Part shown: positions 1 to 64,000 of the stretch, in pieces
Numbering within the stretch: the stretch's first letter is position 1
How the letters are laid out: each line of letters begins with the position of its first letter
Assembly: GCA_019058245.1 (NCBI GenBank)
Contig: JAHPZJ010000013.1
Location: 169,166-233,165 of the forward strand
Direction of reading: 5' to 3'
Length of the DNA stretch: 64,000 nucleotides
Origin: Promethearchaeota archaeon
Lineage (GTDB): Archaea > Asgardarchaeota > Lokiarchaeia > Sigyniarchaeales > SOKP01
Notes under the pieces: model-generated
The model's database searches: none
The model's input: the letters and a program-made list of their open reading frames with translations, nothing else
Told to the model about the DNA's origin: nothing
Position numbers and translations under genes: made by a program

Positions 1-1854
1 TAAATTCTGAGCAGTGAAATAATCTGGATATACATACCAAAACTCATAAAAACTCCAATTATTAAATTCAGGGTTATATATATCTCGAGTATAATTAAAA
101 ATCCATTCCGGGTTTTCATTGTATAATGCACTATAACTAGATAAAGCTGGTTCAATCCAATATGCATTCACTGAATATGATGATAAATTAAACTTAAAAC
201 CTTTTATATTGGTTTTATCCCAAGAAAGATCAATTGTGAAATTATTGTAGCCTTCATCACTAATTGGTATCGTAAAATTATTTGCCCATTGTCCAATACC
301 CCAGGTTAAATATGAAGTTTCATTATATGGATAAGAACTATCCTCTAAATCTACCAAAGGTAAATTCTGAATTGTTAAATTATAGTTACCAGATATATTA
401 AAATCTGAGGGCATATAGCCTCTAGTGACATTTAACTTAAATAAACTAGCATCTAATTGTCCTGAGGTATATTGACCAGTTTGAGTATCAATTATTTTTT
501 TAGCATTAACCCAAGTATTTCCGTCATCATTAGTTCTTTTCAATTGATGTTCTGTTTCGCTATCACCATAACTTATCCAAGGAAGTCCAACAAGACTATA
601 TACAACTTTTGAATTATTAGACTTAATTACTATAAAATAATTAGACACGTTGAGTTTATCTGTTTTACTAGTGTTAAAATTAAAGTTAGTATAGTTATCG
701 TCAATATAAGAATTAATAATTATTGTGTCTATCGGTGGAGTATCATCTGGACGTAAAGTATTATCTTGCAAATTGATTGTATCCCTAACAATAGTAGTAT
801 TTGCTCTATATAATGTTATATTAATAGATGTATTAGCAGCTTCTGAAATATTTAAAGTTCTTATCCAAACATTAAATCCATTAACAGTACAATTATTTCC
901 CTTTAGATCAAATTCTAAAGCAACATAACTCTCATTAGTTATGGGTAAATCAAAAGCGAAAGTAGATTGTAAGTTATACTCATAAACGGAGGCCTCAAAA
1001 GGAGTATGGTCATCTCTTTCGAATATAAACTGAATTTGGGTTATATTTGATAAATCTATGAAATTTAAATTTTGATTAATTATATGATCCTCTAATTCTT
1101 GGGTATTTAAACTACTATTGAATGAAAGTCCTGATGTCACATTTACCCAAATAGATTGGAAAGAATTATATACACTCACGGTTAAGTTTGCATTTGCATC
1201 AAGTGAAATTACTAAAGATGAGATTAGACTCAAAATATTCGATCTATTAAAAATTACATTTTCCGAAGCTCCTGCAACGGCTTTAGTGTTAGTGAAATTG
1301 GCTGAAATTGTAAAATTCAGAATTCCTTTTGTCGCATTTAAAACAGCACAAGTTTCATCATTATTATCAATTATTTGAGAGAAATCATTCTCTTTTAAAT
1401 CAGTATCAGGATCTAAAGTCCAATTTGATGTTGTAGTACTATAATTAAACGCAATGTAATTATTGACAAATAACGCATCGTTATCTTCTATTATATAATC
1501 AGTAGTATAATTGTTTTGAAAATTAAAGGTGAAATTCCCATACGTAAGAACCATCTCTTCAGAAGAAAGTGAAGGGATTTCGAAAGATTCTTGATTATCG
1601 TTTAAATTGTTGGAGACATTATTTACATAAATTCTGACTGTTTGATTAAATCCAGAACCTGTGATAGGGTCACTTAAATTTAAATTAGAGCTTAAGTTAA
1701 TATCATCTAATATATCTTCTTTAGTAATATTGCTATTTTTATCTTTTTGATTTATATTAAAAATACCGAAGAAGTAGATATTAGATAAAAAAATTGTTAT
1801 GACAAAAAATGAAACTAAAAAACAGCGTGATATCTCCTTTTTTCGTCGAATCAA
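1..1854 (-). CDS. Large secreted/cell-surface glycoprotein, 5' part only (runs off window start)
   Basis: Not in the ORF track. Hand translation from TTG at 1854 is open to base 1: MIRRKKEISRCFLVSFFVITIFLSNIYFFG (basic plus hydrophobic signal/anchor), followed by N/T/S-rich sequence with many N-x-S/T sequons (NQT, NVS, NFT, NYT, NAT, NRS, NLT). Confidence 0.8.
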   Translation of the reverse strand, partial: MIRRKKEISRCFLVSFFVITIFLSNIYFFGIFNINQKDKNSNITKEDILDDINLSSNLNLSDPITGSGFNQTVRIYVNNVSNNLNDNQESFEIPSLSSEEMVLTYGNFTFNFQNNYTTDYIIEDNDALFVNNYIAFNYSTTTSNWTLDPDTDLKENDFSQIIDNNDETCAVLNATKGILNFTISANFTNTKAVAGASENVIFNRSNILSLISSLVISLDANANLTVSVYNSFQSIWVNVTSGLSFNSSLNTQELEDHIINQNLNFIDLSNITQIQFIFERDDHTPFEASVYEYNLQSTFAFDLPITNESYVALEFDLKGNNCTVNGFNVWIRTLNISEAANTSINITLYRANTTIVRDTINLQDNTLRPDDTPPIDTIIINSYIDDNYTNFNFNTSKTDKLNVSNYFIVIKSNNSKVVYSLVGLPWISYGDSETEHQLKRTNDDGNTWVNAKKIIDTQTGQYTSGQLDASLFKLNVTRGYMPSDFNISGNYNLTIQNLPLVDLEDSSYPYNETSYLTWGIGQWANNFTIPISDEGYNNFTIDLSWDKTNIKGFKFNLSSYSVNAYWIEPALSSYSALYNENPEWIFNYTRDIYNPEFNNWSFYEFWYVYPDYFTAQNL

Positions 1855-2002
1855 AAAGACAACCGTAATCTCTAATTTTTGTTTATAAAATAATTGAATA
1901 GTATTAAAGTTTATTAGTGAGCTGTAGAATTTAACAAAATATTTTATAGTTTCAAATTTATCTTAAATAGAGGCATTATTAATTATTATAAAGAGAAATT
2001 TT

Positions 2003-3364
2003 ATGACTGAAGAGTTAATTCTTAATGAAATTGAAGCTAATACTGAAGAATATATCGAATTTTTAAGAGAATTAATACAAACTGATTCATATAATCCTCC
2101 AGGCAATGAAAAAAATATAGCAATTAAAATTGAAAAATATCTAAAGAATATAGGAATTGATTGTGAGATATTTCCTTTTGGAGAGAATCGAGCTAATCTA
2201 ATTGCGTATTTAATTAATGATTCTAATGGTAAGAATCTCTTATATAATGGGCATATGGATGTAGTTCCTCCAGGAAATGAAGAAGAATGGAGCACTCCAC
2301 CTTTATCTGCTAAAATTAGAGGTGGTAAAGCAAGGAGGAAGATGTTTGGTAGAGGTACGGTAGATATGAAATCAGGATTAGCAGCAATGACTATAGCTCT
2401 AAAAATATTGAAAAAATTAAATTTAATTAAATCAGGTAATTTAATTTTAAATGCTGTTGCAGATGAAGAAGTCGGTGGTGAAGTAGGTACTCTATGGAGT
2501 TTAGATAATGTATTAAAATCGAAAAAAATAAATTTTGCTTTAATTGGTGAACCAACGGGACTAGATCCCTTATCGAAGGCAATAATTATTGGAGAAAAAG
2601 GACGTGTGGCGATAAGAATAATAACAAATGGGATTTCAGGTCATGCTTCGGTACCAATTCTAGGAAAAAATGCTATTTATATGATGAGTGAAATAATTCA
2701 AAATTTGGATAGAATAGATAAATTTTTTCCTAAAATAGAACCTCCCTTGCCTCTAGAGAAAATAAAGGAATTAATTAGTGTTGTCTTTCCAAGTAAAGCA
2801 GTTTTTGAGAAAATTTTAAGTGAGCAACAAATACTCCAAAATATTATTAACGCCAATTCTCAATTTACAAAAAATTTAACAATGATTAAGGGAGGTATCA
2901 AATCAAATGTTGTTCCAGATCATTGCGAGGCAGTAATTGATTTTAGAATATTGCCAGGACAAACGGTTGAAATGGTTTTAAATAGTTTGAAGAAATTGAT
3001 TAATGAATTAGGTTTTGAAGTAAAAGATGAGCCCATAGGACTTCCTAAAGAAATATTTGTATATCTAGATGTAGAATATGCTGGTGAAGCATCATTTTTT
3101 AGTGGTTGGGAACACTCGAAAAGTTTAAATGATTTTTATACAATTGTAGAAAAATTTTATGATAAAAAGCCTTTCTATTTTCTATATCCAGCAAGCTCAG
3201 ATGCAAAATTTTATAGAAACAAAAATTTTTGCCAATCTACAATTTTATTTGGTCCCGGAAATGCACAACTTGCCCATACAACTAATGAAAATATCGAAAT
3301 AAATGACTTTATTAATGCAATCAAAGTTTATACTTTATTTGCTTATAATTTTTTAAAGGATTAA
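2003..3364 (+). CDS. M20 family metallopeptidase (ArgE/DapE-like)
   Basis: Motifs NGHMDVVP, GRGTVDMK, ADEE, GEPT, GHAS, AHTTNE. Confidence 0.9.
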   Translation: MTEELILNEIEANTEEYIEFLRELIQTDSYNPPGNEKNIAIKIEKYLKNIGIDCEIFPFGENRANLIAYLINDSNGKNLLYNGHMDVVPPGNEEEWSTPPLSAKIRGGKARRKMFGRGTVDMKSGLAAMTIALKILKKLNLIKSGNLILNAVADEEVGGEVGTLWSLDNVLKSKKINFALIGEPTGLDPLSKAIIIGEKGRVAIRIITNGISGHASVPILGKNAIYMMSEIIQNLDRIDKFFPKIEPPLPLEKIKELISVVFPSKAVFEKILSEQQILQNIINANSQFTKNLTMIKGGIKSNVVPDHCEAVIDFRILPGQTVEMVLNSLKKLINELGFEVKDEPIGLPKEIFVYLDVEYAGEASFFSGWEHSKSLNDFYTIVEKFYDKKPFYFLYPASSDAKFYRNKNFCQSTILFGPGNAQLAHTTNENIEINDFINAIKVYTLFAYNFLKD

Positions 3365-3450
3365 TGACTTTCAAAATGATATAGAAATTTATAAGATTCT
3401 ACTCTTATTAATTTATTAAATCTCAATAAATAAACAAAATAAGCAAGTCC

Positions 3451-4629
3451 TTGCCTGATATAAAAATAGAAGATACAGTTATTCTTTTAGATACTTCTAG
3501 ATCTATGTTGAGAAAAGATTTTAAACCAAGTAGATTAGTGATTGAATTACAAACAGTTAAAAATTTCATTCAATCAAAATTATCAATAGATATGAAAGAT
3601 AGAATATCAATAATTTCTTTTGGGGGAGTTTCTAAAAAATTGGTTGATTTTACATTTGAAGTAGATAAGTTAATTAAAGCATTATATAAAATTCAAATAT
3701 CAGGTCGCGGAAATTTACATGAAGGGATTGCCTTTGCCTTACAAATATTGGTCGAAGAGATGCGAAAAATTGGTGGAAAGACTTCCCGTATTTTGATTAT
3801 AACTGATAACAAGTTAAATATTGATACAAATAGAATAATTAAATTGGTTAATATAGCAAAAGGTTTAGGTGTAATTATTGATTCTTGTCAGTTAGGAGGA
3901 GACGAAGACTATGGAGATTATTCTTTAAAAAGAATAAGTCAACGTACTGAAGGAGAATATGGACATTTTGATAATTCAAAAGCAATTATTAGTGCTGGTA
4001 AAACCTTTGCTTCAAAAAAAGATGTTAAGGAAACTTACGATTATTTTTCTCAAGATAAAAAAGATAAAATTGCACCTCTAGTAAGTGAAATTGCATTACC
4101 ATTAAGAAGACCAACTCTATTAGATATTAGGTTAATGATGGGGGGAACTAATAAAGGACAAGAAAAATGCCAAATTTGTCATTCCGTTAAATCAGCGGTT
4201 ACAGGAGCAGGTTTTTTTAGTGAGGGCCGCTACTGTCCAAGTTGCGATCGTGCAATGCATCTTTCTTGCGCTGCGATGTGGGCTAAGAGGACAGAATATA
4301 AAGAAAATGTATTTAGATGCCCTTTTTGTTTTTTCCTTCTGGAATTACCAAGAGCAGCATTAAAATTGATTAAAGGTGAAATAAAAGAATTTCAAGAAAA
4401 AATAATTATTGATGAAAATGAAAAGTCAATAACAAAAATGATTTTAATATCTAATGAAGAAGTAGATAAAATTGACTCATCATGTTCATATTGTAATAGT
4501 ATTTTTTTAGGGGATTTTAAAGTTTTTCAATGCGAAAATTGTAATGCATATTATCATGAACCTTGCTTGGAAAAAATGAAAAAAGAAATTAAGGCATGTA
4601 GGTATTGTGGAGCAAAAATTACGTCATAA
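3451..4629 (+). CDS. VWA domain protein (Ssl1/p44- or Rpn10-like) with two C-terminal C4HC3 RING/PHD-like zinc fingers
   Basis: DTSRSM..DFKPSRL VWA start; CQIC..CPSC..HLSC..CPFC and CSYC..CENC..HEPC..CRYC. Confidence 0.8.
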   Translation: MPDIKIEDTVILLDTSRSMLRKDFKPSRLVIELQTVKNFIQSKLSIDMKDRISIISFGGVSKKLVDFTFEVDKLIKALYKIQISGRGNLHEGIAFALQILVEEMRKIGGKTSRILIITDNKLNIDTNRIIKLVNIAKGLGVIIDSCQLGGDEDYGDYSLKRISQRTEGEYGHFDNSKAIISAGKTFASKKDVKETYDYFSQDKKDKIAPLVSEIALPLRRPTLLDIRLMMGGTNKGQEKCQICHSVKSAVTGAGFFSEGRYCPSCDRAMHLSCAAMWAKRTEYKENVFRCPFCFFLLELPRAALKLIKGEIKEFQEKIIIDENEKSITKMILISNEEVDKIDSSCSYCNSIFLGDFKVFQCENCNAYYHEPCLEKMKKEIKACRYCGAKITS

Positions 4630-4707
4630 CAACTAATTATTTATTCTTGTTTTGTTTAAATTATTTAAATTATCATACTTTTTCTTTAATAGCTTAAAAT
4701 TGAGAGG

Positions 4708-6762
4708 TTGATTAAATTAGGGAATAAAAAACGATCAAAGTGGATTATTACTTCAGCATGGCCTTATGTAAATGCAATACCTCATTTAGGCAATTTAATT
4801 GGAAGTACTTTATCAGCGGATGTATTTGCTCGTTTTTTAAGAATGAAAGGGGAAGAAGTGGTATTTGTTTCCGGATCGGATTCTCATGGAACTCCTGTTT
4901 CTATAGAAGCAAAAAAGTTAAAAGTTCCGGCAGAAGAACTGGCATTTAAATATCATAAGATTATTAAAGATTTGCACGAGAAATGGCAAATCTCTTTCGA
5001 TAATTACACAATAACACATAATCCAATACATATTGAATTTGTCCAAAAAATGTATTTAGATATACAAAAAAACGGTTATATTATTGAAAAAGAAAATGAA
5101 TCATTATATTGTGAGACTGATGACTTATTTTTACCCGATCGTTTTGTAGAGGGGACATGTCCTCATTGTAATTTTGAGGATGCTAGAGGAGATCAATGTG
5201 ATTATTGTCAAAAATTATTAACTCCTTTAGAACTTATTAAACCTAAATGTGCTGTTTGTGGCAATACTCCGACTGTCAAAAAAACAAAACATTGGTATTT
5301 AGATCTGCCAAGATTACAAAATAGATTAAGAGATCTAATTGAAAAAAATGAAATTATCCCTGTTAATGCTCGACAAATGTGTTTAAATAGTATAGATGAA
5401 GGTTTACCCGAACGAGCAATAACACGGGATTTAGAATGGGGAATACCCGCTCCATTTAAAAATGCAGAAGGTAAGACCATATATGTGTGGTTTGAAGCAG
5501 TATTGGGATATATCACAGCCGTTAAAGAATGGGCAGAGAAAATAATTAATGAACCAGATAAATTTGAATATTTTTGGAATGATTCTAATACTAAAACAGT
5601 ATACTTTATAGGTAAAGATAATATCATTTTCCATTTGATCGTTTTTCCTGCATTAATATTAGCATATAATGATAATAAAAAAGAAGGGAAAAAACTCGTA
5701 TTACCTTACAATGTTTCATCAACAGAATGGTTAATGTACGAGAACACTAAATTTTCAAAATCAAGGGGGATAGGCATTTGGATTGATGATGCTCTCAAAT
5801 TAGCGCCATTAGATTATTGGAGATTTAATCTAATCTATAATAGACCCGAAAAAAGTGATGCTTCATTTTTATGGTCTGAATTTGAAAATAATATAAAAAT
5901 GCTAAACGATGTTATAGGTAATTTTATTCACAGATCATTAACATTTATAAATAAGCAATTTAATAGTACAATTCCAAAAAGAATAGAATTAGATAATATT
6001 GATAAGGATTTTATTCTAAAAATTGAAGAGATATCTGGAAAGATAGGAGGTTTACTAGAGAATTTTGAGTTAAGAAAGGCACTAAGGGAAATTGTGAATT
6101 TTGGTAGAGAAGGAAATATCTTTTTAAACGATAAGGCTCCTTGGCATCTAATAAAAAAAAATAAAAATGCAGCAGGGCAAGTTTTTAATTTATGTGCTCA
6201 AGCTGTTTACGCATTAGCAATTCTCTTGGGACCATTCATTCCTGAAACATCGAATAAAATTTTAAATTTTCTCAATGTTAATGAACCTATAGAAGAATTA
6301 AGTTGGTATAGTATTAAAGATAATGTACTTAAAGAGGGACATAAATTAAAAATTCCAGAACCACTTTTTCAAAAATTAGATATTACAGAATTAATCTCGA
6401 AATTAGAAACTGTAAAAAAAACTGAAAAAGGTGAGAAAGAATTGGTATCATATGAAGAATTTAAAAAATTAGATATAAGAGTCGCATTAATAGAAAATAT
6501 TGAAAAAGTTCCTAAAGCTGATAAGCTCTATAAATTATCTATTGATTTGGGAAATGAGAAAAGAACTCTAGTTGCTGGATTGGCTGAATATTATAAACCA
6601 GATGATTTAAAAGGAAAAAAAATAATTGTTTTAACTAATTTAGAACCAAGAAAATTAAAAGGAATTTTAAGTGAAGGAATGCTTCTTGCAGCAGTAGATG
6701 GTGATAATGTATCAATTTTAGTACCTGATAAAGATTTACCTCTTGGAGCTAGAATTGAGTAA
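4708..6762 (+). CDS. metG: Methionine--tRNA ligase with C-terminal tRNA-binding (EMAP/Trbp111-like) domain
   Basis: PYVN..HLGN (HIGH), zinc knuckle CPHC/CDYC/CAVC, YVWFEA, GKDN, KFSKS (KMSKS); C-terminal LDIRV..NLEPRKLKGILSEGMLL. Confidence 0.97.
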   Translation: MIKLGNKKRSKWIITSAWPYVNAIPHLGNLIGSTLSADVFARFLRMKGEEVVFVSGSDSHGTPVSIEAKKLKVPAEELAFKYHKIIKDLHEKWQISFDNYTITHNPIHIEFVQKMYLDIQKNGYIIEKENESLYCETDDLFLPDRFVEGTCPHCNFEDARGDQCDYCQKLLTPLELIKPKCAVCGNTPTVKKTKHWYLDLPRLQNRLRDLIEKNEIIPVNARQMCLNSIDEGLPERAITRDLEWGIPAPFKNAEGKTIYVWFEAVLGYITAVKEWAEKIINEPDKFEYFWNDSNTKTVYFIGKDNIIFHLIVFPALILAYNDNKKEGKKLVLPYNVSSTEWLMYENTKFSKSRGIGIWIDDALKLAPLDYWRFNLIYNRPEKSDASFLWSEFENNIKMLNDVIGNFIHRSLTFINKQFNSTIPKRIELDNIDKDFILKIEEISGKIGGLLENFELRKALREIVNFGREGNIFLNDKAPWHLIKKNKNAAGQVFNLCAQAVYALAILLGPFIPETSNKILNFLNVNEPIEELSWYSIKDNVLKEGHKLKIPEPLFQKLDITELISKLETVKKTEKGEKELVSYEEFKKLDIRVALIENIEKVPKADKLYKLSIDLGNEKRTLVAGLAEYYKPDDLKGKKIIVLTNLEPRKLKGILSEGMLLAAVDGDNVSILVPDKDLPLGARIE

Positions 6763-8007
6763 TTATAATTTCAGTGAGAATAATGGATTTAATCGAGCTA
6801 TGATTTCTCCAAGATCTAATTGAATTGTTTTAAGAATAATATCCCGACCTCTATATTCAAATTGTAATTCACTTACATTCCTAATTATTTTTAGTCTACT
6901 TATATTTGTTTTTAAAGAAGTAACAAAATATCTCTGATCCTTGTAATCTAAAATATCTAAAACGTCTTTAATGTCATTAAAAGAATATCCTCCCCCATGA
7001 GGAAGAATACAAGCATTTGTCAATAATTCTATAAGTTCTAATTCTTCTGCCCGTTCAAAAAAGTTTTCATTTTTTAATGTTGTCTCAGATAAATTTTTTT
7101 TTCCTTGGAATAAATAAGCCGAAATATCTGCCCTGAGTGTTGTTGGAAAAATGTTTGACTTTATTAAATTACAATCAATGTCTGTACAATTACTTCCCAT
7201 GTACATATTATTATAATCCTTTAAAAATTGATGAGATTGATTACAAATTGTTTTATATCCATAATCAAATAGATTATCAGCGATGATTTCTCTTTTTTTA
7301 TTAGAAAATTTAATAGCTTTTTTGTTAAAATCAAGGTATTCTTTCGCGACAGAATCTAATAAAATATATTGTTTACCCAATTTGGTATCTTCTTCAATCG
7401 CAAGTTCTTTTAATGTTTTTGATTTGTCAATATATAATCCAATCCCATTTTCGTCATCCCTAAATTCTGGTGCACTACCATGGATTAAGAACACATAGGG
7501 TGGAAGTTCTATATTGGATAAATTCTTTGTTTCAAAACAATTAATAAAATGATTTGATATATCATAATCCCAATTTATCAAAATATCATTGTGATAAAGC
7601 TCTTTTGACTTAATTATATCAATTTTCTTAATTAATGTATAAGGATCTGGAATTTCTTCCAAACCACCAACTAATATACCACAACAATTGGGTTTTGTGT
7701 TAAGGAAAATTAATTTTTCATTTCCATTTCCCCAATTTAGTCGACCCCCATATCCTAGACCAGAATTCCATCTAAACTTATTTCTTGAGATTGTCTCATC
7801 AGGAGACGATATGAAAGTTGCTTTTGGGTCAATTCCATATTTTTGTTGAATAAGTTGGAAGGAGGCTAAGCCATATTGCATATTAGCGCGGCATAATTTT
7901 GAGGTGGCATCATTTAAACCAGTTGAAAAAATGAATTGACTTGCTCTATCTAATAAATCTACTTTTGAAAGTGCCGATATTTCTGGAGAGAGGATTGAAG
8001 AATCCAT
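6763..8007 (-). CDS. Divergent RtcB-family (RNA ligase-like) protein
   Basis: Ordered motifs SPD..GLGYGG, NCCG, SNHFI, IHGS, SHQ, PHGGG and C-terminal LNP...K parallel the RtcB motifs PD.H..G, DINCG, GNHF, HTGS, AHN, HGAG, LRP...KG. Confidence 0.65.
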   Translation of the reverse strand: MDSSILSPEISALSKVDLLDRASQFIFSTGLNDATSKLCRANMQYGLASFQLIQQKYGIDPKATFISSPDETISRNKFRWNSGLGYGGRLNWGNGNEKLIFLNTKPNCCGILVGGLEEIPDPYTLIKKIDIIKSKELYHNDILINWDYDISNHFINCFETKNLSNIELPPYVFLIHGSAPEFRDDENGIGLYIDKSKTLKELAIEEDTKLGKQYILLDSVAKEYLDFNKKAIKFSNKKREIIADNLFDYGYKTICNQSHQFLKDYNNMYMGSNCTDIDCNLIKSNIFPTTLRADISAYLFQGKKNLSETTLKNENFFERAEELELIELLTNACILPHGGGYSFNDIKDVLDILDYKDQRYFVTSLKTNISRLKIIRNVSELQFEYRGRDIILKTIQLDLGEIIARLNPLFSLKL

Positions 8008-8142
8008 TTTATAAAAAAAAATAGTATATATATTATACTCTATCTAAAAATATATGAAAAGATAATATATATAATATTAATGATAATATGTTGAAAAATT
8101 CCTATAAAAAAAATCAAAATTATTGATGAAAAAATAGTAACC

Positions 8143-8766
8143 ATGAATACTTCGGATGATTTTGTATTATTTGACTCATTAAAATCTATAAGAATTAATG
8201 GAGAATTCACAGGCTCTATTGTATCAAAATATAAGAATAAAGTAATCTTTTCAGATAATATTAAAATTTCAGATTCTGAAGGAATTATGATATCTGAAGG
8301 ATTAATTACCGGTTTTGAAAAGGTGGGAATGGAATTAAATCCAATTTCTAGAAAAGTTGATTTAAAATGGGATTTAAACGATACTTTATTAGAATATTGC
8401 GTCATAATCCCTGAAGATACAATGGAGCAATATGATCAAGGACAATTTTCAAATGAACTCCCATATACTATTAATCTACTTCATACAGCAACCTTACTTT
8501 TAAATAATCACGAAAGTAAGCTCAATCATTTAGATTTTTTCAAAGGAGAGATTTTAAAAAATCCTATAGCAATGATTAGGAATGGCATTATAATTGCTGA
8601 TAGAGTTGTAATCGATGATAATGGAGACCCCGTTTTTTATGATTGCTTGATTGTGGGAAGAGATGAGAATGAAGATATTAATATAAGTTATGAACCAATT
8701 ACTAACGTTGATGATAAAATGCTTGAATATATTATAATATTAGGTATTGAGGAATTAAAAATTTAA
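8143..8766 (+). CDS. Hypothetical protein (acidic)
   Basis: 207-aa ORF, co-oriented with the downstream ATPase; no recognised motif. Confidence 0.6.
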   Translation: MNTSDDFVLFDSLKSIRINGEFTGSIVSKYKNKVIFSDNIKISDSEGIMISEGLITGFEKVGMELNPISRKVDLKWDLNDTLLEYCVIIPEDTMEQYDQGQFSNELPYTINLLHTATLLLNNHESKLNHLDFFKGEILKNPIAMIRNGIIIADRVVIDDNGDPVFYDCLIVGRDENEDINISYEPITNVDDKMLEYIIILGIEELKI

Positions 8767-8783
8767 AATCATCTTGAACTAAA

Positions 8784-10004
8784 ATGCTCCTTTTTGAGAA
8801 TAAAGAACAAAAATTGCTAAATCTCCTAAACTTTACCGGATCACCGTTTAAAAAGTTTGTTTCTACAGGAGAAATCGAAGAAGATATTGGATTAGTCCAA
8901 TCAAGAGAAGAATTCTTACATTCTATCATCAGCATATTAGATAAAAATGAAAATGTCATCCTGCCAATTATTGGAGACGTTGGAACTGGAAAAACCCATC
9001 TATATTGGGCTTTAAAGCATGAGTTATATTATTATAATATTGTCTTTATTTCCTTAGAAAATGTTGTTAAGAAATTTTATTACAATATATACTCTGAATT
9101 CATAGAAAATATGGGTATAGACATTTTAAGAAATATTTCTCGAAGATTGTGTAATAATTGGGGTGCTTTAGAAAGAAAATTTGGTTTTTTTCATGTAGCA
9201 GAAATTAATAAGGTTAAGAAAGTTGCTTGTGAAGAATGGGCACCTAAATTCGAAAATGAAGAATCAATTATGGATATTATAAATGCAATAACAGCTCATC
9301 AATTAGATCCATATAAAAAAATAGAAGTTGAAAGATGGTTTTTGGGAGAAGTAATAGATATAAGGGATCTTTCAAGATTGAACTTAAAAAATGATTTAAG
9401 AAAAAGGGATAATGCATATACTATGCTTAAAGTACTAGTTGAAAATGCCATGGTAAATAGTGTATTATTCATAGATGATTTCGAGAAAATTGTCTCAATG
9501 ATGAAACCTATACCAATAGAAGAACAAAAAGAAGAAGTTTTTGACAAAAGTTGGCTTTATGGGAGTAGTGAATCACCTCAAAAACGTTCTGCTAATAAAA
9601 TATTAGATAAAATTGTGAAATTAAATAATATAAATGGTTTAAGAATTATTATTACATTAAAGTCATTTGATTTTTATGAAGAAATCATACGAAAATTTGA
9701 AGACATAGACTCCAATCTTTTAAAACTAATAAAAAAACCTATCATCCTATCTAATTTTGATGATGATGATGTTTTCACATTTTATAAAAAAAATTTAGAA
9801 TTTTTTTTTGGTCATCTCAATTATTTTGATTATTTTCGAGATTTTTCCCAGTCTTATTTTCCCCTAAACAAAGAAGTATTAAAAAACATTTTTATCCAAA
9901 CGAAGGGTAATCCTAGAGAAATAATAAAGTTTTTAATAAAAATTTTTAATGACATCATATTTTCAAATGAAGAATTAGAAGAAATTCTTAAAAAATATCA
10001 GTAA
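8784..10004 (+). CDS. P-loop ATPase (AAA+/STAND-like, BrxD/DUF2791-like architecture)
   Basis: Walker A GDVGTGKT, Walker B LFIDDFE, C-terminal TKGNPR. Confidence 0.75.
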   Translation: MLLFENKEQKLLNLLNFTGSPFKKFVSTGEIEEDIGLVQSREEFLHSIISILDKNENVILPIIGDVGTGKTHLYWALKHELYYYNIVFISLENVVKKFYYNIYSEFIENMGIDILRNISRRLCNNWGALERKFGFFHVAEINKVKKVACEEWAPKFENEESIMDIINAITAHQLDPYKKIEVERWFLGEVIDIRDLSRLNLKNDLRKRDNAYTMLKVLVENAMVNSVLFIDDFEKIVSMMKPIPIEEQKEEVFDKSWLYGSSESPQKRSANKILDKIVKLNNINGLRIIITLKSFDFYEEIIRKFEDIDSNLLKLIKKPIILSNFDDDDVFTFYKKNLEFFFGHLNYFDYFRDFSQSYFPLNKEVLKNIFIQTKGNPREIIKFLIKIFNDIIFSNEELEEILKKYQ

Positions 10005-10014
10005 TTCAATTTAT

Positions 10015-10749
10015 TTATAAATTCTTTAAAATTATTTTTTCATATATATCTATTTCTTTAAAATAATTATCTTTATATCCAATTTCCCAATTTGAATTTG
10101 AAATTCTTTGCCGCAATGATTCTAAATTAAGCACAGATCTAAAATATAATAATAATATGATTCTAATCGAATGTGACTTTAAAATTTTGTAGTTCTCTAA
10201 TTCATCTAAAGCATTAAACAAATAATCTAAGTCTGGAAAAAATTTACTTAATATTTGTGTGCAGAGTGTTTCTAAATCAGAATCCTTTGAATTTAATATT
10301 CGAAATAAATTCTTTTTCATACTATTTGGAAATTCTTTTAAATTTAAAATTACTCGAAGAGCATTAATTTTAATTGGAGTATAATCATCATTTATAGCAT
10401 TATTTATTAAGTCTATAACTGGGTCAGTTATATCAGAATTTGCAGTAATTTTTTCAATCGCTTGCATTATCTCATTTCGAATCCATCTATCTGATGTATA
10501 ATAGGCCTCCAATAAAAATGTTAGATACTTCTCATTTAATATTGTTGTTTTACCAATCTCTCCTATAAAAAATATTAAATTTATTTTGACCTTATTAAAA
10601 ATCTGTTTATTTAAATTCTGAATTAAGTAATCTATATATATTAGATAATCCTTATTTGGGTTTTCACTTATTTTTATTAAAAAATCATTTATAACTTCTG
10701 GATCTTTGGCATCTTTTATTTCTTCAAAGTCCTTATTCAAAAATTCCAT
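10015..10749 (-). CDS. HEAT/ARM-like repeat protein
   Basis: Amphipathic helical repeats: FFIGEIG, DRWIRNEIMQAIEKI, DDYTPIKINALRVI. Confidence 0.7.
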   Translation of the reverse strand: MEFLNKDFEEIKDAKDPEVINDFLIKISENPNKDYLIYIDYLIQNLNKQIFNKVKINLIFFIGEIGKTTILNEKYLTFLLEAYYTSDRWIRNEIMQAIEKITANSDITDPVIDLINNAINDDYTPIKINALRVILNLKEFPNSMKKNLFRILNSKDSDLETLCTQILSKFFPDLDYLFNALDELENYKILKSHSIRIILLLYFRSVLNLESLRQRISNSNWEIGYKDNYFKEIDIYEKIILKNL

Positions 10750-10904
10750 AGATCTAAAGATTATATTTTATTTATATAGATTATTAACGAATATTTTAAA
10801 GTTTTTATCATTTCAGTTTTATAAATTAAATAACCGGATAAGAAATTATATGAAGAAAGAGAAAAGGAAAAAAAAAAAAGACTTTTTTTAATGATAAAAA
10901 TATT

Positions 10905-11141
10905 TTATTTTACAGCTTCAAAATAAATATACCATTGTTCATCATCATCAATGAATTCTGTTCCCAAATGTTTATGTTTAGTTTTTGCTAAATCACGTGG
11001 AACAGATTCACTTGCCGGTTTGTAATCTGTTATTACTTTTAAAACAGTTCCTGGTCTCATTTTCATGAGTTGTTTTTTGGTTTTTAAAGCAGGAACAGGA
11101 CATACCGACCCGCAGACATTTAATTCCATATCATATTTCAT
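10905..11141 (-). CDS. tusA: TusA/SirA family sulfur carrier (copy 2, last gene of operon)
   Basis: 78 aa, GSVCPVP motif, GTVLKVITD. Confidence 0.88.
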   Translation of the reverse strand: MKYDMELNVCGSVCPVPALKTKKQLMKMRPGTVLKVITDYKPASESVPRDLAKTKHKHLGTEFIDDDEQWYIYFEAVK

Positions 11142-11181
11142 TTTATTTACCTCATTACATTATTATTTTAATTTTTTAATT

Positions 11182-13650
11182 TTAATCACATATAATCGAA
11201 AATATTGGTTCCTCCATCTTAGGTTCAGATTTCATCTCTAATTCCATTAATTGAACTAAACGGAGTGCTTCATACCTTGCTTTCTTAGGATCGAGACCTG
11301 TTTGGTTTACGATCTCTGTAATAGTACTAGGACCTTGAAGTGATATATAGTTTAAGACTTGTTGTCTTGGAGTTTTTTCAAATTTCATCAATTCACGTTT
11401 AGTTTTCAGGTTAATAGCATCTTTCAAAGCTTCCTCGTCAACTTTTCCTTGTTCGAATAAACCTTTTTTAATAGCATCTTCAACAAGCTTTTTGCCTCGT
11501 TCTGTCCATACTAACACTGTAGTATAGCCTTCTTTCGAACCTACCTCACCAGCAGTAAGATCTGAATATATGGCAGGGAAATCTTGACAATGAGAACAGA
11601 AATGATTACAACTTAGACATCTTCGAGCTTCTTGTAAAGCCATTTCTTCATTAAACATCTGATCAATTTCATCAAAATTCCAATTAATCTCTTCAGTTGC
11701 TGCGTCTAAAGTTTCTGGTTTCAGAGAATAATCTTTTGGAGGTTTCTTAGGGCCTGTAAAAAATGATTTATCTATCTTATATCTTCCTTCCATCAAATTC
11801 TCTCCCTTTAAATATCTATCAATAGAAATTGCTGCTTCTTTTCCATGAGCAATTGCAGCAATAGCTACAGCTTTAGAATTACTAATAATATCTCCACCAG
11901 CAAAAACTCCAGGAATATTAGTTTCAAACGTTATTTCATTTACTTTAATTCTATTTCGCTCTTTTTCTAATTCATTATTTGTTGCAACATCTATCTGTTC
12001 GAAATCTACGGCCTGACCGACTGCTATTACAATGGAATCAACAATTATTTTATAATCCGATCCTTCAATTTTATTTAATGGTCTCCTTCCATTCTTATCG
12101 GGATTACCCCATTCAATATTATAACAATTTAAAACTAATTTTTCATCTCTATCCTGAGTAATTTTAGAAGTGGAAGTCGTGAAGTGAAAATTTATAAACT
12201 CCATTTCATTTTCAGGAATATCTCTTAAGACCAATTCAAGTTGTTCTTTTGACATGATATCAACAAGATGAACTTTTTCAGCACCTAGTCTAAGAGCCGT
12301 TTGAGCAACATCAACTGCAACTGCCCCTCCTCCAATTATGCCTAAAGTTTTACCTTTAAATTCTTCTTTATTTTCCCAGTATCGATATTTTCTATCCATC
12401 AGGAAATGAATTGCCACATGCACATTTGGTAAATTTTCACCTTCTAAGTGTAAAGTACGAGGTTTATATTGTCCAGTAGCAATAAATATAGCCTCAAATC
12501 CTTCATTATTCAAATCTTTAATAGTCATCTCAGGACCCAATGGTTTATTTAGTTTTACTTCGACACCAGAATCTATGATTCTACCTACATCATAATCTAG
12601 TACATAATTAGGTAATCTAAATTGTGGTACACCAAATCTTAGCATTCCTCCAATTTGATCTGTCTTTTCAAATATTGTAGGGGCATAACCCTTTCTCCTT
12701 AAAAAATATGCCGCTGTTAATCCCGCTGGTCCGGATCCAATAATTGCTATTTTTTTAGCATTTTTAGGTAATTTGGCGTTTACTTTTGCTCTATTTTTAG
12801 CACTTTCAATTTCCCATTCAGTAACAAATTTTTTTAATTCACGAATCGCAACAGGATGATCATCTCCAATTAATGTACAACCATGTTCACACTCATTTGT
12901 ACAAATTCTTCCACATATAGAGGGAAGTGGATTGTTTTCTCTAATTAAGTCTACAGCATCTTGATATTTGCCTTGACGTATTAATGAAATATAGCCTTGA
13001 GCATTAACACCAGAAGGACAGCCATTGCAACATGGAGAACAAACTAAGCCTTTATCAGTTTGTTCTGTTCTCATTTGGGAACTACAAAATAAACCAATTT
13101 TTAAAATTTCTCTATTCATTTCTTCTTCAAGATCAGCAGCTCCACGCATTTCACATGGTACACCTACAATACCAATTGGATCAAATGTTTTCCCTGTAAG
13201 TTCTACTAATCGTTTTAGGACACCAGATCTACCATAAATAACACCAGCTTTTTGGATTACTTCATTAGGATCTGACACAATCTCGGCTGCAGGCTTCTCA
13301 TCTTCTTCTTGAACCATTACAACCTCTTTAATAGATTTACTTCCTAACAATTCTTTAACAAAAGTAGTTACAAATCCTCCACTTGAAGCTTTCTTTAAAA
13401 TATCTGGATCTTTACTTCTTAACGAATAAATCGCAAAGGGTTGCTCCTTTTTAAATTTTTTCTGGATTACTTGAGGACAATTTTGATAACATTTTCCACA
13501 ATCTTGCCCATCTCTTTCTAATATACAATAGTCTTTTAAAGTAGGACGTCTTAGATCCATTTCAATATGTTTACATGAACCAGCACATAATCCACATCCT
13601 TGACATAGACCGGCATCTATAATTTCTTGTCTTAATAATTCAAAACTCAT
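11182..13650 (-). CDS. Mosaic oxidoreductase: 2x[4Fe-4S] + FrhB/FdhB-like domains with an inserted GltD/NfnB-type FAD/NAD(P)H module + C-terminal wHTH-like segment
   Basis: CQGCGLC/CGKCYQNCP; FrhB motifs SSGGFVT, VGVPCE, IGLFC; inserted CPSG..CGRIC..CEHGC, GSGPAGL, GGGAVAVD, FAGGD, EARRCLSC; then the FrhB C-terminus resumes with CSHCQDF..DLTAG..GYTTVLVWTERG. Confidence 0.8.
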   Translation of the reverse strand: MSFELLRQEIIDAGLCQGCGLCAGSCKHIEMDLRRPTLKDYCILERDGQDCGKCYQNCPQVIQKKFKKEQPFAIYSLRSKDPDILKKASSGGFVTTFVKELLGSKSIKEVVMVQEEDEKPAAEIVSDPNEVIQKAGVIYGRSGVLKRLVELTGKTFDPIGIVGVPCEMRGAADLEEEMNREILKIGLFCSSQMRTEQTDKGLVCSPCCNGCPSGVNAQGYISLIRQGKYQDAVDLIRENNPLPSICGRICTNECEHGCTLIGDDHPVAIRELKKFVTEWEIESAKNRAKVNAKLPKNAKKIAIIGSGPAGLTAAYFLRRKGYAPTIFEKTDQIGGMLRFGVPQFRLPNYVLDYDVGRIIDSGVEVKLNKPLGPEMTIKDLNNEGFEAIFIATGQYKPRTLHLEGENLPNVHVAIHFLMDRKYRYWENKEEFKGKTLGIIGGGAVAVDVAQTALRLGAEKVHLVDIMSKEQLELVLRDIPENEMEFINFHFTTSTSKITQDRDEKLVLNCYNIEWGNPDKNGRRPLNKIEGSDYKIIVDSIVIAVGQAVDFEQIDVATNNELEKERNRIKVNEITFETNIPGVFAGGDIISNSKAVAIAAIAHGKEAAISIDRYLKGENLMEGRYKIDKSFFTGPKKPPKDYSLKPETLDAATEEINWNFDEIDQMFNEEMALQEARRCLSCNHFCSHCQDFPAIYSDLTAGEVGSKEGYTTVLVWTERGKKLVEDAIKKGLFEQGKVDEEALKDAINLKTKRELMKFEKTPRQQVLNYISLQGPSTITEIVNQTGLDPKKARYEALRLVQLMELEMKSEPKMEEPIFSIICD

Positions 13651-14888
13651 ACATATCCCTCTTTAATTTTAATTTTTTTTACAATACCAATTGGATCAAT
13701 TGTAAATTCAATTGAACCATTCTTATATGTTCCTTCGATCACTTCAAAAGGGTGTGCCTTATATTCTTCAAAGTCATCATTCTCATCAATTTGCGACCTA
13801 AATCCTCCATAAGATAAATTAGATAAATTCATATTTCCAGCAATTTTTCGAATTTCTTCAGTGATTTTCTTATATTGTTCTGGATCTTTACTCTGAATTG
13901 CTTTTTGAAGTGCATTTTCCAGTTTTAGTAATTGATTTCGATAATTTTTCGTTTTTTCACTTACTTTAATATTATTAGCTTCCTCATAAGTTTCAATTAT
14001 TTTTAGAGTCAATGAGATTGAATGATCTCCTCCTAATAACCCAGAAATCAGAGGCAACTCTTCAATAAGTCTTCCAGTAAAAACATCCTCTAATAAATTT
14101 CCATTTGAAGGAATTCGACCTTTTGGCAATCCTGATGTAGGTAAAGTAAATCTAAAGAAATTACCTACAATATCAGGCAAACTTGCAGTTATATCATCAT
14201 CTTCATCAGCTAATTTATCAGTTGCTCCCTTTTCAGAATGTTCAGTCGCAACTTCAATATTTCCCATAAGAGTTCCAAACATTCCCAACATTCTGATTCC
14301 AGAACGTTCTATTATTGGTTTACAACCTCTACATGGAGCATTATAGTCAATACACCTTTCTTTACATTCTTTTGAAACAAATCCATTGCAAAGATACCCA
14401 AGATCATTGAAACATGTCTCGTTATCCTCTAACTCAATTTGTCGTTTTAACTCATCTAAATAATCACATGTTTTTCGTCTTTCGCATACAATACAGAGAT
14501 TTTGTAATTTTGGGAGTTCATTATCTTCAATCTCAAATTTCAGTTCCTCAATTTCCCCTAAACAACCATTAATATTAATTGTATCTTCGATAAAATTCTT
14601 TAATGGAGATACATCATGACCTTTTTGATTAGCCAGAGCAAAAATACCTCCTGATGTAGCACAATTTCCATAAGCAATTACTCTTTCTGAATTTGCTTTT
14701 ATCTTATTTAGGGTTTCTTTATTCTTTGAAAGTAAAAATCCAGTAATTATTGATATATCGGTCTTTTGTTCTTTCCAATTTTGAGGATCTTGTATAAATT
14801 CTATGTTATATTTGGATTCTCCTTTTAGAAGAATCGTCTCATTAAAGCATTTATTACATCCATTAAACTGGAATATTCTAACATCCAT
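13647..14888 (-). CDS. MvhG/FrhG-like [NiFe]-hydrogenase small-subunit homolog with C-terminal extension
   Basis: GCNKC, YGNCATSGG, INGC proximal-cluster motifs; CIVC..CF..GYLCNG..C..C..PCRGC medial/distal cluster motifs. Confidence 0.75.
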   Translation of the reverse strand: MDVRIFQFNGCNKCFNETILLKGESKYNIEFIQDPQNWKEQKTDISIITGFLLSKNKETLNKIKANSERVIAYGNCATSGGIFALANQKGHDVSPLKNFIEDTININGCLGEIEELKFEIEDNELPKLQNLCIVCERRKTCDYLDELKRQIELEDNETCFNDLGYLCNGFVSKECKERCIDYNAPCRGCKPIIERSGIRMLGMFGTLMGNIEVATEHSEKGATDKLADEDDDITASLPDIVGNFFRFTLPTSGLPKGRIPSNGNLLEDVFTGRLIEELPLISGLLGGDHSISLTLKIIETYEEANNIKVSEKTKNYRNQLLKLENALQKAIQSKDPEQYKKITEEIRKIAGNMNLSNLSYGGFRSQIDENDDFEEYKAHPFEVIEGTYKNGSIEFTIDPIGIVKKIKIKEGYV

Positions 14889-15330
14889 CTTTGAAAGTCC
14901 CCTCCTCTCTAATTGCAGTTGCTAATCGTTCTACAATATCTTCAAAGTCTCCGACTGCTGTTTCTCCCTCTGCAGCTCTCGAAGTATATTGATTAACAAA
15001 CTGATCACTATAACCTAACTCCTTAAATAATTTTTTCATTAATTTTATTCTATGCATGGATAAAATATTCCCATTAAAGAAATGACATGCACCTAAACAA
15101 CAACCAACACAAGCAACTGCATCAGCTCCATTGTCTAAAGCGTCCATAATCTGAATAGGACCAACTTGACCTGTACATTGGACTCGAACTATTCGAATTG
15201 CAGGATTATATGCCATTCGAGCAACTCCTGCAGTGTTTGCTGAACCTTGTCCGCATTCATTACACATAAAAACTACAATATTTTCCATCTTTTCCAATAC
15301 TTCTGGTTCAATATATTCACATTCACTCAT
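14878..15330 (-). CDS. mvhD: MvhD-like [2Fe-2S] subunit
   Basis: FMCNEC, RVQCTG, GADAV..GC..GACH. Start set at ATG 15330, which follows GGAGGAGGTG and overlaps the hdrA stop (track start 15345). Confidence 0.85.
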   Translation of the reverse strand: MSECEYIEPEVLEKMENIVVFMCNECGQGSANTAGVARMAYNPAIRIVRVQCTGQVGPIQIMDALDNGADAVACVGCCLGACHFFNGNILSMHRIKLMKKLFKELGYSDQFVNQYTSRAAEGETAVGDFEDIVERLATAIREEGTFKDGC

Positions 15331-17359
15331 TTTCGCATATAGCACCTCCTCCTGAAATTGCGATTATTTCATCTAATAGTTGATCATCGCTAAAATTTAA
15401 TAATTGAATTGCTCCTGTAGGACATACAGGCATACACATACCGCACGATTTGCAAGCAACTTCATTTATCTTAGGTGTCCCATCATTATTTATTTCTATC
15501 GCCGCTGGTGCACAAACAGTCTTACATAAACCACATCTAACGCATAATTCATAATCTACTGAAGGAATTAACATCTCTTTTTCAATATATCCTTTAACCA
15601 ATGGAGCAGCAGCTATTGCAGCAGCATTACCTGCTTGAGCAACACTTTCAGAAATATCTTTAGGACCTTGAATTGCTCCCGCTAAAAATATTCCTCCTTT
15701 ACTGCTTAAAGTTGGATTCATCTTAATGTGGAATTCTTTTAAAAATCCTTCTTTTGAGCGTAGAACCTGTAGTTTTGATCCTAACGGACCGATACCTTCG
15801 GGTGGAACCATTGCAGCTGATAGTACAACCATATCTGCTTTTAACTTTAAAGGAGTTTGACTTAAAGTATCTTCAACAATTACTCTCAGATTCCCAGAAA
15901 TTGGATCTCTTACTATTTCGGAAGGACGTCCTCTAATAAATCTTACTCCAATTTCCTGTGCAGATTTATATAATTCCTCAAAATTCAATCCAGGTGTCCT
16001 TATATCAATATAACAAATAGTAACATCCGAATCTGGATACATTTCTTTTACAATCCTTGCATTTTTAATTGCGAATTTGCAGCAAACTCCTGTACAATAT
16101 TGATTCCCTACTTGATCGTTTCTACTTCCTACACATTGTATCATTACGATACTTTTGGGAATTTTTCCATCAGAAAGACGTAAAACTTGACTGTTAGTGA
16201 GAGAACCAGGAGCTAACATCCTTTCTAATTGGAGTTGTGTTATAACATCTTCATACCCCTCTTGACCATAATGGTATGCCTCAATCTCTGAAGGGTCATA
16301 CTCGTCATAACCAGCCGCTACAACAATAGAACCAACTTTAAAAGTTTTAGTTTCTGTTTGCATTGTAAAATCTACTGCTTGTACGGGACAAACATTAATA
16401 CATGTATTACATTCTATACAACTCTTTTTATCTCTCATATATGTGGCGGGAATTGCTTGTGGATATGCTTTATAAATTGCATTTCTCATTGACATTCCAC
16501 TATCCCATTCACTAGGTACTTCAACAGGACAATGTAGGGCACATTCACCGCAAGAAGTACAATTATCTTTAACATATCTTGGTTTTATTTCAACCTCTAC
16601 TTCAAAATTACCCATTGAACCCTCTACACTCTTAACTTGAGCATTAGTATAAAGTTCTATTAATGGATGATTAGCTACTCCATTAGTTAGTGGAGAAATA
16701 CTACATTGTGGACATTCCAATGTTGGAAAAGTTTTATTTAATTGTGTCATATGTCCTCCGATTGTAGACAATTTTTCTATTAAATAAACAGGAATTCCTA
16801 ACTCTGCTAAATCATATGATGCACGAAGCCCTGCAATGCCAGCACCAATAACTAATGCAGCTTTCGTTGTAGGAATTCTCCGTGTCTCAACATCTTTTAA
16901 CTTTCTTGCCCTATTTACTCCAGCTTCTACTAACCTCATTGCTTTATTGGTTGCTTTATCTTTCTCTTTTTGATGTACCCAACTATTAAATTCTCTAATA
17001 TTTACTTGTTGATGTCTATGTCTATTAAGTCCCATTTCTTCTATTGCTTTAGCAAAAGTCTTTCCATGTTGGTTTTTTGAGCATGAAGCCACCACTGTTC
17101 TATTAACATCTAATTTTTCAATTGAATCTTTAAGCATTTGAACTCCCGGTTTTGAACACATAAACATATAATGTTCAGCTTTAATCACATTAGGTAAATC
17201 TCTAGCATAATCTGCTACTTTAGCAACATCAACAGTTCCTGCGATATTATGCCCACAATGACATACAAAAACTCCTATTCTAGGTTCTTCTTCTTGTTTA
17301 TTTTTATCTTTTTTGCTTATAACGTTTGATTCAGTTATTTTTTCATCTTTTACGGTCAT
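15323..17359 (-). CDS. hdrA: Heterodisulfide reductase subunit A
   Basis: RIGVFVCHCG.NIAG, NIRE..SWVH, GAGIAG, KTFPTLECPQC, IQCVGSR..YCTGVCC, GPKDI, inserted and C-terminal ferredoxin motifs. Confidence 0.95.
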   Translation of the reverse strand: MTVKDEKITESNVISKKDKNKQEEEPRIGVFVCHCGHNIAGTVDVAKVADYARDLPNVIKAEHYMFMCSKPGVQMLKDSIEKLDVNRTVVASCSKNQHGKTFAKAIEEMGLNRHRHQQVNIREFNSWVHQKEKDKATNKAMRLVEAGVNRARKLKDVETRRIPTTKAALVIGAGIAGLRASYDLAELGIPVYLIEKLSTIGGHMTQLNKTFPTLECPQCSISPLTNGVANHPLIELYTNAQVKSVEGSMGNFEVEVEIKPRYVKDNCTSCGECALHCPVEVPSEWDSGMSMRNAIYKAYPQAIPATYMRDKKSCIECNTCINVCPVQAVDFTMQTETKTFKVGSIVVAAGYDEYDPSEIEAYHYGQEGYEDVITQLQLERMLAPGSLTNSQVLRLSDGKIPKSIVMIQCVGSRNDQVGNQYCTGVCCKFAIKNARIVKEMYPDSDVTICYIDIRTPGLNFEELYKSAQEIGVRFIRGRPSEIVRDPISGNLRVIVEDTLSQTPLKLKADMVVLSAAMVPPEGIGPLGSKLQVLRSKEGFLKEFHIKMNPTLSSKGGIFLAGAIQGPKDISESVAQAGNAAAIAAAPLVKGYIEKEMLIPSVDYELCVRCGLCKTVCAPAAIEINNDGTPKINEVACKSCGMCMPVCPTGAIQLLNFSDDQLLDEIIAISGGGAICENE

Positions 17360-18277
17360 TTAAGCAACCTCCTCTTCTTTAGTCAATTCTTCTCCCCCAA
17401 AAATAAAATCTCGTCCCATTAATTGATATTGAAGACCAATAAATTCTTGGTCCATTCCCATACAATAGGCAACAAGCTGGGAGATATGAATTACAGGATA
17501 ATCATAATTACAGCTTTTATTTTTATTTAAATAATCTTGCCCTGTCTCAAATTGTAAATGACAAAATGGACAGATATCCAATATTATATCTGGTTTTACC
17601 TCATCGATATTTTTCATTTTTTCTGCAAATATAGTCATACTTGCATTGCCATCGTAAGCTTTTACTCCTCCACCTGCACCACAACAAGTAAGTTGTTCTT
17701 TAAATCGTACAGATTCGATTCCTAATGCTTCAACAAAATCTTCGATAATTGTTGGACCTTCAGAACTTTCAATTTCTCTAATTCTCGTTGGCTTTAAGAA
17801 ATGGCAACCATAATGAATCGCAGCTTTAACATTTACTTTCCTTACTATGTAATCTTCAATCCCCCAAGGTCCAATTTCATATCCTAAAACTTCAGCTATA
17901 TGACGTACGTTAATCGTACCTTTAAATTCATAGTCTCCAAGTAATTTAAGTTTCTTATTGACCATTTCACGATGTTCTTCGTTTTGTTTAAGATGTTTAT
18001 TTACTTCTTGGAGTGTACCAAAGCATCCATTACAAACTGTTAAAATATCAGCATCCAATTTTTCTGCAATACATAAATTTCTTGCTGCTGCCACCATCCA
18101 ATCAAATTTATTAAAAGAACGGAAAACTCCTGGAGCAGGGCAACAAGTTGCTCTTTCCATATCTAAGAGTTCATATCCTAATTTTTCCATGACAAATTTT
18201 GTTGATTTCTCGATAGCAGGATATCGATTTGGCATTATACACCCTAAAAAGAATGCAAATGTGTTTTCTTTAACCAT
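17360..18277 (-). CDS. hdrB: Heterodisulfide reductase subunit B
   Basis: FLGC, CCPAPG, CNGC, HYGCH, CCGAGGG, CPFCHLQF (two CCG domains). Confidence 0.95.
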   Translation of the reverse strand: MVKENTFAFFLGCIMPNRYPAIEKSTKFVMEKLGYELLDMERATCCPAPGVFRSFNKFDWMVAAARNLCIAEKLDADILTVCNGCFGTLQEVNKHLKQNEEHREMVNKKLKLLGDYEFKGTINVRHIAEVLGYEIGPWGIEDYIVRKVNVKAAIHYGCHFLKPTRIREIESSEGPTIIEDFVEALGIESVRFKEQLTCCGAGGGVKAYDGNASMTIFAEKMKNIDEVKPDIILDICPFCHLQFETGQDYLNKNKSCNYDYPVIHISQLVAYCMGMDQEFIGLQYQLMGRDFIFGGEELTKEEEVA

Positions 18278-18279
18278 TT

Positions 18280-18837
18280 TTATGACTCCTCCTCTTCTTT
18301 TTTCTCCTCCTTAACTGGAGGTAAATCGAACATATATTCTTCAATCTTCTTTAAATCTTTATCATCACCCTCTTGTTTAAATTTAAACGCAGTAGGGGGT
18401 AATTCTTCTAATCCTAATTCGACTCGTCGTTTTCTTACCTCATCATTTATTGGTACAGCATGTCCAAAATTCTTCAAGTATCCTACGACAGCTCTATGAT
18501 TAGGAGAAATATTGCCTAATTTAGTCGCATAATTCCTTAATTCCATAATTACATCGGTAGGTCTTACATCACGTGGACATCGTTCATAACATTGATAACA
18601 TGTCGTACAAAGCCATATATCTGGATCTTTTAATACAGATAAATCTCCTAATACAACTTTTCTTATAATTGAACGAGTCTTTAAAGCAGTCCATCTTCCA
18701 CTTTCACAACTTGCCGTACAAGTTCCACACTGGATACACCGCCAAATATTTGATTTTCTTTCAATATTTTTGAAAAATTCTTGATCAAAATCTTCGTCTG
18801 TTTTATATTCTCTTGCTTGTTCTTCTACATCAGACGT
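18280..18837 (-). CDS. hdrC: Heterodisulfide reductase subunit C (185 aa, apparent ACG start)
   Basis: The track ORF (18280-18546) is only the C-terminal half. The frame stays open 97 codons upstream through CIQCGTCTASC and IWLCTTCYQCYERCPR to ACG at 18837, which follows AAGGTGA-TGATAA (in-frame TAA immediately before). Confidence 0.9.
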   Translation of the reverse strand, partial: TSDVEEQAREYKTDEDFDQEFFKNIERKSNIWRCIQCGTCTASCESGRWTALKTRSIIRKVVLGDLSVLKDPDIWLCTTCYQCYERCPRDVRPTDVIMELRNYATKLGNISPNHRAVVGYLKNFGHAVPINDEVRKRRVELGLEELPPTAFKFKQEGDDKDLKKIEEYMFDLPPVKEEKKEEEES

Positions 18838-18896
18838 TTATCATCACCTTTTTTAATATAAAATATAAAAAAAATTTTTTTTTGTTAATTTTTAAA

Positions 18897-19331
18897 TTAT
18901 AATGAAACTATTCTGCCACCATTACTCATTTCTAAAAATGAAGCAGCACCAACAGGATCTTCAACCCAATCAAGTAAATCTTCTCTCTTAATCCCCATTA
19001 ATTCCATTGTCATTTGACATGGATATAATTTCATATTTCCGTTATCAACAGCATCTTTAATCATTGCCCATGGATCCTCAATTCCAAATTTTTTCATTCT
19101 TTTCTTGAACATTTTTGCTGCCATACCTTTCATTGGAGTAGGCATTCCAGCAACTTTTGGTTTAAATTTCTTTTTTAAAAGATTTAATCCCCAAAAAGTA
19201 AAGAAAAAATTCATTTTAGTATCCATAGCATCACCTGTTGTTCCAAGGATCATCATCATTGCGAACTTTTCGAATGATTTGTCCTTTACAATAAAATTTA
19301 TTGTTTCAGCATCTTCTGCCATATATACCAC
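18897..19331 (-). CDS. DsrE2/DsrE-like family sulfur-transfer protein
   Basis: FFFTFWGL, YPCQMTMELMG, VGAASFL. Likely true start is ATG 19322 after GGTGG. Confidence 0.85.
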   Translation of the reverse strand: MVYMAEDAETINFIVKDKSFEKFAMMMILGTTGDAMDTKMNFFFTFWGLNLLKKKFKPKVAGMPTPMKGMAAKMFKKRMKKFGIEDPWAMIKDAVDNGNMKLYPCQMTMELMGIKREDLLDWVEDPVGAASFLEMSNGGRIVSL

Positions 19332-19442
19332 CTTTTTTTTTTTTTTTTTTTAAAAATTCCTTTTTTTTGTTTAATATTGTAAATTTTCTGGTTTTACCCA
19401 GAACTTATCAAAAAATTTTTTGATTTTTATTTTTTCATCTTA

Positions 19443-19784
19443 CTACATCCAGGATATTACTTTTGGTGTAGCATCAATAATATCTATTAGATCCTCATAT
19501 TCTATAGATTTAATTTTGCCATGTATGTATTCTGGATCTATACCTCGAGCTTTCATGTCTGATTTCATAGCAAATACGGCTACATCTAAACTGAGGAGTT
19601 CTTCCATTTCTGTTTGTATCTTTCCCTTTGTTGTTATGCCTATTATGCCATCATGAATTAAAACTAATCCAAGCTTTGAATTTTTTTTAATTTGACTTTT
19701 CAAAATAGGTAATAACCTCTGTAATTGATTCCCTGTTAATCCACTGAATCCAAACAAATAAATCATATCAAGATTTTCTGTCAT
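19443..19784 (-). CDS. DsrH/TusB family protein
   Basis: VLIHDGI, DMKARGI, IEYEDLIDII..VISW. Confidence 0.8.
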   Translation of the reverse strand: MTENLDMIYLFGFSGLTGNQLQRLLPILKSQIKKNSKLGLVLIHDGIIGITTKGKIQTEMEELLSLDVAVFAMKSDMKARGIDPEYIHGKIKSIEYEDLIDIIDATPKVISWM

Positions 19785-19800
19785 CTTTTTTTATCCCCCT

Positions 19801-20169
19801 TTAATATCTAAAGCATGTACTTGCATTAGCAATTAAATCTGTTAATTCATCATATCCAATAATTTTCAAATTTTCATAGTCAATCATATCAGCTTTAGTT
19901 AATCCTGCATCAATTAAAGCAGATTCAATAATATATACTTCTAAATCAGATAAATCAGCCATCTCTAATACTTCAGCTAAAGGGTCCATTCCTACAGCTT
20001 CAGGGTTACAATTTTTATTGAATAAATAAACAGCATCACCCATAAACACAATTTTACAGTCAACAAATTCTCCTAGAGCAGTAAATCCTGATCCAATCCT
20101 AATAGCCTCAACTGCAGAATTTCTGCCAATTGGTGATTGATCGCTTATTATTACCACAGATTCTACCAT
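19801..20169 (-). CDS. DsrF/TusC family protein
   Basis: SPIG...EAIR, VFMGDAVY; lies between dsrE and dsrH. Confidence 0.75.
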   Translation of the reverse strand: MVESVVIISDQSPIGRNSAVEAIRIGSGFTALGEFVDCKIVFMGDAVYLFNKNCNPEAVGMDPLAEVLEMADLSDLEVYIIESALIDAGLTKADMIDYENLKIIGYDELTDLIANASTCFRY

Positions 20170-20174
20170 AATTA

Positions 20175-20543
20175 TTAACCTCCCGCTCCAAATACAATCA
20201 ATTTATCAGCATAAATTACCCAATTTGAGAAGTCTCCCAAACCATCTTCAGTAGCACCTTCAATAAATTCTGGTTCTTTTAGCCCTGTTATACTAACCCA
20301 TGTACTACACCCTGATATGGGAATTTTGTTATCATTAGAAAATTTCTCAATTTTCGCTGGGATATTTCTTATTGTATTTCCACAACTAATCTCCTTCTTA
20401 AGGTTATAAACACCAGTCCCAAAGAAAAATATACCCGCTATCTCATGCCCCTTTCTTATTGCAGCTTTTCCTATTTCTATCAGAGAATCTACAGCTTGAT
20501 ATTTGTAAGGTTCCGTGCTAATAAAGAAAACATATTTAGACAT
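20175..20543 (-). CDS. DsrE/TusD family sulfurtransferase
   Basis: EPY, GHEIAGIFFFGTGVY, conserved Cys in GCSTW, GLG..ADKLIVF. Confidence 0.82.
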   Translation of the reverse strand: MSKYVFFISTEPYKYQAVDSLIEIGKAAIRKGHEIAGIFFFGTGVYNLKKEISCGNTIRNIPAKIEKFSNDNKIPISGCSTWVSITGLKEPEFIEGATEDGLGDFSNWVIYADKLIVFGAGG

Positions 20544-20572
20544 ATTAATATCCTTACTCCGTATAATGCGTT

Positions 20573-20806
20573 TTAAGCCTTTTTAATGACAAAAATTAAA
20601 TTTCCATTGTCTTCTCGAAGTTCTACTAATTCGTCACCGCTTTTATTGAGAAGCGCTGGAATGTCCTTTTTAGCCCCTACATCATCTGCGATTACTTCTA
20701 TAACCTCTCCAGAAGTCAAATTTCTTAATTCCTTTTTTGTTTTCAAAACCGGCATTGGACATTTTAAGCCTGTATAATTATATGTTTTAACAGCCATTTT
20801 TTTCAC
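20573..20806 (-). CDS. tusA: TusA/SirA family sulfur carrier (copy 1, first gene of operon)
   Basis: GLKCPMP, GEVIEVIADD..AKKDIP. Confidence 0.92.
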   Translation of the reverse strand: MKKMAVKTYNYTGLKCPMPVLKTKKELRNLTSGEVIEVIADDVGAKKDIPALLNKSGDELVELREDNGNLIFVIKKA

Positions 20807-20839
20807 TTTTTTTAGTTTTTTTATTTATTTTTTTTTGTT

Positions 20840-20962
20840 ATGATATCATTTTTGATTATGAATGATAGTCATTATAGATCAAAAATATAATATACTATTT
20901 AAATAATAGTTTTTTTTTCTATAATCATATCATTTATTAATAAATAAAACTATATGATCATA
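20840..20962. promoter_or_regulatory. Candidate operator sites in the divergent tusA/lrp promoter region
   Basis: Three ATGA...TCAT palindromes: ATGATATCAT (20840-20849), AATGA-TAG-TCATT (20861-20873), TATGATCATA (20953-20962). Confidence 0.35.
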
Positions 20963-21099
20963 AGTTAGTAGTAAAAAAAATTATATATTAAAACTACGAT
21001 ATTAAAAATAGAACATATTACTTTTTAATGAAAGTAAGAAACTTATAAATTATAAACAGTTATAGCAGAACTTGAAAAATTACTAATAGGATTGCTTTT

Positions 21100-21567
21100 A
21101 TGGTATCAACAAATGGAACTCTTGATGAGATAGATCGACAAATTCTTGAGTTATTACAAGATGATGCAAAATTAACTATTAGAGAAATTGCTCATCAAAC
21201 AAAGAAGAGTGCTACTGCTATAAGAGCACGTATTCAACGACTTGAGAAAGAATTGATAAAAAAATATGTAGCGCTAATCGATTGCCGTCAATTAGGATAT
21301 CGTGAAATGGTAATGGCATCACTGAGAGTAAATGCAACAAATCCATTAGAGGACGTTAAAAACGAAATTGAAAAGATGGAAAAAATAAAATATGCCTATG
21401 TTGTCACAGGAGAGTATCCTTTATTTATTATGGCAAAATGTTTAGATCATTCAGATTCTATGGGTCTTATAGAAACACTTCGCAACCTTCCTGGAGTTGA
21501 GGAAGTTAAAACTGAGATTGTGTTAGACCGAATTAAAGAAGATCATTCTATTATTATCCCTGAATAA
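21100..21567 (+). CDS. Lrp/AsnC family transcriptional regulator
   Basis: LDEIDRQILELLQDDAK HTH; C-terminal RAM domain VTGEY..LRNLPGVEEVKTEIVL. Confidence 0.95.
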   Translation: MVSTNGTLDEIDRQILELLQDDAKLTIREIAHQTKKSATAIRARIQRLEKELIKKYVALIDCRQLGYREMVMASLRVNATNPLEDVKNEIEKMEKIKYAYVVTGEYPLFIMAKCLDHSDSMGLIETLRNLPGVEEVKTEIVLDRIKEDHSIIIPE

Positions 21568-21691
21568 ATTACTAGATCAATGTTAATTTAAAAAAAAATT
21601 CTAAATCAAATTTTACTTAAAATAAAATTTAAATCTTTATTAACAATGGATATTTAATTTTTTTCTTGTAGTGGCTACAATGAAATATCAA

Positions 21692-24112
21692 TTAATCAAA
21701 ACTCTTAGAAGTCAATTCAATTTCATAATTAGAATTTTCCCATTTATCTGGGTTTAACCAATGGAAGGTAAAATTCAATTTTACTGGTTTATCCATATCT
21801 TTTGTTGGTAAATCTACATAATAGATACCTAATCCTGTATCAATTGTTTTAGACTCTTGAAAGGTATTCCAAGCATTAATGGACCATCGAACAATAGCTT
21901 CAGCTCTCAATTCAATTCTCAAAATTTTTCCTAGACTCATTTGAGAACATTTATGATTATATTTCCAGATTCTTAGATTTGATGGATGATTTTCTTCAAC
22001 ATATCTTAGTTTAGTTTGAAGTGGCATATCAAAAATTTTGTTATCTTCTAATGATCGCACTAGTTTTACATATTCAGAATGCGCCCAGACCAAGGGCATA
22101 GCGGAACCTGATGGATGCCCATTAAATAGATGTTTTTGAGGGATATCATCTGCATCCCAAATTTGTTCGGGAATAAGTCCTCCCGAACCAACCTGCGCTT
22201 CTATCACTTTTGAAAGCTTTCTTGCCGTATCAATATCGCCTTTCGCTAATTCATAGTGAGCACGTTCACCTGCTAAAAGTGGCCACCCCCTACCAATTCC
22301 AGTACCATCGAAAGGATCCCCATTTGAATGTTCTCCATAACCATCTTTATTATAACGATGCCATGTAGGACCAGTAGAAGTTGTTGTTTTTAACATAGAA
22401 TCAATAACTTTCACTGTGTTGACTATTCTTATATCATCAGCAGCACGTAATCCAAATCGTACTAAAGCTAAAGCATCGGGACTGACGATATATTCAAAAA
22501 GAGCTTTACTTTCACCAGGAGGTCTATTTTTAATTGGAACATAACCATCCTTAGGAGAAGTGGCATCCGGAAGATCAGGAGGACTTACTCGAACATAATA
22601 ACCTTCGACATTTAGCCTTTTGGCGAGATGAGAATTCTTAACATAAGTCCATTTTTCGATATTGGAATTCCAATTGTCTGCTAATTCTGTTAAATATTTC
22701 GCAATTTGCAGTTCTCCTGCTTCTCTAGCAAATTCCGATGCAATGAGTAAAGCAGCAATTTCTACTGCTAAAGTGAAGGGAGAATAACCTGAGTCTTCTT
22801 CCCATCGATCCTCTTGAGAGACAGGACCGTTACATGCTATATAACTCACGGCTTTCTTTATAGTAGGCCAAATATTGATCTCTTTAAGTAGCCCATTTTC
22901 TTTTAAAGCATTTGCTAGTAATATTGGAAAAGCAGTTTCATCCATTTGTATTCCATGCCAATATTCGGTGCCGTCTAACCACATATTTTGAGGCCAGTAT
23001 CCATCTTTATTTTGAGTACTCATTAAATAAATCATAATTTGTAAAGCTTCTAAATTAGCTCCTACTGCAAGAAGCCCACCTGCAGTTTCAACAAGATCCC
23101 TAGGCCATACTAAATGATAACCCCCTAAATCATCGTCACCTTTCGCAAATCCCCAAGGAATTGATAAACTCGCTATTGTGCCATCTGAAAAGCGTTTATC
23201 CATGTGAGTCTTTAAAACTACAATACTCAACCTGTAAATATTAAATCCTTTTTCTCCAACATGGCTTAAGTTTCTACAATTTTGCTGAAATTTTAACCAA
23301 GAAGACATATAAGTCTCAATTATTTGATTAATATTGTTATACAAAGTAGCACGAGCAAGTTGTCCTGCTTCTGCTGGATTATTACCAAATGCAATTGCAA
23401 TAATAAAATTTCCCCTACTTACTTTCAAATCAATTTCTCCCGTTATGACAACATTTCCATTTGATGCGTGAGAATAGCGATGCGTTAAAATGTGATTTTT
23501 ATTTATATCTTGCCAACCATCACTTATACCATAATACCCACAGCTCATGTTAGAAAAAGGTGTAGAACATGCTATTGCTAGTACAATATTTTCTCTTTGA
23601 GCAAAAAGCATAGGAACGCCTTTATAATTACCCACCCAGCTATTGTTTCCATAACCAAAGTTTTTAATATGAGGATTTAAAATTGCATAAAGATGATAAT
23701 CATCTAAATTTCCTTTTAAGGGAGTAAACTTTACTTTTAGCAAGAGTACATTCCTTCGAGGATCAGTTAGAATTATTTTTTCTATCATATATCTTCTTTT
23801 ATATGAGGTATTTGTGATCTTATATACCGGTACGCCCTCTTTTAATGTTGAAATCTTATGATCACAGTCAATTCTTTCTTCTTCGAAAAAATCAGTACCA
23901 TCAGAAATAAGAAATTGAAAGTCGCGAATATCAGCTTGATCAATACGAGGATAATATACCTCATCAATTATACCATTAGATAATGTAAACCAAACTAAAC
24001 TTTCATGTGATATTGATGTTCCAACTCCATCTTTTGCACTTGATGTCCAACTGGGTTCTCTTCCAGGGTATCCTGGTGCCTCACCATCATAATTTGTTTC
24101 TATTTGATTAAT
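21692..24112 (-). CDS. Glucoamylase/glucodextranase (GH15 with glucodextranase N-terminal domain)
   Basis: GH15 motifs YHLVWPRD, QMDE, DRWEE, EQIW, PLVWAH. The frame extends 110 codons upstream of the track start (23788) through APGYPGREPSWTSSAKDGVG and VWFT..GIIDEVYYPRID with no ATG/GTG/TTG; ATT at 24112 is proposed as start. Confidence 0.88.
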   Translation of the reverse strand: MNQIETNYDGEAPGYPGREPSWTSSAKDGVGTSISHESLVWFTLSNGIIDEVYYPRIDQADIRDFQFLISDGTDFFEEERIDCDHKISTLKEGVPVYKITNTSYKRRYMIEKIILTDPRRNVLLLKVKFTPLKGNLDDYHLYAILNPHIKNFGYGNNSWVGNYKGVPMLFAQRENIVLAIACSTPFSNMSCGYYGISDGWQDINKNHILTHRYSHASNGNVVITGEIDLKVSRGNFIIAIAFGNNPAEAGQLARATLYNNINQIIETYMSSWLKFQQNCRNLSHVGEKGFNIYRLSIVVLKTHMDKRFSDGTIASLSIPWGFAKGDDDLGGYHLVWPRDLVETAGGLLAVGANLEALQIMIYLMSTQNKDGYWPQNMWLDGTEYWHGIQMDETAFPILLANALKENGLLKEINIWPTIKKAVSYIACNGPVSQEDRWEEDSGYSPFTLAVEIAALLIASEFAREAGELQIAKYLTELADNWNSNIEKWTYVKNSHLAKRLNVEGYYVRVSPPDLPDATSPKDGYVPIKNRPPGESKALFEYIVSPDALALVRFGLRAADDIRIVNTVKVIDSMLKTTTSTGPTWHRYNKDGYGEHSNGDPFDGTGIGRGWPLLAGERAHYELAKGDIDTARKLSKVIEAQVGSGGLIPEQIWDADDIPQKHLFNGHPSGSAMPLVWAHSEYVKLVRSLEDNKIFDMPLQTKLRYVEENHPSNLRIWKYNHKCSQMSLGKILRIELRAEAIVRWSINAWNTFQESKTIDTGLGIYYVDLPTKDMDKPVKLNFTFHWLNPDKWENSNYEIELTSKSFD

Positions 24113-24118
24113 GAAATA

Positions 24119-25513
24119 TCACTTCCCCAATTCTCGTGGATGTTTTCCACCACGCCAATGTTCTTCAATTTCTTCTAGGGTTCTTCCCTTAGTTTCTGGA
24201 ACGTAAACATACGTAAAGATTAATGCCATTATTCCTACAACGGCATAAAACCAAAATGTACCTGAACGTCCTAATAATTGAATTAAAGTTAAAAAAGTTA
24301 GCGCAATGATCAAGTTAGATCCCCAGTTAGCTTCTGTTACGATGCTCATTGCACGTCCTCTAACTTTCAGAGGGTATATCTCAGATATTAATAACCAAAA
24401 TACTGGTCCCAATCCAATAGCGAAAAAGGCGACATATGCTATTAAACTAATTGCTGCTAACGTTCCTAATTGATTTAATAAACTTGGTAAAAAGAATACA
24501 ATCCCTAGCATTATAAGCATCCCACTCATGCCAATTAAACCGAGTAATAATAATTTACGCCGTCCGACGCGATCCAACAAAAATATTGCGACAATAGTAA
24601 AGCCCACATTCACAATTCCAACTATGATTGTAGCAAAGATAGCCGCTGAAGCTGATTGAAATCCTGCAAATTCAAAAATAGTTGGGGCATAATAAATCAC
24701 GGTGTTAATTCCAGTTACTTGTTGGAAAATCGCCAATGATATACCCACAATCATTGCAGGTCTTATTAAAGGACTAAGCAGAGCTTTTCTTTCTCCTTTT
24801 TGCTTATCGAGGCTAGTAATAATTTCATCGAGTTCATTATTGATATTATTTGTCCTTCGAATTTCAATCAATGTAGAACGCGCTTTATTTACCTTTCCTT
24901 TATTAACTAGCCATCGTGGGCTGTTTGGCATGAAGATCATTGCTATTAATAATATAAGAGCAGGAATAGCTGCTAAACCAAGCATATAACGCCACCCACT
25001 TATAGGTGTAAAGGCATAATCCACCAAGTAAGATATAACAATTCCTATAGTAATAAATAATTGATTTAAAGACACTAATGATCCTCTAATTTTTGGTGGA
25101 GACATTTCAGAGATATATAGTGGAGCAATAAAGGATGCCATCCCTATAGCAATTCCTACAATTACTCTTCCTATGATCAGGAATATTATATCGATTGTTA
25201 ATGAGGTCCCTATTGCACCACCAGCAAATATAATTGCGGCTATAATAATCATTTTTCTTCGTCCATAACGATCAGCTAACGATCCCCCTATAAATGCTCC
25301 GATTATTGCTCCAATTAATACAGCACTAATAACTAATTCCTGTAAAAATGGTAAAAGAGTATATTCTTGCTTAATAAATAGAATAGCCCCAGATATAACA
25401 CCAGTATCATAACCAAATAACATTCCGCTAATTCCTGATACCATCGCAATAATATAAATAAAAGTATTATTCGTAGATTTGTGAAATAACATCTTAGTGA
25501 TTATTTTTCTCAT
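24119..25513 (-). CDS. Sugar porter family MFS transporter
   Basis: FGYDTGVISGA, DRYGRR, YISE..P..RG, QQVTGIN..YY, SEIYP..RG, PETKG. Confidence 0.95.
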   Translation of the reverse strand: MRKIITKMLFHKSTNNTFIYIIAMVSGISGMLFGYDTGVISGAILFIKQEYTLLPFLQELVISAVLIGAIIGAFIGGSLADRYGRRKMIIIAAIIFAGGAIGTSLTIDIIFLIIGRVIVGIAIGMASFIAPLYISEMSPPKIRGSLVSLNQLFITIGIVISYLVDYAFTPISGWRYMLGLAAIPALILLIAMIFMPNSPRWLVNKGKVNKARSTLIEIRRTNNINNELDEIITSLDKQKGERKALLSPLIRPAMIVGISLAIFQQVTGINTVIYYAPTIFEFAGFQSASAAIFATIIVGIVNVGFTIVAIFLLDRVGRRKLLLLGLIGMSGMLIMLGIVFFLPSLLNQLGTLAAISLIAYVAFFAIGLGPVFWLLISEIYPLKVRGRAMSIVTEANWGSNLIIALTFLTLIQLLGRSGTFWFYAVVGIMALIFTYVYVPETKGRTLEEIEEHWRGGKHPRELGK

Positions 25514-25779
25514 ATTCTAATCATATATTATCAAGATGTAAGTTAATCACTTTTATAATAGTATTGCATAAAAATTATAATTCTCTTACTTGTTATCGTT
25601 GTAAATATCCTAATTGAAGATTTCTATTATTCATGTAAATGCAGCAATATTGATGAATTTATGATGTTAATAAGATTGTAAATCAATGATTTCCGAAAAA
25701 TCATAAATTTAAATAAGCTTAAATTATAGAGAATTTATTATTACAAATATAGATTGCAATGTATAGATAAAATATCTCT

Positions 25780-25965
25780 TTAGATCAAATTGACAGAGAA
25801 ATTATTGAATTATTGCAAAATGATGTAAAAATCCCAAATAATGAGGTTTCTGAAAAAGTAAAAAATAGATTAAGTTTAGATGAACTAAAAAGTGCAACTG
25901 CAATTAGAGTAGGAGTAAAAAGGTTAGAAAAGGTTTTACTATAGAAATATTTTGCTATAATTGAC
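25780..25965 (+). pseudogene. Degenerate Lrp/AsnC HTH fragment, paralog of 21100-21567
   Basis: Reads LDQIDREIIELLQNDVK...KSATAIRVGVKRLEKVLL*KYFAIID versus LDEIDRQILELLQDDAK...KSATAIRARIQRLEKELIKKYVALID; in-frame TAG at 25942. Confidence 0.75.
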
Positions 25966-26136
25966 TTGGATAATAGTGATAATACTTAGGATTCTAATCC
26001 TACTTCAAATAAAACACTAAAAATAAATCATAAAATAATTCTTTTTGTTTAATTATTAATTCAAAATTAAGAAATCTTATGAGAGATATATAAGATTAAT
26101 TAGAAATAGAAAATCTTTATAATTAAAGCGAGTAAA

Positions 26137-26262
26137 TTAGAGATTTAATTTTTCAAAACAATTTTGACAGTAATATTTCTCATCTACTCTCCATACTTCA
26201 GCAAGATTGATTTCTGAGCCACACTCTTCGCAATTTCCCATTTCTTGAATTAATTCTGTCAT
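26137..26262 (-). CDS. 41-aa zinc-finger microprotein (CxxC...CxxC)
   Basis: Hand translation: MTELIQEMGNCEECGSEINLAEVWRVDEKYYCQNCFEKLNL*; below the ORF-track cutoff. Confidence 0.65.
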   Translation of the reverse strand: MTELIQEMGNCEECGSEINLAEVWRVDEKYYCQNCFEKLNL

Positions 26263-26471
26263 AATTATACTATCATTTCTTTATTTTATTTTTTTTTTAT
26301 TGTCTATTCAAGGTCTAGTAGCCTTGGTTTATGATTTTTTTTCCACATCTTTGTTCTTCTTAAATGTTTTAATTCTTTCTGAAGATTAATTCTATGAAAT
26401 TTTCTTTCAACCTAGTTTTTTAAATTTATTTTTATAAAATAAAACCATTTCCTTATAAAACTAAAGATGGA

Positions 26472-26580
26472 TTAGATATAAATACCTTCAGAAGGAGGTT
26501 TATAATAAGGAGTTCCATTTCCTATAAACTTCTCTCAATACTTCTCTAAAAACTCTAAAATCTGTAGTTTTAAGCAGATT
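26472..26580 (-). pseudogene. Frameshifted duplicate of the 3' end of the neighbouring J-domain gene
   Basis: NLLKTTDFRVFREVLREVYR/(shift)NGTPYYKPPSEGIYI* versus [35 protein letters not shown]. Confidence 0.75.
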
Positions 26581-26585
26581 AATAT

Positions 26586-26855
26586 TTATATCTTTCTAAG
26601 TTTTTTGATTTTTTCTTTGTTCAATTTTTTAATTTCTTTTTTTAAGGATATTATAGCTGCATTGATTTCTGCTTTTTTTGACTTTAGATTAGAAATATTA
26701 GAATGATCAATTATTTTTGTATCATGCTGAATAGCTCTTTCAATTTGAATCAATTCTTTATGCTTTATTGCTAAATTAGTCTCTAACGCTTTCAATTCTT
26801 TATTAAATTCAGCTTTTATTTTATTAACCAAGTCAGATTTTGATAAATTAGACAT
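26586..26855 (-). CDS. Small basic coiled-coil protein
   Basis: 89-aa ORF, heptad pattern, K-rich. Confidence 0.55.
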   Translation of the reverse strand: MSNLSKSDLVNKIKAEFNKELKALETNLAIKHKELIQIERAIQHDTKIIDHSNISNLKSKKAEINAAIISLKKEIKKLNKEKIKKLRKI

Positions 26856-26999
26856 GAGATATGCTAAGATAAAATTTATCTATTATTAACATTCATAATT
26901 TAAAAATAATAATGAAATCTGAAATTTAACATATTATTATTACAAATATTATAGCTATTAATCTAAAATGATTTACAAATAAATAAAAAAAAGCATTTT

Positions 27000-27386
27000 T
27001 TATATATACATACCTTCGGGAGGTGGTTTATAGTATGGAGCTGTATTTCTATAAATTCTTCTCATTATTTCTCGAAAAGTTCTAAAATCTGTCGTTCTAA
27101 AAAGATCGCTCCAATCGAATGTTCGAGGGTTATACTTTAATTGATTATAAATTTTACGCTTTGAAGGATCTATTAAAGTCTCGTAAGCTTCTTTTATCTC
27201 TATAAATTTATCTTTAGCGTGAGGATCTGATTTATTTAAATCAGGATGAAATTTTTTTGCTAATTTTCTATAAGCTAACTTAATTTCCTTTTCTGAAGAG
27301 TCTTCATCAATACCTAAAAGTTCATAATAATCTTTTGTTTCCTTCATTCTTCTTTGTTGAAGAAGAAAATTAGGATATAAAAACAT
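27000..27386 (-). CDS. Small J-domain (type III DnaJ-like) protein
   Basis: [36 protein letters not shown]; no zinc-finger or C-terminal DnaJ domain. Confidence 0.9.
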
Positions 27387-27521
27387 ATAGTTGATATTGT
27401 ATAAAAGTCGAATAACTTTATTTTTTAGATTAAATTTATGATGACAAATTTGCTTCTATGATTTAGGTTTATTTTTAAAGATTTCATAGGATAATTTTTC
27501 TGATTTTCACATAATTTCAAA

Positions 27522-28502
27522 TTATTTCTTGTCTGAAGATTTGAGATTTACAAGAGTAATTCCAAATATAACTAAACATAAAGCAAATGGATATATAAAA
27601 ATGTCAAATTGTTCTTGCAAAAATATCGCAGAAAAAATCACTCCAAATAAAGGTACTAGAGTTTGGAATATTGCAGCTCGGCTGGCACTCAAACGTTTCA
27701 CACCTTCTAGATAAAATGTATATGCACCTATTGTAGATAAAAATGCTAAATATGCAATTCCTATCCAAATACGTGGAGGGATTGACACATATTCAAGTGG
27801 ATTAATGAATTCTGGGCTAATAATTAAAGCGATTGGAATAGTTATTAAAAAACCAAAAAATGATACCCAAGTCATAATCCATATCGAACTTGGTTGATAG
27901 GATTCAGGTTTACTTTTGGTCTGGTTCAGAAAAGATCGTGAAATAACAGTATAAGAACCATAGGCAAATGCCGCTAAAAGGACTAAGATATCTCCTAATA
28001 TTCGATTAGATACATTAACGTTTGGAGAAAATCCCACTACGATAATAACAGCTATGAAAGCCAGTAAAGTCCCTATAGCTTTTTTCCAAGTAAAGAATTC
28101 TGATTTTAAAAATATACTTGATAAGATTACAACCCATATAGCATTTGTAGCAACCATTATACTCGCATCACTAGCAGCTGTAAAAATTTCTCCAATAAGA
28201 TATCCTGCTTGATAAATTGTGACTGAAAGCAATCCCATTACTGTCAGAATTTTCCAATTTTCTTTGGTAAATTGCCAATTTAGTGTACCCTCTTTATATT
28301 TGAGGATAAGAAAAAAACAAATTACTGCTAAGAAATATCGAATAACAGCTATCATAAATGGGGGGATGGTTTCTCCCCCAACTTCTTCAGAAACTAACCA
28401 TCGCCCTATTGGCCAAGTACCACCCCAGATTACCATTGTTAGGATTAACAATAAATACGCAATTATTTCATCCTTGTTCTTAACCTTTAGAATTCTATTC
28501 AA
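27522..28502 (-). CDS. DMT/EamA family transporter
   Basis: About 10 TM segments, IWGGTW, two EamA repeats. Confidence 0.9.
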   Translation of the reverse strand: MNRILKVKNKDEIIAYLLLILTMVIWGGTWPIGRWLVSEEVGGETIPPFMIAVIRYFLAVICFFLILKYKEGTLNWQFTKENWKILTVMGLLSVTIYQAGYLIGEIFTAASDASIMVATNAIWVVILSSIFLKSEFFTWKKAIGTLLAFIAVIIVVGFSPNVNVSNRILGDILVLLAAFAYGSYTVISRSFLNQTKSKPESYQPSSIWIMTWVSFFGFLITIPIALIISPEFINPLEYVSIPPRIWIGIAYLAFLSTIGAYTFYLEGVKRLSASRAAIFQTLVPLFGVIFSAIFLQEQFDIFIYPFALCLVIFGITLVNLKSSDKK

Positions 28503-28547
28503 TTATTCTTCACGTTTAATTTTTTTATTGAACACAAATCTTACATA

Positions 28548-29201
28548 TTAAAATCTTATTTTTTCATACCATTTTGAAATTAATTCATGGTTTTTTATAT
28601 ATCTAAGAAGATAAAGTGAAATAACTCCAAAAATTATGGTTTCACTTATCCATATAAGTTGATAAATTGTTAAATTGCGTTCAATTTGTATTCCTCCTAT
28701 ATTAATTGGTCCAAAATCAACTATAGAGTATAGTAAGATATCAGGTGATTGGAGTATTAGTGGAAAAAATAATTCAATGGTTGCATGTGCTGGCAAATCT
28801 AATAAAATGTGAGTAAAACCCCCAATTAAAGCAGAATATGATGCGACAATATAGAATTTCCTATTATATTCTTTTTCTTTTAAGGAATCCCATTCATCAA
28901 TTCCAAAATATCTCATGGGTTTAGTAAGAATTCCATCTTTCTTAGCAAGCTTAGCTAGAAAAGGACCTATATATTTACAAAATAATATTGTTAATATAAC
29001 TGTTAAAGGTATAGTATATATTACTAATCCCAATAGACTATGAGTAATTCCTCTAAGGTTAGTTGAGAAAAAGGGGTCAATGACAACAACTATATCAGGA
29101 ACAAAAGTACTAATGCATAAAGCAGTTCCATCGAATTTTTTTGGATACTTTATTTTAAGTAATAATCCTGGTGCTTGATGAGAAAATACGCTACTTGGCA
29201 T
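28548..29201 (-). CDS. DUF4184-like membrane-bound metal-dependent hydrolase
   Basis: MPS..SH, VPD, THS, THILLD..H motifs with TM helices. Confidence 0.7.
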   Translation of the reverse strand: MPSSVFSHQAPGLLLKIKYPKKFDGTALCISTFVPDIVVVIDPFFSTNLRGITHSLLGLVIYTIPLTVILTILFCKYIGPFLAKLAKKDGILTKPMRYFGIDEWDSLKEKEYNRKFYIVASYSALIGGFTHILLDLPAHATIELFFPLILQSPDILLYSIVDFGPINIGGIQIERNLTIYQLIWISETIIFGVISLYLLRYIKNHELISKWYEKIRF

Positions 29202-29247
29202 ATGATTAATAAATTCTCTTTAATAAAATGAATTTGAGAATGCTTAT

Positions 29248-30063
29248 TTAACTTTTTGAAAAACCACCATGATGAAATTCTATTGAGTAAGGAACATTCA
29301 AGGATTTACAATAAGCATCTATTTCTACTTCTATTTTTTCCCAATGACTATTATCCATTCTAAACTTCTGATAAGTTGATAGAAGTTCAGGATAATTATT
29401 TTTGATTATTTTTAGAATTCTTGGAATATTATATGGTCTGAAATTCAAATTTTCAAACATATATGAATCTGTATAATTCAAGGTTTTATCAATAATGTCT
29501 TTAAAATTAGTTATTCTTGGGAAAAAAGGGGAAATAAATGTATATGTTTTTATTCCTTTTTCATGTATCTTTCTTAATGCATCTATTCTTTCAATGGGTC
29601 GTGAAGCACCTTTTTCTATTAATTTAGAAAAATTTTCATCTAAAGTACTAATTGAAATTCCTACTTCCAAATCATCAAATTTTTTAAATAATTCAATATC
29701 CCTTACGACAAATTTAGATTTTGTTAATATTGAAACATGAGCGGTTGTGTTAACAAGTTTTTCTAATATCCTCTTTGTATTTTGATATTTTAATTCAAGT
29801 GGGATATACGGATCAGTAACCGAGCTTAAAAGTAATCGTTTTCCATTATATTTCTGTGGTTTTATCTTATCAAAGTCGTAAGTTTTTATATCTATAAATT
29901 GTCCCCATTTATCGCCCTTATGTCCGCTGAATCTTATCATAAATTCAGCATAACAATAAATACAGCCATGTTGACAACCGATATAAGGATTGATTACATA
30001 ATCAATTGAAGGAATATTACTCTTCGTTATTATATTTTTAGCTTCGCGAAACTTAATTTTCAT
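29248..30063 (-). CDS. Radical SAM protein, SplB/Rv2578c-like
   Basis: INPYIGCQHGCIYCYA, SSVTDPY..E, ILTKS..V.RD. Confidence 0.88.
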   Translation of the reverse strand: MKIKFREAKNIITKSNIPSIDYVINPYIGCQHGCIYCYAEFMIRFSGHKGDKWGQFIDIKTYDFDKIKPQKYNGKRLLLSSVTDPYIPLELKYQNTKRILEKLVNTTAHVSILTKSKFVVRDIELFKKFDDLEVGISISTLDENFSKLIEKGASRPIERIDALRKIHEKGIKTYTFISPFFPRITNFKDIIDKTLNYTDSYMFENLNFRPYNIPRILKIIKNNYPELLSTYQKFRMDNSHWEKIEVEIDAYCKSLNVPYSIEFHHGGFSKS

Positions 30064-30156
30064 TTTTTAAAATAAAAAATGTAGATAATTTGAAATTATA
30101 TAAATTATTAAAAGTTTTAAACTTAATAACGTGTATTTAATGGATTCAAATTTGCT

Positions 30157-30705
30157 ATGAATCTTCCTAATCAAATTGAGACTAAGAGACTTAAATTAAG
30201 ACCATTTAATCCAGATGATTTTAAAATTTTTTCAAATATTATTGAAGATGAAGAGATATCTAATAACCTAAAATTTGTTTTAAATATTAAACCTGAATGT
30301 AATAAAACTACACTTTTTCAAATTATAATTAATTCTTATAGTACTGATCATCCTCTACTTGCTTTAGTTATTAGTTCTAAATTTGAGGAACAGATGATTG
30401 GTTATTGTGGATTAATAACCTTAGAAGATGAACAAGAAGCAGAAATTTTCTATACCCTACTCCATAGATATAGAGGTTATGGGTACGCTATTGAAGCAGT
30501 GAAAAAACTTATACAATTTGCTTTTAAAGGATTGAATTTGAAAAGATTAATAATATTTCTTCATCCAACAAATTCAAAAGCATGGAAAGTTGCTGAAAGA
30601 ACAGGTATGAAATATTTGGGTCAAAGAGATATATCAGCAATATCATCTAAAGCTATGTTTTTTTCAATAGAGAAGACAGAATTTGATGCACAATCATATT
30701 ATTAA
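30157..30705 (+). CDS. GNAT N-acetyltransferase (RimJ/RimL-like)
   Basis: IETKRLKLRPF, YRGYGYAIEA, N..A..V.E..GM. Confidence 0.88.
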   Translation: MNLPNQIETKRLKLRPFNPDDFKIFSNIIEDEEISNNLKFVLNIKPECNKTTLFQIIINSYSTDHPLLALVISSKFEEQMIGYCGLITLEDEQEAEIFYTLLHRYRGYGYAIEAVKKLIQFAFKGLNLKRLIIFLHPTNSKAWKVAERTGMKYLGQRDISAISSKAMFFSIEKTEFDAQSYY

Positions 30706-30848
30706 AGTCATAATCCTATTTTGGATAACTTATTGGAATATATTCATGATCTAAGGCTTTTTTATATTAATTTTTATGGTATGTTAGATTACTTCAATAT
30801 AATTTATTTTTGTGATAATTAGATTATAATTAATATTATTGAATTCTT

Positions 30849-31208
30849 ATGTCTAAACAACCGAATTTGAAAGAAATGTTCCAAGAATGGAATGATTTGA
30901 ACTCTAAAGCTCAAGAGTCCATGGGTCAATTTGACTTCTCAAATATTAAGAAAATTAGAGAAAGTCAGAAAATTATTGAAGATGCAATTTATGAAATCTT
31001 AAAAGAAAATGCACCAGAAGACATTAAAAAGATAATTCCAGAAGATTGTGGAGAAATGGAGGTTGGATATGACACAGAGGGGAATAAATTCTATTTCGTT
31101 ATGATGGATCCTGAATACGAAGATGAAGAAGAAATAGAACTTATTGCTATAACTATAGATATCAATAAAACAATTTCCATGATTAAAGATTTTAGCATCG
31201 AAGAGTAG
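30849..31208 (+). CDS. Hypothetical acidic protein
   Basis: 119-aa ATG ORF with native-looking composition. Confidence 0.6.
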   Translation: MSKQPNLKEMFQEWNDLNSKAQESMGQFDFSNIKKIRESQKIIEDAIYEILKENAPEDIKKIIPEDCGEMEVGYDTEGNKFYFVMMDPEYEDEEEIELIAITIDINKTISMIKDFSIEE

Positions 31209-31439
31209 AATATTTTAGTTATTAATGACTTCAAATCAATAAAAAAGATAAAAATAAATAATTAGGTTAAAATTATTCTAATAATATTATCCTAGATTGC
31301 TAAAAATCTGACATTTTTGCATAATTAATGATTAAAATAGTGTGAATTTAAAATATCAATCCCCTCATCTTTTCGAGTTGGTCCTAGAACTACAAATGTT
31401 CTTGCGAAAAAGAGATATCTAATTATTTATTTTCTGATT

Positions 31440-32963
31440 ATGACATTAAGTGCTCAACCACTATTATTGTGGTTATGGTATTTTTGGCAATTCTTCCCTA
31501 CAACAAATTTTATTTTTTTCATCTTTTTTCCATTGTTTTTCTTTTTAGGAATTATAATTCTTATATTAAGCGCAGCTATAATTGCTAAGATATTTTTAAT
31601 CTTCATAAATATATTACATAAACCAAAAGAGGGCACTTTCTTAAGAGATAGAGATGATAAAGACTATTGCTATTGGAGTTTAAGGGCAGTTGTTAGAAAA
31701 TGGCCTATATGGTTAGCACGACAATTATCTTTACCTTTGCTTGAGATATTAGTATTGAAAATATTAGGGGTAAGAACATCTTTTTCAAATTCTTTGTATA
31801 AGGGATGGATTGATTGTGAATTTATTGAGTTTGGAAAAAATATTAAGGTTGGACAAGGTAGTTTTATTATTTCAAATATTATCATACAAGATAAATTAAT
31901 TATTAAAAGGGTCTCCATAGAAGATAATGTAATTATAGGTGCTAATGCGATAGTTATGCCGGGAACGGTAATTGAATCTAATACAATCCTAGATACGATT
32001 TCAATGACAAAAATTAATCAACATTTAGAAAAAAATTCAACATATCATGGATCCCCTGCTGTAAAAATGGAGAACATACAGTTATTTGGAAAGAAAGATC
32101 AATATGAACAAACTATTTTTGATAAGAAAAGAAATGAGAATTATAATATGGAGAATTTAAAAGCTCATGTGAAAGAGTTTTCTGTTCCGTTTCACTTCTA
32201 TATAATTGCAGGTTGGGTCATAATTGGTTTTTCTTTTATTTTGCCAGGATTTTTCTTTTTTCTCTTTCTTTTTGGGTTCTTAATACCAAATTTATTCTCA
32301 ACAACATTATACTTAAGATTGCTCTTGAACCCAATAATTATTGCTATTCTATTTCTTTCTCCTATAATTATTATTGGTCTTTATTTAATTCATCTATTTT
32401 TTATAGCTTTATTTACTAAGTGGTTCTATACAATTGCAGATAAAAGAGGGCCTTCTCAAGGTGTTTTTGATCGAAACCTTGATGAGTCCTCTAAGGTATT
32501 AAATTATTATCATTTTAGATCATTTTTATTTAAATATCCTATCTTTGCATTTGTTCGTTCACCTTTTCCTTGGCTTATTAATTGGGAATTACGATTCTTA
32601 GGATCTAATAAAATTGGAAAAGGGACAGTATTTGAAGAAACTTTTTTCCATAGCCATATTGATATTGGTAAAAATTGTTATATTGGTACATTTTCACATA
32701 TTTCTAATCATTTAGTTGATGGTGTCTATGGGGAAGAAAATCTGACTTTTTTTGGAGTTGATTTAGGAGATAATTGTATTTTCAGTTTATCAAATGGAGG
32801 TATGCCTGGATTAAAAATGGAAAATAATTCCACTGTATTGCCTATGTGTGCTACTATAAAGTATGATAAGTTAGTAAATAATTCAATTTTTAGTCGATTT
32901 CCAGCAAGAAAATTGAAACAAGATGATATATCTAAACTTACCGGTGGAATGTATTATGAATAA
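31440..32963 (+). CDS. Membrane protein with two TM-hairpin + left-handed beta-helix (acyltransferase-like) modules
   Basis: Hexapeptide repeats IEDNVIIGANAIVMPGT and IGKNCYIG, each preceded by hydrophobic helices and P..G.F. Confidence 0.75.
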   Translation: MTLSAQPLLLWLWYFWQFFPTTNFIFFIFFPLFFFLGIIILILSAAIIAKIFLIFINILHKPKEGTFLRDRDDKDYCYWSLRAVVRKWPIWLARQLSLPLLEILVLKILGVRTSFSNSLYKGWIDCEFIEFGKNIKVGQGSFIISNIIIQDKLIIKRVSIEDNVIIGANAIVMPGTVIESNTILDTISMTKINQHLEKNSTYHGSPAVKMENIQLFGKKDQYEQTIFDKKRNENYNMENLKAHVKEFSVPFHFYIIAGWVIIGFSFILPGFFFFLFLFGFLIPNLFSTTLYLRLLLNPIIIAILFLSPIIIIGLYLIHLFFIALFTKWFYTIADKRGPSQGVFDRNLDESSKVLNYYHFRSFLFKYPIFAFVRSPFPWLINWELRFLGSNKIGKGTVFEETFFHSHIDIGKNCYIGTFSHISNHLVDGVYGEENLTFFGVDLGDNCIFSLSNGGMPGLKMENNSTVLPMCATIKYDKLVNNSIFSRFPARKLKQDDISKLTGGMYYE

Positions 32964-33840
32964 TAATCAATCAAAAGTTTCTGCTGAAAAAAGTAAAATA
33001 ATCAATTTAGCAAAAATTCCTATTACTACAAATGGATTTAATTGGTCTTTTACTTCAAATATACTATATTTATGCTTACATATTCTTTCTCTCACTTTAC
33101 CTACAGTAATGGTAATAACTTTCTTCAATGACGCTATGGATTCTAATTTTTTTCATTGGAGAATTTTATTGATTTTTATTGATGTTTTGGCATGGTGGGG
33201 CTCCTATTTACTTATTAGTCTTCTTCTTGGCAAATTAATTCTAATTCTACTAAAATTAATTCATAAACCAAGGGAAGGCATCTTTAAAATTGATCCAAAA
33301 AATAGAGACTATTCTTTTTATTGTTTAAGAATTACTGTTAAAAAATATATCTTTTGGATTTGGAATAATTTCTGTTTTCCCTGGGTAAGTAATTATGCCT
33401 TTAAAATGTGTGATGTTAAAGCAGATTTTAAGAGTACTATGTTTGATGGTTGGAGTGATGTAGAATTTATTGAATATGGGAAAAATATTATGGTAGGACA
33501 AGGAGCTAAAGTTCTTTCTAGTATTATAATTAGAATAGATAATGAGGATTATCTTTTAATTAAAAAAGTTATCATTGGTGACCATGTTGTATTAGGTGCA
33601 AATTCAATTGTTTCACCTGGTACTTTAATAGGACAAGGAGCAACGTTAGGTGTATGGACAGTTACACAAATTAATCAAATATTAGATCCTAAATGGATAT
33701 ATATAGGATATCCTGCCCATAAATATCAACCAGCTCAAAAAGCTATTGAAGAAAGTAAGAAGGAACCAATGAGAAGAATTGTTGGAATGGGTAAAAGAAT
33801 TCCATTTGATATAGATCAATTTTCAAATCATAAGAAATAA
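32956..33840 (+). CDS. Membrane protein with one TM-hairpin + left-handed beta-helix module; paralog of the upstream gene
   Basis: HKPREGIF..DY, EFIEYGKNIMVGQG, IGDHVVLGANSIVSPGT. ATG 32956 overlaps the upstream stop (track start 32923). Confidence 0.75.
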   Translation: MNNNQSKVSAEKSKIINLAKIPITTNGFNWSFTSNILYLCLHILSLTLPTVMVITFFNDAMDSNFFHWRILLIFIDVLAWWGSYLLISLLLGKLILILLKLIHKPREGIFKIDPKNRDYSFYCLRITVKKYIFWIWNNFCFPWVSNYAFKMCDVKADFKSTMFDGWSDVEFIEYGKNIMVGQGAKVLSSIIIRIDNEDYLLIKKVIIGDHVVLGANSIVSPGTLIGQGATLGVWTVTQINQILDPKWIYIGYPAHKYQPAQKAIEESKKEPMRRIVGMGKRIPFDIDQFSNHKK

Positions 33841-34065
33841 AGTAATATAATGAAATTTTTTACTAATAAAAAAGATAAAGTTTTTCTAAAGCAGTTATAG
33901 CGTCTATCTCCTAATAATTCACATAAAAAATATACTTATCGTTGAACAAAAGTTATATTTAAAATGAAAATTCTTACATTTAAAAAATTAATAGAAAAGA
34001 GATAAATATTTTGTTTTAAAATAATATAATAACAACAGAATTAAAATTTAAGAAAATGATTTAAA

Positions 34066-34812
34066 ATGTATAAAATAGTGCTTTTAAGACATGGTGAAAG
34101 TACTTGGAATAAGGAGAATAGATTCACAGGTTGGACAGACGTAGATCTCTCAGAAAAAGGAATCCAAGAAGCGAAAGAAGCAGCTAAATTATTAAAAGAA
34201 GGAGGATATACCTTTGATATTGCCTATACCTCAGTATTAAGAAGAGGAATTAAAACTCTTTGGATTGTTTTAGAGGAGATGGATTTAATGTGGATTCCCG
34301 TTTATCGTTCTTGGCGTTTAAATGAAAGACATTATGGTGCTCTACAAGGATATTTCAAATCAGAGATGGCAAAAGAAGTTGGAGAAGAACAAGTACTTAT
34401 TTGGAGAAGAAGTTATGACATACCACCTCCTGCACTTAAAACAAGTGATCCGAGATATCCTGGAAATGAAAGGAAATATGCAGAACTAACCTCTGATGAA
34501 CTTCCTTTAACTGAATGTTTGAAAGATACAGTAGCTAGAGTTTTGCCCTATTGGCATAATACCATTACCCCGACTATAAAGTCAGGTAAAAAAGTCCTGA
34601 TTTCAGCTCATGGAAATAGTTTGAGAGCACTTGTAAAATATCTTGATAATATGCCTGATGAAGAAGTTGTTAAGTTAAATATTCCTACTGGAGTACCTCT
34701 AATATATGAATTAGATGAAGATATTAAGCCAATTACTCATTATTATCTTGGTGATGCTGAACAAATAGCGCAAGCAATTGAAGCAGTTGCAGCACAAGGA
34801 AAAGCTAAATAA
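34066..34812 (+). CDS. gpmA: 2,3-bisphosphoglycerate-dependent phosphoglycerate mutase
   Basis: [38 protein letters not shown]. Confidence 0.97.
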
Positions 34813-34837
34813 CCAGACTTAGAATTATTTAATTTCA

Positions 34838-35398
34838 TTGATCATGAATTCTATTAGAAAAAGTATTTCCAAGATTTATATTGTAATAATATTAATTGTC
34901 ATTATATTAAGTTTTCAAAACTCTATAAAAACAGTAAAAGCACAGGCAGTAACAAATATCTCTGTTTATGAAGCATTTGATATGATAAATAATAGCGTTT
35001 TATATCCAAATTTAATAATTTTAGATGTAAGAGAACAATCAGAATATGATATTAATCATATTTGTAATGCAACATTGATTCCAGTTTCAGAACTTGAATC
35101 AAGAATAGACGAATTAGAATTATACAACAATACAGAGATAATAGTATATTGTGGTACTGGTGTCAGAAGTACAACAGCAAGTCAAATACTCATTGATAAT
35201 GGTTTTACAAAAATATATAATATGGAGGGAGGTATTACTGAATGGATTTCTTCCGGATATGAAGTATGTGCGATGGAAAACGGTCAAACAGATTTCCCTT
35301 CTATAAATGGTTTTTCACTTAGTTTCATAATTATTGGACTATTAGGGTTTAGTGTAATCTTTATAATATTTCGAAAAAAAGAGCTTTATAAAAAGTAA
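34838..35398 (+). CDS. Exported, membrane-anchored rhodanese-domain protein
   Basis: N-terminal signal (ends VKA-QA), DVRE, YCGTGVRS active loop, GGI.EW, C-terminal TM plus RKK. Confidence 0.85.
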   Translation: MIMNSIRKSISKIYIVIILIVIILSFQNSIKTVKAQAVTNISVYEAFDMINNSVLYPNLIILDVREQSEYDINHICNATLIPVSELESRIDELELYNNTEIIVYCGTGVRSTTASQILIDNGFTKIYNMEGGITEWISSGYEVCAMENGQTDFPSINGFSLSFIIIGLLGFSVIFIIFRKKELYKK

Positions 35399-35422
35399 AA
35401 TCTACTATTCTTATTAAAAAAA

Positions 35423-36226
35423 TTGAGGTTTTCTAAAATGGTAAAAAAATTATTTATTGATAATCCCATAGTTTCTAATCAAGTCTTTTTCCCTCGTAAA
35501 ATTCCGGAACCAACTGATATTGATTCAAATATTAGGATATTGAAGTTTGAAATTAGTAAAAAAATTGTTATTGGTGGGTTTTTTTATCTAAATAAACCAG
35601 ACCTTCCAAATATGTTATTATTCCATGGAAATGGAGAAATTGCTGCGGATTATCAATATTTTTTAGATTTTTTTTTTGAATGTGGTGTAAATTTAGGAGT
35701 TGTTGATTTCCGAGGATATGGTTTCAGTACCGGAGAACCAATTTATAGTAGTTTAGTTTCGGATGCATTTCCGATTTATAATAAATTTTACGAATGGATT
35801 ATATCAAATAATCTAAGTAACTCACTATTTCTCTTAGGACGTTCTCTTGGTAGCGCTTGTGTAGCAGAAATAGGTTCCCATAATCCAAACAACTTGCGAG
35901 GAATTATCTTTGAAAGTGGTTTTGCGAGTATGTATAATATGATGACAAGACTATTCAGAGTAAGTGGACCTGATATTACACCTGATGGACTGAGTGAATA
36001 TTCCAATGATACAAGACTTAGACAATTTCAAAAACCAGTATTGATTATTCATGGCACTCAAGACTGGATTATTCCTTGCGATGAAGCGAAATTAATATAT
36101 GAAAATGTCCCTAACCACGTTGAGAAGAATTTAGTATTAATCGAAGGTGCAGGTCATAATAATATTTTTTCATTTAGAGAGGAATATATCACTCCATTAA
36201 AAAATTTCATAAAAAAAAATAAATAA
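35423..36226 (+). CDS. Alpha/beta hydrolase (ABHD13/BEM46-like)
   Basis: FHGNGE, DFRGYG.S.G, GRSLG, HG..D, GAGHN. Confidence 0.9.
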   Translation: MRFSKMVKKLFIDNPIVSNQVFFPRKIPEPTDIDSNIRILKFEISKKIVIGGFFYLNKPDLPNMLLFHGNGEIAADYQYFLDFFFECGVNLGVVDFRGYGFSTGEPIYSSLVSDAFPIYNKFYEWIISNNLSNSLFLLGRSLGSACVAEIGSHNPNNLRGIIFESGFASMYNMMTRLFRVSGPDITPDGLSEYSNDTRLRQFQKPVLIIHGTQDWIIPCDEAKLIYENVPNHVEKNLVLIEGAGHNNIFSFREEYITPLKNFIKKNK

Positions 36227-36331
36227 CAGTTTTAATTAGATTTTAGTTAAAAACTGGACTAATGAACCTTTTTTTACTATCCTATTTTCCATTTAATTAT
36301 AAGAAGTAATAAATATAGCAGTGAGAAATAA

Positions 36332-36646
36332 TTGACTAATAAAACAATAAATTTCTGTCCATATTGTGGAAAGAGAATTCGTTTCTATATTAAAGATAAA
36401 TTAAATTATTGTTGTTTTTGTGGTAAAAAGCTAAAAGTAGAAAAACATAAAATAATATCGCAAGTCCAATGTACAATTTGTCATATAAAGATTGATCCAG
36501 ATAAAGATAAAACAATTAAATGTTCATTTTGTGGAAGTACTTACCATTATAGATGTGTATATTCTTGGCTTCAAAATTATAATGCATGTCCTATGTGTCA
36601 AAACGTGTTTTTATTTCCAAATAAATCCATTTCAATCGTTAAATAA
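36332..36646 (+). CDS. Zinc-ribbon + RING-finger protein (putative E3-like)
   Basis: FCPYCG..YCCFCG, then CTIC..CSFC..HYRC..W..CPMC. Confidence 0.75.
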   Translation: MTNKTINFCPYCGKRIRFYIKDKLNYCCFCGKKLKVEKHKIISQVQCTICHIKIDPDKDKTIKCSFCGSTYHYRCVYSWLQNYNACPMCQNVFLFPNKSISIVK

Positions 36647-36709
36647 ACAAGAATTGTTTTCAACTTGAATTTAATATTTTCTAATGGTTTGAAATTAATA
36701 AAAATGAAT

Positions 36710-36928
36710 TTAATTTATTAGAAATTCATTCACTAAAATTTGCTGAAATTCAGTATCTTTTTCTTGAAAAAGTATATTTTCTTTTCCAGTATATATATCT
36801 GGAGAATGACTTTTTTTAAACAATATCGAGAACGGGATAATTATATAGGCGATATTTGATGTTTCTTCTTGAACATTAATTTCATCGAAAAATTCATAAT
36901 AATTTTTATTTTCTACCTCTAATCCCAT
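36710..36928 (-). CDS. Small protein, PFS-DIYxG-EFL family member 1
   Basis: IIPFS..DIYTGKENILFQE....FQQILVNEFL. Confidence 0.7.
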   Translation of the reverse strand: MGLEVENKNYYEFFDEINVQEETSNIAYIIIPFSILFKKSHSPDIYTGKENILFQEKDTEFQQILVNEFLIN

Positions 36929-37024
36929 TTCTTATCTCACATTGATTACTATTTAATATTCAATAAAATTTCATCTACTTAAATTAATAGACCCGACAAA
37001 ATTAGTGATTACTTTTTATTTTCA

Positions 37025-37339
37025 TCAATATTTTGAAAGGAATTCTTCTTTCAAAATCTGTTTATATTTTAAATTATCGCTTTTTAGAGAATCATCTTCT
37101 GAGTTTGAAAAAATATCGATTGGATATTTCTCGTTATACATATTTAAAACTAATATTATCAAATTTGAAATGTTTTTGAAGGATACCTTTGAATTATTAT
37201 CTGAGAATAACTTTTCTACCAGCTTAGATAATAAAATAAATTTCTTTCTTTGAAGTAATTTTTTATTAGATAGAGTTTCTGGCTTGAAAACATTCTCTAA
37301 ATATTTTATGACTCTTTTTTCAATTGTAAGTGAATTCAC
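37025..37339 (-). CDS. Small protein, divergent family member 2
   Basis: PIDIF..........YKQILKEEFL C-terminus. Confidence 0.6.
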   Translation of the reverse strand: MNSLTIEKRVIKYLENVFKPETLSNKKLLQRKKFILLSKLVEKLFSDNNSKVSFKNISNLIILVLNMYNEKYPIDIFSNSEDDSLKSDNLKYKQILKEEFLSKY

Positions 37340-37491
37340 AATCCATCAAGATCTAATCTCCTTTATGGATTATTTAATCTTAAATATAAAAACGGAATGT
37401 TTTTTTTTGATATATTAGTTATTATTTCAAGTAAAACCTCTTGTTCTTTAAATGAACCATTGAACGTATAAAAATTGAATATTTCCTTCAA

Positions 37492-37743
37492 TTAGGTTAA
37501 AAATTCTTGGATATAAATTTTCTTATAATCTTGATGCCTCTCTTCAAAACAAATTTTCTCATATCCAACATAAATATCGTGTGGCTTTTTTAAATCCTTA
37601 ATTGCAGAAAAAGGAATTAAGAAGAGTGATATATTGAGAAATGGGTGGTTTTCCGACAAATTGAATAATTCTTGCCATATTTTATTATAATCGTCTACAA
37701 CCATATATGCTATCCAAATTTGAAAGTTTTCCCATTGATTCAT
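37492..37743 (-). CDS. Small protein, family member 3
   Basis: LIPFS..DIYVGYEKICFEE....YKKIYIQEFL. Confidence 0.7.
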   Translation of the reverse strand: MNQWENFQIWIAYMVVDDYNKIWQELFNLSENHPFLNISLFLIPFSAIKDLKKPHDIYVGYEKICFEERHQDYKKIYIQEFLT

Positions 37744-37912
37744 ATTTCTTACTTATCATATAAATTTTAAATATCTCTCCAAAAGTAAACGATAGGTTTA
37801 TATAAAAAAAACTTGAAATTCGATTTATTTTATGAAGAAAAGGAAATCATAAAGGAATTAATTTAAATTTATATTAAAAAAAAAAAAGAAATTATAATTA
37901 TTATTTTATCGA

Positions 37913-39325
37913 TTATTCACTCTTTATAAAGGATATAATCAATATTCCGATTCCCATTATAATACCAACAGATATCATTGCCCAACCAAATGCAGCTTTA
38001 CCTATAATATCATATGATAGCATAACAGTTCCCCAAACAAATGGACCCAATGCTGAAGAAAATTTCCCACTTAGTTTAGAAAAGCCAAAAAATTCTCCAA
38101 ATTTTTCTTTGGGAGCAAGTTCTATTACCATTATTCGTTGTGCTACCCAAGTTCCTCCTAGAGCGGGGCCTGCTACAATACCCATAATGAGACTTAGAAT
38201 AAAGGGAAGATTCGCACCAACATCAATTGATTGCGTTGTAAATATTAAAATAATACCAATTGTTAATGAAATCCCCCAAAAAGCGCCAACAAGGTAAAAA
38301 GTCTTTTTTGCACCATATTTATCACCAAACTTTCCAACAAAGTATGTGAAAGCAACTGCAGAAATAGTAGCAATAATAATAAAAAGTATGGCAAATAGTG
38401 TTCCACCAGCAATACGTAATCCATCAGTTACTATTGGTGTCATATAGAGAACAATAACGTTAGCAATATCAGCAACAAAAAAGTATCCAATGATAAATAT
38501 AAACATTGATTTATGTTTTCGAATATCTTTAAAAGTATTACCTAATTGTCTGAAAGTATTTTTTATTAATTTATTTATAGGTGGTCTTCGAAATTTTTTC
38601 TGCTTTTCTCGGACATAAAGGAATGGAATTGTGCATATTAAAAATAGAATCATGGGTATAACAAATGTAAACCAGTATCCAGAAAATCCATATTGTATTG
38701 GTTTATCTTCAGCTAGTACTGGTGGAGTTGATACAGTATCACCTAATAATATTATTAAGGGATACATTATAACGAGAGCAAGAATGGTACCTAAGTAGCC
38801 CCATGCAACCCCAAATCCAGCAACCTTACCAATATCCTCTCTTTTAGCTATAAATGGAAGCATTGCATCATAAAAAGTTAAACTAAATTGATAAGCAACA
38901 TTTGCAATAACATAGAATGCTAGAACCATTGTAAGATCATGGAAGAAGCCAAGTAAACTGGCAAAAAGAAGAATAAAACCGGTTAAACTCACAACAAAAG
39001 GCTTCCTTTTTCCTAAATTATCACTAAAGGCCCCTAATATGGGAACACAAACAGCAACTCCAAGTTGCATTAAAAAACTTACTGTACCAAATAAAAAACT
39101 AGCTGTACCATAGGATATTCCATTTTCTAATTGTCCAATAACTAAAACATAACGATTTATAATTAAACTTACGATTACCATTGAATAAATTGTGTTTGCG
39201 AGATCATACATGGCCCAAAAGAATACATTACGTTTAGAAGTAGTTGTTTCATACTCAACTTCTTCACCATCAAGAATTTCAGAAGGTGAATTTGTATTAT
39301 TTTCTTTTTTTGACATTTTAATCAT
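37913..39325 (-). CDS. MFS transporter, UMF1/Atg22-like
   Basis: WAMYDLAN, FYDAML, G...GYLG, GEFFGF, 12 TM pattern. Confidence 0.88.
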   Translation of the reverse strand: MIKMSKKENNTNSPSEILDGEEVEYETTTSKRNVFFWAMYDLANTIYSMVIVSLIINRYVLVIGQLENGISYGTASFLFGTVSFLMQLGVAVCVPILGAFSDNLGKRKPFVVSLTGFILLFASLLGFFHDLTMVLAFYVIANVAYQFSLTFYDAMLPFIAKREDIGKVAGFGVAWGYLGTILALVIMYPLIILLGDTVSTPPVLAEDKPIQYGFSGYWFTFVIPMILFLICTIPFLYVREKQKKFRRPPINKLIKNTFRQLGNTFKDIRKHKSMFIFIIGYFFVADIANVIVLYMTPIVTDGLRIAGGTLFAILFIIIATISAVAFTYFVGKFGDKYGAKKTFYLVGAFWGISLTIGIILIFTTQSIDVGANLPFILSLIMGIVAGPALGGTWVAQRIMVIELAPKEKFGEFFGFSKLSGKFSSALGPFVWGTVMLSYDIIGKAAFGWAMISVGIIMGIGILIISFIKSE

Positions 39326-39479
39326 ATAAAATTAGATTTAGGTTATGAATTAATGATATAATACCTTGGATTAAAAATTTTATCTATATTGAGAATGAAC
39401 TTTATACTGTATGCATAAATAATCTTGAGTATAAAGAAATTCTGAATTAATTTTCCTTAATTTAAGAAAAAGATGGATG

Positions 39480-41039
39480 TTACTTTTTTTCTTTAGTTAT
39501 TTTCCTTTTAATGCCTATTTTTTTTGGTTTTTTTTTTACTTCCTTGATGATTGTATCCTCTCTTGTCAATTGACTTTTCAATTCTTCAGCGATACTATCA
39601 AGTTTATTAGCAGTGGTACTTACTTCTTCCATTGCAACAGTTTGTTCTTCTGAGGCAGCACTAATTTCCTCCATTGAATGTGTGGTATTTCTAATTTTAT
39701 CAATAATTTCATTAATAATAGATGTAGTATTTTTAATTGATTGTTTTATCCCCTCTGCAAGTTGTCTCACTTCATCTGCTACTACTGCGAATCCTTTTCC
39801 ATATTCTCCAGCTCTTCCAGATTCTATTCTTGCGTTTAATGATAATAAATATGTTTGTTCTGAAATATCAATGATCATTTCTGAGATTTTTTTGATTTCA
39901 TCTGATGAATCTGAAATTTCCATAATCTCTCTTGTTACTTTTTCAGTTGAAGCTGAAACTTCTTCTGCCGATGCATTAACTTCATTTGCACTCCCCGCCA
40001 ATTCACTAGCCATATTTGCCACATCAATAACAGCTCTAGCTCCTAATTTTAAAATATTTTCCATTGATTTATTTGTTTTAACAATTTCTTTTGTAGTTGG
40101 GATAGCGATTGCTATACTAATTCCAATTGCCAATACGATTGAAATAATGACTATGATATATGAAATAATTATTGTTATTTTTGAGTTTTCAATACTATTA
40201 TTAACTTCAGTTTCAATATCGTAATATATGTGACCAATGAGAATAGTTATTGGAGTATCTAAATTTTTAAGCGATTCCTTTCTTGATATAAGAGAATCAA
40301 CTATATTGAATAATTGATTTAGAACAAATGGTTCATAAGAATTATTATACCAGCTTTTAATCGCATTTGCAAGTGTCTTATTTTGACCAATAGGACTATC
40401 TATTATTATTTGTAGATTATCTTGAAATTCTGTCCCAAGATCGATAAACTCTAATTCAATTTCATCTCTTGTTAGTTTATTTGATTCATTACTATAATCA
40501 TTAATTAAAACTAATTGAGATTTTAGAAAATATTTTAATTCTGTAGCACTGTTTTTTAAAGTTAAATCAGTTTGTTGTGTTGTTAGATCAATTATATCTG
40601 ATTCATAACTCTGTGTAGCACTTTTGATTTGAGATAAATAAATAGAGAATTTATCTATTAAATTAAAAAGCCCATTGGTTTCATTAGTTGCAATTACATT
40701 AATTTGATTAATATAATTGCTAAGGGAGGATAAGTAATAAATCAAGGGGGGGTTTAATTCCTCTAAAATAATTGCAGATTCTAAAATATTTTCATATGAA
40801 TTATTGTAATTTGCTCTCATAATCATATCTCCACTCTCATAAGTATAGATAGTTCGCATAATTTTCTCGGTATGATATTTAATATTATTAGCATAAATAT
40901 TTGACTGTAATTTATTAGTTGTTAAATCGTCAATGGTGGAATTTAAAGTATAAATTTGAATCAAACTCGCAATTCCAAGGATTGTACATAATCCAATTAA
41001 AATAATATAACCATTTCTCATCCTTTTTTTAATATTCAT
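39480..41039 (-). CDS. Methyl-accepting chemotaxis protein
   Basis: Two TMs flanking an extracellular domain; hairpin [34 protein letters not shown]. Confidence 0.92.
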
Positions 41040-41431
41040 AACTTAAGCTCTTGATATTTTTTGGTTAATTCAAAATAACTAAATAATTTTTTTCCTAATT
41101 CCTAATCAACAGAATTCAAATTTAAGAAAAAACTGAATTAATCATATTAGTTTATTAATTTAAACTTTTATCCATAGTTCTATAGTCGTGCTAAGAGTAC
41201 AAAAAAAAAATAGGAGATAGGATTATAAGGTTCAATTATCACTTCTTGAATCTTTTCAAATATTCTTTAATTCTACAAATTCCAAACAATTATAATAAAT
41301 TGTTACTGAGAAATTTTCTGTACTTTAGCAAAATTTGTAAAAAATCATAATTATAAAGAATATAGATAATCCACAAAACTCAAAAGTTTTTTTATATATT
41401 CAAACTAATAACATTATAGGTGTAATTAATC

Positions 41432-41914
41432 TTGCCAACTTCGAGAAGAGAATATTTAAAGCAATCCTGCAAATCAAAATATGAAAAATCCTTTGTAGAA
41501 GCAGTTCCAAATAACTTATTAGAGTTATACGAAGCGAATGTTAATATAGGTCAATATACTGTTGATTTTGCAATTGAGAAATATAAAATTGCTGTTGAAT
41601 GTGATAATATCCAATTAGATTATAAAACACCAGACCAAAAGAAAAGTGATTTAAGAAAAACTAAATTCCTTATCGATAATGGTTGGACAGTTTTTAGGTT
41701 TACCGCTCAAGTACTATTTTCGGCAGCACTTTTATGCCATAAAATGGTTGCTGATGAAATTGTTAAATATGAACCAAAAATAATGGATGTAAGTGAATTT
41801 TTATCTAATGAACAAATAGATTTTATAAACGAGAGGCTTTCTAATGTTGATATCACTACCTCACCTACATTTAAAAATGAAATAAGAACATTTGAAAGAA
41901 GAAGGAGCTCTTAA
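41432..41914 (+). CDS. DUF559/Vsr-like PD-(D/E)xK endonuclease domain protein
   Basis: IGQYTVDFA..KIAVECD..D..K..L...GWTVFRF. Confidence 0.75.
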   Translation: MPTSRREYLKQSCKSKYEKSFVEAVPNNLLELYEANVNIGQYTVDFAIEKYKIAVECDNIQLDYKTPDQKKSDLRKTKFLIDNGWTVFRFTAQVLFSAALLCHKMVADEIVKYEPKIMDVSEFLSNEQIDFINERLSNVDITTSPTFKNEIRTFERRRSS

Positions 41915-41973
41915 TGATTAGAACCATAAAAAAATAATACATTTTTTTTGAGTTCTAACTTTAGATAAGTTTT

Positions 41974-42189
41974 TTAAAATTCGATAAATTCCTGTTGTAA
42001 AATCATTTTATATTCTGGATCCCTTTCTCTAAATGGAATTCTCTCATTTCCTGAATAGATCTCCATAGATTTATATTTCTTAAATAGCTGTGAGAAAGGT
42101 ATGACGAGTTCAGAAATATTACAACTTTCTGAAACATGAGTAATATTAAGATTTTTATATTGAATTTTTTCTATTTTTCCAGAACTCAT
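41974..42189 (-). CDS. Small protein, family member 4
   Basis: VIPFS..EIYSGNERIPFRE....YKMILQQEFI. Confidence 0.7.
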   Translation of the reverse strand: MSSGKIEKIQYKNLNITHVSESCNISELVIPFSQLFKKYKSMEIYSGNERIPFRERDPEYKMILQQEFIEF

Positions 42190-42203
42190 TTTTTTTCACT
42201 CAC

Positions 42204-42629
42204 TCATTCTTTTACAATCAATTTTCCTCTTATTCGGAGTTTAACTCCTAACTTTTCTAATTTACTCCTATATTCAAAAATAATATCTCTTAGAATTTTT
42301 TTGCTAATTTCTAGTTGTTCAGCTAATATATCAAATTCTATCTCATTGAATAGTTCTGAGTACCTCACTAATTTCTGAATTGAATCTTGAATAACCTGAT
42401 CATAATCTGCAATCTCGATTTCCCTAGTAATATCATTTAAATCAATATCATAATTGCTCGTTAATAAATTTGGATTACTTTCAATCCAATTATGTATTAA
42501 ATTTCGGACTGTTTCTGAACGAGATTGTCTCCTCTTTTCTGCCATCAGATTAATAACTCTCTCATCAAAAGCATCGAGACTAAATGTAATTCTAGATAAA
42601 TCCGATGATTTCTTTGATTCTGATGGCAT
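42204..42629 (-). CDS. Ribbon-helix-helix (CopG-like) protein with C-terminal wHTH-like segment
   Basis: RITFSL..I..MA..SRSETVRNLI..W; C-terminal IEFDILAEQLEIS. Confidence 0.75.
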   Translation of the reverse strand: MPSESKKSSDLSRITFSLDAFDERVINLMAEKRRQSRSETVRNLIHNWIESNPNLLTSNYDIDLNDITREIEIADYDQVIQDSIQKLVRYSELFNEIEFDILAEQLEISKKILRDIIFEYRSKLEKLGVKLRIRGKLIVKE

Positions 42630-42680
42630 TTTTTATCTATCCGACAAAATTTTGATATTTAATATAATCATTTTTTTTCG

Positions 42681-42731
42681 AATATTTAAATATTTGCACA
42701 AATGATCATTTAGTGCATCACTGAAGATGCA
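42681..42731. promoter_or_regulatory. Overlapping palindromes between divergent genes (candidate RHH operator)
   Basis: AATATTT|AAATATT (42681-42694); TGCAC-AAATGATCATTT-A-GTGCA (42695-42717); TGCATC-N6-GATGCA (42714-42731). Confidence 0.55.
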
Positions 42732-42804
42732 TAGATTTATAAATGAAGAGGATCTTATAATATTCATATATTATTTGAATGTCATTTAAATATTATACCC
42801 TAGT

Positions 42805-43455
42805 GTGTGTAAAATGTTAGAACTTTATACTCCCCAATATGAAGAAATAAATACCAGAGAACGTATTACAATTGATATAATAAAGGATGGTCAAGAATTT
42901 TTACAGCAATTTGATATTAATCCTGACTATCTACTAGATACAGTTTCAGTTGTTTATAAATATTTGAGAAATAATGGTAAAATTCCTCATAATTTATATA
43001 AATTCTTTATTGCTGCTTATTATATAATTTCTCGACATCCTTTTGCCTTTCCTGTTCATGAAAGCAAAAAAACTTTCTGTGAAAGATTTAGACTCCCTAT
43101 AAGCGCGTTAGATTATTGCGTCGAAAGAATAGTGGATACATTGGATTATATTAGAATTTTAGACGATATGAATTTCCCTTATTTTATTGATCCTAAACGA
43201 GATATTTGCTTAAAATTTATAAAAAATCTCATTAGATCCAAAGTAGATAAAGCAATGATGCGTTTTTTAATAGGAAATCAGCCAATAAACTCTCAAATTC
43301 TTACTGAAGAATTGGTAAATGAGGTAATCTTTAAGCAAAAAGCTTTTCCTGAGGAGTTGTTAAGACAATTATTTGATATTGCTTTTGAATACGTTGAGGA
43401 AGGGTTTTTGGAATACAAGGAATATGTAAGATTGCAAAAAAAAATGTTTATATAA
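42805..43455 (+). CDS. Hypothetical protein, possible TFIIB/cyclin-like repeat
   Basis: IAAYYIISR..P...KKTFCERFRL....L....ERIVDTL resembles the TFB repeat AAALYIA.R....RT..EIA. Confidence 0.5.
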   Translation: MCKMLELYTPQYEEINTRERITIDIIKDGQEFLQQFDINPDYLLDTVSVVYKYLRNNGKIPHNLYKFFIAAYYIISRHPFAFPVHESKKTFCERFRLPISALDYCVERIVDTLDYIRILDDMNFPYFIDPKRDICLKFIKNLIRSKVDKAMMRFLIGNQPINSQILTEELVNEVIFKQKAFPEELLRQLFDIAFEYVEEGFLEYKEYVRLQKKMFI

Positions 43456-43521
43456 CTCGTTCGTAATTTCTAAGCTAAATAGTCTTAGATTCTTTGGTTT
43501 CTTTTTTTGTTAAAAAATACT

Positions 43522-44379
43522 TTATTTTATGGTCTTTTTATTTTCATATAGATTTAAATTTTCTAAGATTGAATTAACTTTTGAAAATAGACCTAAAATT
43601 AAACTTAATTCCTTGGTTGACATCATACTACGTCCAAAAATATTTTTAAATGCATAAAATACATTTTCTTCTTTATAAGACCGAATTTTCAATGTTTCTA
43701 TAATATTTTTCATTATTTTATATAAAATTTGACGATCTTTTTTATCAGCAAGTAACACAGGATTTTCTCCTCGACCAATAGTCAAGAAATTAATTTTTTT
43801 AAACATCTCGTACAAAACTATTCCACAAGCATGTGATAAATTTAATGCAGAATATTTAGTACTCGTGGGGATTCTTAATATTATATCAGCAAGACTTATC
43901 TGTTCATTTGTCAACCCTCGAGATTCTTTTCCAAAAAGAATAGCAATTTTTAATGATTTTTCTGAGATTGGAAGATTTAAATTCTCTGGAAAAACAGCTA
44001 ATCTTCTAATATTTGAATAGTTCTTCCCTTTAGCAGTTGTAGCAATTATATAGTCAAATCCCTCAAGTAATTTTTTCAGTTCTGATAAATGATTATCCTG
44101 ATTTTTCAATTCTATAATTTTAGCGTTAAAAAGTATATCTTTACCATGCATAGCAAAACCTTGAGTTTCATAGCTTAATATCTTATTACCTCTTTCAATT
44201 GGATTAAAAATGATAAGATTTTTAAAATTGAAATTTTCCATAATACGAGCTACTGCCCCTATATTCCCGGCATTCTCTGGTTGAACTAAAATTATAGTAA
44301 ATAAGAGATTTTTATATTCATTCATTATATGAGTCTCTTGAAAATTTTCAATCTCATTTTTATTTTTTTTTTTATTCAA
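43522..44379 (-). CDS. trmJ: tRNA 2'-O-methyltransferase, TrmJ/LasT (SPOUT) family
   Basis: ILVQPENAGNIGAVARIM.NF, FGKESRGLTNE, LNLSHA. Confidence 0.88.
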   Translation of the reverse strand: MNKKKNKNEIENFQETHIMNEYKNLLFTIILVQPENAGNIGAVARIMENFNFKNLIIFNPIERGNKILSYETQGFAMHGKDILFNAKIIELKNQDNHLSELKKLLEGFDYIIATTAKGKNYSNIRRLAVFPENLNLPISEKSLKIAILFGKESRGLTNEQISLADIILRIPTSTKYSALNLSHACGIVLYEMFKKINFLTIGRGENPVLLADKKDRQILYKIMKNIIETLKIRSYKEENVFYAFKNIFGRSMMSTKELSLILGLFSKVNSILENLNLYENKKTIK

Positions 44380-44676
44380 ACAAAATCACGCTTAATATTT
44401 CTAATATATTTTCAATATTTCAATTCATAATAAATCTAAATTATCAAATATTAAGTTTATTTTCTATTCTATTCTGTTCATTAAAAATAAAGCTTAATCC
44501 TATATAAGAACGAATAAATTATTCACTACTTTTGTTTTATTAAATAACCTAAATGAAAGATATAAATATGAAAAATCTCATTAATTTGTTAAATTATCAA
44601 TTTTTCATTTGAAAACATTAACTTTAATAAAACAATATTAACAATTTTAAAATCAATATAAGATTAGATTGAGATT

Positions 44677-45270
44677 ATGGCAGTCTATAAAAATATCGCA
44701 GAATTCCTTGAATTTATAAATATTAGCAACGATAACTTTACTCTTTTTGAATGGAAACCAGCAAGATCTATGAGGAGATTTGATTTAGATCTAAATATAG
44801 TAAAAGAAAATCCCATCACTGACATTTTCTTTCATAAAGATAAGGGTAATATGAAAATTGTATATATAAGAAAGCATAATCTTATATATACAGTAGGTGC
44901 TAGCCCTCGAGTCCAATATCAATTACTGGAAGCGTTATTAGAATATATAGACTTATTATTCAACGATTTTTATGATATAGAGGTGATATTATCTTATAGC
45001 GATTTTTCTCCAGGTATTTTTAATGGATTCAAGGAAAGTGTTGAAAATACTATAAGAGATTTTGCTGATTTAGATTTGGTTAAAAGGATTTTAGTAGAAT
45101 GCCGGGTATGTAATACAGTTCTCCCATTATTTATAAAAAAAAGTATGATTGAAAATGCCGAATCTTACCCTGTTCCTATAGTATATGAACACCGGGGTCA
45201 CGCGATATTATGTTTTATCGATAAAAATTTTCATCATCGTGGTGTTGAACTAGTCAATATTTCAGGATAG
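44677..45270 (+). CDS. Hypothetical protein: longin-like N-terminus plus C-terminal CxxC...HxxH zinc-binding domain
   Basis: CRVC..YPVPIVYEHRGHAILCFIDKNF..RG; the N-terminal beta/alpha pattern is my inference. Confidence 0.5.
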   Translation: MAVYKNIAEFLEFINISNDNFTLFEWKPARSMRRFDLDLNIVKENPITDIFFHKDKGNMKIVYIRKHNLIYTVGASPRVQYQLLEALLEYIDLLFNDFYDIEVILSYSDFSPGIFNGFKESVENTIRDFADLDLVKRILVECRVCNTVLPLFIKKSMIENAESYPVPIVYEHRGHAILCFIDKNFHHRGVELVNISG

Positions 45271-45353
45271 AAAAATATTAAAGCCTATTTTTGAGTGATT
45301 ATTCTTAAATTCTCAATAATGAATTTTAAAAGGATAATAAAAATAATATACAT

Positions 45354-46394
45354 ATGGAAGAAAATCAGAATTCTGATGATCAACCCTTTTTTGAGGATGT
45401 TGTAAAAAAAACAAAAACAGGCATTACTTTTCCAAAAGAGTTAAGGGACTCATTATTTGAGGAAGATGCTGACATTTTTTTCAAATTAGTGGTTCCAAAA
45501 GAGAAAGATAAAATAATCTTGGAGTTTTTATCTGATGAAGAAGCTAAAGAATTATCTGAGAAATCAAAAACTAAGAAAGCTAAAGTAATTCCTACTTCAA
45601 GTGCTTCTGGAGAAAAAGGAAAAAAAACTACTAAAAAAACTTCAGCTCTAACCCCCGCTTGGGGTGAATATTTTGTTTATGATTTTGAAGCAAAAGATAA
45701 AATCATTCCTATTTTAGAATCTGCTTTTTATAAGTTCGCTGAAACTCCCTTAAACTTAGAAGATGCCATGGGACGAGTAAAATACGCATTGGTGTCTTTT
45801 CTTACCTCTACTAAAACGGAAAATGCTAAACTATATTTTGCTATTGAAAAATTCTTGATAGATATTATTGATAAGTTTGATCAACCAAATTTGCTTGATT
45901 GGATCTTTGAAAAAATTATACCAAATATTGAAAGCAAATTCCTTTATGAATTAGCATTATTAGAATTGGTTGAAGCTAGTTTGAAATTTAAAAGATGGGA
46001 GAAAGCAGAAATCTATATATTCTATGTGTTAAAAAACATCGATAGCTATGCAAAATCAGAAATGTATAACATTATGAACAGCTTTAAACAATTAGTTAAG
46101 AAAGTTAAATATGTTGAGAGAAGCGATAAAATTGATATTTTACTTAAAGAGAAGCTAATGGAATACGGTAAGGGGGTTGATTTAGATTACAAAATTCAAA
46201 TTGTTGAATTTCTTGAAGATTTACAGTATATCGAACTAGCATATAATCTAGCAAAAGAAATTCAAGTAAGTTTACCTCCCGAAAGTATGAAAATTGAGGA
46301 AATAAGAAAAATAGTCAGAAGATTACATACTGCCCCTATCGAAAGTAAACCCGTTTCAAGTACAGATTTTGAAGAAGATGATCCAGAGGATTAG
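45354..46394 (+). CDS. Hypothetical protein with AbrB/SpoVT-like N-terminus and helical C-terminus
   Basis: GITFPKELRDSL resembles AbrB GQITIPKEIR..L. Confidence 0.55.
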   Translation: MEENQNSDDQPFFEDVVKKTKTGITFPKELRDSLFEEDADIFFKLVVPKEKDKIILEFLSDEEAKELSEKSKTKKAKVIPTSSASGEKGKKTTKKTSALTPAWGEYFVYDFEAKDKIIPILESAFYKFAETPLNLEDAMGRVKYALVSFLTSTKTENAKLYFAIEKFLIDIIDKFDQPNLLDWIFEKIIPNIESKFLYELALLELVEASLKFKRWEKAEIYIFYVLKNIDSYAKSEMYNIMNSFKQLVKKVKYVERSDKIDILLKEKLMEYGKGVDLDYKIQIVEFLEDLQYIELAYNLAKEIQVSLPPESMKIEEIRKIVRRLHTAPIESKPVSSTDFEEDDPED

Positions 46395-47659
46395 GTTTTT
46401 TTATTTTCTTCTTCTTTATGCCCCTCTTTTAATTCATCCTCAACTCTCTTCATTTCTTGGTCCATTATTTTCTGTTCCTTTTGTTCTATAGATTTTTGTT
46501 TTAATTCAATTTCAACTTGAGATAATTCTTTTTCTTTTTCAATTAACTCTTCTTTTATTTTTAATACTTTTTCTCGCTCTAGAATTTCTTTTTCTTCTAA
46601 TTCCTTTTCTTTCTCTTCAATCTCTAATTTTTTTTTTTTGATTTCAATGTCCTTCTTTTTTAGTTCAATCTCTTTATCAATAATTTCCTCTTCTTTTTTC
46701 TTGAGTTTTTTAGGAATTTTTTTTTCAATTTCCTCTCCCATTTCACTTTCTTTTTCTAAGATTTCTTCTTTTAATTTAAGGACTTCTTCTTTTTTTTGCA
46801 TTACTTTTTCTTCTATTTCCTTCTTTTTTTCTTCTAATTCTAATTTTCTTTTCTTAATTTCTAATTCTTTCTTTTTTAGTTCAAATTCTTTATCCAATAT
46901 TTCAGATTCTTCTTTTTCAAGAGAAATTTCTTTTTTTTCATCCGCTTTTAATTTTTCAATTTGATCTTCAGGAATTTCTTTTTTTATATTTTCTTCTTCT
47001 ACAATTTCTTCAATTTTATCAACAGAAACTATGGATTTTAAAATCTGATCGATATATTCTTTTAAGACTTCATTTTCTGGAATATCAGCAATCTGTTTTA
47101 TATAATCTTTTAAGATTTTTGTTAGAAAACCAGGAGACCTATTTCCTATTATTTTTAGTACCTGTAATGCTTTTTCTATTACAAAGTCTTTATCATCGGA
47201 TAACCTTTTTAAGATAACGTTTATAAGCTCGATATTATCGATTGATGCTTCTCCTCCAACCATATAGATTAATAACTGTAAAGCAGCTTCTCGAACATTA
47301 GGATCTTCTGAATTCAATAAATCTTCACTATAAGGAAGAAATAAATTAGCTTCATCTTCACAAATTGTTTTTAAAAGTAGTAAAAACGTATATCTTAGTA
47401 CCGAATCTTTTTTCGATAAATTTTCTAATAAAGATGGTATATCAATAATAAGGTTTTCAATTAAGAAGCGTAAAACGGTTCGTCCTCCATGTAATGTTAA
47501 TAAAGATTCAATTACTTCTTCAAGTCTCGCTAAGTATTCCACTTCATTAGCATCTCCGATAAAGAGTGCAATAATTTGTACGGCATCGTCAAATCTACCA
47601 TCATTTACAAAATCTTTTATTTGACTAATTTCTATCGCATCATTTTTTTCATCATTCAT
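46391..47659 (-). CDS. HEAT-repeat protein with long E/K-rich coiled coil
   Basis: LLNSEDPNVREAA, LSDDKDFVIEKAL; repeated EI.DKE.ELKKK..EIKK.KLE.EEK. Confidence 0.75.
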   Translation of the reverse strand: MNDEKNDAIEISQIKDFVNDGRFDDAVQIIALFIGDANEVEYLARLEEVIESLLTLHGGRTVLRFLIENLIIDIPSLLENLSKKDSVLRYTFLLLLKTICEDEANLFLPYSEDLLNSEDPNVREAALQLLIYMVGGEASIDNIELINVILKRLSDDKDFVIEKALQVLKIIGNRSPGFLTKILKDYIKQIADIPENEVLKEYIDQILKSIVSVDKIEEIVEEENIKKEIPEDQIEKLKADEKKEISLEKEESEILDKEFELKKKELEIKKRKLELEEKKKEIEEKVMQKKEEVLKLKEEILEKESEMGEEIEKKIPKKLKKKEEEIIDKEIELKKKDIEIKKKKLEIEEKEKELEEKEILEREKVLKIKEELIEKEKELSQVEIELKQKSIEQKEQKIMDQEMKRVEDELKEGHKEEENKKT

Positions 47660-47685
47660 ATTATTTTCCTCTTTTTATCTTTTTT

Positions 47686-48639
47686 CTATACCCAAATTAT
47701 ATAATAATCGGTATAAATTCGAGTTATAAAATTAAAAATTAATCTCAAATCTCTAAATCTTAATCGTGATTTTTGACCCTCTTCATTATAATTATTAGTT
47801 AAAAGATTAATGTACATAATAATTTCTAGGTTTTGATTCTTATCAGTATTTAAATTTATTTGATCACAATATTGAGTCAATGCATTAAGATCTTCCCAAA
47901 AAGTATTCCAGAAATATTGGTCTGCCTTAGATTCCTGAGATTCAGATGGATCTCTTGAAATTCCTGTTAGAACGTCAGAAGGTACTTTAAGTGCAATTTC
48001 TATATGCTTAGAGGTAACATATGTTAAACTCACTTCAGGAAAATATAGGGCTGCATAAAATTTACATATCCCATATAATAATTCAAGACTAGCAATATCT
48101 TCACGATTAGCATTGCATAGAACATAATTTTCTTTTAAAAAAACAATATGCAAACGATCTCCGAATTTGAAAATAATATAATCATCAATTAATAAATAAT
48201 TAAAATTTTCATTCCTATTATGGATTCTATCATCAAAAATCTTAAAAATATCATCCCATTTTTTGATTGAAACGAACTTATTCAATTTACGATAATCACC
48301 ATGAAAGAAAATATCTAGAAAATCAATTAAGTAAAGATAATTATCGTAGGGTCGATAAATCACCGTTTTATTCCTAAAATACCTTTCATTAACTCCTTTA
48401 TGGACACTATAACAAAATTTTGGTAAATCTTCAATAGTTAATCCTGCCTTAATTCTTAATTTAAGTAAAAAACGTCGTGAGCACTTTGGCTGTAAAGTGC
48501 ATGCTATTCTATCTCGCTCACATTCCTCAAAACATAATTTATCTATTCGAGTTTTTAAAATATTTATTAACTCTGATTTAGTTTTTGCATCAGATTCATT
48601 ACGTAAATACTTTAAAATATGTTCTTCATTTAAAGGCAT
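47686..48639 (-). CDS. Hypothetical protein with N-terminal Cys cluster
   Basis: CFEEC..C..C..CYSVH. Confidence 0.6.
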   Translation of the reverse strand: MPLNEEHILKYLRNESDAKTKSELINILKTRIDKLCFEECERDRIACTLQPKCSRRFLLKLRIKAGLTIEDLPKFCYSVHKGVNERYFRNKTVIYRPYDNYLYLIDFLDIFFHGDYRKLNKFVSIKKWDDIFKIFDDRIHNRNENFNYLLIDDYIIFKFGDRLHIVFLKENYVLCNANREDIASLELLYGICKFYAALYFPEVSLTYVTSKHIEIALKVPSDVLTGISRDPSESQESKADQYFWNTFWEDLNALTQYCDQINLNTDKNQNLEIIMYINLLTNNYNEEGQKSRLRFRDLRLIFNFITRIYTDYYIIWV

Positions 48640-48877
48640 TTAAATTACTATTTAAATAATTTTTTTTTAATTTTTATTAATCTTCAGTAGTTAAGATTTA
48701 TGAAGTTTTCACTTACTCTATAGAATAAATATTATTAAATTCTAAAATTTTTTATTATTTTTCTTAATAATAAGTATAGAAGTTTTAATTCTATTGTCAA
48801 TTAAAATTATTAATAAACATTTCTTCTTTACTAATAAAAATAACATTTCCAATCAAATCAATTAGGTTTAAAAGAAT

Positions 48878-50437
48878 ATGTTGAGGCAAATCCATATTTT
48901 TCTAAAATCAGAGCTAATATTTGTTAAAAATTACGCCATGGCTCTTGGAAGTGAAGAATTAGATAACGTAATGAAGATTATACAAAAATACATCGATATG
49001 CCAATACCAGGTAAAACTTTTCAGAGGAATTTAACAGAATTTCAGATATTTCATAGAGCATCTGATAATTTATATTTTCTCTTTATTACAGATCTAGTTG
49101 ATTCACTCCAATATATTGATGAAATGATTATAAAAATTATTGAGAAATTCAAACAAATATTTCCTAATCCTTCAAACGCAAGTGAAACTGGAACTTCTAA
49201 TGATGAATTTAATGATTTTTTAAATCAATTACAAAAAGATCTACATTCAAAAATAGCAATAATAGGACCTACAGAAGCAGGAAAAACAACTCTCTATAAT
49301 ATGTTGAGAAGTGGGGAAGAAAAAATCCATATGGATTTTGCTAAAACATCAACAATGCAAATTGATAGTATTAGTTTTGATCTTTGGGATTTCCAATTAA
49401 AAGATAATTTCTCTCTTCTTTGGTCAAAATTTATTCGAGGATCTGATTTAGTTATCCTTCTGTTTAATTTAGCAAATTATAACTTAAAAATGATGGATCA
49501 TTTTATGAAACTTCATAAAATAGATGGTAAATATTCAAAATTATTAATTCTTGGAAATAAAAGAGATTTAATAGAAGACACAGATATAAAAAGGATAAAA
49601 AATGAGTTAAGTATTACTGATTTTGAAGAAATATCATTAAACACTTCTGATGCGAAAGAACAAATTAATCAACTTATTATAAAGACTTTAAATTTAAGGA
49701 AAGAATTACCTTCTGATTTTTTTGATTTATTAAAAAAAACAGATAGCTTAGTTTTAGAGGGAAAAAGAGTCGAAGCATTAGCTAATTATAAAGAATTACT
49801 TAATACTAGCAAGAATTATCATAATATAAAATACACAAAAGCTATAGAAAAAAAAATTGAAAACTTACATCTTAAAATTCAAGAAGAAATTGACAAAAGG
49901 AAGGAAATTGTAAAAGATAAAGATTTTGGACCAGCAAAACCATTATTATTTACACGAAAGGTCACAGTAAAGCCTCTCCCAGATGCATTAGATTCAGACA
50001 AAACTTTAGATATAAAACCATTACCTAAAGAAAAACCAGAAATTCCTTCAGAATCCGTTAAAGGATTAGTTTCTTTTCAAAAACTTGATATAGAAAAAGA
50101 AATAAAAACTCCAATAACTGAAAAGCATCAATTAAAAATTATTAAACCAATCTCAACTTCAAAAAAGAGAAAAAAAGAATCAAAACCAGAAACAGAAATG
50201 CCACTTGAATTATTTGGACCTCATAAAGAACTAAAAGAAGATATTAAAAAACCTCTAGTTATTGATTTTACCAAGGAACTACAAAAGATAATATTTCAGA
50301 AAGGAAGCTCTCTTAGTTTAGAATTATGTGAGAATTTAATTATGGAATTAGAAAGATCTTTAGAAAGGCCTATTACAATTGAAGATATTGAATTAGCAGC
50401 AAATTTTTTTGTGAAACAAGAACAAAGTTCTCAGTAA
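48878..50437 (+). CDS. Longin-like domain fused to a Ras-superfamily small GTPase, with helical, low-complexity and C-terminal helical regions
   Basis: MLRQIHIF longin-type start; G1 GPTEAGKTT, G3 WDFQ (degenerate), G4 NKRD. Confidence 0.8.
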   Translation: MLRQIHIFLKSELIFVKNYAMALGSEELDNVMKIIQKYIDMPIPGKTFQRNLTEFQIFHRASDNLYFLFITDLVDSLQYIDEMIIKIIEKFKQIFPNPSNASETGTSNDEFNDFLNQLQKDLHSKIAIIGPTEAGKTTLYNMLRSGEEKIHMDFAKTSTMQIDSISFDLWDFQLKDNFSLLWSKFIRGSDLVILLFNLANYNLKMMDHFMKLHKIDGKYSKLLILGNKRDLIEDTDIKRIKNELSITDFEEISLNTSDAKEQINQLIIKTLNLRKELPSDFFDLLKKTDSLVLEGKRVEALANYKELLNTSKNYHNIKYTKAIEKKIENLHLKIQEEIDKRKEIVKDKDFGPAKPLLFTRKVTVKPLPDALDSDKTLDIKPLPKEKPEIPSESVKGLVSFQKLDIEKEIKTPITEKHQLKIIKPISTSKKRKKESKPETEMPLELFGPHKELKEDIKKPLVIDFTKELQKIIFQKGSSLSLELCENLIMELERSLERPITIEDIELAANFFVKQEQSSQ

Positions 50438-50604
50438 AACATTTCTTTACGTTCAATTTATAAGTTCAGATATAGTTCATAATATACTTCTTTTAAAATA
50501 ATTGAATATATAATATATTACTAGATATATTTTATCGTTTTGATTATTGAATTAAATAAGTTTATATTTAGAATTGCTATAAAGGTGAATTAAAAATTAG
50601 TGCA

Positions 50605-52089
50605 ATGAGAGAACTCAAGGAATATTTTACTGAAAATACGAGATTGAACTATATTCTAGCATTGTTAGAATGGGATCAACAAGTGAATATGATGAATTAC
50701 AAAAATGTTATAGGACGATCAGAACAAATGGCTCTTATAACCAAGCTTATACATAAGAGATTAGTATCAAATGAAGCGGGTGAGATTATAAAACGCGCAG
50801 AAAAACTTGGAGATCTCAATGATATTGATACAGCTATGTTAAGAGAAGCAAAGAGAGCATACGATCAAGAAATCAAATTACCCGAAGAATTGGTTATAGA
50901 AATACAAAAAACTTCCGCAATAGCACAGCAAACATGGCAAAAAGCAAGACAAAAAAATGACTTTAAATCATTTATTCCTTTATTGGAAAAAACTATAGAA
51001 TTACAAAGAGATAAAGCAAGGAAACTTGAAACTCACTCTGATTTATATTCAACCTTAATTGATTTATATGAACCTGGAGCTACTTATGATTGGATCGCCA
51101 ATATATTTAATCCAATAAAACCAAGATTAACTGATTTTGTTAAAAAGCTAGAATCTAGCGCTGAAAAACCTGATGATTCTATATTAAATAAAGAATATGA
51201 TCCCGATAAACAATTTAAATTGAGTTATGAAATTTTAGAAAAATTAAATTATGATTTTAAACAGGGACGGCAAGATCGATCCACACATCCTTTTACTACA
51301 TCGTTAGGTTCATTAGATGTAAGAATTACAACTAGAACCACAGAACCCTTTCCATCTTGTATTACTGGTACTATTCATGAGTGTGGTCATGCTCTTTATG
51401 AAATGGGAATAATGAAAGAATTGCATGATACTATCTTATGTACTGGTACTTCAATGGGGATACATGAATCCCAATCAAGGCTTTGGGAAAACGTAGTTGG
51501 AAGAAGTAAAGAATTTTGGACATACTGGTACCCAACTTTTCAAAAATATTTTCCAGAAAACTTAAATAATTACCCTATGGAAGAATTTCATAGAGCTATC
51601 AATTATGTTCATCCATCATTCATAAGAGTAGAAGCAGATGAAGTAACTTATGGATTGCATATTATTCTTCGATTTGAGATTGAGAAAGGCTTGATTGATG
51701 AGAAAATTCAAGTGAAAGAATTACCAGAATTATGGAATTCTAAATTTGAGGAATTACTTGGAATTGTCCCCCCAAATGATACACTAGGTGTTTTACAGGA
51801 TGTTCATTGGGGAAATGGATATATTGGATACTTTCCCACATATTTTCTAGGAAATCTCTATTGTGCTCAATTCTATAATAGTGCTCTAAAAGAAAATCCA
51901 AAATTACCTGAAGATTATAAGAGTGGAGAATTTTCAAATTTACTAAAATATCTCAGAAATAATATTCATCAATATGGAAGTATTTATCGAGCTAATGATC
52001 TAATAAAGAGAGTTACAGGGGAAGATTTAAATCCTGATTATTTTATGAAATACATTGAAACGAAATTTTATCCTATTTATGGATTATAA
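50605..52089 (+). CDS. Carboxypeptidase Taq (M32), copy 1
   Basis: LEWDQ, HPF, DVRITT, HECGH, HESQSR, IRVEADE, QDVHW. Confidence 0.95.
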   Translation: MRELKEYFTENTRLNYILALLEWDQQVNMMNYKNVIGRSEQMALITKLIHKRLVSNEAGEIIKRAEKLGDLNDIDTAMLREAKRAYDQEIKLPEELVIEIQKTSAIAQQTWQKARQKNDFKSFIPLLEKTIELQRDKARKLETHSDLYSTLIDLYEPGATYDWIANIFNPIKPRLTDFVKKLESSAEKPDDSILNKEYDPDKQFKLSYEILEKLNYDFKQGRQDRSTHPFTTSLGSLDVRITTRTTEPFPSCITGTIHECGHALYEMGIMKELHDTILCTGTSMGIHESQSRLWENVVGRSKEFWTYWYPTFQKYFPENLNNYPMEEFHRAINYVHPSFIRVEADEVTYGLHIILRFEIEKGLIDEKIQVKELPELWNSKFEELLGIVPPNDTLGVLQDVHWGNGYIGYFPTYFLGNLYCAQFYNSALKENPKLPEDYKSGEFSNLLKYLRNNIHQYGSIYRANDLIKRVTGEDLNPDYFMKYIETKFYPIYGL

Positions 52090-52233
52090 GTTTCTATTTT
52101 TATCTTATTTCTTAATAGCCTTTTTTTTATGAAAAACAATAATATTATTATTATTAAAATCAAAACTTATATGTAAAATATAACCTAAACTTTACAAAAG
52201 ATATTAGAAAATTTCTCATATTAAGATTTAATT

Positions 52234-53727
52234 TTGAATTTGATGAAAAAACTTTGGGATCATTTCAATGAAATAAAAAGATTAATTTATATTAGAAATC
52301 TTTTAAGTTGGGATCAACAAGTTAATATGCCCAAAGGTTCGGTAAAAGGAAGGGCTGACCAACTAGTAATAATTCAAAATTTGATTCATAAAAGAATTAA
52401 ATCAGATAAAACTGGAGATTTAATAAGAAGTGTTGAAAAATTAAATAATCTCAATGTAACAGATTTAGCTATGATAAGAGAAGCTAAAAGACATTATATG
52501 CAAGCAACTAGAATACCAGAGACTTTACTGAGTGAAATTACTAAGCAATCAACTTTAGGTTATAATATATGGGAGAAAGCTAGAAAAAAAAGTGATTTTT
52601 CAATTTTTCAGCCATATCTTGAAAAAATGATCAGTCTTCAGATAGAATATGCTGAAAAACTAGAGACAGGCCCAACTTTATATTCAACGCTAATTGATTT
52701 GTATGAACCAGGAGTAACTTACGATTGGATTTTAAAAATCTTTATGAACCTTAAACCTAAATTAATAAAATTCATTAAAACATTAGAAAAATCGTCTAAC
52801 AAACCAGATCAATCAGTATTAAAGAGATATTATGATCCTGAAAAACAATGGCAACTAAGTCTAGATATTATTAAAAAATTAAATTTTGATTTTACTATTG
52901 GGAGGCAAGATAAATCCACTCATCCATTTACTGTTTCTTTATCATCGAAAGATGTTAGAATAACCACGAGAATACGGGAAAATTTTCTAATAGATTGCCT
53001 CTTTTCAACTATTCATGAATGTGGTCATGCTTTATATTATATGGGATTTAATGAAGAGATTCAAGGTACACTTTTAGCAGATTCATGTTCATATGGAATT
53101 GGTGAGTCTCAATCAAGATTATGGGAAAATATTATAGGAAGAAGTAAAGAATTTTGGATATATTGGTATACAATTTTCCAAAAATATTTTCCTGAGAATT
53201 TAAAAGATTATCCTTTAGAAGAATTTTATAGAGCAATAAATATTGTTCAACCTTCATTTATTAGAGTAGATGCGGATGAGGTTACTTATGGGTTACATAT
53301 TATCTTACGATTTGAACTAGAAAAAATGATGATTGAGGATGGTCTCCAAGTAAGTGAGTTAGCCTCCTTATGGAATGAAAAAATGGAAGAATTACTAGGG
53401 ATCATACCACCAAATGATGCAATGGGATTATTACAAGATGCTCATTGGTCTAGCGGTGGATTTGGCTATTTTCCAAGTTATGCACTTGGTAATCTCTATG
53501 GTGCCCAAATCTATCAAAAAGCCTTAAAAGACAATCCTAATCTAACTAAAAACTATGAGAAAGGAGAATTTTCTAATTTGTTAAATTATTTAAACGAAAA
53601 TTTATATCAATATGGAAAAATATATAGAGCCAACGATTTAATAAAAAGAGTTACAGGAGAAAACTTAAATCCTGATTATTTTATGAAATATATTGAAGCA
53701 AAATTTAAGCCAATATATAGACTCTAA
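52234..53727 (+). CDS. Carboxypeptidase Taq (M32), copy 2
   Basis: HPF, DVRITTR, HECGH, GESQSR, IRVDADE, QDAHW. Confidence 0.93.
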   Translation: MNLMKKLWDHFNEIKRLIYIRNLLSWDQQVNMPKGSVKGRADQLVIIQNLIHKRIKSDKTGDLIRSVEKLNNLNVTDLAMIREAKRHYMQATRIPETLLSEITKQSTLGYNIWEKARKKSDFSIFQPYLEKMISLQIEYAEKLETGPTLYSTLIDLYEPGVTYDWILKIFMNLKPKLIKFIKTLEKSSNKPDQSVLKRYYDPEKQWQLSLDIIKKLNFDFTIGRQDKSTHPFTVSLSSKDVRITTRIRENFLIDCLFSTIHECGHALYYMGFNEEIQGTLLADSCSYGIGESQSRLWENIIGRSKEFWIYWYTIFQKYFPENLKDYPLEEFYRAINIVQPSFIRVDADEVTYGLHIILRFELEKMMIEDGLQVSELASLWNEKMEELLGIIPPNDAMGLLQDAHWSSGGFGYFPSYALGNLYGAQIYQKALKDNPNLTKNYEKGEFSNLLNYLNENLYQYGKIYRANDLIKRVTGENLNPDYFMKYIEAKFKPIYRL

Positions 53728-53807
53728 AACTCCCTAATTTTTTTTATTTTTAAAATTTTTAGATAGAAGATATTTTTATTTCATATAATTTTAATAAAAG
53801 TATTAAA

Positions 53808-54404
53808 ATGTTATTACAAATCAAAAAATTCTCAGAAAAAGTATTACTCCCATTAGCTAGAAAATTAAAAAACATCCCAGCTAATTATTTTACGTTATTT
53901 GGTCTAGTCTCAGCAATAATTACTTTTTTTGGATTTGTATTTCAATTAATGATAATAGTAATTATTTTTCTTTTCATTACAGAATTTTTTGATCAGTTAG
54001 ATGGAGTGGTAGCACGACTTCAAGGTCCTACAAAATTAGGTGGATTTTTAGATTCTACATTAGATAGAATTGGAGACTTCTTTTTGTTTATAGGAATTAT
54101 TATAGGTGGATATACGACAATAGAGATTGGTTTAATTGTACTTTTTGGAGCTTTTTTAACGTCTTATACCCGCGCTAAGATTGAAGCGTTAGGTGTTGAG
54201 AAAATATATGGAATTGGAATATTAGAACGAACAGATCGGGTACCGATTTTATTTATTGGAGCAATTTTACAAATTTGGTTTTTATCTGCTCTGTGGTGGA
54301 CGATGATAATCTTAGCAATTGGTACAAATATTACTGTAATTCAGAGAATTATTTTTGCTTTTCAAAAGTTTTCAAATAATAATAAAGAAAAAGTAGAGTC
54401 TTGA
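53808..54404 (+). CDS. CDP-alcohol phosphatidyltransferase (archaetidylinositol-phosphate synthase-like)
   Basis: DQLDG.VAR....T..GGFLDSTLDR, SYTRAK.E. Confidence 0.9.
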   Translation: MLLQIKKFSEKVLLPLARKLKNIPANYFTLFGLVSAIITFFGFVFQLMIIVIIFLFITEFFDQLDGVVARLQGPTKLGGFLDSTLDRIGDFFLFIGIIIGGYTTIEIGLIVLFGAFLTSYTRAKIEALGVEKIYGIGILERTDRVPILFIGAILQIWFLSALWWTMIILAIGTNITVIQRIIFAFQKFSNNNKEKVES

Positions 54405-54424
54405 ATTTTGTTATATCTTATTCT

Positions 54425-55087
54425 TTAAAATTGCTGTTTAGAAAATATTAAAATATTTATGCTCATCATTATAATAGTAATCGTTATTCCGAGAGATAAA
54501 GCTAATATTATAGGATTTAATATCTTAAAAAAGATAGTTGGTAAAATAATAATTGTAGATAATTGACTTCCTAAATATACAGATAAAATAGCAGCAACAG
54601 GTACAGATGAAACTAAAACACCAAAGAAAATCCCGATAGAACATGTTATTGACATCGAAGAAATTCCAATTATTAATGATTCAAAAGTGATGTTTAAGTA
54701 ATTTTCCATCAAATCGCCTCTGAATGCATCAACTATAAGACCAAAAATGAGGGATATTGAAACAGCGATAACTAAACATAAGTATACTGCCAAATATTTC
54801 GCTAAAATTAAACTACTTCGTCTCACAGGTCTAATTAAAAATAATTCATATACATGTCGATTTTTTTCACTTACGATTGATGTGCTTAACATTATCGCTG
54901 AAAGTGTTCCACCTATACTTGAAACAACAATAGAAACTAAAAATGAAATTGGCATTCCTTCCAAATCATTAGGACTAATAAATTGAATAAGGAAAGAAAG
55001 CAGTGGTAATCCAAACCAGAGAACGATCATAACTTTTGATTTTGCATATCCTTTTAATTCATCAAGAAAGATTAACAATAAACTCAA
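54425..55087 (-). CDS. ABC-2 type exporter permease
   Basis: 6 TM, SEK....ELFLIRPV.R...ILAK. Confidence 0.85.
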   Translation of the reverse strand: MSLLLIFLDELKGYAKSKVMIVLWFGLPLLSFLIQFISPNDLEGMPISFLVSIVVSSIGGTLSAIMLSTSIVSEKNRHVYELFLIRPVRRSSLILAKYLAVYLCLVIAVSISLIFGLIVDAFRGDLMENYLNITFESLIIGISSMSITCSIGIFFGVLVSSVPVAAILSVYLGSQLSTIIILPTIFFKILNPIILALSLGITITIIMMSINILIFSKQQF

Positions 55088-56034
55088 TCGGTTTCACCTC
55101 CAACTAATTTTAGATATACTTCCTCTAGACTTGGTTCTACTAGATTAAAACTGCGTAATTTACAATCCTGTTCGAATAAGCTTTTTAAAATAGAAGATAT
55201 ACTTATATCTACATCCGCATCTGCTTTTAAATGAACTAATTGCTTGTTAGATTTAATATTTTCAACATAATCAATATATCTTAAACTATCCAAGTCTTTA
55301 CAAAGAGAAGTATTTTCAGCATAAATAATTTCTATGATATTTCCTATTCGGAAACTACTTTGAAGTTTTTCTGGACTTCCAATTGTTAGAATCTTACCTT
55401 TATTTATTATACCTATTTTATCAGCTACATCTTGAACATCACTTAATATGTGAGATGAAAAGAAAATAGTAATATCACTTTTTCCTAGTTTTTTTATGAT
55501 TTTTTTAAATTGGAATCTCATATTAGGATCTAGACCAGTTAAAGGCTCATCCAACACTAAAATCTGTGGTTCATGAAGTAAAGCTTGACCTAATCTTAAT
55601 TTTTGAAGCATTCCTCCAGATAAGTGAACAACTTTTTTATATCTTACGTCAGATAAATAGGTTAATTTTAAGATTTCCTGAGTTCGTTTGTTAATTTGTT
55701 CGGAAGTGAGACCTGATAAACGTCCAAATGTCTTAAATACCTGATCCACGGTTCGCCATACTTGAAAACCAGCTTCTTGTGGATGATATCCAATTAGATT
55801 ATTTAAGTCCTTCCAATTATTAGAAATTTTTCTCCCATTAACTAGAACATCTCCAAAAAAATTTCTTATTAAACCCACTAATATTTTGATAGTCGTTGTT
55901 TTACCTGCACCATTAGGACCAATGTATCCAAATATTTCTCCTTTAGGGATTTTAAATGATATATCATCTAATGCAAGAAGTTCTTTATAGTTCTTAGAAA
56001 CATTTTTGAATTCTATGCAAGTACTTTTATTCAT
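55084..56034 (-). CDS. ABC transporter ATP-binding protein
   Basis: GPNGAGKTT, LSGG, LDEP..GLD, SSH. Confidence 0.95.
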   Translation of the reverse strand: MNKSTCIEFKNVSKNYKELLALDDISFKIPKGEIFGYIGPNGAGKTTTIKILVGLIRNFFGDVLVNGRKISNNWKDLNNLIGYHPQEAGFQVWRTVDQVFKTFGRLSGLTSEQINKRTQEILKLTYLSDVRYKKVVHLSGGMLQKLRLGQALLHEPQILVLDEPLTGLDPNMRFQFKKIIKKLGKSDITIFFSSHILSDVQDVADKIGIINKGKILTIGSPEKLQSSFRIGNIIEIIYAENTSLCKDLDSLRYIDYVENIKSNKQLVHLKADADVDISISSILKSLFEQDCKLRSFNLVEPSLEEVYLKLVGGETD

Positions 56035-56129
56035 AATTGATATTGAATTAATTGTAATAGTTTAGCTAAGCAATCGTTGCTTTAATAATTATGCTATTTA
56101 ACTTCCATAATTTAGAGGGAAGACTTTAG

Positions 56130-56321
56130 GAAAATTTACTACTTACTTTTAGTTATTCCATAGTTTGAGATGATCTTCTTCTTAAAGCTATTATAAAAAT
56201 TTATTTGTTCTTTATCAATTAATAATTTCAATAATTCTATAATAGTATTATTAATAGGAAATAGAAATATTCCTGCGTTTACTATCATTCTTTCCGCATT
56301 TCTATATTTTTCATCTCACAT
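56130..56321 (-). pseudogene. Probable decayed 5' gene fragment
   Basis: Protein-like frames broken by stops and shifts: DEKYRNAERMIVNAGIFLFPINNTIIELLKLLIDKEQINF/IIALRRRSSQTME*LKVSSKFS. Confidence 0.35.
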
Positions 56322-56424
56322 TTCTCAAATTTATTAAATTATTTTTAAATAGAATCAAATCTAAGAATATTTATTAAGATTTTATTATGAAAAAAATTTA
56401 TCTTAATGATTTTTTCCATAATTT

Positions 56425-58197
56425 TTGTCGAATGAATTTACAAAATTTAAAGAAAAATGGAGAAAGATAATGGAGTATAGAACCTATCCAGAATTTAGTA
56501 CTCACTATCCCTTAATTCTCACGACCTTTATGAAAAGACCAGTAAAAGTTTATCCAAATGAGATAGGCGTGGTTTATCGAAACCATGTCTCAGGTGAATA
56601 TTTCCGTTTTACATGGATTGAGTGGTATAAGCGCACTTGTCGCTTAGCTAATGCTTTAAATTCTCTTGGTGTAAAACCAGGAAAACCAAGTGAACCGGGT
56701 GAAAGAGTTGCAACCATGGCACTAAATACACACAGACACCTAGAACTTTATTATGCTGTACCCTGTAGTGGAGCAGTACTCCATCCAATCAATGTGAGAC
56801 TTGCCTTGGAACACATAATCTATACTATAAATCATGCTAAAGATACAATCATATTTTTTGATGATCTAATGCTACCCATGGTTGAGGGTATCTATGATCA
56901 AATAAAAAATACTGTAAAGAAATTCGTATATATGTCAGATAAACCAGGATTGCCTGATACAAAGATAGATAATCTTTATGAGTATGAGTTATTGCTTCAA
57001 CAGGAATCTGAAAAATTTGAATGGCCTTATTTAAATGAGGATAACTATGCTACTCTCTGTTATACTACAGGCACTACAGGGCTTCCAAAGGGTGTTATGT
57101 TCACTCACAGAGCGCTTTACCTTCAGAGTTTGCATTTAATAGCCCAAACAAGTATGGTTAATGATCCAACATATGTACATCTTGGTGAGAATATTATTAC
57201 TATGATAATGACTCCCCTATTTCACATCCATGCATGGGGTGCGCCTTTTCATTATGTTTTTATGGGAGTAAAAATAGTGTTACCAGGCACATTTACGGTT
57301 GATGGGTTCTGCGAACTAGTTCAAACTGAAAAAGTAACAACTGTGTCAGTAGTGCCGACAATTCTGGCACTACTTCTTGAGTATAAAGATTTGGACAATT
57401 ATAGTTTGAGTAGTCTTAAAGCAGTTGGCGTGGGTGGAGGTGCTTTACCATTGGGATTAAAGACTAAGGTTGAGAATAAAATTCCTGGATTTACTGCAAC
57501 ATCAGGATATGGTATGACTGAAACAGCCCCAGTTACCATAAGGGCTTTTGTCAAGAAATATATGGCAAACTGGTCAAAAGAGAAACTTGATACCGTAAGA
57601 GTTAAGACAGGAATTTCAATTCCTGGACTTGAAGTAGAAGTTTTTGATGACAATGAAAAAAAAATCCCTCATGATAATAAAACTATTGGACAGATCGTTA
57701 TCCGTGGTCCCTGGGTAATGGAAAAATACTATAAGAATCCTGAAAAGTCTGCTGATGTATGGTATGATGGATGGTTCCATACTGGGGATTTGGCAAAAGT
57801 TGATGAAGAAGATTTTATAATCATTGCAGATAGGATGTCGGATATCATTAGAAGCGGTGCAGAAATGGTTCCTACGGTACTCCTTGAAAATCTAGCTGCA
57901 TTGGCTGATTTTGTACTCGAAGCTACGGTTGTAGGAGTTCCAGATGAAATATGGGGTGAAAAAGCGATGGCTATAGTAAAACTTGTTCCTGGATCCGATA
58001 AAAATGAACAGGATCTTATAGATTTTCTTACGGTTGAAGGTGTAGATAAGGGAAAAATTACTCAATGGATGCTTCCAAAACTCATAGCTATTGTCGATGA
58101 AATACCCAGAACAAGTGTAGGGAAATTTAATAAAATAGAAATTAGAAAAAATTTGGATAAGTTCTTAGAAAAGGCTAAAGATATGAAAAAAGCTTAA
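56425..58197 (+). CDS. Fatty-acid--CoA ligase (AMP-binding, AlkK/DmdB-like)
   Basis: YTTGTTGLPKGV, GYGMTET, WFHTGD, TSVGK. Confidence 0.92.
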   Translation: MSNEFTKFKEKWRKIMEYRTYPEFSTHYPLILTTFMKRPVKVYPNEIGVVYRNHVSGEYFRFTWIEWYKRTCRLANALNSLGVKPGKPSEPGERVATMALNTHRHLELYYAVPCSGAVLHPINVRLALEHIIYTINHAKDTIIFFDDLMLPMVEGIYDQIKNTVKKFVYMSDKPGLPDTKIDNLYEYELLLQQESEKFEWPYLNEDNYATLCYTTGTTGLPKGVMFTHRALYLQSLHLIAQTSMVNDPTYVHLGENIITMIMTPLFHIHAWGAPFHYVFMGVKIVLPGTFTVDGFCELVQTEKVTTVSVVPTILALLLEYKDLDNYSLSSLKAVGVGGGALPLGLKTKVENKIPGFTATSGYGMTETAPVTIRAFVKKYMANWSKEKLDTVRVKTGISIPGLEVEVFDDNEKKIPHDNKTIGQIVIRGPWVMEKYYKNPEKSADVWYDGWFHTGDLAKVDEEDFIIIADRMSDIIRSGAEMVPTVLLENLAALADFVLEATVVGVPDEIWGEKAMAIVKLVPGSDKNEQDLIDFLTVEGVDKGKITQWMLPKLIAIVDEIPRTSVGKFNKIEIRKNLDKFLEKAKDMKKA

Positions 58198-58402
58198 GCA
58201 ACTAAAATTATCATTCTTACATTTTAATAATTTTTGAAATTAAGATTCATTCTCAGTTTTTATTGTATGATTAAAATTTAAAATTCAATTAAATTTTTGA
58301 TCTGTTTTGTTATTGATTATTGGTTAATAATTAAGATTAAAATTAGTTGTTTCCCTAATTAGTTAATATTAAAAATTAAAAAATAAAATATATACATTCT
58401 CA

Positions 58403-59737
58403 TTGTGTTCGGTTATGGTTATTAATTGCATAATTATTGGTCATGGTGCCAGAGAACATGTTATTGGTGAAGCTCTGGTTAAAGGTGGAGCAAATTTATA
58501 TTCTTTTATGAGTTTTAAAAATGCTGGATTAGAAGATTTAAGTAAAAAAATTAAAATTCATTCTGAGACAGATTTCAAAGAAATTATTGATTTTTGTAAT
58601 GAGAATAAAATTGATTTTGCAGTAATAGGCCCTGAGGCACCATTAGTAGTTGGAATTGTTAATGCCTTGGAAAAGGGGGGTATTCCCTGTGTGGGACCTA
58701 AAATCGAAGCCGCTCAGTTAGAGGGGTCTAAAATCTTTACAAGAGGATTACTTAAAAAGTATAAGATAAAGTCAAATATTTGGAGCAAAGAATTTAATTC
58801 TATGGATGGGGTTACTGATTTTATTGATGAAAAAGGTGCAGATAATTTAGTTGTGAAGCCTGATGGACTAACTGGTGGTAAAGGTGTTAAAGTTTATGGA
58901 GATCATCTTTTTTCTAAACGAGACATAATTGATTATTGTCAAGAATTAATCGACCAGAAAAATCTTTTTATTTTAGAAGAAAAATGTGAAGGTGAAGAAT
59001 TCACACTTCAGACGTTTGTTGATGGTAATAATGTTATAGGAACACCTTTAGTCCAAGATCATAAAAGAGCTTATGAGGGTGATTCAGGGCCAAATACGGG
59101 AGGAATGGGTTCTTACTCAATAGAGAATCATCTTATGCCTTTTATCACTCAAGAAGATGTAGATGATGTTCTAAAAGATATGAAAAATGTTGTAGCTGCG
59201 GTAAAAACTGAAACTGGTGTTGAATATAAAGGATTTCTTTATGGACAATTTATGAAAACTGCTAAGGGTAATAAGCTAATTGAATTTAATGCCAGGATGG
59301 GTGATCCTGAAGCAATGAATGTTTTACCCCTCCTAAAAACCAATTTTCTTGATGTGTGCCAAGCGATAATTAATGGTACTCTTGATAAGCTTACAATTGA
59401 ATTTGATAAGAAAGCGACGGTTTGTAAATATCTGGCTCCTGAGGGTTATCCTGTATCTCCTAAGAGAGATGAATTAGTAAAAATAAATATGGACAAAATT
59501 AATAAAATAGGAGCGAGTCTATATTATGCTTCAATATATAGAGAAAATAGAAATATTTATACTACTACGTCAAGGGCGATAGGAGTATTAGGGATAGCAG
59601 ATAATTTAGAAACTGCTGAGAAAATAGCAGAGAAAGGTGTTGGTTGTGTCGAGGGTAAATTATTTCACAGAAAAGATGTTGGTACACGAGAACTATTACA
59701 AAAACGTATTGATCATATGGATTCTCTTTTAAAATAG
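58403..59737 (+). CDS. purD: Phosphoribosylamine--glycine ligase
   Basis: GHGAREH, IGPEAPL, LEGSK, KPDGL.GGKGV, QDHKRA, GPNTGGMG, EFNAR.GDPE; ATG at 58415 is a likely start. Confidence 0.96.
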   Translation: MCSVMVINCIIIGHGAREHVIGEALVKGGANLYSFMSFKNAGLEDLSKKIKIHSETDFKEIIDFCNENKIDFAVIGPEAPLVVGIVNALEKGGIPCVGPKIEAAQLEGSKIFTRGLLKKYKIKSNIWSKEFNSMDGVTDFIDEKGADNLVVKPDGLTGGKGVKVYGDHLFSKRDIIDYCQELIDQKNLFILEEKCEGEEFTLQTFVDGNNVIGTPLVQDHKRAYEGDSGPNTGGMGSYSIENHLMPFITQEDVDDVLKDMKNVVAAVKTETGVEYKGFLYGQFMKTAKGNKLIEFNARMGDPEAMNVLPLLKTNFLDVCQAIINGTLDKLTIEFDKKATVCKYLAPEGYPVSPKRDELVKINMDKINKIGASLYYASIYRENRNIYTTTSRAIGVLGIADNLETAEKIAEKGVGCVEGKLFHRKDVGTRELLQKRIDHMDSLLK

Positions 59738-59838
59738 AAAAAAAATGAAAATTATTTAATAATTTTTCTATATGTTAGATTTTTATATTCTATAATAATT
59801 AAATTCTAATATTTTTTAGAGTGATTTAAACTAGAATT

Positions 59839-60321
59839 ATGAATTGGCGTGAAAAGAATGCAGAATTTAATGCTCTAATAAAACAATTATTTCATGATAA
59901 AGATTGGCAAAAAAGATCGGAAGCAGCAAGAAAATTAGGAATGTTAAAGGATGGAAGAGCCACTAATATGATGTGTAGAGCACTAAGAACAGAAAAAGAT
60001 CACACAGTTATTAATAAAATTATTGAAGCATTAGGTAGAATTAGAGATGCTAGAGCTACAATTAGGATAATTGAAAAATTTAAAGAAGAATTAGAAAAAG
60101 ATGAAATAGATAAATTTAGAATAATCTATATAATTGAAAGTTTAACAAAAATCAAGGATCGAAGAGCATTATCATATCTAGGTCCTTTATTAGACTCTTC
60201 TGATGATGATATCAAAAATCTTACAATAAATGCTTTTGAGATAATAGAACCAAAATGGAAAGAAATTATAGAAAGAGAAAGAAACAAATCCATTCAAGAA
60301 ATCTTTAAAATAAAAGACTAA
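59839..60321 (+). CDS. PBS-lyase HEAT-like repeat protein
   Basis: RSEAARKLG...D.RA, IIEALGRIRD.RA, IESLTKIKD.RA. Confidence 0.8.
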   Translation: MNWREKNAEFNALIKQLFHDKDWQKRSEAARKLGMLKDGRATNMMCRALRTEKDHTVINKIIEALGRIRDARATIRIIEKFKEELEKDEIDKFRIIYIIESLTKIKDRRALSYLGPLLDSSDDDIKNLTINAFEIIEPKWKEIIERERNKSIQEIFKIKD

Positions 60322-60453
60322 TCAGCTATTTTTACTATAATTTGCCTCTTTATTAGATTTTTGAATAATAAAGACTTAATAAGTAGTTATTTAAAATTTT
60401 AAAAATGCTCATATTATAAATTAATAATTATTACTCTATAGAAGGAAAGTTAT

Positions 60454-61566
60454 TTGAAAAAGAAAAAATTCTGCTGTTGTTGGGATCTGGAAGGCCCGAT
60501 ATCTATTACTGATTTTGCTGCGGAACTTGCAAGTAAATTAAGTGAAAAAACTAAATTTAAGTTATTAAAATTTAAAATGAGCCAATTTTTTACCATGATT
60601 TCCAACTATGATGATTATTTAATTGATATTCCAGGTGTGAAAGAATCTTTAAATATTCCAGAGTATCAACCAGGAGATACTCTTAGATTGATAGCTCCTT
60701 TATATATTTCATTTTTTAATGAAAGTGAGATGGTTGATTTTGCTAAAAAAAAAATTGGCTTACTCCCTGGTTGTAAGGAATTAATGAAAATTCTAGCTAT
60801 TGACTGGAATATTTTTATAATTTCTACCAGTTATTCTCAATTTGCTTATACGGTTGCTGAAGAATTAAATATTCCAAAAGATCATATCTACTGTACAAAA
60901 TTAAACATTAATCAATTAAAAGAAGGATTGAAAGATATTAATAATAATATTGACATATTGGTACAAGATATATTCAGGAAGTATCTCTCCAAAAATTCAA
61001 ATCTCAAGTTTGTTATTGAGGATTTAAATAGATTCTTCTGGAAAAATCAACAATCGGATTATATAGCGGTTATGAATGAAATAAAAGTTGTTGGAGGAAA
61101 AAGAAAGGAAGCAGCCATTGAAGATATCTCTAAACGAACTAAAATTCCAATTTCTGAGATAATTGCTTTAGGAGATTCAATTACTGATATAAATATGCTC
61201 GAAAGAGTAAAAAAAGAAGGGGGAATTTCTATTTCCTTCAATGGAAATAAATTTACAATACCTAGAGCTAATGTTGCTGTTACAACTTCAAATAGTTTAG
61301 GATTATTACCTATTTTTCAGCAAAAACAAAATATTGAACAATTTTTAACTAAATGGGAAGCTTGTTTTAAAGATTTTCAAAGTGATAAAAAAAAAATTAA
61401 CGATAGCTTAATATCAAAAGAAACTAAAAAAATATTTTTGAAATATAATTTCCTTCCTGAATTTTATAATTTGACTAATAGATCGGAAGATCAACTAAAT
61501 AAAATAATTCTAAGTCAAGAAAAGATGCGAAAATCGGTTAGAGGATGGGCAGGAAATTTAGGGTAG
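60454..61566 (+). CDS. HAD superfamily hydrolase (EhaR/COG4030-like)
   Basis: WDLEGPIS, IISTSY, GG..K, GDSITD, SFNGN. Confidence 0.8.
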   Translation: MKKKKFCCCWDLEGPISITDFAAELASKLSEKTKFKLLKFKMSQFFTMISNYDDYLIDIPGVKESLNIPEYQPGDTLRLIAPLYISFFNESEMVDFAKKKIGLLPGCKELMKILAIDWNIFIISTSYSQFAYTVAEELNIPKDHIYCTKLNINQLKEGLKDINNNIDILVQDIFRKYLSKNSNLKFVIEDLNRFFWKNQQSDYIAVMNEIKVVGGKRKEAAIEDISKRTKIPISEIIALGDSITDINMLERVKKEGGISISFNGNKFTIPRANVAVTTSNSLGLLPIFQQKQNIEQFLTKWEACFKDFQSDKKKINDSLISKETKKIFLKYNFLPEFYNLTNRSEDQLNKIILSQEKMRKSVRGWAGNLG

Positions 61567-61740
61567 ATTATATTTTTAAAATTACTATTTACTACTATAT
61601 CTATAGGATATTGTCTCGTACAAAGCCTTTATTAGTAAAAATTATATTTAAAACCTAACAATTTTAATATGAGAAATAATAGATTTCTCTAATACTTATA
61701 TATTATGTAAATCTAAAAAGATAAAAGTGGTAATTTGCTA

Positions 61741-64000
61741 ATGACAAATCATCTCATGAATTACAGTAAGATAGGTCAAATACTATCGGAAAATATAGAA
61801 GATCTTATATTCATTCTTAATGAGAAATACAACTGTGAATATAATAACTTTCAGCAATATCCATTTAGTAAAAAAATTAATGATTATGTGCATCCACAAG
61901 ATTTCGAACGAGTATCTAGACTTTTAAAAGACATATTTAAAACAGGTTATGGTTCTGAAGAAATTCAATTAAAGGAGGATGGGAAACCCTTCAAATTCTT
62001 TGAAATTAAAGGAAAGAGCTTTATAGATAGTGAAGATAGCAAAAAAAAAGCATTATTGATTTGCAGAGATATTTCTAAATATAAGAAACTTGAACTTGAT
62101 TTAAAAAGGAGTCAAGCAAGTTTTTATGAAATAACAGATTCTTTACCAGAAATTCAATTTTGGAGATTGCTTCAGTCAAGAAAAGGAATAAATGTGGTGC
62201 AGCAGACATCAGAAATGATTCAATTAGTTTTTGATAATATACCTCAACTAATATGTTGGAAAGATACAAATTCGGTCTACATGGGTTGTAATAAGAATTT
62301 TGCTTTCTTAAATAAATTAACAGAACCAATGAGTATTATTGGTCGAAAAGATGAAGATCTTATTTGGCATAAGGGAAAATTTCATAACTTCATAGATAAA
62401 GAACAAGAGGTTATAAGAAATGATAGACCTCAATATCATGCAATTGAATCAATTAATATTTCTGAAAACCAACAGGCTTGGTTCGAAATTAATAGAATTC
62501 CACTACATGATTCAAAAAATAATGTAGTAGGAATTTTAATTACCTATGAAGATATAACTAATCGAAAATTAACTGAACAAAAATTAAGAGAGTCTGAAAA
62601 AAAATACCGTCATCTATTTGAAAGTTCTTCATATTCTATCATTTTAATTGATAAAAAAGGAAAAATTATTGATTATAATCAAACTACTGAGAACATATTT
62701 GGTAGAAAAATAGCAGATCTTAAAAATAAAAACTTTTTAGAGGTAGGTATAAAACCCGAAAAAATAATTCCTATATTTAAACAGCGATATCAATCTATTT
62801 TAAAAGGAATTATCCCTAACCCCATAGAGATTCAAATTTCGCGATCTGTAGATGGGGCTTTAATGTGGATTAGTATAGATGATTCAATAGTTGAGATTGA
62901 TGGAGAGAATATTTTTCAAGTAATAATACAAGATATCACTGAAAAAAAGATAGCTGAAGAAGAATTAACTGCCCTAAATAGAGAACTAGAACAAAAAGTA
63001 TTAGAGAGGACCAAGGACTTAATAGAATCAGAACAACAATATCGTACCACAATTAATTCACTAAATGATCCATTACATGTTGTTAATAAGGATTTGGAGA
63101 TTATTCTATCAAATAATGCATTAAATTCTTGGCTTGCTGAACTAGGTATTGAGAAGCAGATTGTTAATAAAAAAGTATTTGAAGCATTTCCTTTTTTACC
63201 TGATAAAATTTATAAAGAATATGAAGAGGTATTTAATAGTGGGAAGTCAATACTCACAGTGGGAAGCATAATTTTAAATGAGAAAGAAATATTCACAGAA
63301 ACTAGAAAAATTCCAATTTTTAGCGAAGGATCTGTTAACCAAATTATTACAATTATAAGAGATATTTCTGAAAAAATAAAGGCTGAGCAAGAATTAAAAG
63401 AATCAGAAGAAAAATTTAGAAATATCGCAGAACAATCTTTAATGGGAATAACTGTCATACAAGATGGTGTATATAAATATTTTAATGATAAAGTTACTGA
63501 GACCATTGGATATTCAGTAGAAGATATTAAAAGTTGGGGACCTAATGAATTTCTAAAAATTTTCCATCCTGAAGATCGAGAATTTGTAATGGACCAAGTA
63601 CAGAAAAAACAAGCTGGAGATCCAAATGTTATAAATCAATATCAATATAAAATAATAACAAAAGATGGAGTAAGTAAATGGCTTGACATATTTGCTAAAA
63701 CAATAAATTATGAAGGTCATCCTGCAGATTTAGTAATGACATTTAATATTACCGATAAGATAAAAGCTGAGCAAGAATTAAAAGAATCAGAAGAAAAATT
63801 TAGAATTATCACAGAACAATCGTTAGTAGGAATATCTATTATACAAGATGGTAGATATAAATATTTTAATAAAAGATTCTGTGAGATGAATGGATATTCA
63901 CCAGAAGAGATTAATAGTTGGGTTCCTGATGAATTTGCAAAAATTGTCCATCCTGATGATCGAGAATTTGTAATGGAACAAGCCCGTAAAAAACAAGTTG
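61741..64000 (+). CDS. Multi-PAS sensor protein, probably a histidine kinase (3' end outside window)
   Basis: Not in the track. Open from ATG 61741 to the window end, with at least 6 PAS/PAC units (VHPQD, WKD..Y.GCN, DIT.RK..E..L.ESE..YR, HPEDRE). Kinase domain not visible. Confidence 0.88.
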   Translation, partial: MTNHLMNYSKIGQILSENIEDLIFILNEKYNCEYNNFQQYPFSKKINDYVHPQDFERVSRLLKDIFKTGYGSEEIQLKEDGKPFKFFEIKGKSFIDSEDSKKKALLICRDISKYKKLELDLKRSQASFYEITDSLPEIQFWRLLQSRKGINVVQQTSEMIQLVFDNIPQLICWKDTNSVYMGCNKNFAFLNKLTEPMSIIGRKDEDLIWHKGKFHNFIDKEQEVIRNDRPQYHAIESINISENQQAWFEINRIPLHDSKNNVVGILITYEDITNRKLTEQKLRESEKKYRHLFESSSYSIILIDKKGKIIDYNQTTENIFGRKIADLKNKNFLEVGIKPEKIIPIFKQRYQSILKGIIPNPIEIQISRSVDGALMWISIDDSIVEIDGENIFQVIIQDITEKKIAEEELTALNRELEQKVLERTKDLIESEQQYRTTINSLNDPLHVVNKDLEIILSNNALNSWLAELGIEKQIVNKKVFEAFPFLPDKIYKEYEEVFNSGKSILTVGSIILNEKEIFTETRKIPIFSEGSVNQIITIIRDISEKIKAEQELKESEEKFRNIAEQSLMGITVIQDGVYKYFNDKVTETIGYSVEDIKSWGPNEFLKIFHPEDREFVMDQVQKKQAGDPNVINQYQYKIITKDGVSKWLDIFAKTINYEGHPADLVMTFNITDKIKAEQELKESEEKFRIITEQSLVGISIIQDGRYKYFNKRFCEMNGYSPEEINSWVPDEFAKIVHPDDREFVMEQARKKQV
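63376..64000 (+). repeat. Tandem 384-bp PAS-coding duplication
   Basis: GCTGAGCAAGAATTAAAAGAATCAGAAGAAAAATTTAGA at 63382 and 63766; ATCGAGAATTTGTAATGGA and AAAAAACAAG also recur at the same offset. Confidence 0.85.

Follow-up and report, generated by a model that had tools for sequence, protein, structure and literature searches.

RtcB is, to our knowledge, the only known family that joins 3′-phosphate to 5′-OH ends via His–GMP, and we know of no characterised member of its fold that acts on anything other than polynucleotides with 3′-phosphate ends. An ORF for a protein of 414 residues in a Promethearchaeota archaeon of the Lokiarchaeial lineage, with a genome of 28% G+C, raises the question of whether its product belongs to this superfamily and, if so, on what it acts. 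The window, as the term is used here, is the whole stretch of DNA that was analysed (64,000 nucleotides; GCA_019058245.1, JAHPZJ010000013.1:169166-233165), and the ORF lies on its minus strand (Table 1). A preliminary description had proposed that the ORF encodes a highly divergent relative of RtcB. We find that it represents a family of its own within the RtcB superfamily, remodelled at the periphery of the active site, and that this family lies outside the Pfam and NCBIfam models and the searchable literature. Knowing its substrate would either carry RtcB chemistry over to a new substrate class or reveal a new pathway for processing nucleic-acid ends; it would also assign a function to a highly conserved gene of the archaea most closely related to eukaryotes.

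The gene, its relatives and its predicted fold

The ORF is a genuine gene and is strongly constrained. Among 5.8 billion proteins, a word-seeded search returned 690 homologs. Among the 120 homologs listed, lengths were 409–415 residues (nearly all 414 or 415), identities were mostly 76–95%, and every source name was 'hypothetical protein', from MAGs of Promethearchaeota/Lokiarchaeota or other Asgard archaea. An exhaustive phmmer search of 1.84 billion cluster representatives matched 228 clusters, with identities falling to about 25%. The 414-residue protein had no match in Pfam, even at E 10, and did not reach the cut-off of the curated RtcB models (PF01139 and NCBIfam RtcB); its single faint RtcB match in NCBIfam was NF007153 (E 0.17; 10.8 bits against a cut-off of 407). 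Conservation is given below as counts in an alignment of 51 relatives that are 22–73% identical, only five of which showed weak matches to PF01139 (best E 0.007). BLASTP comparison with the RtcB of the same genome gave no significant similarity, and a full-text literature search found no paper describing the family. An HMM of its own is warranted, to let annotation name the members.

We modelled the protein with AlphaFold2 using the 51-sequence alignment as input (mean pLDDT 95.9, pTM 0.93). In a Foldseek search of the PDB, the best 13 entries listed were all RtcB, with probability 1.0 and a best E of 3.6e-8. All-against-all comparison with VIA-align gave Z 21.6 for T. thermophilus RtcB (2epg_B; rmsd 3.3 Å over 301 residues) and Z 5.0 for the next chain. 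When the Foldseek matches were re-aligned, ten RtcB entries from P. horikoshii, human, zebrafish and Thermus scored Z 18.5–21.9, with an rmsd of 3.3–3.5 Å over 301–320 residues at 11–13% identity, and the next fold scored Z 5.3. The structural match runs over residues 15–414 of the model and 16–481 of the P. horikoshii protein. The predicted structure is thus an RtcB fold along the whole chain, in keeping with the relationship first proposed, and the concern raised with that proposal, that the protein might prove not to have an RtcB fold, can be set aside.

Profile comparisons link the family to canonical RtcB at the level of sequence. Searched against all PDB sequences, the family profile ranked four RtcB sequences first (E 0.012) and placed NHF and the following His (H176) on N202/H203 and H234 of P. 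horikoshii RtcB. Alignment by hhalign with 20 canonical Asgard RtcBs (E 6.4e-4) pairs the NHF and H176 positions, H259 with the His of 'HN', H337 with the His of HGAGR, and the C-terminal Lys. The family profile also catches canonical RtcBs in Asgard genomes (E 1e-4 to 1e-5) through the same central stretch, and the ESM Atlas holds a bridge from the family to a cluster that is partly RtcB. The N-terminal 135 residues alone gave no significant hhalign match, and global mode gave a meaningless alignment. Since the sequences cannot be aligned significantly over the N-terminal third, the equivalences of D70 and C109 rest on the fold match and local pattern. We placed P69-D70 and P106-N-x-C109-G using an alternative hhalign alignment that is itself insignificant, the local pattern of a motif followed by a β-strand, and the collinear structural match; the pairing of P69-D70 with 'LPD' of canonical RtcB occurs only in that non-significant alignment.

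At the locus, the stop codon of the RtcB-like gene (TAA, 6763–6765) directly abuts that of metG (TAA, 6760–6762), the zero gap to which the preliminary description had drawn attention. Because the two genes converge, this contact is uninformative on co-transcription. Synteny with metG is confined to close relatives (two loci), and we rejected a functional link on both grounds. Two uncharacterised genes, encoding a protein of 207 residues and an AAA-like protein of 406 residues, diverge from the RtcB-like gene in the window's lineage, where no operon partner was found among its neighbours, the convergent metG and these two genes. A scan of the locus for σ70 promoters and terminators was uninformative, the host being an archaeon.

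Table 1 Features of the RtcB-like locus in window coordinates; counts refer to the 51 aligned relatives
Feature	Position	Strand	Assignment and basis
Divergent RtcB-fold ORF, 414 aa	6763..8007	−	ATG 8005–8007, TAA 6763–6765; same-length homologs at 100% coverage; AlphaFold2 model with RtcB fold
metG, methionyl-tRNA synthetase with C-terminal tRNA-binding domain	4708..6762	+	Pfam tRNA-synt_1g, E 6.7e-144; convergent neighbour, outside the system
P69-D70	7798..7803	−	Proposed counterpart of RtcB PD(A)H (P. horikoshii Asp65 region); P 49/51, D 49/51
P106-N107-C108-C109-G110	7678..7692	−	Putative counterpart of RtcB D95-I-N-C98-G; bridging Cys kept, Mn2 Asp replaced by Pro
N152-H153-F154	7546..7554	−	Counterpart of RtcB GSG-N202-H203-F; PDB profile search and hhalign
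H176-G-S-A-P-E181	7465..7482	−	Counterpart of RtcB H234-T-G-S-R238; Mn1 His kept, Arg238 lost
H259-Q260	7228..7233	−	Counterpart of RtcB H329-N330 (Mn1 ligand); hhalign
P336-H337-G-G-G-Y341	6985..7002	−	Counterpart of RtcB H404-G-A-G-R408; nucleophilic His kept, Arg replaced by Tyr; hhalign
K413-L414, C-terminus	6766..6771	−	Counterpart of RtcB Lys480 (guanine contact); model C-terminus aligns to P. horikoshii 481

Active-site positions

In P. horikoshii RtcB, the ligands of Mn1 are Cys98, His234 and His329, and those of Mn2 are Asp95, Cys98 and His203; His404 carries GMP, Asn202 touches the 5′-OH and the GMP phosphate, and Arg238, Arg190 and Gln194 grip phosphates of the 5′-OH strand (PMC8051266, PMC10630183). 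The guanine contacts of human RTCB are Glu230, Ser409, Lys504 and Glu470 (PMC8668186). We mapped these four to P. horikoshii numbering as Glu206, Ser385, Lys480 and Glu446. A script recovered every motif that had been listed from the sequence of the RtcB-like protein: S68-P69-D70, P106-N107-C108-C109-G110, S151-N152-H153-F154, I175-H176-G177-S178, S258-H259-Q260, P336-H337-G338-G339-G340 and K413-L414-stop.

The Mn1 ligand set appears to be kept as C109, H176 and H259, the two His being assigned by profile alignment and the Cys by local pattern and collinear fold. Both His are invariant among the relatives (51/51 each), with Q260 in 36/51; C109 occurs in 47/51 and N107 in 45/51. The Mn2 set is incomplete, with H153 (51/51) and, by the same assignment, C109 kept and P106 at the position of Asp95. 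Pro is found there in 38/51 relatives and V, S, T, I or A in the remainder, never an acidic residue. In RtcB this Asp helps to hold the γ-phosphate of GTP. The nucleophilic His404 is matched by H337 within PHGGGY, in which H337 is invariant (51/51), G338 and G340 each occur in 50/51 and Y341 in 41/51. The replacement of the Asp of DxxC singled out in the preliminary description, here by Pro, and the change of HGAGR to HGGGY proved to be both real and conserved.

Contacts to the 5′-OH strand are not retained as a set. N152 is kept (50/51, next to the invariant H153 and F154, the latter also 51/51), and Arg190, Gln194 and Arg238 correspond to N140, I144 and P180. Position 180 is variable (S in 14 relatives, P in 13, D and R in four each, among others) and is followed by the conserved E181 (44/51). 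In the guanine pocket, K413 is mostly kept (K in 33/51 and R in 6/51), position 156, the counterpart of Glu206, is N in 15, E in 12 and D in 10 relatives, and position 380, the counterpart of Glu446, is variable, no residue being assignable to Ser385; since these contacts are only partly kept, the nucleotide may not be GTP. Position 385 is Tyr in 44/51 relatives, as it is here (Y385). The segment from the Cys to NHF has 43 residues compared with about 104 in P. horikoshii, so that some 60 are missing.

The conserved motifs are not due to chance, because four His (H153, H176, H259 and H337) are invariant across relatives that are only 22–73% identical. As judged from sequence, the catalytic core has been kept and the polynucleotide-binding periphery has not. 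The collinear structural match of the model and the profile alignments suggest that the Cys and His residues would converge on one metal site.

Distribution and gene neighbourhoods

The preliminary description had asked whether the genome also carries a canonical rtcB. It does: a canonical RtcB is encoded separately on contig 25 (E 4.6e-170), with archease immediately beside it. The RtcB-like gene is therefore a distinct, extra paralog and not a replacement. Among 201 Asgard genomes, canonical RtcB occurs in 192 and the RtcB-like family in 85, and the family is found in 39 of the 40 genomes of the window's own (Lokiarchaeial) family. In the window's genus, some genomes contain two RtcB-like copies, the second of them divergent. 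A scan of one genome per species, with an 8-sequence sub-alignment as query, yielded 196 relatives. The archaeal ones come from Altiarchaeota, Hadarchaeota, Hydrothermarchaeota, Bathyarchaeota, Methanocellales, Methanohalarchaeum, Korarchaeota, Woese-/Nanoarchaeota and all Asgard classes, and the bacterial ones from Actinomycetota, Chloroflexota, Aerophobetes, Halanaerobiales and Bipolaricaulia. The median pI of the family is 6.2, compared with 8.4 for canonical Asgard RtcB.

We drew gene context from 101 loci; because the window's lineage is without an operon partner, this context is borrowed from relatives that are 25–45% identical. Outside the window's lineage, several partners are encountered repeatedly, encoded on the same strand and only a short distance from the gene. 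The broadest is an HD-domain protein of about 215 residues, which occurs in eight lineages, bacterial and archaeal, scattered over the family tree. Its profile is closest, over nearly the full length, to Lin1889 (3b57; E 4e-21) and B. subtilis YpgQ (5dqv; E 6e-21), the latter a Mn-dependent (d)NTP pyrophosphohydrolase (PMC8177086). Asgard matches to the HD profile fall into two tiers, and 14 of the 15 genomes in the strong tier (E at most 1e-70) also have the RtcB-like gene. The two genes lie side by side on the same strand in five genomes, are divergently adjacent in two and are 1.8 kb apart in one. In Asgard family f7, the seven of 43 genomes with an RtcB-like gene are exactly the seven with a strong-tier HD gene, the other 36 having neither, and the two genes are adjacent in five of the seven genomes that have both. 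A profile search of the window's genome did not find this specific strong-tier partner, returning only a weak-tier HD match (E 2e-35), which we rejected as a partner because the weak tier is common in Asgard genomes that are without the RtcB-like family.

Five lineages share a partner of 445 residues, predicted to be an ATP-grasp ligase of the glutathione-synthetase or glutathionylspermidine-synthetase type (model pLDDT 86; Foldseek E 8.5e-12) and often accompanied by an AstE/AspA- or M14-like amidohydrolase. A strong homolog (E 9e-108) lies elsewhere in the window's genome, in an operon that comprises a Clp1_P kinase, the ATP-grasp protein and an uncharacterised protein of 384 residues. This arrangement is conserved in five Lokiarchaeial genera, and in relatives a GNAT gene precedes it. 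Within Asgard archaea, the ATP-grasp protein is limited to family f1 (36 of 40 genomes), and for this reason we rejected it as a general companion.

Other partners are restricted to particular groups. An AP_endonuc_2 TIM barrel accompanies the gene in Altiarchaeota and Hadarchaeota (13 loci), Metallophos and GDPD proteins occur at loci of Asgard families f5 and f14, and a divergently transcribed GalT/HIT-like protein is found in Hod-/Heimdallarchaeia. The second Lokiarchaeial paralog lies directly upstream of genes for an NTP-transferase and a DIPPS-like CDP-alcohol transferase. One RtcB-like protein is fused to a small-molecule kinase of the APH/choline-kinase type, and at one Actinomycetota locus a CLP1_P kinase (E 6.5e-35) is encoded directly upstream on the same strand. 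Given that the neighbourhoods are heterogeneous, subfamilies may differ in substrate. GGT is also among the neighbours, as are one-off genes of housekeeping appearance and without pattern, namely those for NAD(P)HX repair, alanine racemase, FolB, ETF, a ThiL-like protein, arginine decarboxylase with deoxyhypusine synthase, and a tRNA m1A methyltransferase.

Candidate functions and known systems

On balance, we lean towards the RtcB-like protein being a His–NMP-forming transferase or ligase that acts on a non-tRNA phosphate substrate. That its substrate would differ from the tRNA or RNA 5′-OH strand of canonical RtcB is suggested by the absence of Arg190, Gln194, Arg238 and the Arg of HGAGR, the deletion of about 60 residues and the acidic character of the proteins. 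The substrate is, we think, most likely a small phosphorylated metabolite or a phosphate linked to a peptide or nucleotide. This view draws on the loss of strand-binding Arg residues, the acidic pI, the kinase fusion, and the neighbouring genes for GDPD, CDP-alcohol transferase, ATP-grasp and amidase proteins. As in RtcB, a metal-bound NTP would give rise to a His337–NMP adduct, from which NMP would be passed to a phosphomonoester to form an X-pp-N phosphoanhydride. X-pp-N could be the end product, that is, a cap, or could be attacked by a hydroxyl to yield a phosphodiester. The missing Mn2 Asp could, on the other hand, mean that the first step differs or is lost.

The YpgQ-like HD pyrophosphohydrolase may be the reversing, de-capping partner in many lineages: the most phylogenetically robust partner resembles an enzyme that cleaves the α–β phosphoanhydride of nucleotides, which fits a cap/de-cap pair. 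Classic cleavers of such linkages are found among Metallophos (ApaH), HD (YqeK; PMC8177086) and HIT/GalT-like proteins (Ap4A phosphorylase, aprataxin and DcpS). A cap-cleaving role would unify the otherwise different Metallophos, HD and HIT/GalT-like neighbours. We put forward, tentatively and with considerable reserve, the idea that members of the family act on small phosphorylated molecules as single-protein enzymes of 'nucleotide-capping' or phosphodiester formation. From His–NMP, NMP would be transferred to a metabolite, a nucleotide or a peptide-linked phosphate; the resulting X-pp-N would in some lineages be joined to a hydroxyl, and the nucleotide would be taken off by a neighbour of the YpgQ-like HD, ApaH-type Metallophos or GalT/HIT-like kind. 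If true, the RtcB fold would gain its first substrate that is not a polynucleotide, and Asgard and other anaerobic archaea would possibly have a new way of making a nucleotide-linked signal, cofactor or solute.

It is possible, but rather doubtful, that the protein is instead a nucleic-acid end enzyme, specialised in capping or sealing RNA or DNA 3′-phosphates in repair or processing, whose partners would heal or de-cap the ends. Members that act on nucleic-acid ends exist in each of the HD, Metallophos, HIT and AP_endonuc_2 superfamilies, so that several of the partners, the Endo-IV-like TIM barrel among them, have precedents of this kind. Such a role would keep to the polynucleotide 3′-phosphate ends on which the characterised RtcB-fold members all work. 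E. coli RtcB, in addition, caps DNA 3′-phosphate with GMP (PMC8051266). The near-invariant N152, which corresponds to the Asn by which RtcB anchors the 5′-OH, would be consistent with a strand end in the active site, but the counterparts of Arg190, Gln194 and Arg238 are not conserved, the stretch from the Cys to NHF is shorter by about 60 residues, and the family is acidic where canonical RtcB is not (median pI 6.2 versus 8.4). Gene context is similarly divided. The CLP1_P kinase upstream of the Actinomycetota gene and the conserved Clp1_P/ATP-grasp/384-residue operon of the ATP-grasp partner in Lokiarchaeia point towards nucleic acids, although direct linkage to Clp1 is seen at one locus only, and the APH-type fusion and the GDPD, CDP-alcohol transferase, glutathione-synthetase-like, AstE-like and GGT neighbours suggest small molecules.

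We consider it improbable that the protein is a metal-dependent hydrolase or cyclic phosphodiesterase, with a Cys/His metal site that works without an NTP or a His–NMP step. RtcB itself has a 2′,3′-cyclic phosphodiesterase half-reaction, and the partners are mostly hydrolases. The replacement by Pro of the Asp that would hold the GTP γ-phosphate, the loss of the HGAGR Arg and the partial conservation of the guanine contacts are all compatible with such an activity, but H337 and PHGGGY form the best-conserved stretch of the family, which is hard to explain unless the His has a role, and Tyr at position 385 (44/51) and the Lys480 counterpart K413 are mostly kept. It is very improbable that the protein is a relic of RtcB that has lost catalysis and persists as a pseudoenzyme or a scaffold, since the loss of one canonical metal ligand and several substrate-binding Arg residues is set against four invariant His and near-invariant Cys, Asn and Asp across archaea and bacteria at 22–73% identity, together with very high sequence conservation within Lokiarchaeia.

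Among known systems, the closest to the RtcB-like protein is canonical RtcB (PF01139; P. horikoshii 1uc2/4dwq/4dwr, T. thermophilus 2epg, human RTCB 7p3b/8odo). The two share the whole-length fold and the order, with similar spacing, of the bridging Cys, the three metal His, the Asn, the nucleophilic His in a Gly-rich loop and the C-terminal Lys. The RtcB-like protein, however, is about 70 residues shorter, shares 11–13% identity in structural alignment and matches no Pfam model. Asp95 is replaced by Pro, Arg238, Arg190, Gln194 and Arg408 are not kept, and HN has become HQ. Furthermore, the family is acidic whereas canonical RtcB is basic, and its gene is not beside archease and has different neighbours.

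Extra RtcB paralogs such as E. coli RtcB2–PrfH are described, in the titles and abstracts of the relevant papers, as RNA ligases that repair cleaved 16S rRNA (PMC9223846, PMC13166195, PMC6514570). At the level of these titles and abstracts, the resemblance is that each is an additional gene of the RtcB type whose task is not tRNA splicing, and the difference is that the RtcB-like family is missed by the Pfam RtcB model and has no release factors among its annotated neighbours. In two-enzyme phosphodiester synthesis, as by IPCT/DIPPS, CofC/CofD and CobU/CobS, a nucleotidylyltransferase is combined with a CDP-alcohol or LPPG-type transferase. The logic is shared with the RtcB active site: X-P and NTP give X-pp-N, and attack by Y-OH gives X-p-Y and NMP. 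The folds are unrelated, and the link is one of analogy together with the gene neighbourhood of the second Lokiarchaeial paralog; by that analogy, an RtcB-like protein encoded upstream of an NTP-transferase and a DIPPS-like transferase may follow the same chemical logic as these pathways.

An insert in the canonical rtcB of one Asgard genus

In Asgard genus g32 (family f19), the RNA ligase gene, canonical rtcB, is interrupted by 30 nt that include an in-frame stop codon. The insert lies exactly within the essential motif LPD|AHQGYGF, so that the sequence reads TLPD[T*RESPHLRE]AHQGYGF. The RNA is predicted to fold into three elements. The first is a helix between the exons; the second is a helix of 4 bp, with the inferred cleavage sites placed 2 nt 3′ of either strand; the third, an inner hairpin, shows compensatory changes between two genomes. 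The fold has a minimum free energy of −25.7 kcal/mol (z = −3.8), and none of 200 shuffled sequences folded equally well. The insert resembles a bulge-helix-bulge intron, here within the RNA ligase's own mRNA, for which our literature search found no report. If it is such an intron, RtcB would be required for splicing its own message.

Coordinates of the features described (G, genome; C, contig; L, extracted locus; G000, the window's own genome)
Feature	Location	Strand or remark
g32 canonical rtcB with insert	L145:301-1635 = G047:C58:3702-5036	outside window
g32 canonical rtcB with insert	L146:301-1635 = G064:C175:3989-5323	outside window
g32 canonical rtcB with insert	G070:C93:302-1636	outside window
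g32 canonical rtcB with insert	G088:C483:124-1458	outside window
Second RtcB-like paralog locus	L048:6671-11870 and L049	G171:C9, G195:C2
Clp1/ATP-grasp operon	G000:C6:84037-87954 = L143:4613-8530	same arrangement in L138-L142
VWA and zinc-finger protein, 392 aa	window 3451-4629	(+)
Two genes, 207 aa and 406 aa	window 8143-10004	(+); divergent from RtcB-like gene, adjoin HEAT-repeat gene
HEAT/adaptin-N-like repeat protein, 244 aa	window 10015-10749	(-)
FrhB_FdhB/GltD-like fusion protein, 822 aa	window 11182-13650	(-)

A second RtcB-like paralog and a Lokiarchaeial operon

Two loci of the window's genus hold a second RtcB-like paralog, which is very divergent and forms a long branch in the tree. 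The end of an unknown gene of 426 aa overlaps with the paralog; 3′ of the paralog come a MobA-like NTP-transferase and then a 485-aa DIPPS-like CDP-alcohol phosphatidyltransferase.

A conserved Lokiarchaeial operon encodes, in order, a Clp1-type P-loop polynucleotide-kinase homolog (407 aa in L143), a glutathione-synthetase-type ATP-grasp ligase (480 aa) and an unknown 384-aa protein. An alpha/beta hydrolase gene is convergent with it, and a GNAT acetyltransferase gene heads it in five other genomes, from four further genera of the family.

Other genes of the window

Conservation of the 207-aa and 406-aa genes is limited to close relatives; no family matched the former protein, and the latter is a weak AAA/STAND-like ATPase. 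In the 822-aa protein, domains resembling the beta subunit of F420-hydrogenase/dehydrogenase (FrhB_FdhB N and C) are fused to a GltD-like module of Fer4_20 and pyridine-nucleotide-disulphide oxidoreductase. The 392-aa protein has a eukaryote-like architecture: an N-terminal VWA domain, which also matches Ssl1-like and Tfb4-like TFIIH models, is joined to zinc fingers of the PHD-finger and C1/RING-like kinds. Its gene keeps its place upstream of metG in related Lokiarchaeia.

Follow-up and report, generated by a model that had tools for sequence, protein, structure and literature searches.

A methanogen-type heterodisulfide reductase gene cluster linked to TusA and DsrE-family sulfur carriers in Asgard archaea

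In the FlxABCD-HdrABC and DsrMK-DsrC systems, an Hdr-type CCG protein reduces a sulfur bond borne by a protein, with NAD(P)H as the donor and ferredoxin as the co-acceptor. Flx-Hdr is mentioned in PMC7015854. The ElpABC-HdrABC complex, an F420H2-dependent Hdr of Methanothermobacter under nickel limitation (PDB 8RVU), provides a precedent for an FrhB-type donor placed on Hdr together with a dead catalytic scaffold (PMC12350162). sHdr is a sulfur-oxidising Hdr-like system that comprises TusA, DsrE3 and LbpA (PMC6067878; Protein Sci 33:e5014, cited in PMC12054007). Finally, one figure legend of a 2025 preprint depicts persulfides on TusA/DsrE being reduced by Hdr in an Asgard archaeon, with a hydrogenase as the donor (10.1101/2025.07.22.663070). 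The first-pass annotation of the locus reported here called it an undescribed system, which was slightly overstated: the link between Hdr and TusA/DsrE already appears in that legend, but the cluster itself is not analyzed there.

Organization and conservation of the cluster

The window, a stretch of 64,000 nucleotides from contig JAHPZJ010000013.1 of a Promethearchaeota archaeon, carries 12 co-directional genes on the minus strand and a divergent lrp gene on the plus strand, as first annotated, with Pfam E-values across the cluster genes of 1e-10 to 1e-37 and beyond. The reported absence of dsrAB, dsrC, lbpA and a hydrogenase large subunit from the window was likewise confirmed. The features are as follows.

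21100..21567, plus strand: Lrp/AsnC-family regulator, divergent (Pfam HTH_AsnC-type 3.8e-14, AsnC_trans_reg 3.8e-10)
20807..21099, no strand: putative lrp-tusA intergenic control region (conserved blocks in an alignment of 9 orthologous spacers)
20573..20806, minus strand: TusA1, canonical single-Cys sulfur carrier (Pfam TusA 1.3e-24)
20175..20543, minus strand: DsrE/TusD-type subunit (Pfam DsrE 3.2e-14)
19801..20169, minus strand: DsrF/TusC-type subunit (Pfam DsrE 2.2e-13; NCBIfam TusC/DsrF 3.6e-9, below cut-off)
19443..19784, minus strand: DsrH/TusB-type subunit (Pfam DsrH 1.5e-10; NCBIfam TusB/DsrH 1.1e-12)
18897..19331, minus strand: DsrE2/DsrE3-type single-Cys carrier (PF13686; Pfam DrsE_2 3.2e-24), directly upstream of hdrC
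18283..18837, minus strand: HdrC, two 4Fe-4S clusters, ACG start (TIGR03290, 176.6 bits, cut-off 160)
17360..18277, minus strand: HdrB, two CCG domains (non-cubane 4Fe-4S), predicted catalytic S-S reductase (Pfam CCG 4e-37, two stretches; TIGR03288, 369.9 bits, cut-off 345)
15323..17359, minus strand: HdrA, full-length bifurcating flavoprotein (5ODC_A, E 1.2e-190)
14878..15345, minus strand: MvhD, [2Fe-2S] connector (Pfam FlpD 9.5e-32)
13647..14888, minus strand: MvhG (residues 1-259) fused to a Cys-free [NiFe] large-subunit relic (residues 262-413) (hhalign, AF2, VIA-align)
11182..13650, minus strand: FrhB/FdhB-type flavoprotein with a nested complete GltD/NfnB module and a winged-helix tail (Pfam, PDB matches)
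10905..11141, minus strand: TusA2, constant partner of the Hdr core (Pfam TusA 1.4e-18)

The genes hdrC to frhB adjoin or overlap one another, with gaps of 2 and 0 nt and overlaps of 23, 11 and 4 nt. Spacers separate dsrH from dsrE2 (111 nt) and dsrE2 from hdrC (59 nt, containing a T8 run), so that the carrier and hdr genes could form two transcription units instead of one. The T-run and spacers at the dsrE2-hdrC junction, together with the insertion of lrp there in locus family f2, suggest separate transcription. The hdrC gene has no ATG, GTG or TTG start and begins with ACG after an in-frame TGA-TGA-TAA. This is not an assembly error, since the same ACG is found in 16 orthologous loci (ATG in 25, ATA in 2). 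For TusA1, the alignment of 9 orthologous spacers makes the ATG at 20797 the likely start rather than the GTG at 20806. This alignment also revealed conserved blocks in the lrp-tusA spacer, such as TTTATAGAAAAAAAAACTATA..TTTAAATAT and TTATAATTTTTTTCACTAC. The spacer contains several imperfect palindromes.

The cluster is patchily distributed, being present in 43 of 301 Asgard genomes and in 33 of 68 genomes of its own family. Where it occurs, gene order is identical in the Asgard loci with enough flank (37/37 upstream, 52/53 downstream), and lrp adjoins it in each of the 37 loci whose upstream flank is long enough. We found four rearranged layouts, in Thorarchaeota, in two complete Lokiarchaeia genomes (one of them Ca. 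Lokiarchaeum ossiferum) and on a high-GC non-Asgard archaeal contig (L083), and in all four TusA and DsrE-family genes stay beside hdrCBA-mvhD-mvhG. Thorarchaeota have the order hdrCBA-mvhD-mvhG-frhB-tusA-dsrEFH, with lrp divergent from hdrC, and the non-Asgard contig has dsrE-dsrE-hdrCBA-mvhD-mvhG-frhB-tusA. The full gene set is kept in Ca. L. ossiferum and genome G332 with lrp in the middle, whereas in genome G213 the Hdr core is surrounded by tusA2, dsrFH and two single DsrE-family genes; in these three, lrp lies between dsrE2 and hdrC. The question raised at annotation, whether tus/dsrE genes part from hdr elsewhere, is thus answered by a linkage kept in 37/37 Asgard loci and through four rearrangements, one of them outside Asgard archaea.

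A methanogen-type Hdr with a relic hydrogenase subunit

Alignments place HdrABC with the methanogen type and not with sHdr, in line with the initial assignment. The alignment of HdrA with 5ODC_A spans residues 24-665 of the former and 2-646 of the latter (E 1.2e-190), while the sHdr HdrA 6TJR matches residues 343-587 only (E 1.5e-40), and both HdrB and HdrC score above the NCBIfam CoB-CoM equivalog cut-offs. HdrB matches the methanogen HdrB proteins 9SFI_C and 5ODC_B at ~1e-91, with near-identical motifs around both clusters, and all ten of its CCG Cys are invariant; the cluster Cys of MvhD are invariant in 76/76 matches.

Given this likeness of HdrB to the CoM-S-S-CoB reductase, a small heterodisulfide would suit it no less than a protein-bound persulfide. 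HdrB might then reduce a low-molecular-weight (hetero)disulfide or a polysulfide-thiol adduct, as in methanogens, with TusA and DsrE making, repairing or supplying sulfur for the thiol or for unusual Fe-S clusters instead of presenting the substrate. Possible separate transcripts for the carrier and hdr units would agree with this. So would the non-Asgard contig, where the MvhG-relic protein shares 69% identity with proteins assigned in NCBI records to Methermicoccaceae, a methanogen family. We nevertheless consider this alternative unlikely: McrA was not found in the organism's own genome, ComA occurs in only 2 of 41 family genomes, and no thiol-cofactor biosynthesis gene is conserved within the cluster. 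Moreover, TusA2 keeps a fixed position closing the hdr unit, and its median identity of 91% exceeds those of HdrA and HdrB, an unusual pattern for an accessory factor in biosynthesis.

The MvhG-like protein contains a complete small subunit whose twelve Fe-S Cys are invariant across 36 sequences, followed by a C-terminal extension that is the remnant of a [NiFe] large subunit with its NiFe site lost. The extension matches 7 large subunits (hhalign probability 94.3%, E 1e-7), but GLLGGD replaces their RxCGxC, and the C-terminal 150 residues contain no Cys whatever. When the AF2 model (pLDDT 87) was compared with known structures by VIA-align, residues 1-259 matched 5ODC_E (Z 20.0), and residues 262-413 matched FrhA 6QGT_A (Z 13.3) and 4KL8_L (Z 12.7). 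Because this remnant is Cys-free, the complex cannot use H2. Hydrogen independence had already been proposed at annotation, and the relic now places it on firmer ground. The contig encodes two genuine [NiFe] hydrogenase clusters at other sites, and real hydrogenases found outside the cluster bring along MvhG, MvhD and HdrA, or HdrB and HdrC, of their own.

An FrhB with a nested GltD/NfnB unit is the likely electron input of the complex. Its Pfam domains are FrhB_FdhB_N (residues 75-146), Fer4_20 (190-283), Pyr_redox_2 (300-603) and FrhB_FdhB_C (657-739), and its PDB matches include NfnA 9N5U (1e-94), NfnB 4YLF_B (4e-72) and the Fsr N-domain 7NP8 (1e-24). A complete NfnB/GltD unit inside the FrhB fold upholds the NAD(P)H/F420-type input predicted earlier. 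The F420 ligase CofE is encoded in 41/41 family genomes. The FrhB orthologues of loci L014, L069 and L083 lack the GltD insert, and in G213 the FrhB core is lost, with no evident donor left there.

Sulfur carriers and the candidate substrate

The catalytic Cys of TusA1 (Cys16 of the CPxP motif, 40/40 orthologues), DsrE (Cys79, 44/44), the DsrE2-type carrier (Cys105, 51/51) and TusA2 (Cys14, 64/64) are invariant, which indicates that carrier chemistry is retained in these four proteins. DsrE matches A. vinosum DsrE 2HY5_A (4e-9) and the DsrE2-type carrier matches the Sulfolobus DsrE-like structure 2QS7 (1e-17), in both cases with the Cys aligned; Cys38 of DsrF is conserved in 46/46 aligned orthologues, and DsrH has no Cys. 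Identity with the DsrE2 equivalog was rejected (NCBIfam DsrE2, 60 bits; cut-off 210). TusA2 is the best conserved of the carriers and occurs in 52/53 Asgard loci with downstream flank; Thorarchaeota, G213, Ca. L. ossiferum and the non-Asgard contig have it too.

From this synteny and the invariant Cys we infer that HdrB acts on TusA-SSH or DsrE-SSH. Our preferred reading, to which we give a probability of roughly 0.45, is that of an H2-independent, NAD(P)H/F420H2-driven bifurcating Hdr in which HdrB reduces sulfane sulfur or an S-S bond on TusA/DsrE carriers and yields reduced ferredoxin; its donor and reaction direction are inferred as well. The cluster would encode a soluble complex performing flavin-based electron bifurcation, expressed under Lrp control, with an S-S bond on dedicated sulfur-carrier proteins as the high-potential acceptor in place of CoM-S-S-CoB. 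NAD(P)H and/or F420H2 would be oxidised by the FrhB::GltD flavoprotein, one electron passing uphill through the HdrA ferredoxin domains to ferredoxin and the other via HdrC to the pair of non-cubane clusters in HdrB. Sulfur from environmental sulfane sulfur or cysteine desulfuration would be loaded onto TusA2 via TusA1, DsrEFH and the DsrE2-type carrier, and HdrB would cleave the persulfide, trisulfide or mixed disulfide presented by TusA2. The products would be H2S, regenerated carrier thiols and reduced ferredoxin, the latter feeding the Wood-Ljungdahl pathway or H2 or formate production. Acetyl-CoA synthase CdhC, a ferredoxin consumer, is present.

The sulfane/sulfide couple (~ -270 mV) lies far below CoM-S-S-CoB (~ -140 mV), so bifurcation from NAD(P)H to ferredoxin would run near equilibrium. 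It also counts against our preferred reading that the Cys of TusA sits on a compact domain, whereas DsrC and lipoyl proteins have a flexible arm. The same holds for the patchy distribution of the cluster, the loss of the FrhB core in G213 and the signs of separate transcription.

The complex could alternatively serve sulfur assimilation or mobilisation rather than energy, producing sulfide from thiosulfate, sulfane sulfur or a cysteine-derived persulfide, as sketched for Nerearchaeum, or in reverse placing persulfide made from sulfide onto the carriers. Reductive assimilation via TusA/DsrE-bound persulfides and Hdr has been proposed for an Asgard archaeon lacking sulfite reductase (10.1101/2025.07.22.663070), and NIR_SIR (siroheme sulfite reductase) and DsrC were likewise not found in the present genome, which is 76% complete. 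Cysteine desulfurase-like genes are present, and the always adjoining regulator belongs to the Lrp type, typically responsive to amino acids. Yet a complete bifurcating HdrA that retains both ferredoxin domains, together with its own NAD(P)H/F420 input, is elaborate machinery for an assimilatory trickle of sulfur, the habitat is sulfidic sediment, and Ca. L. ossiferum is grown in a medium with sulfide and cysteine. In addition, the cluster is missing from about half of the close relatives, a YeeE/TsuA-type importer was not found in the genome, and a separate biosynthetic TusA lies elsewhere beside ThiF and a ThiI-like protein, so that the operon TusAs are not needed for that role. We therefore regard an assimilatory function as distinctly unlikely.

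TusA2 carries an extra Cys10 four residues before the catalytic Cys (CGxxCP) in 56/64 sequences, all from Lokiarchaeia-type loci, and protein-borne sulfur is the substrate of both sHdr and DsrK. These observations would suit a protein-bound dithiol/disulfide other than a persulfide, either a lipoyl protein, as in sHdr, or a Cys10-Cys14 disulfide or trisulfide of TusA2 acting as a DsrC analogue. Such a substrate is very improbable, as the second Cys is replaced by Arg in Thorarchaeota and on the non-Asgard contig and by Thr in two Lokiarchaeia loci. The genome carries two GcvH genes, one within an ordinary operon for glycine cleavage and one an orphan surrounded by unrelated genes, with no dsrE or hdr gene close to either; operon-linked LbpA was not found.

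Relation to known Hdr and sulfur-relay systems

Protein-bound sulfur is a testable candidate for the substrate of HdrABC in non-methanogens. With methanogen Hdr/Mvh, the cluster shares the hdrCBA-mvhD-mvhG neighbourhood and clear homologues of HdrA, HdrB, HdrC, MvhD and the MvhG part that keep all cofactor ligands. It differs in that all that is left of MvhA is a Cys-free relic of 150 residues fused to MvhG, which precludes H2 chemistry, that the FrhB::GltD flavoprotein takes its place, that six sulfur-carrier genes flank the complex and that the organism lacks Mcr and ComA. As in ElpABC-HdrABC, an FrhB/FdhB-type flavoprotein mounted on the dead remnant of a catalytic subunit would feed Hdr via MvhD. 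The scaffold there is a truncated FdhA instead of MvhG with an MvhA relic, the nested NAD(P)H-binding GltD/NfnB unit is particular to the flavoprotein described here, and the Elp acceptor is CoM-S-S-CoB, with no sulfur carriers.

The resemblance to sHdr lies in the genetic wiring of an Hdr-type enzyme to TusA and DsrE-family carriers, the carrier beside hdrC being a homologue of Sulfolobus 2QS7. In sHdr, HdrA is short, HdrB and HdrC come as two pairs, and genes for a lipoate-binding protein and a lipoate ligase are obligatory; none of these features is present in this cluster. sHdr oxidises sulfur, whereas the full bifurcating HdrA, MvhD and the reductant input point to reduction here. FlxABCD-HdrABC and DsrMK-DsrC of sulfate reducers embody the same idea of reducing a sulfur bond on a protein with electrons from NAD(P)H and with ferredoxin as the second acceptor, but DsrC/TusE was found in 0/71 family genomes, Flx subunits are missing, and the carriers are TusA, DsrEFH and DsrE2. 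Finally, adjacent tusA-dsrE-dsrF-dsrH genes with a conserved DsrE active-site Cys recall the TusA-TusBCD-TusE and DsrEFH-DsrC relays. Here the DsrC/TusE acceptor is missing and DsrH is devoid of Cys, and the relay genes are linked to a redox enzyme rather than to tRNA thiolation or DsrAB.

Organisation and conservation of the gene cluster

The window is AT-rich (G+C about 28%), and the contig on which it lies (JAHPZJ010000013.1, hereafter C13) belongs to a 3.09-Mb genome of 31 contigs that is 76% complete. All the genes named in the first-pass annotation were found by ORF listing and Pfam/NCBIfam scans, on the minus strand and between 10905 and 20806.

Features of the cluster (window coordinates)
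10905-20806, minus strand: tusA, dsrE, dsrF, dsrH, a DsrE2-type PF13686 carrier, hdrC, hdrB, hdrA, mvhD, MvhG-like gene, FrhB::GltD and tusA
10905-11141, minus strand: TusA2
18835-18837, minus strand: ACG start of hdrC, near-cognate and conserved
21100-21567, divergent from the cluster: Lrp/AsnC regulator

The genes from hdrC through frhB abut or overlap. Larger spacers separate dsrH from dsrE2 (111 nt) and dsrE2 from hdrC (59 nt, with a T8 run inside), and the carrier unit and the hdr unit may be separate transcripts. hdrC has no canonical start and opens at an ACG right behind TGA-TGA-TAA and an AAGGTGA Shine-Dalgarno motif. Among its orthologues, the start is ACG in 16 species-level genomes besides the window (L007, L011, L027, L030, L032-L034, L036, L038, L039, L041, L045, L047, L059, L060 and L075), ATG in 25 and ATA in 2, and a GGTGAT Shine-Dalgarno motif precedes it in every case, whichever the codon. 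We regard the ACG, which these 16 orthologues share at the identical codon, as a conserved near-cognate start; its recurrence rules out a broken gene or an assembly error. The ORF call of TusA1 starts at GTG 20806; an alignment of the orthologous upstream regions suggests that ATG 20797, three codons on, is the true start. On the other side of the regulator, a GH15 glucoamylase gene (Glucodextran_N and Glyco_hydro_15) adjoins lrp and is followed by a 464-aa ORF (window 21692-25513).

A profile search with the MvhG-like protein in one-genome-per-species contigs yielded 64 loci, all from Asgard (Promethearchaeota) MAGs, whose gene order was read by tblastn with the window's proteins. The order tusA-dsrE-dsrF-dsrH-dsrE2-hdrC-hdrB-hdrA-mvhD with a divergent lrp was found at each of the 37 loci whose upstream flank was long enough; where enough downstream sequence was available, a terminal tusA was present at 52 of 53 loci and the FrhB::GltD fusion at 50 of 53. 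Judged by the median identities to the window, constraint is strongest on the terminal TusA and on the proteins of the redox core.

Median identity of orthologous proteins to those of the window
HdrC: 93%
TusA2: 91%
MvhD: 90%
HdrB: 89%
HdrA: 86%
DsrE, DsrF, DsrH: 63-73%

The cluster is a real, strongly conserved system, common but accessory: its MvhG-like marker occurs in 43/301 genomes of a phylum-wide sample, in 33/68 genomes of the window's own family and in 22/90 high-quality genomes. The protein family of this marker is tiny, with 17 representatives at E < 1e-30 among 1.8 billion cluster representatives, and its non-Asgard branch consists of four clusters only.

Several lineages carry rearranged versions. 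In Thorarchaeota (family f9, going by NCBI protein name) the layout is lrp / hdrCBA-mvhD-mvhG-frhB-tusA-dsrEFH; the FrhB of 347 residues lacks the GltD insert, and DsrE2 is absent from the cluster. In Ca. Lokiarchaeum ossiferum (marker gene NEF87_002001, 100% match) and in a second complete genome, G332, no gene of the set is missing, and lrp sits between dsrE2 and hdrC. In another complete genome, G213, with a single [NiFe] hydrogenase, the number also reported for P. syntrophicum MK-D1, the FrhB gene has shrunk to a 142-residue remnant made of the ferredoxin domain and the winged helix (L068 8865-9293), and the Hdr core is still surrounded by tusA2, a DsrE-family gene, dsrE2 and dsrFH. That the ferredoxin domain and the winged-helix tail (window 11185-11400) are all that G213 has kept of FrhB suggests that the two dock onto the complex, or that the tail is regulatory. 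Locus L083, an archaeal metagenome contig of 58% G+C with a class I LysRS, an archaeal ThrRS editing domain and a Fae-Hps fusion, has two dsrE-like genes followed by hdrCBA, mvhD, the MvhG-like gene, frhB (394 aa, with the winged helix) and tusA; its MvhG-like protein is 69% identical to proteins under Methermicoccaceae MAGs in NCBI records. The rearranged layouts therefore define a constant core, hdrCBA-mvhD-mvhG::relic-frhB(wHTH)-tusA with at least one DsrE-family gene, to which individual lineages have added the GltD insertion, DsrEFH and DsrE2.

Smaller variants were also seen. At loci L011, L014 (11239-14174) and L044, FrhB (380 aa) is without GltD; behind the terminal tusA come an additional hdrC-like/hdrB-like pair (26-36% identity) and then, on the other strand, a radical SAM gene. 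Three loci, L017 (14383-15470), L020 (17329-18430) and L046 (14041-15140), have another dsrEFH set of diverged sequence (30-48% identity), encoded on the opposite strand immediately downstream of the terminal tusA.

A methanogen-type Hdr that has lost its hydrogenase

The first-pass assignment of the Hdr to the methanogen type holds, with HdrA aligning end to end to the methanogen enzyme and both HdrB and HdrC exceeding CoB-CoM equivalog cut-offs. Residues 24-665 of the 678-residue HdrA match residues 2-646 of 5ODC_A, the structurally solved bifurcating methanogen HdrA, at E 1.2e-190; 6TJR, the HdrA of the sulfur-oxidising Hdr-like system (sHdr), covers the flavin core alone (residues 343-587). 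HdrB scored 369.9 bits with TIGR03288 (cut-off 345), and HdrC was likewise above its own NCBIfam cut-off. Two stretches of HdrB match Pfam CCG (4e-37), 10 of its Cys are invariant, and it matches the HdrB of methanogens at about 1e-91, the motifs at both CCG clusters being nearly the same. The ten other HdrB paralogues of the same genome are at most 44% identical to it.

MvhD matched FlpD at 9.5e-32, and the twelve small-subunit Fe-S cysteines of the MvhG-like protein are invariant in an alignment of 36 sequences. The C-terminal extension of the latter, about 150 residues with zero cysteines, was without match in a Pfam scan and, in the protein atlas, pointed weakly to NiFeSe_Hases (score 0.84). 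In BLASTP of the protein against the genome's two hydrogenase large subunits, each was hit in the same segment, which covers the L1 nickel-binding motif. When the profile of the extension was compared with that of seven large subunits (hhalign), the probability was 94.3% and E 1e-7, with GLLGGD instead of RxCGxC. An AF2 model built from the 36-sequence alignment (pLDDT 87, pTM 0.89) splits in two: in VIA-align, residues 1-259 match MvhG 5ODC_E (Z 20.0, rmsd 2.8 Å, 242 residues), and residues 262-413 match FrhA 6QGT_A (Z 13.3 over 151 residues) and 4KL8_L (Z 12.7), as well as complex I and MBS homologues. The BLASTP, profile-profile and AF2 results therefore settle the large-subunit origin of the extension. 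The protein is an intact electron wire with a dead, miniaturised large subunit as its cap, and with this Cys-free cap the complex cannot use H2. This loss of H2 chemistry is observed, as are the parts of the complex, their ligands and their linkage.

Two real hydrogenase clusters with small subunits of their own lie about 78 and 92 kb off on the same contig.

C13:84000-98000 (L080): real [NiFe] hydrogenase cluster
C13:318000-332000 (L079): real [NiFe] hydrogenase cluster

One encodes an 849-aa HdrA-MvhD fusion, an MvhG of 276 aa and a large subunit of 433 aa, the other a 441-aa small-subunit-like protein, a large subunit of 435 aa and hdrC/hdrB-like genes. The nearest precedent for the dead-scaffold design is ElpABC-HdrABC of Methanothermobacter, in which an FdhA that is truncated and devoid of its cofactor serves as the scaffold attaching an FrhB-type F420H2 oxidase to Hdr (PMC12350162).

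FrhB::GltD has 822 residues and comprises an N-terminal ferredoxin domain with FrhB_N, a nested NfnB/GltD unit, the FrhB_C remainder and a winged-helix tail. Pfam finds its FrhB_FdhB_N and FrhB_FdhB_C domains, and the FrhB_N region resembles the F420H2-oxidase domain of Fsr (1e-24). The nested unit is complete, with Fer4_20 and FAD/NAD(P)H domains (NfnA 1e-94, NfnB 4e-72, GltD 1e-49), and the last residue of its second Rossmann strand is Asp (KVHLVD), which under the general rules for such folds hints that the donor may be NADH rather than NADPH. CofE, the F420 ligase, occurs in 41/41 family genomes, which makes F420H2 a plausible donor as well; where the GltD insert is absent, it is the only obvious candidate.

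Sulfur carriers and the acceptor of HdrB

Invariant cysteines mark four of the carriers: Cys16 of TusA1 (40/40), Cys79 of DsrE (44/44), which aligns with the active site of A. vinosum DsrE, Cys105 of DsrE2 (51/51), which aligns with 2QS7, and Cys14 of TusA2 (64/64). DsrF has a conserved Cys38 and DsrH has no cysteine; the match of TusA2 to YedF is weak and sub-threshold. Reviews list selenoprotein forms of HdrA, MvhD and DsrE-like proteins in Lokiarchaeota. None of the cysteine positions at about 75 orthologous loci proved to be an in-frame TGA, and the selenoprotein idea was dropped.

From these parts we infer donor, direction and substrate. The best supported reading, to which we give a probability of about 0.45, is an NAD(P)H/F420H2-driven Hdr with a carrier-delivered sulfur-sulfur bond as acceptor. 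FrhB::GltD would oxidise NAD(P)H and/or F420H2; one branch would reduce ferredoxin, and the other would pass through HdrC to HdrB, which would cleave the bond presented by the carrier. TusA2 is the most likely direct partner of HdrB, being the sole carrier that never leaves the hdr unit. Doubt arises from the patchy distribution of the cluster, from the loss of FrhB in G213, from the possibility that carriers and Hdr are transcribed apart, and from the low redox potential of sulfane sulfur.

It arises also from HdrB itself, which is closely like the CoM-S-S-CoB enzyme. That an unknown small disulfide serves as the Hdr substrate is unlikely in our estimation; McrA was not found in this 76% complete genome, and a search covering the ComA route to CoM found no ComA there (2/41 family genomes, 0/24 high-quality). 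An assimilatory or mobilising role of the complex seems quite unlikely. Cysteine desulfurase-like genes are present in the genome, in which neither a siroheme sulfite reductase nor a YeeE-type importer was found, and DsrC/TusE (PF04358) was found neither there nor in 71 family genomes (36 of high quality), the E. coli control being matched. A third TusA (89 aa; C13:70123-70329, L095 4070-6181) has a ThiF-family E1-like protein on one side and, on the other, a ThiI/PP-loop protein that carries NFACT-R_2. The three are probably a biosynthetic thiolation module, and biosynthetic sulfur transfer therefore has its own carrier; two cysteine desulfurase-like genes lie 4-10 kb from this TusA.

Least probable is another protein dithiol as substrate, either a lipoyl protein or a Cys10-Cys14 bridge in TusA2. 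The extra Cys, four residues ahead of the catalytic one (CG[SL]VCP), occurs in 56/64 TusA2 sequences; its position is Arg in Thorarchaeota and in the non-Asgard contig L083, and Thr at L044 and L050. As a universal second redox cysteine Cys10 is ruled out by its absence from Thorarchaeota and L083. The genome has two GcvH genes, one for the H protein of a glycine-cleavage operon and an orphan at an unrelated site, both distant from the cluster; since they are unlinked to it, the lipoate hypothesis was set aside for this genome.

The carrier-delivered bond as acceptor also admits a bolder version, which we hold doubtful: carrier-bound sulfane sulfur in Asgard archaea would replace CoM-S-S-CoB as the exergonic acceptor, and bifurcating HdrABC would provide low-potential ferredoxin for the archaeal Wood-Ljungdahl pathway. 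Acetyl-CoA synthase is present in this genome. Since no Hdr in the genome is closer to the methanogen enzyme than the cluster's own, the reduction of protein persulfides could be either ancestral to HdrABC or a function that arose in parallel. If true, the bolder version would mean sulfur-dependent, H2-independent energy conservation in these syntrophs.

Significance and comparison with known systems

What HdrABC reduces where coenzymes M and B are lacking has been a question since Hdr genes were seen in sulfate reducers, acetogens and Asgard archaea. Open-access searches on TusA or DsrE with Hdr and MvhD in Asgard archaea yielded one relevant text, a figure of the Nerearchaeum preprint, without cluster analysis; other Asgard papers interpret these genes as an MvhADG-HdrABC hydrogenase, routinely in metabolic models, and TusA is not mentioned in HdrA surveys of methane-metabolising archaea. 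Our analysis shows that at least one widespread Asgard Hdr is without hydrogenase and has an NAD(P)H/F420 input in its place, that its tie to sulfur carriers persists through several independent gene rearrangements, and that concrete candidate substrates can be named (TusA2, DsrE2 and DsrEFH persulfides). The cultured Ca. L. ossiferum carries the cluster, and proteome and transcriptome data sets of this organism exist under PRIDE PXD047696 and BioProject PRJNA1054498. The cluster offers a direct experimental handle on the Hdr substrate of non-methanogens in a cultured organism. If the reading is true, sulfane sulfur would serve the closest archaeal relatives of eukaryotes as an electron sink and a site of energy coupling, with a bearing on hydrogen-sulfur syntrophy models of eukaryogenesis.

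The cluster resembles several known systems in part. With the DsrEFH/TusBCD relay it shares three adjacent paralogous subunits and the DsrE active-site Cys, but the DsrC/TusE acceptor of that relay was not found in this genome. It has the full-length five-domain HdrA and two-CCG HdrB of methanogen-type HdrABC and differs in that McrA and ComA were not found in the genome (76% complete). The MvhAGD hydrogenase of group 3c likewise has a small subunit with three Fe-S clusters and an MvhD with a [2Fe-2S] cluster; its large subunit carries the nickel-iron ligands RxCGxC and DPCxxC, whereas here a Cys-free relic of about 150 residues stands in that place. The sHdr system has linked TusA and DsrE3-type carriers, to which the two tusA genes and the PF13686 carrier, a homologue of 2QS7, correspond here. 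Unlike the present cluster, which has a long HdrA, one hdrC-hdrB pair in the window (extra pairs being limited to the variants L011, L014 and L044) and no GcvH-like gene, sHdr has a short HdrA, an hdrC1B1/hdrC2B2 duplication and linked LbpA and lipoate ligase. In the F420H2-dependent Elp-Hdr the scaffold is a truncated FdhA (ElpA), whereas here, with no FdhA-like gene, it is MvhG with an MvhA relic; both encode an FrhB/FdhB-type flavoprotein and an MvhD-type connector together with hdrABC.

Follow-up and report, generated by a model that had tools for sequence, protein, structure and literature searches.

A Lokiarchaeial FrhB-type flavoprotein carrying a permuted GltD/NfnB cassette between its cluster cysteines, a candidate NADH input arm of a hydrogenase-less Hdr operon

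A gene of a Promethearchaeota archaeon (SOKP01; GCA_019058245.1, contig JAHPZJ010000013.1, positions 169,166-233,165, the 64,000-nt stretch analysed here as the window) encodes a protein in which a GltD/NfnB-type flavoprotein module is nested within an FrhB domain. This protein, FrhB::GltD, is part of an operon that also encodes HdrABC, an MvhD homolog, an orphan hydrogenase small subunit and several sulfur carriers (Table 1). On the basis of its architecture, fold, cysteine pattern, NADH-type signature and conserved operon, we propose, with a probability of roughly 55%, that FrhB::GltD is the electron (NADH) input arm of a bifurcating HdrABC-MvhD complex that lacks a hydrogenase and is linked to sulfur carriers.

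Table 1. Features of the FrhB::GltD gene and its operon (positions in the window; aa, residues of FrhB::GltD).
Feature	Position	Strand	Remarks
Second TusA	10905..11141	-	directly downstream of FrhB::GltD
FrhB::GltD nested flavoprotein, whole ORF (P0001)	11182..13650	-	822 aa, open throughout
Winged-helix-like C-terminal tail, aa 760-822	11185..11373	-	AlphaFold model; Pfam matches weak
FrhB part 2, aa 685-759	11374..11598	-	C685-x2-C688-QDF; D697..AG-E702-VGS
Inserted GltD/NfnB module, aa 190-684	11599..13083	-	two [4Fe-4S] sites, FAD, dinucleotide site (predicted)
Permuted N-terminal piece of Fer4_20, aa 658-684	11599..11679	-	cluster ligands C678, C681
Dinucleotide-binding Rossmann motif, aa 437-466	12253..12342	-	GGGAVAVD...HLVD464-I-M
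FrhB part 1, aa 73-189	13084..13434	-	FrhB_N and start of FrhB_C
N-terminal ferredoxin domain, aa 9-60	13471..13626	-	8 Cys for two [4Fe-4S] clusters (predicted)
Orphan MvhG-like hydrogenase small subunit	13647..14888	-	413 aa
MvhD homolog (FlpD)	14878..15345	-	profile matches
HdrA	15323..17359	-	HdrA2-type model, positions 1-640; without fused MvhD
HdrB (2x CCG)	17360..18277	-	TIGR03288 above cut-off
HdrC	18280..18840	-	both Fe-S motifs upstream of first ATG
Sulfur-carrier genes DsrE2, DsrH, DsrF, DsrE, TusA	18897..20806	-	profile matches

Domain mapping with Pfam placed FrhB_FdhB_N at aa 75-146, Fer4_20 at aa 190-283, Pyr_redox_2 at aa 300-603 and FrhB_FdhB_C (PF04432) in two separate stretches, with all four families exceeding their curated cut-offs (54.8 bits against a cut-off of 22 for FrhB_N, PF04422; 83 bits for Fer4_20, PF14691; 101.7 bits for Pyr_redox_2, PF07992). 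A preliminary description of the sequence had the FrhB motifs end at IGLFC, a GltD-type module of about 480 aa follow and FrhB resume at CSHCQDF. Both borders stand, with C189 of GLFC closing the first FrhB part, while the length of the insert has to be corrected to the 495 aa that separate the cluster cysteines C189 and C685. In searches of PDB sequences with each end alone, aa 74-174 aligned to residues 9-112 of Methanothermobacter (M.) marburgensis FrhB and aa 685-762 to residues 192-267, and a whole-genome profile scan likewise split FrhB_C into profile positions 4-49 (aa ~147-192) and 65-149 (aa ~657-739), so the C-terminal segment does match FrhB_C. The insert displaces the equivalent of FrhB 135-191, and five uninterrupted paralogs of the same genome, when aligned, have ~60 residues at this place. 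Both Pfam and the genome scan had counted aa 657-684 as FrhB_C (profile 65/69-93), an assignment that we rejected as this stretch alone gives no FrhB_C match. Residues 658-687 instead match positions 4-35 of the Fer4_20 profile (26.2 bits, cut-off 25.8), so that the stretch preceding CSHCQDF belongs to the inserted module, and GltD-only proteins share the terminal motif NF.E...EA.RCLxC seen in the region of aa 657-684. FrhB::GltD is a domain insertion that replaces part of the FrhB C-domain, as had been proposed, and not an end-to-end fusion.

The predicted fold agrees with this map. In an AlphaFold2 model (pLDDT 82.5) the two FrhB pieces form one FrhB domain, which superposes on solved FrhB-type chains with Z scores of 22-28 (model range 1..759 on 8riu_E, Z 28.0, 274 residues aligned; 66..760 on FrhB 9r51_B, Z 23.6, 220 of 282 residues aligned), and aa 189..684 superpose on NfnA (9n5v_A, Z 39.9), the insert also matching 4ylf_B (Z 35.3), 6s6s_G (Z 31.4) and 5jca_L. 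The FrhB superposition came from a wider structure search; Foldseek against the PDB returned GltD/DPD chains, with no FrhB among the matches listed. The N-terminal ferredoxin domain, with its 8 Cys, corresponds to that of FpoF, Fsr, FwdI and the ACDS zeta subunit, this part of the protein aligning to 7np8_A 4-168 and 8rja_E 5-199 in the PDB sequence search, and a match to NF040616 (FpoF) was found as well.

In M. marburgensis FrhB, residues C104, C134, C192 and C195 ligate one [4Fe-4S] cluster, a three-stranded sheet (148-172) brings its IGKGK turn to the F420 ring, and S209 adjoins the F420 density (PMC3591093). The cluster ligands have counterparts in C166 (VPC), C189, C685 and C688, which are invariant in the 42 family members aligned, as are the cysteines of the cassette. 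The segment replaced by the insert contains the 148-172 sheet with its turn, and a contiguous FrhB_C with the K/G-rich turn sheet, present in the five uninterrupted paralogs, is absent from FrhB::GltD. The S209 position, E702 here, is occupied by Glu in 38 and by Asp in 4 of the 42 members, and by S, G or A in the same-genome paralogs and PDB chains aligned. Because the F420-side sheet is replaced and S209 has given way to an acidic residue in 42/42 members, the evidence favours a FrhB scaffold that exchanged F420 for a pyridine nucleotide, one of two options raised in the preliminary description, and the NAD(P)H of that proposal can be narrowed to NADH by the HLVD signature described below.

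The other option was a dual-input subunit, which we framed as a dual-input or transhydrogenase node with both flavins active: F420 would trade hydride with the FrhB FAD and NADH with the cassette FAD, a shared cluster chain letting either donor feed Hdr or equilibrating F420H2 with NAD+. The FAD-associated FrhB motifs GGxVT, Y139 and D..AG.xGS are invariant among members that are 46-100% identical, which would be easier to explain if the FrhB flavin were still in use and which speaks against the NADH-arm reading; apart from the insertion, moreover, the FrhB fold is intact. The cofactor is at hand, too: CofD and CofE are present in this genome along with at least 11 other FrhB paralogs, and all 15 of the 15 near-complete genomes examined from the genus have CofG above its cut-off. 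CofG and CofH were not found in the present genome, which is 76% complete, and we rejected a loss of F420 synthesis given the CofG of all 15 near-complete congeners. That the lineage makes F420, so that F420H2 is available as a donor, likewise counts against NADH as the donor. We nevertheless consider dual input unlikely: the sheet bearing the turn at the F420 ring is deleted, every aligned member has Glu or Asp for S209, and uninterrupted FrhB paralogs have been kept, one of them encoded between HdrB-like and HdrA-like genes of the same genome, where a dedicated F420-linked Hdr arm would already be present.

The cassette is circularly permuted, with SPCxxxCP at its N-terminal end and NF.E..EA.RCLxC at its C-terminal end; it aligns to the protein P0139 as far as the C-terminal RCLRC of the latter, and NF009410 (PRK12771-like) aligns to aa 195-688 below its cut-off (400.9 vs 516). 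C681 stands 3 residues before the FrhB ligand C685, and C678, C681, C685 and C688 all fall within one 11-residue stretch. Judging from this spacing, the permutation would bring both ends of the cassette to one Fe-S cluster, and this would make it insertable between two cluster ligands of a host.

Specificity for NAD is classically set by an acidic residue at the end of beta2. Of the 42 members, 40 read HLVD-I-(M/A) at the dinucleotide site; P0122 reads MVEIR there, and P0123 is the only one with YRR. NADPH-type relatives have YRR..EMPA where FrhB::GltD has HLVD-I-M; HLVD in place of YRR predicts a preference for NADH. The LVDI signature is shared by the cassette of HdrC-GltD-HdrB single-chain proteins (55% identical), which forms one clade with that of FrhB::GltD in a quick IQ-TREE analysis of 70 modules (SH-aLRT 99). 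The P0123 type is the most divergent member (45% identical). Its gene directly follows TusA at the upstream end of its contig, with no Hdr, MvhD or MvhG-like gene downstream as far as the contig reaches, and both its YRR and the missing MvhG-like gene are observations against the NADH-arm reading.

In the NADH-arm scheme, an FpoF/Fsr-type FrhB scaffold would have lost the sheet walling its F420 site and received the permuted cassette exactly there. NADH would donate a hydride to the cassette FAD, the two [4Fe-4S] clusters of the cassette would carry the electrons away one at a time and pass them to the FrhB cluster, two of whose ligands (C685 and C688) follow C678 and C681, and the Hdr subunits would then reduce ferredoxin (HdrA) and a disulfide or persulfide (HdrBC), the HdrBC substrate probably being carried by TusA/DsrE-type proteins of the same operon. 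We infer the cofactors bound, the contacts between subunits, the donor and acceptor and the direction from the features described.

The cassette FAD might also bifurcate, like the b-FAD of NfnSL, which would give the complex two bifurcating flavins: electrons from NAD(P)H would be split between a low-potential branch, the cassette clusters, and a high-potential branch, the FrhB flavin. Matches to 4ylf_B and 5jca_L attest to the homology of the module with NfnB, and a bifurcating role has likewise been suggested for the NfnB-like insertions of ANME-1 HdrA (PMC9012536). The operon, however, encodes no NfnA/NfnS-like partner bearing a [2Fe-2S] cluster and an a-FAD. F420 and NAD are nearly equal in potential, so a branch from NADH to F420 would be without driving force, and we hold a second bifurcation site to be improbable.

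The operon is tightly packed in the order TusA-DsrEFH-DsrE2-HdrCBA-MvhD-MvhG-like-FrhB::GltD-TusA, the ATG of FrhB::GltD overlapping the stop codon of the MvhG-like gene upstream by 4 nt. The MvhG-like protein retains the proximal, medial and distal Cys, followed by a conserved C-terminal extension of ~155 aa, and its AlphaFold model, built with 13 orthologs, is too low in confidence for use (pLDDT 48.5). No [NiFe] large subunit adjoins its gene; the two that the genome encodes lie elsewhere, each beside its own small subunit. The order MvhD, MvhG-like, FrhB::GltD, TusA was found in 11 of 11 close loci, and the full TusA-to-TusA order recurs in L026 and L029, whose proteins are ~53% and 71% identical, and in L028 (79%) as far as the 10-kb contig extends. 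The position of FrhB::GltD in the Hdr operon is strictly conserved across 14 loci, and about half of the genomes sampled from one Lokiarchaeial family have the operon. This conserved gene order suggests that FrhB::GltD may contact the MvhG-like subunit. The suggestion that FrhB has retained its docking to the small subunit does not find support, the neighbour being of MvhG rather than FrhG type and FrhB::GltD having a 2x[4Fe-4S] domain of its own. Such an N-terminal domain is the equivalent of the FrhG part on which FrhB docks (PMC10229431). With a neighbour of this type and this domain in place, the pairing of FrhB::GltD with the MvhG-like subunit would be new.

The C-terminal tail, originally described as winged-helix-turn-helix-like, merits this label by predicted fold only: the model, with a block pLDDT of 82-91 across the tail up to aa 820, shows helices at 761-772, 777-784 and 788-800 and strands at 804-807 and 816-819, while Pfam run on the tail alone gave weak winged-helix matches (E 0.1-0.2) and no significant match to any DNA-binding family. 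The tail is kept in all full-length members, and one JGI annotation adds 'predicted transcriptional regulator', such that FrhB::GltD could be conceived of as a regulator whose tail binds DNA while its flavin and Fe-S part senses NADH or redox state. Alternatively, and in keeping with the P0123-type gene that follows TusA, it could be a stand-alone NADH:ferredoxin or NADH:persulfide reductase acting with the adjacent TusA. The 4-nt overlap with the MvhG-like gene and the strictly conserved position in the Hdr operon argue against either possibility, and an Lrp/AsnC regulator is already encoded divergently (21100-21567); together with the lack of a significant DNA-binding match, this makes a regulatory or stand-alone role very improbable. 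Finally, an artefact in which two genes were fused by mis-assembly or a lost stop codon is refuted by more than 120 clusters (90% identity) from independent Asgard assemblies in NCBI, JGI, ENA and Logan, which agree in length (817-825 aa, 71-89% identical) and Pfam set, by ~37 full-length genomic matches without internal stops, and by the folding together of both FrhB pieces in the model.

FrhB::GltD resembles the F420-reducing or F420H2-oxidising iron-sulfur flavoproteins FrhB, FpoF, Fsr-N, FwdI and ACDS-zeta (4OMF, 9R51, 7NP8, 8RJA, 8RIU) in its N-terminal 2x[4Fe-4S] domain, FrhB_N, four cluster cysteines and the GGxVT, Y and D..G..G motifs, and differs from them in that a 495-aa flavoprotein occupies the stretch from the second to the third cluster Cys, where those proteins have ~57 residues, in its Glu/Asp for S209 and in the added tail. 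The best matches to the insert are NfnA/StnC of Bfu-type NfnABC/StnABC (9N5V, 9BOV, 8OH5; Z 39.9/38.6, 444-449 residues aligned), in which a module with the same circular permutation and RCLxC at its C-terminal end is flanked by Fe-S domains within a larger chain and serves as a pyridine-nucleotide input. There, however, the host is a HydA-like N-terminal part plus an FdhA-like domain and the signature is YRR (NADPH-type) rather than HLVD (NADH-type); FrhB::GltD contains no molybdopterin/FdhA-like domain, and the operon no HydB/HydC-like (NuoF/NuoE-like) genes.

Akin to this arrangement, NfnB/GltD insertions into HdrA have been published for HdrA9-11 of ANME-1 and for 'type III HdrA', where a role as entry point of NAD(P)H to the Hdr complex was proposed (PMC9012536; PMC12054007). 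In both cases a module of ~500 aa lies inside an Fe-S domain of an Hdr-complex subunit, a role that is presumed for FrhB::GltD, but the host is HdrA in ANME-1 and Bathyarchaeia and FrhB-like in Lokiarchaeia, where the HdrA of the operon is ordinary. In a literature search restricted largely to open-access journals, HdrA-hosted insertions of GltD/NfnB were found and none hosted by FrhB. The sister HdrC-GltD-HdrB proteins (~920 aa) of the same lineage have an HdrD-like HdrC+HdrB fusion as host and, unlike FrhB::GltD, are encoded beside an aldehyde:ferredoxin oxidoreductase gene. GltD/NfnB-type cassettes are thus seen in FrhB-like and HdrCB-like hosts (this work), in HdrA and, in NfnA/StnC, between Fe-S domains.

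In the ElpABC-HdrABC complex of M. marburgensis (8RVU), the place of Mvh is taken by an FrhB-family subunit together with an FdhA relic that lacks cofactors (PMC12350162). As in ElpABC-HdrABC and FdhAB-MvhD-HdrABC, a donor arm that is not a hydrogenase would, judging from gene order, be joined to HdrABC here via an MvhD homolog, and as in Elp an FrhB-family flavoprotein (model against ElpB, Z 21.6) would be paired with a catalytically dead relic. In Elp the FdhB/FrhB site is intact and F420H2 is used there, and a truncated FdhA forms the relic; here that part falls to a hydrogenase small subunit, and NADH, entering via the inserted cassette, is the predicted donor. For FlxABCD-HdrABC of Desulfovibrio, the proposed thiol/disulfide partner is the sulfur-metabolism protein DsrC, and FlxA-C resemble sulfhydrogenase beta/gamma-type proteins; going by description and not by sequence, its NADH-binding subunits are unrelated to FrhB::GltD. 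This complex is reportedly an NADH dehydrogenase/heterodisulfide reductase with an MvhD-like subunit (Ramos et al. 2015, pmid 25367508, by its title as cited in PMC5861303).

Among relatives of the archaeal ancestor of eukaryotes, Lokiarchaeia are the best studied, and the way they balance NADH, ferredoxin, H2 and sulfur is decisive for models of their syntrophy. The operon suggests an Hdr complex fed by NADH instead of H2 and linked to sulfur carriers which, if true, would provide a hydrogen-independent path to low-potential ferredoxin or, running the other way, a confurcation that reduces NAD+. Very tentatively, it may encode a previously undescribed energy-conserving enzyme of Asgard archaea, an electron-bifurcating reductase that would depend on NADH (and possibly on F420H2 as well), reduce ferredoxin and act on persulfide or polysulfide sulfur bound to the carrier proteins TusA/DsrE2/DsrEFH, and whose Mvh [NiFe] large subunit would have been replaced by an FrhB scaffold with a mobile permuted GltD cassette that moved between FrhB-like and HdrCB-like hosts within Lokiarchaeia. 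For enzymologists, the permuted GltD module shows how modular redox enzymes can be rewired and provides, on a conserved scaffold, a directly testable example of F420 being swapped for NADH at a cofactor site.

The fusion gene (P0001) is part of a window with a low G+C content (25-35%), and the best matches of its protein lie in Asgard MAGs, among them ones named Lokiarchaeota and Promethearchaeota. The gene's ATG and the stop codon of the upstream MvhG-like gene share 4 nt, and the MvhG-like, MvhD and HdrA genes overlap in succession (14878-14888, 15323-15345), which makes for a tightly packed operon. A genome-wide profile scan assigned the two FrhB_FdhB_C stretches of the protein to positions 4-49 and 65-149 of PF04432, and NCBIfam returned FpoF/FrhB-type matches at both ends and GltD-type matches mid-protein, the longest of these being NF009410/PRK12771 (aa 195-688). 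When only the ends were searched against PDB sequences, aa 5-174 aligned to Fsr, FwdI and the ACDS zeta subunit, including the N-terminal 2x[4Fe-4S] ferredoxin domain of these proteins, and aa 685-762 aligned to residues 192-267 of M. marburgensis FrhB. The latter alignment bears out the preliminary description, in which the C-terminal FrhB motif resumes after the insert. In public annotations the protein is named no more closely than 'FAD-dependent oxidoreductase' or 'glutamate synthase beta subunit-like'.

Genes (window positions), Pfam domains (residues of P0001) and structural matches (residues of the P0001 model)
Feature	Position	Strand	Description
Lrp/AsnC regulator	21100-21567		divergent from operon
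HdrC	18280-18850	-	
MvhG-like protein	13647-14888	-	413 aa
FrhB::GltD (P0001)	11182-13650	-	single open frame, 822 aa
244-aa protein	10015-10749	-	weak HEAT/adaptin-repeat matches; directly past the operon's last TusA
FrhB_FdhB_N	75-146		Pfam, above curated cut-off
Fer4_20	190-283		Pfam, above curated cut-off
Pyr_redox_2	300-603		Pfam, above curated cut-off
FrhB_FdhB_C	two stretches		Pfam, above curated cut-off
NfnA of NfnABC, 9n5v_A	189..684		Z 39.9, 444 residues aligned
StnC, 8oh5_C	190..685		Z 38.6, 449 residues aligned
ACDS zeta subunit, 8riu_E	1..759		Z 28.0, 274 residues aligned
FwdI, 8rja_K	1..758		Z 26.7, 285 residues aligned
FrhB, 9r51_B	66..760		Z 23.6, 220 of 282 residues aligned
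ElpB, 8rvu_E	72..756		Z 21.6, 203 residues aligned

An AlphaFold2 model of P0001 built from a 59-row alignment (pLDDT 82.5, pTM 0.74) was compared with about 48,000 PDB representatives by VIA-align, with which the top Foldseek matches for the insert agree. Low-confidence segments were mostly the two junctions and the linker into the second (191-202, 648-656, 686-689), with a further one (752-758) just ahead of the tail. The two FrhB pieces superpose jointly on the FrhB chain 9r51_B, and the superpositions on PDB chains indicate that they form one FrhB domain into which the GltD module has been inserted, as had been proposed from the sequence. The tail had been described as wHTH-like; its last 60 residues are indeed predicted to form helix-helix-helix-strand-strand, but a family search with it gave no significant match.

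The [4Fe-4S] cluster of FrhB is held by C104, C134, C192 and C195 (Mills et al., PMC3591093). The P0001 counterparts are C166 (VPC), C189 (GLFC), C685 and C688 (CSHC), and the foreign module separates the second from the third. When aa 193-683 were removed and the rest was aligned with five uninterrupted FrhB paralogs from the same genome, the paralogs had about 60 residues at the insertion point and P0001 had none; this stretch (residues 148-172 of FrhB) is a three-stranded sheet (PMC3591093). At the position of FrhB S209, P0001 has E702, and the aligned family members have E (38/42) or D (4/42); canonical relatives carry S, G or A. With the sheet absent and S209 replaced by E or D, the lining of the F420 site is altered twice, one element having been deleted and the other having become bulky and acidic. 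Among the 42 aligned members there is no variation in the FAD-associated motifs (GGxVT, Y139, D..AG.xGS) or in any cluster cysteine, and from the invariance of the motifs we argue that flavin is still bound in the FrhB half, where it may be just a relay or a structural element, or may still meet a hydride carrier. The partial replacement of the FrhB C-domain suggested earlier thus amounts to the displacement of a segment of about 60 residues, the FAD motifs and cluster cysteines staying in place. The invariant FAD motifs would also fit a dual input, with the FrhB flavin still meeting a hydride carrier beside the input through the cassette; in view of the two changes in the F420 site, we regard this as unlikely.

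From the analogy with solved systems, we prefer the reading that the cassette should be a pyridine-nucleotide input. Its dinucleotide Rossmann motif reads GGG(A/P)VAVD...(H)LVD-I-(M/A) in 40 of the 42 members and MVEIR in P0122. The other GltD modules sampled nearly all have YRR(S/T)..EMPA at the equivalent site, and YRR is retained by P0123, which at 45% identity diverges most among the full-length members. Where beta2 ends in an acidic residue, NAD is classically preferred to NADP, and for this reason we predict NADH as donor of the cassette.

The insert is also circularly permuted. A Fer4_20 piece (profile positions 4-35; 26.2 bits versus a cut-off of 25.8) follows the flavoprotein domains at aa 658-687, and the N-end of the cassette starts at Fer4_20 positions 13-30, with SPCxxxCP. 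The alignment with the GltD-only homolog P0139 (527 aa) starts at the N-terminal SPCxxxCP of that protein and extends to its extreme C-terminus, which carries RCLRC and a few further residues. This alignment and the Fer4_20 start at the module C-end mean that the first Fer4_20 motif draws two cysteines from each end of the module. Both ends would then meet at one cluster, so that the module could drop into a host loop. At the second junction, C678 and C681 of the cassette and C685 and C688 of the host form one stretch, C-x2-C-x3-C-x2-C, and at the other C189 and C207 are 17 residues apart; given this spacing, the terminal cluster of the cassette should neighbour the FrhB cluster.

F420 is most likely available to the lineage. 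The proposed check of its biosynthesis genes found CofD and CofE above cut-offs and adjacent on contig C14, and neither CofG nor CofH in this genome (76% complete); CofG was above cut-off in 15 of 15 members of the genus with a completeness of 93% or more, each time adjoined by a weaker radical-SAM match that we take to be probably CofH. Besides the fusion gene, at least 11 others in this genome carry FrhB_C (contigs C28, C13, C22, C6, C17 and C30; loci L005-L012). One uninterrupted paralog (L010:925-2016) lies between HdrB-like and HdrA-like genes, so that F420-linked arms with an intact FrhB coexist with the fusion.

On the minus strand, from 20806 to 10905, the operon runs TusA, DsrE, DsrF, DsrH, DsrE2, HdrC, HdrB, HdrA, MvhD, MvhG-like, FrhB::GltD, TusA. 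Residues 1-256 of the MvhG-like protein align to solved MvhG chains, including the C-terminal FTLP motif, with the proximal-cluster cysteines (C11, C14, C76, C109) and those of the other two clusters retained. Its C-terminal extension of about 155 aa is highly conserved, with many invariant residues in 13 orthologs, and had no family match; the AlphaFold model of the protein (pLDDT 48.5) was too poor for use. The operon has no [NiFe] large subunit, and the two in the genome lie elsewhere on the contig, each adjoining its own small subunit. In HdrC, the first in-frame ATG (18546) comes only after both CxxCxxCxxxCP motifs, with no ATG, GTG or TTG between the preceding in-frame stop and the motifs, so that either a non-canonical start or a sequence error is required; for the orthologs in loci L026, L028 and L029, the alignment starts within residues 1-10 of the long form.

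The order MvhD, MvhG-like, fusion, TusA recurs in 11 of 11 close loci examined. L026 (protein identity about 53%) and L029 (71%) share the order of all twelve genes, and L028 (79%) does so to the limit of its 10-kb contig. The 45% member of the P0123 type (L027:8869-11310, G288:C134) directly follows a TusA gene with which its contig ends, and the rest of that contig has no Hdr, MvhD or MvhG-like gene, the downstream genes being unrelated; it may stand for an earlier or a variant state of the system. Nearby, L027:3763-6396 encodes a Gtr1/RagA-Arf-family small GTPase and an IFT52 GIFT-domain protein, eukaryote-like signature proteins typical of Asgard genomes.

A word-indexed search across four independent data sources found more than 120 clusters of 817-825 aa, 71-89% identical and with one domain set throughout. 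In an exhaustive search of 50%-identity representatives, only P0001's own cluster, P0122 (56%) and P0123 (46%) matched at full length, the others matching only aa ~204-690. In a set of 301 Asgard genomes, matches that were full-length or contained FrhB occurred in about 36 of the 69 members of the window's family, in 2 of 7 members of a sister family and in one genome of a distant family (G295:C137, the L028 locus), whose operon, about 80% identical and on a 10.2-kb contig, may reflect horizontal transfer or a binning error; the fusion was not found in the roughly 200 others searched.

The insert's nearest relative of all lies in the same genome, in a 920-aa protein (G000:C17:82202-84961; L025:4203-6962), where a GltD module 55% identical to it, likewise with LVDI (NADH-type), follows an HdrC-like dicluster domain and precedes two HdrB-like CCG domains; this looks like an NADH-dependent HdrD-like disulfide reductase. 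Aldehyde:ferredoxin oxidoreductase and polyferredoxin genes lie downstream. In a quick, unrooted IQ-TREE analysis of 70 modules, one clade (SH-aLRT 99) united P0127 (HdrCB host, YRR), P0123 (FrhB host, YRR) and, with no resolved order among these three, the main FrhB-hosted family, P0122 (FrhB host) and the 920-aa paralog (HdrCB host). FrhB and HdrCB hosts are thus interleaved, and the cassette switched host, or was exchanged, within the lineage.

Insertions of NfnB/GltD into HdrA have been published (PMC9012536, PMC12054007), and donor arms for Hdr are known that depend on F420 (PMC12350162) or, as reported, on NADH (pmid 25367508). A literature search of limited journal coverage found neither an FrhB-hosted cassette nor an orphan MvhG-like subunit paired with one. 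In a solved relative, electrons from NADPH are relayed singly into Fe-S clusters on the way to a bifurcation site elsewhere (PMC11829005). Fsr and its relatives pass electrons between their FrhB flavin, their FrhB cluster and a ferredoxin domain at the N-terminus, which corresponds structurally to the C-terminal part of FrhG (PMC10229431). In Elp a cofactor-less FdhA relic is kept as scaffold (PMC12350162). In P0001, NADH would reduce the cassette FAD and, through it, the two cassette clusters. Gene order and homology suggest that electrons would pass on to the FrhB cluster, from there to the ferredoxin domain at the N-terminus, then via the MvhG-like clusters and MvhD to HdrA, which would branch to ferredoxin and HdrBC. 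For another Asgard archaeon, a preprint proposes that persulfides bound to TusA and DsrE are the oxidant, there of an Hdr linked to a hydrogenase (10.1101/2025.07.22.663070). The flanking TusA/DsrE-type carriers of the present operon likewise point to a protein-bound persulfide, or something similar, as the oxidant.
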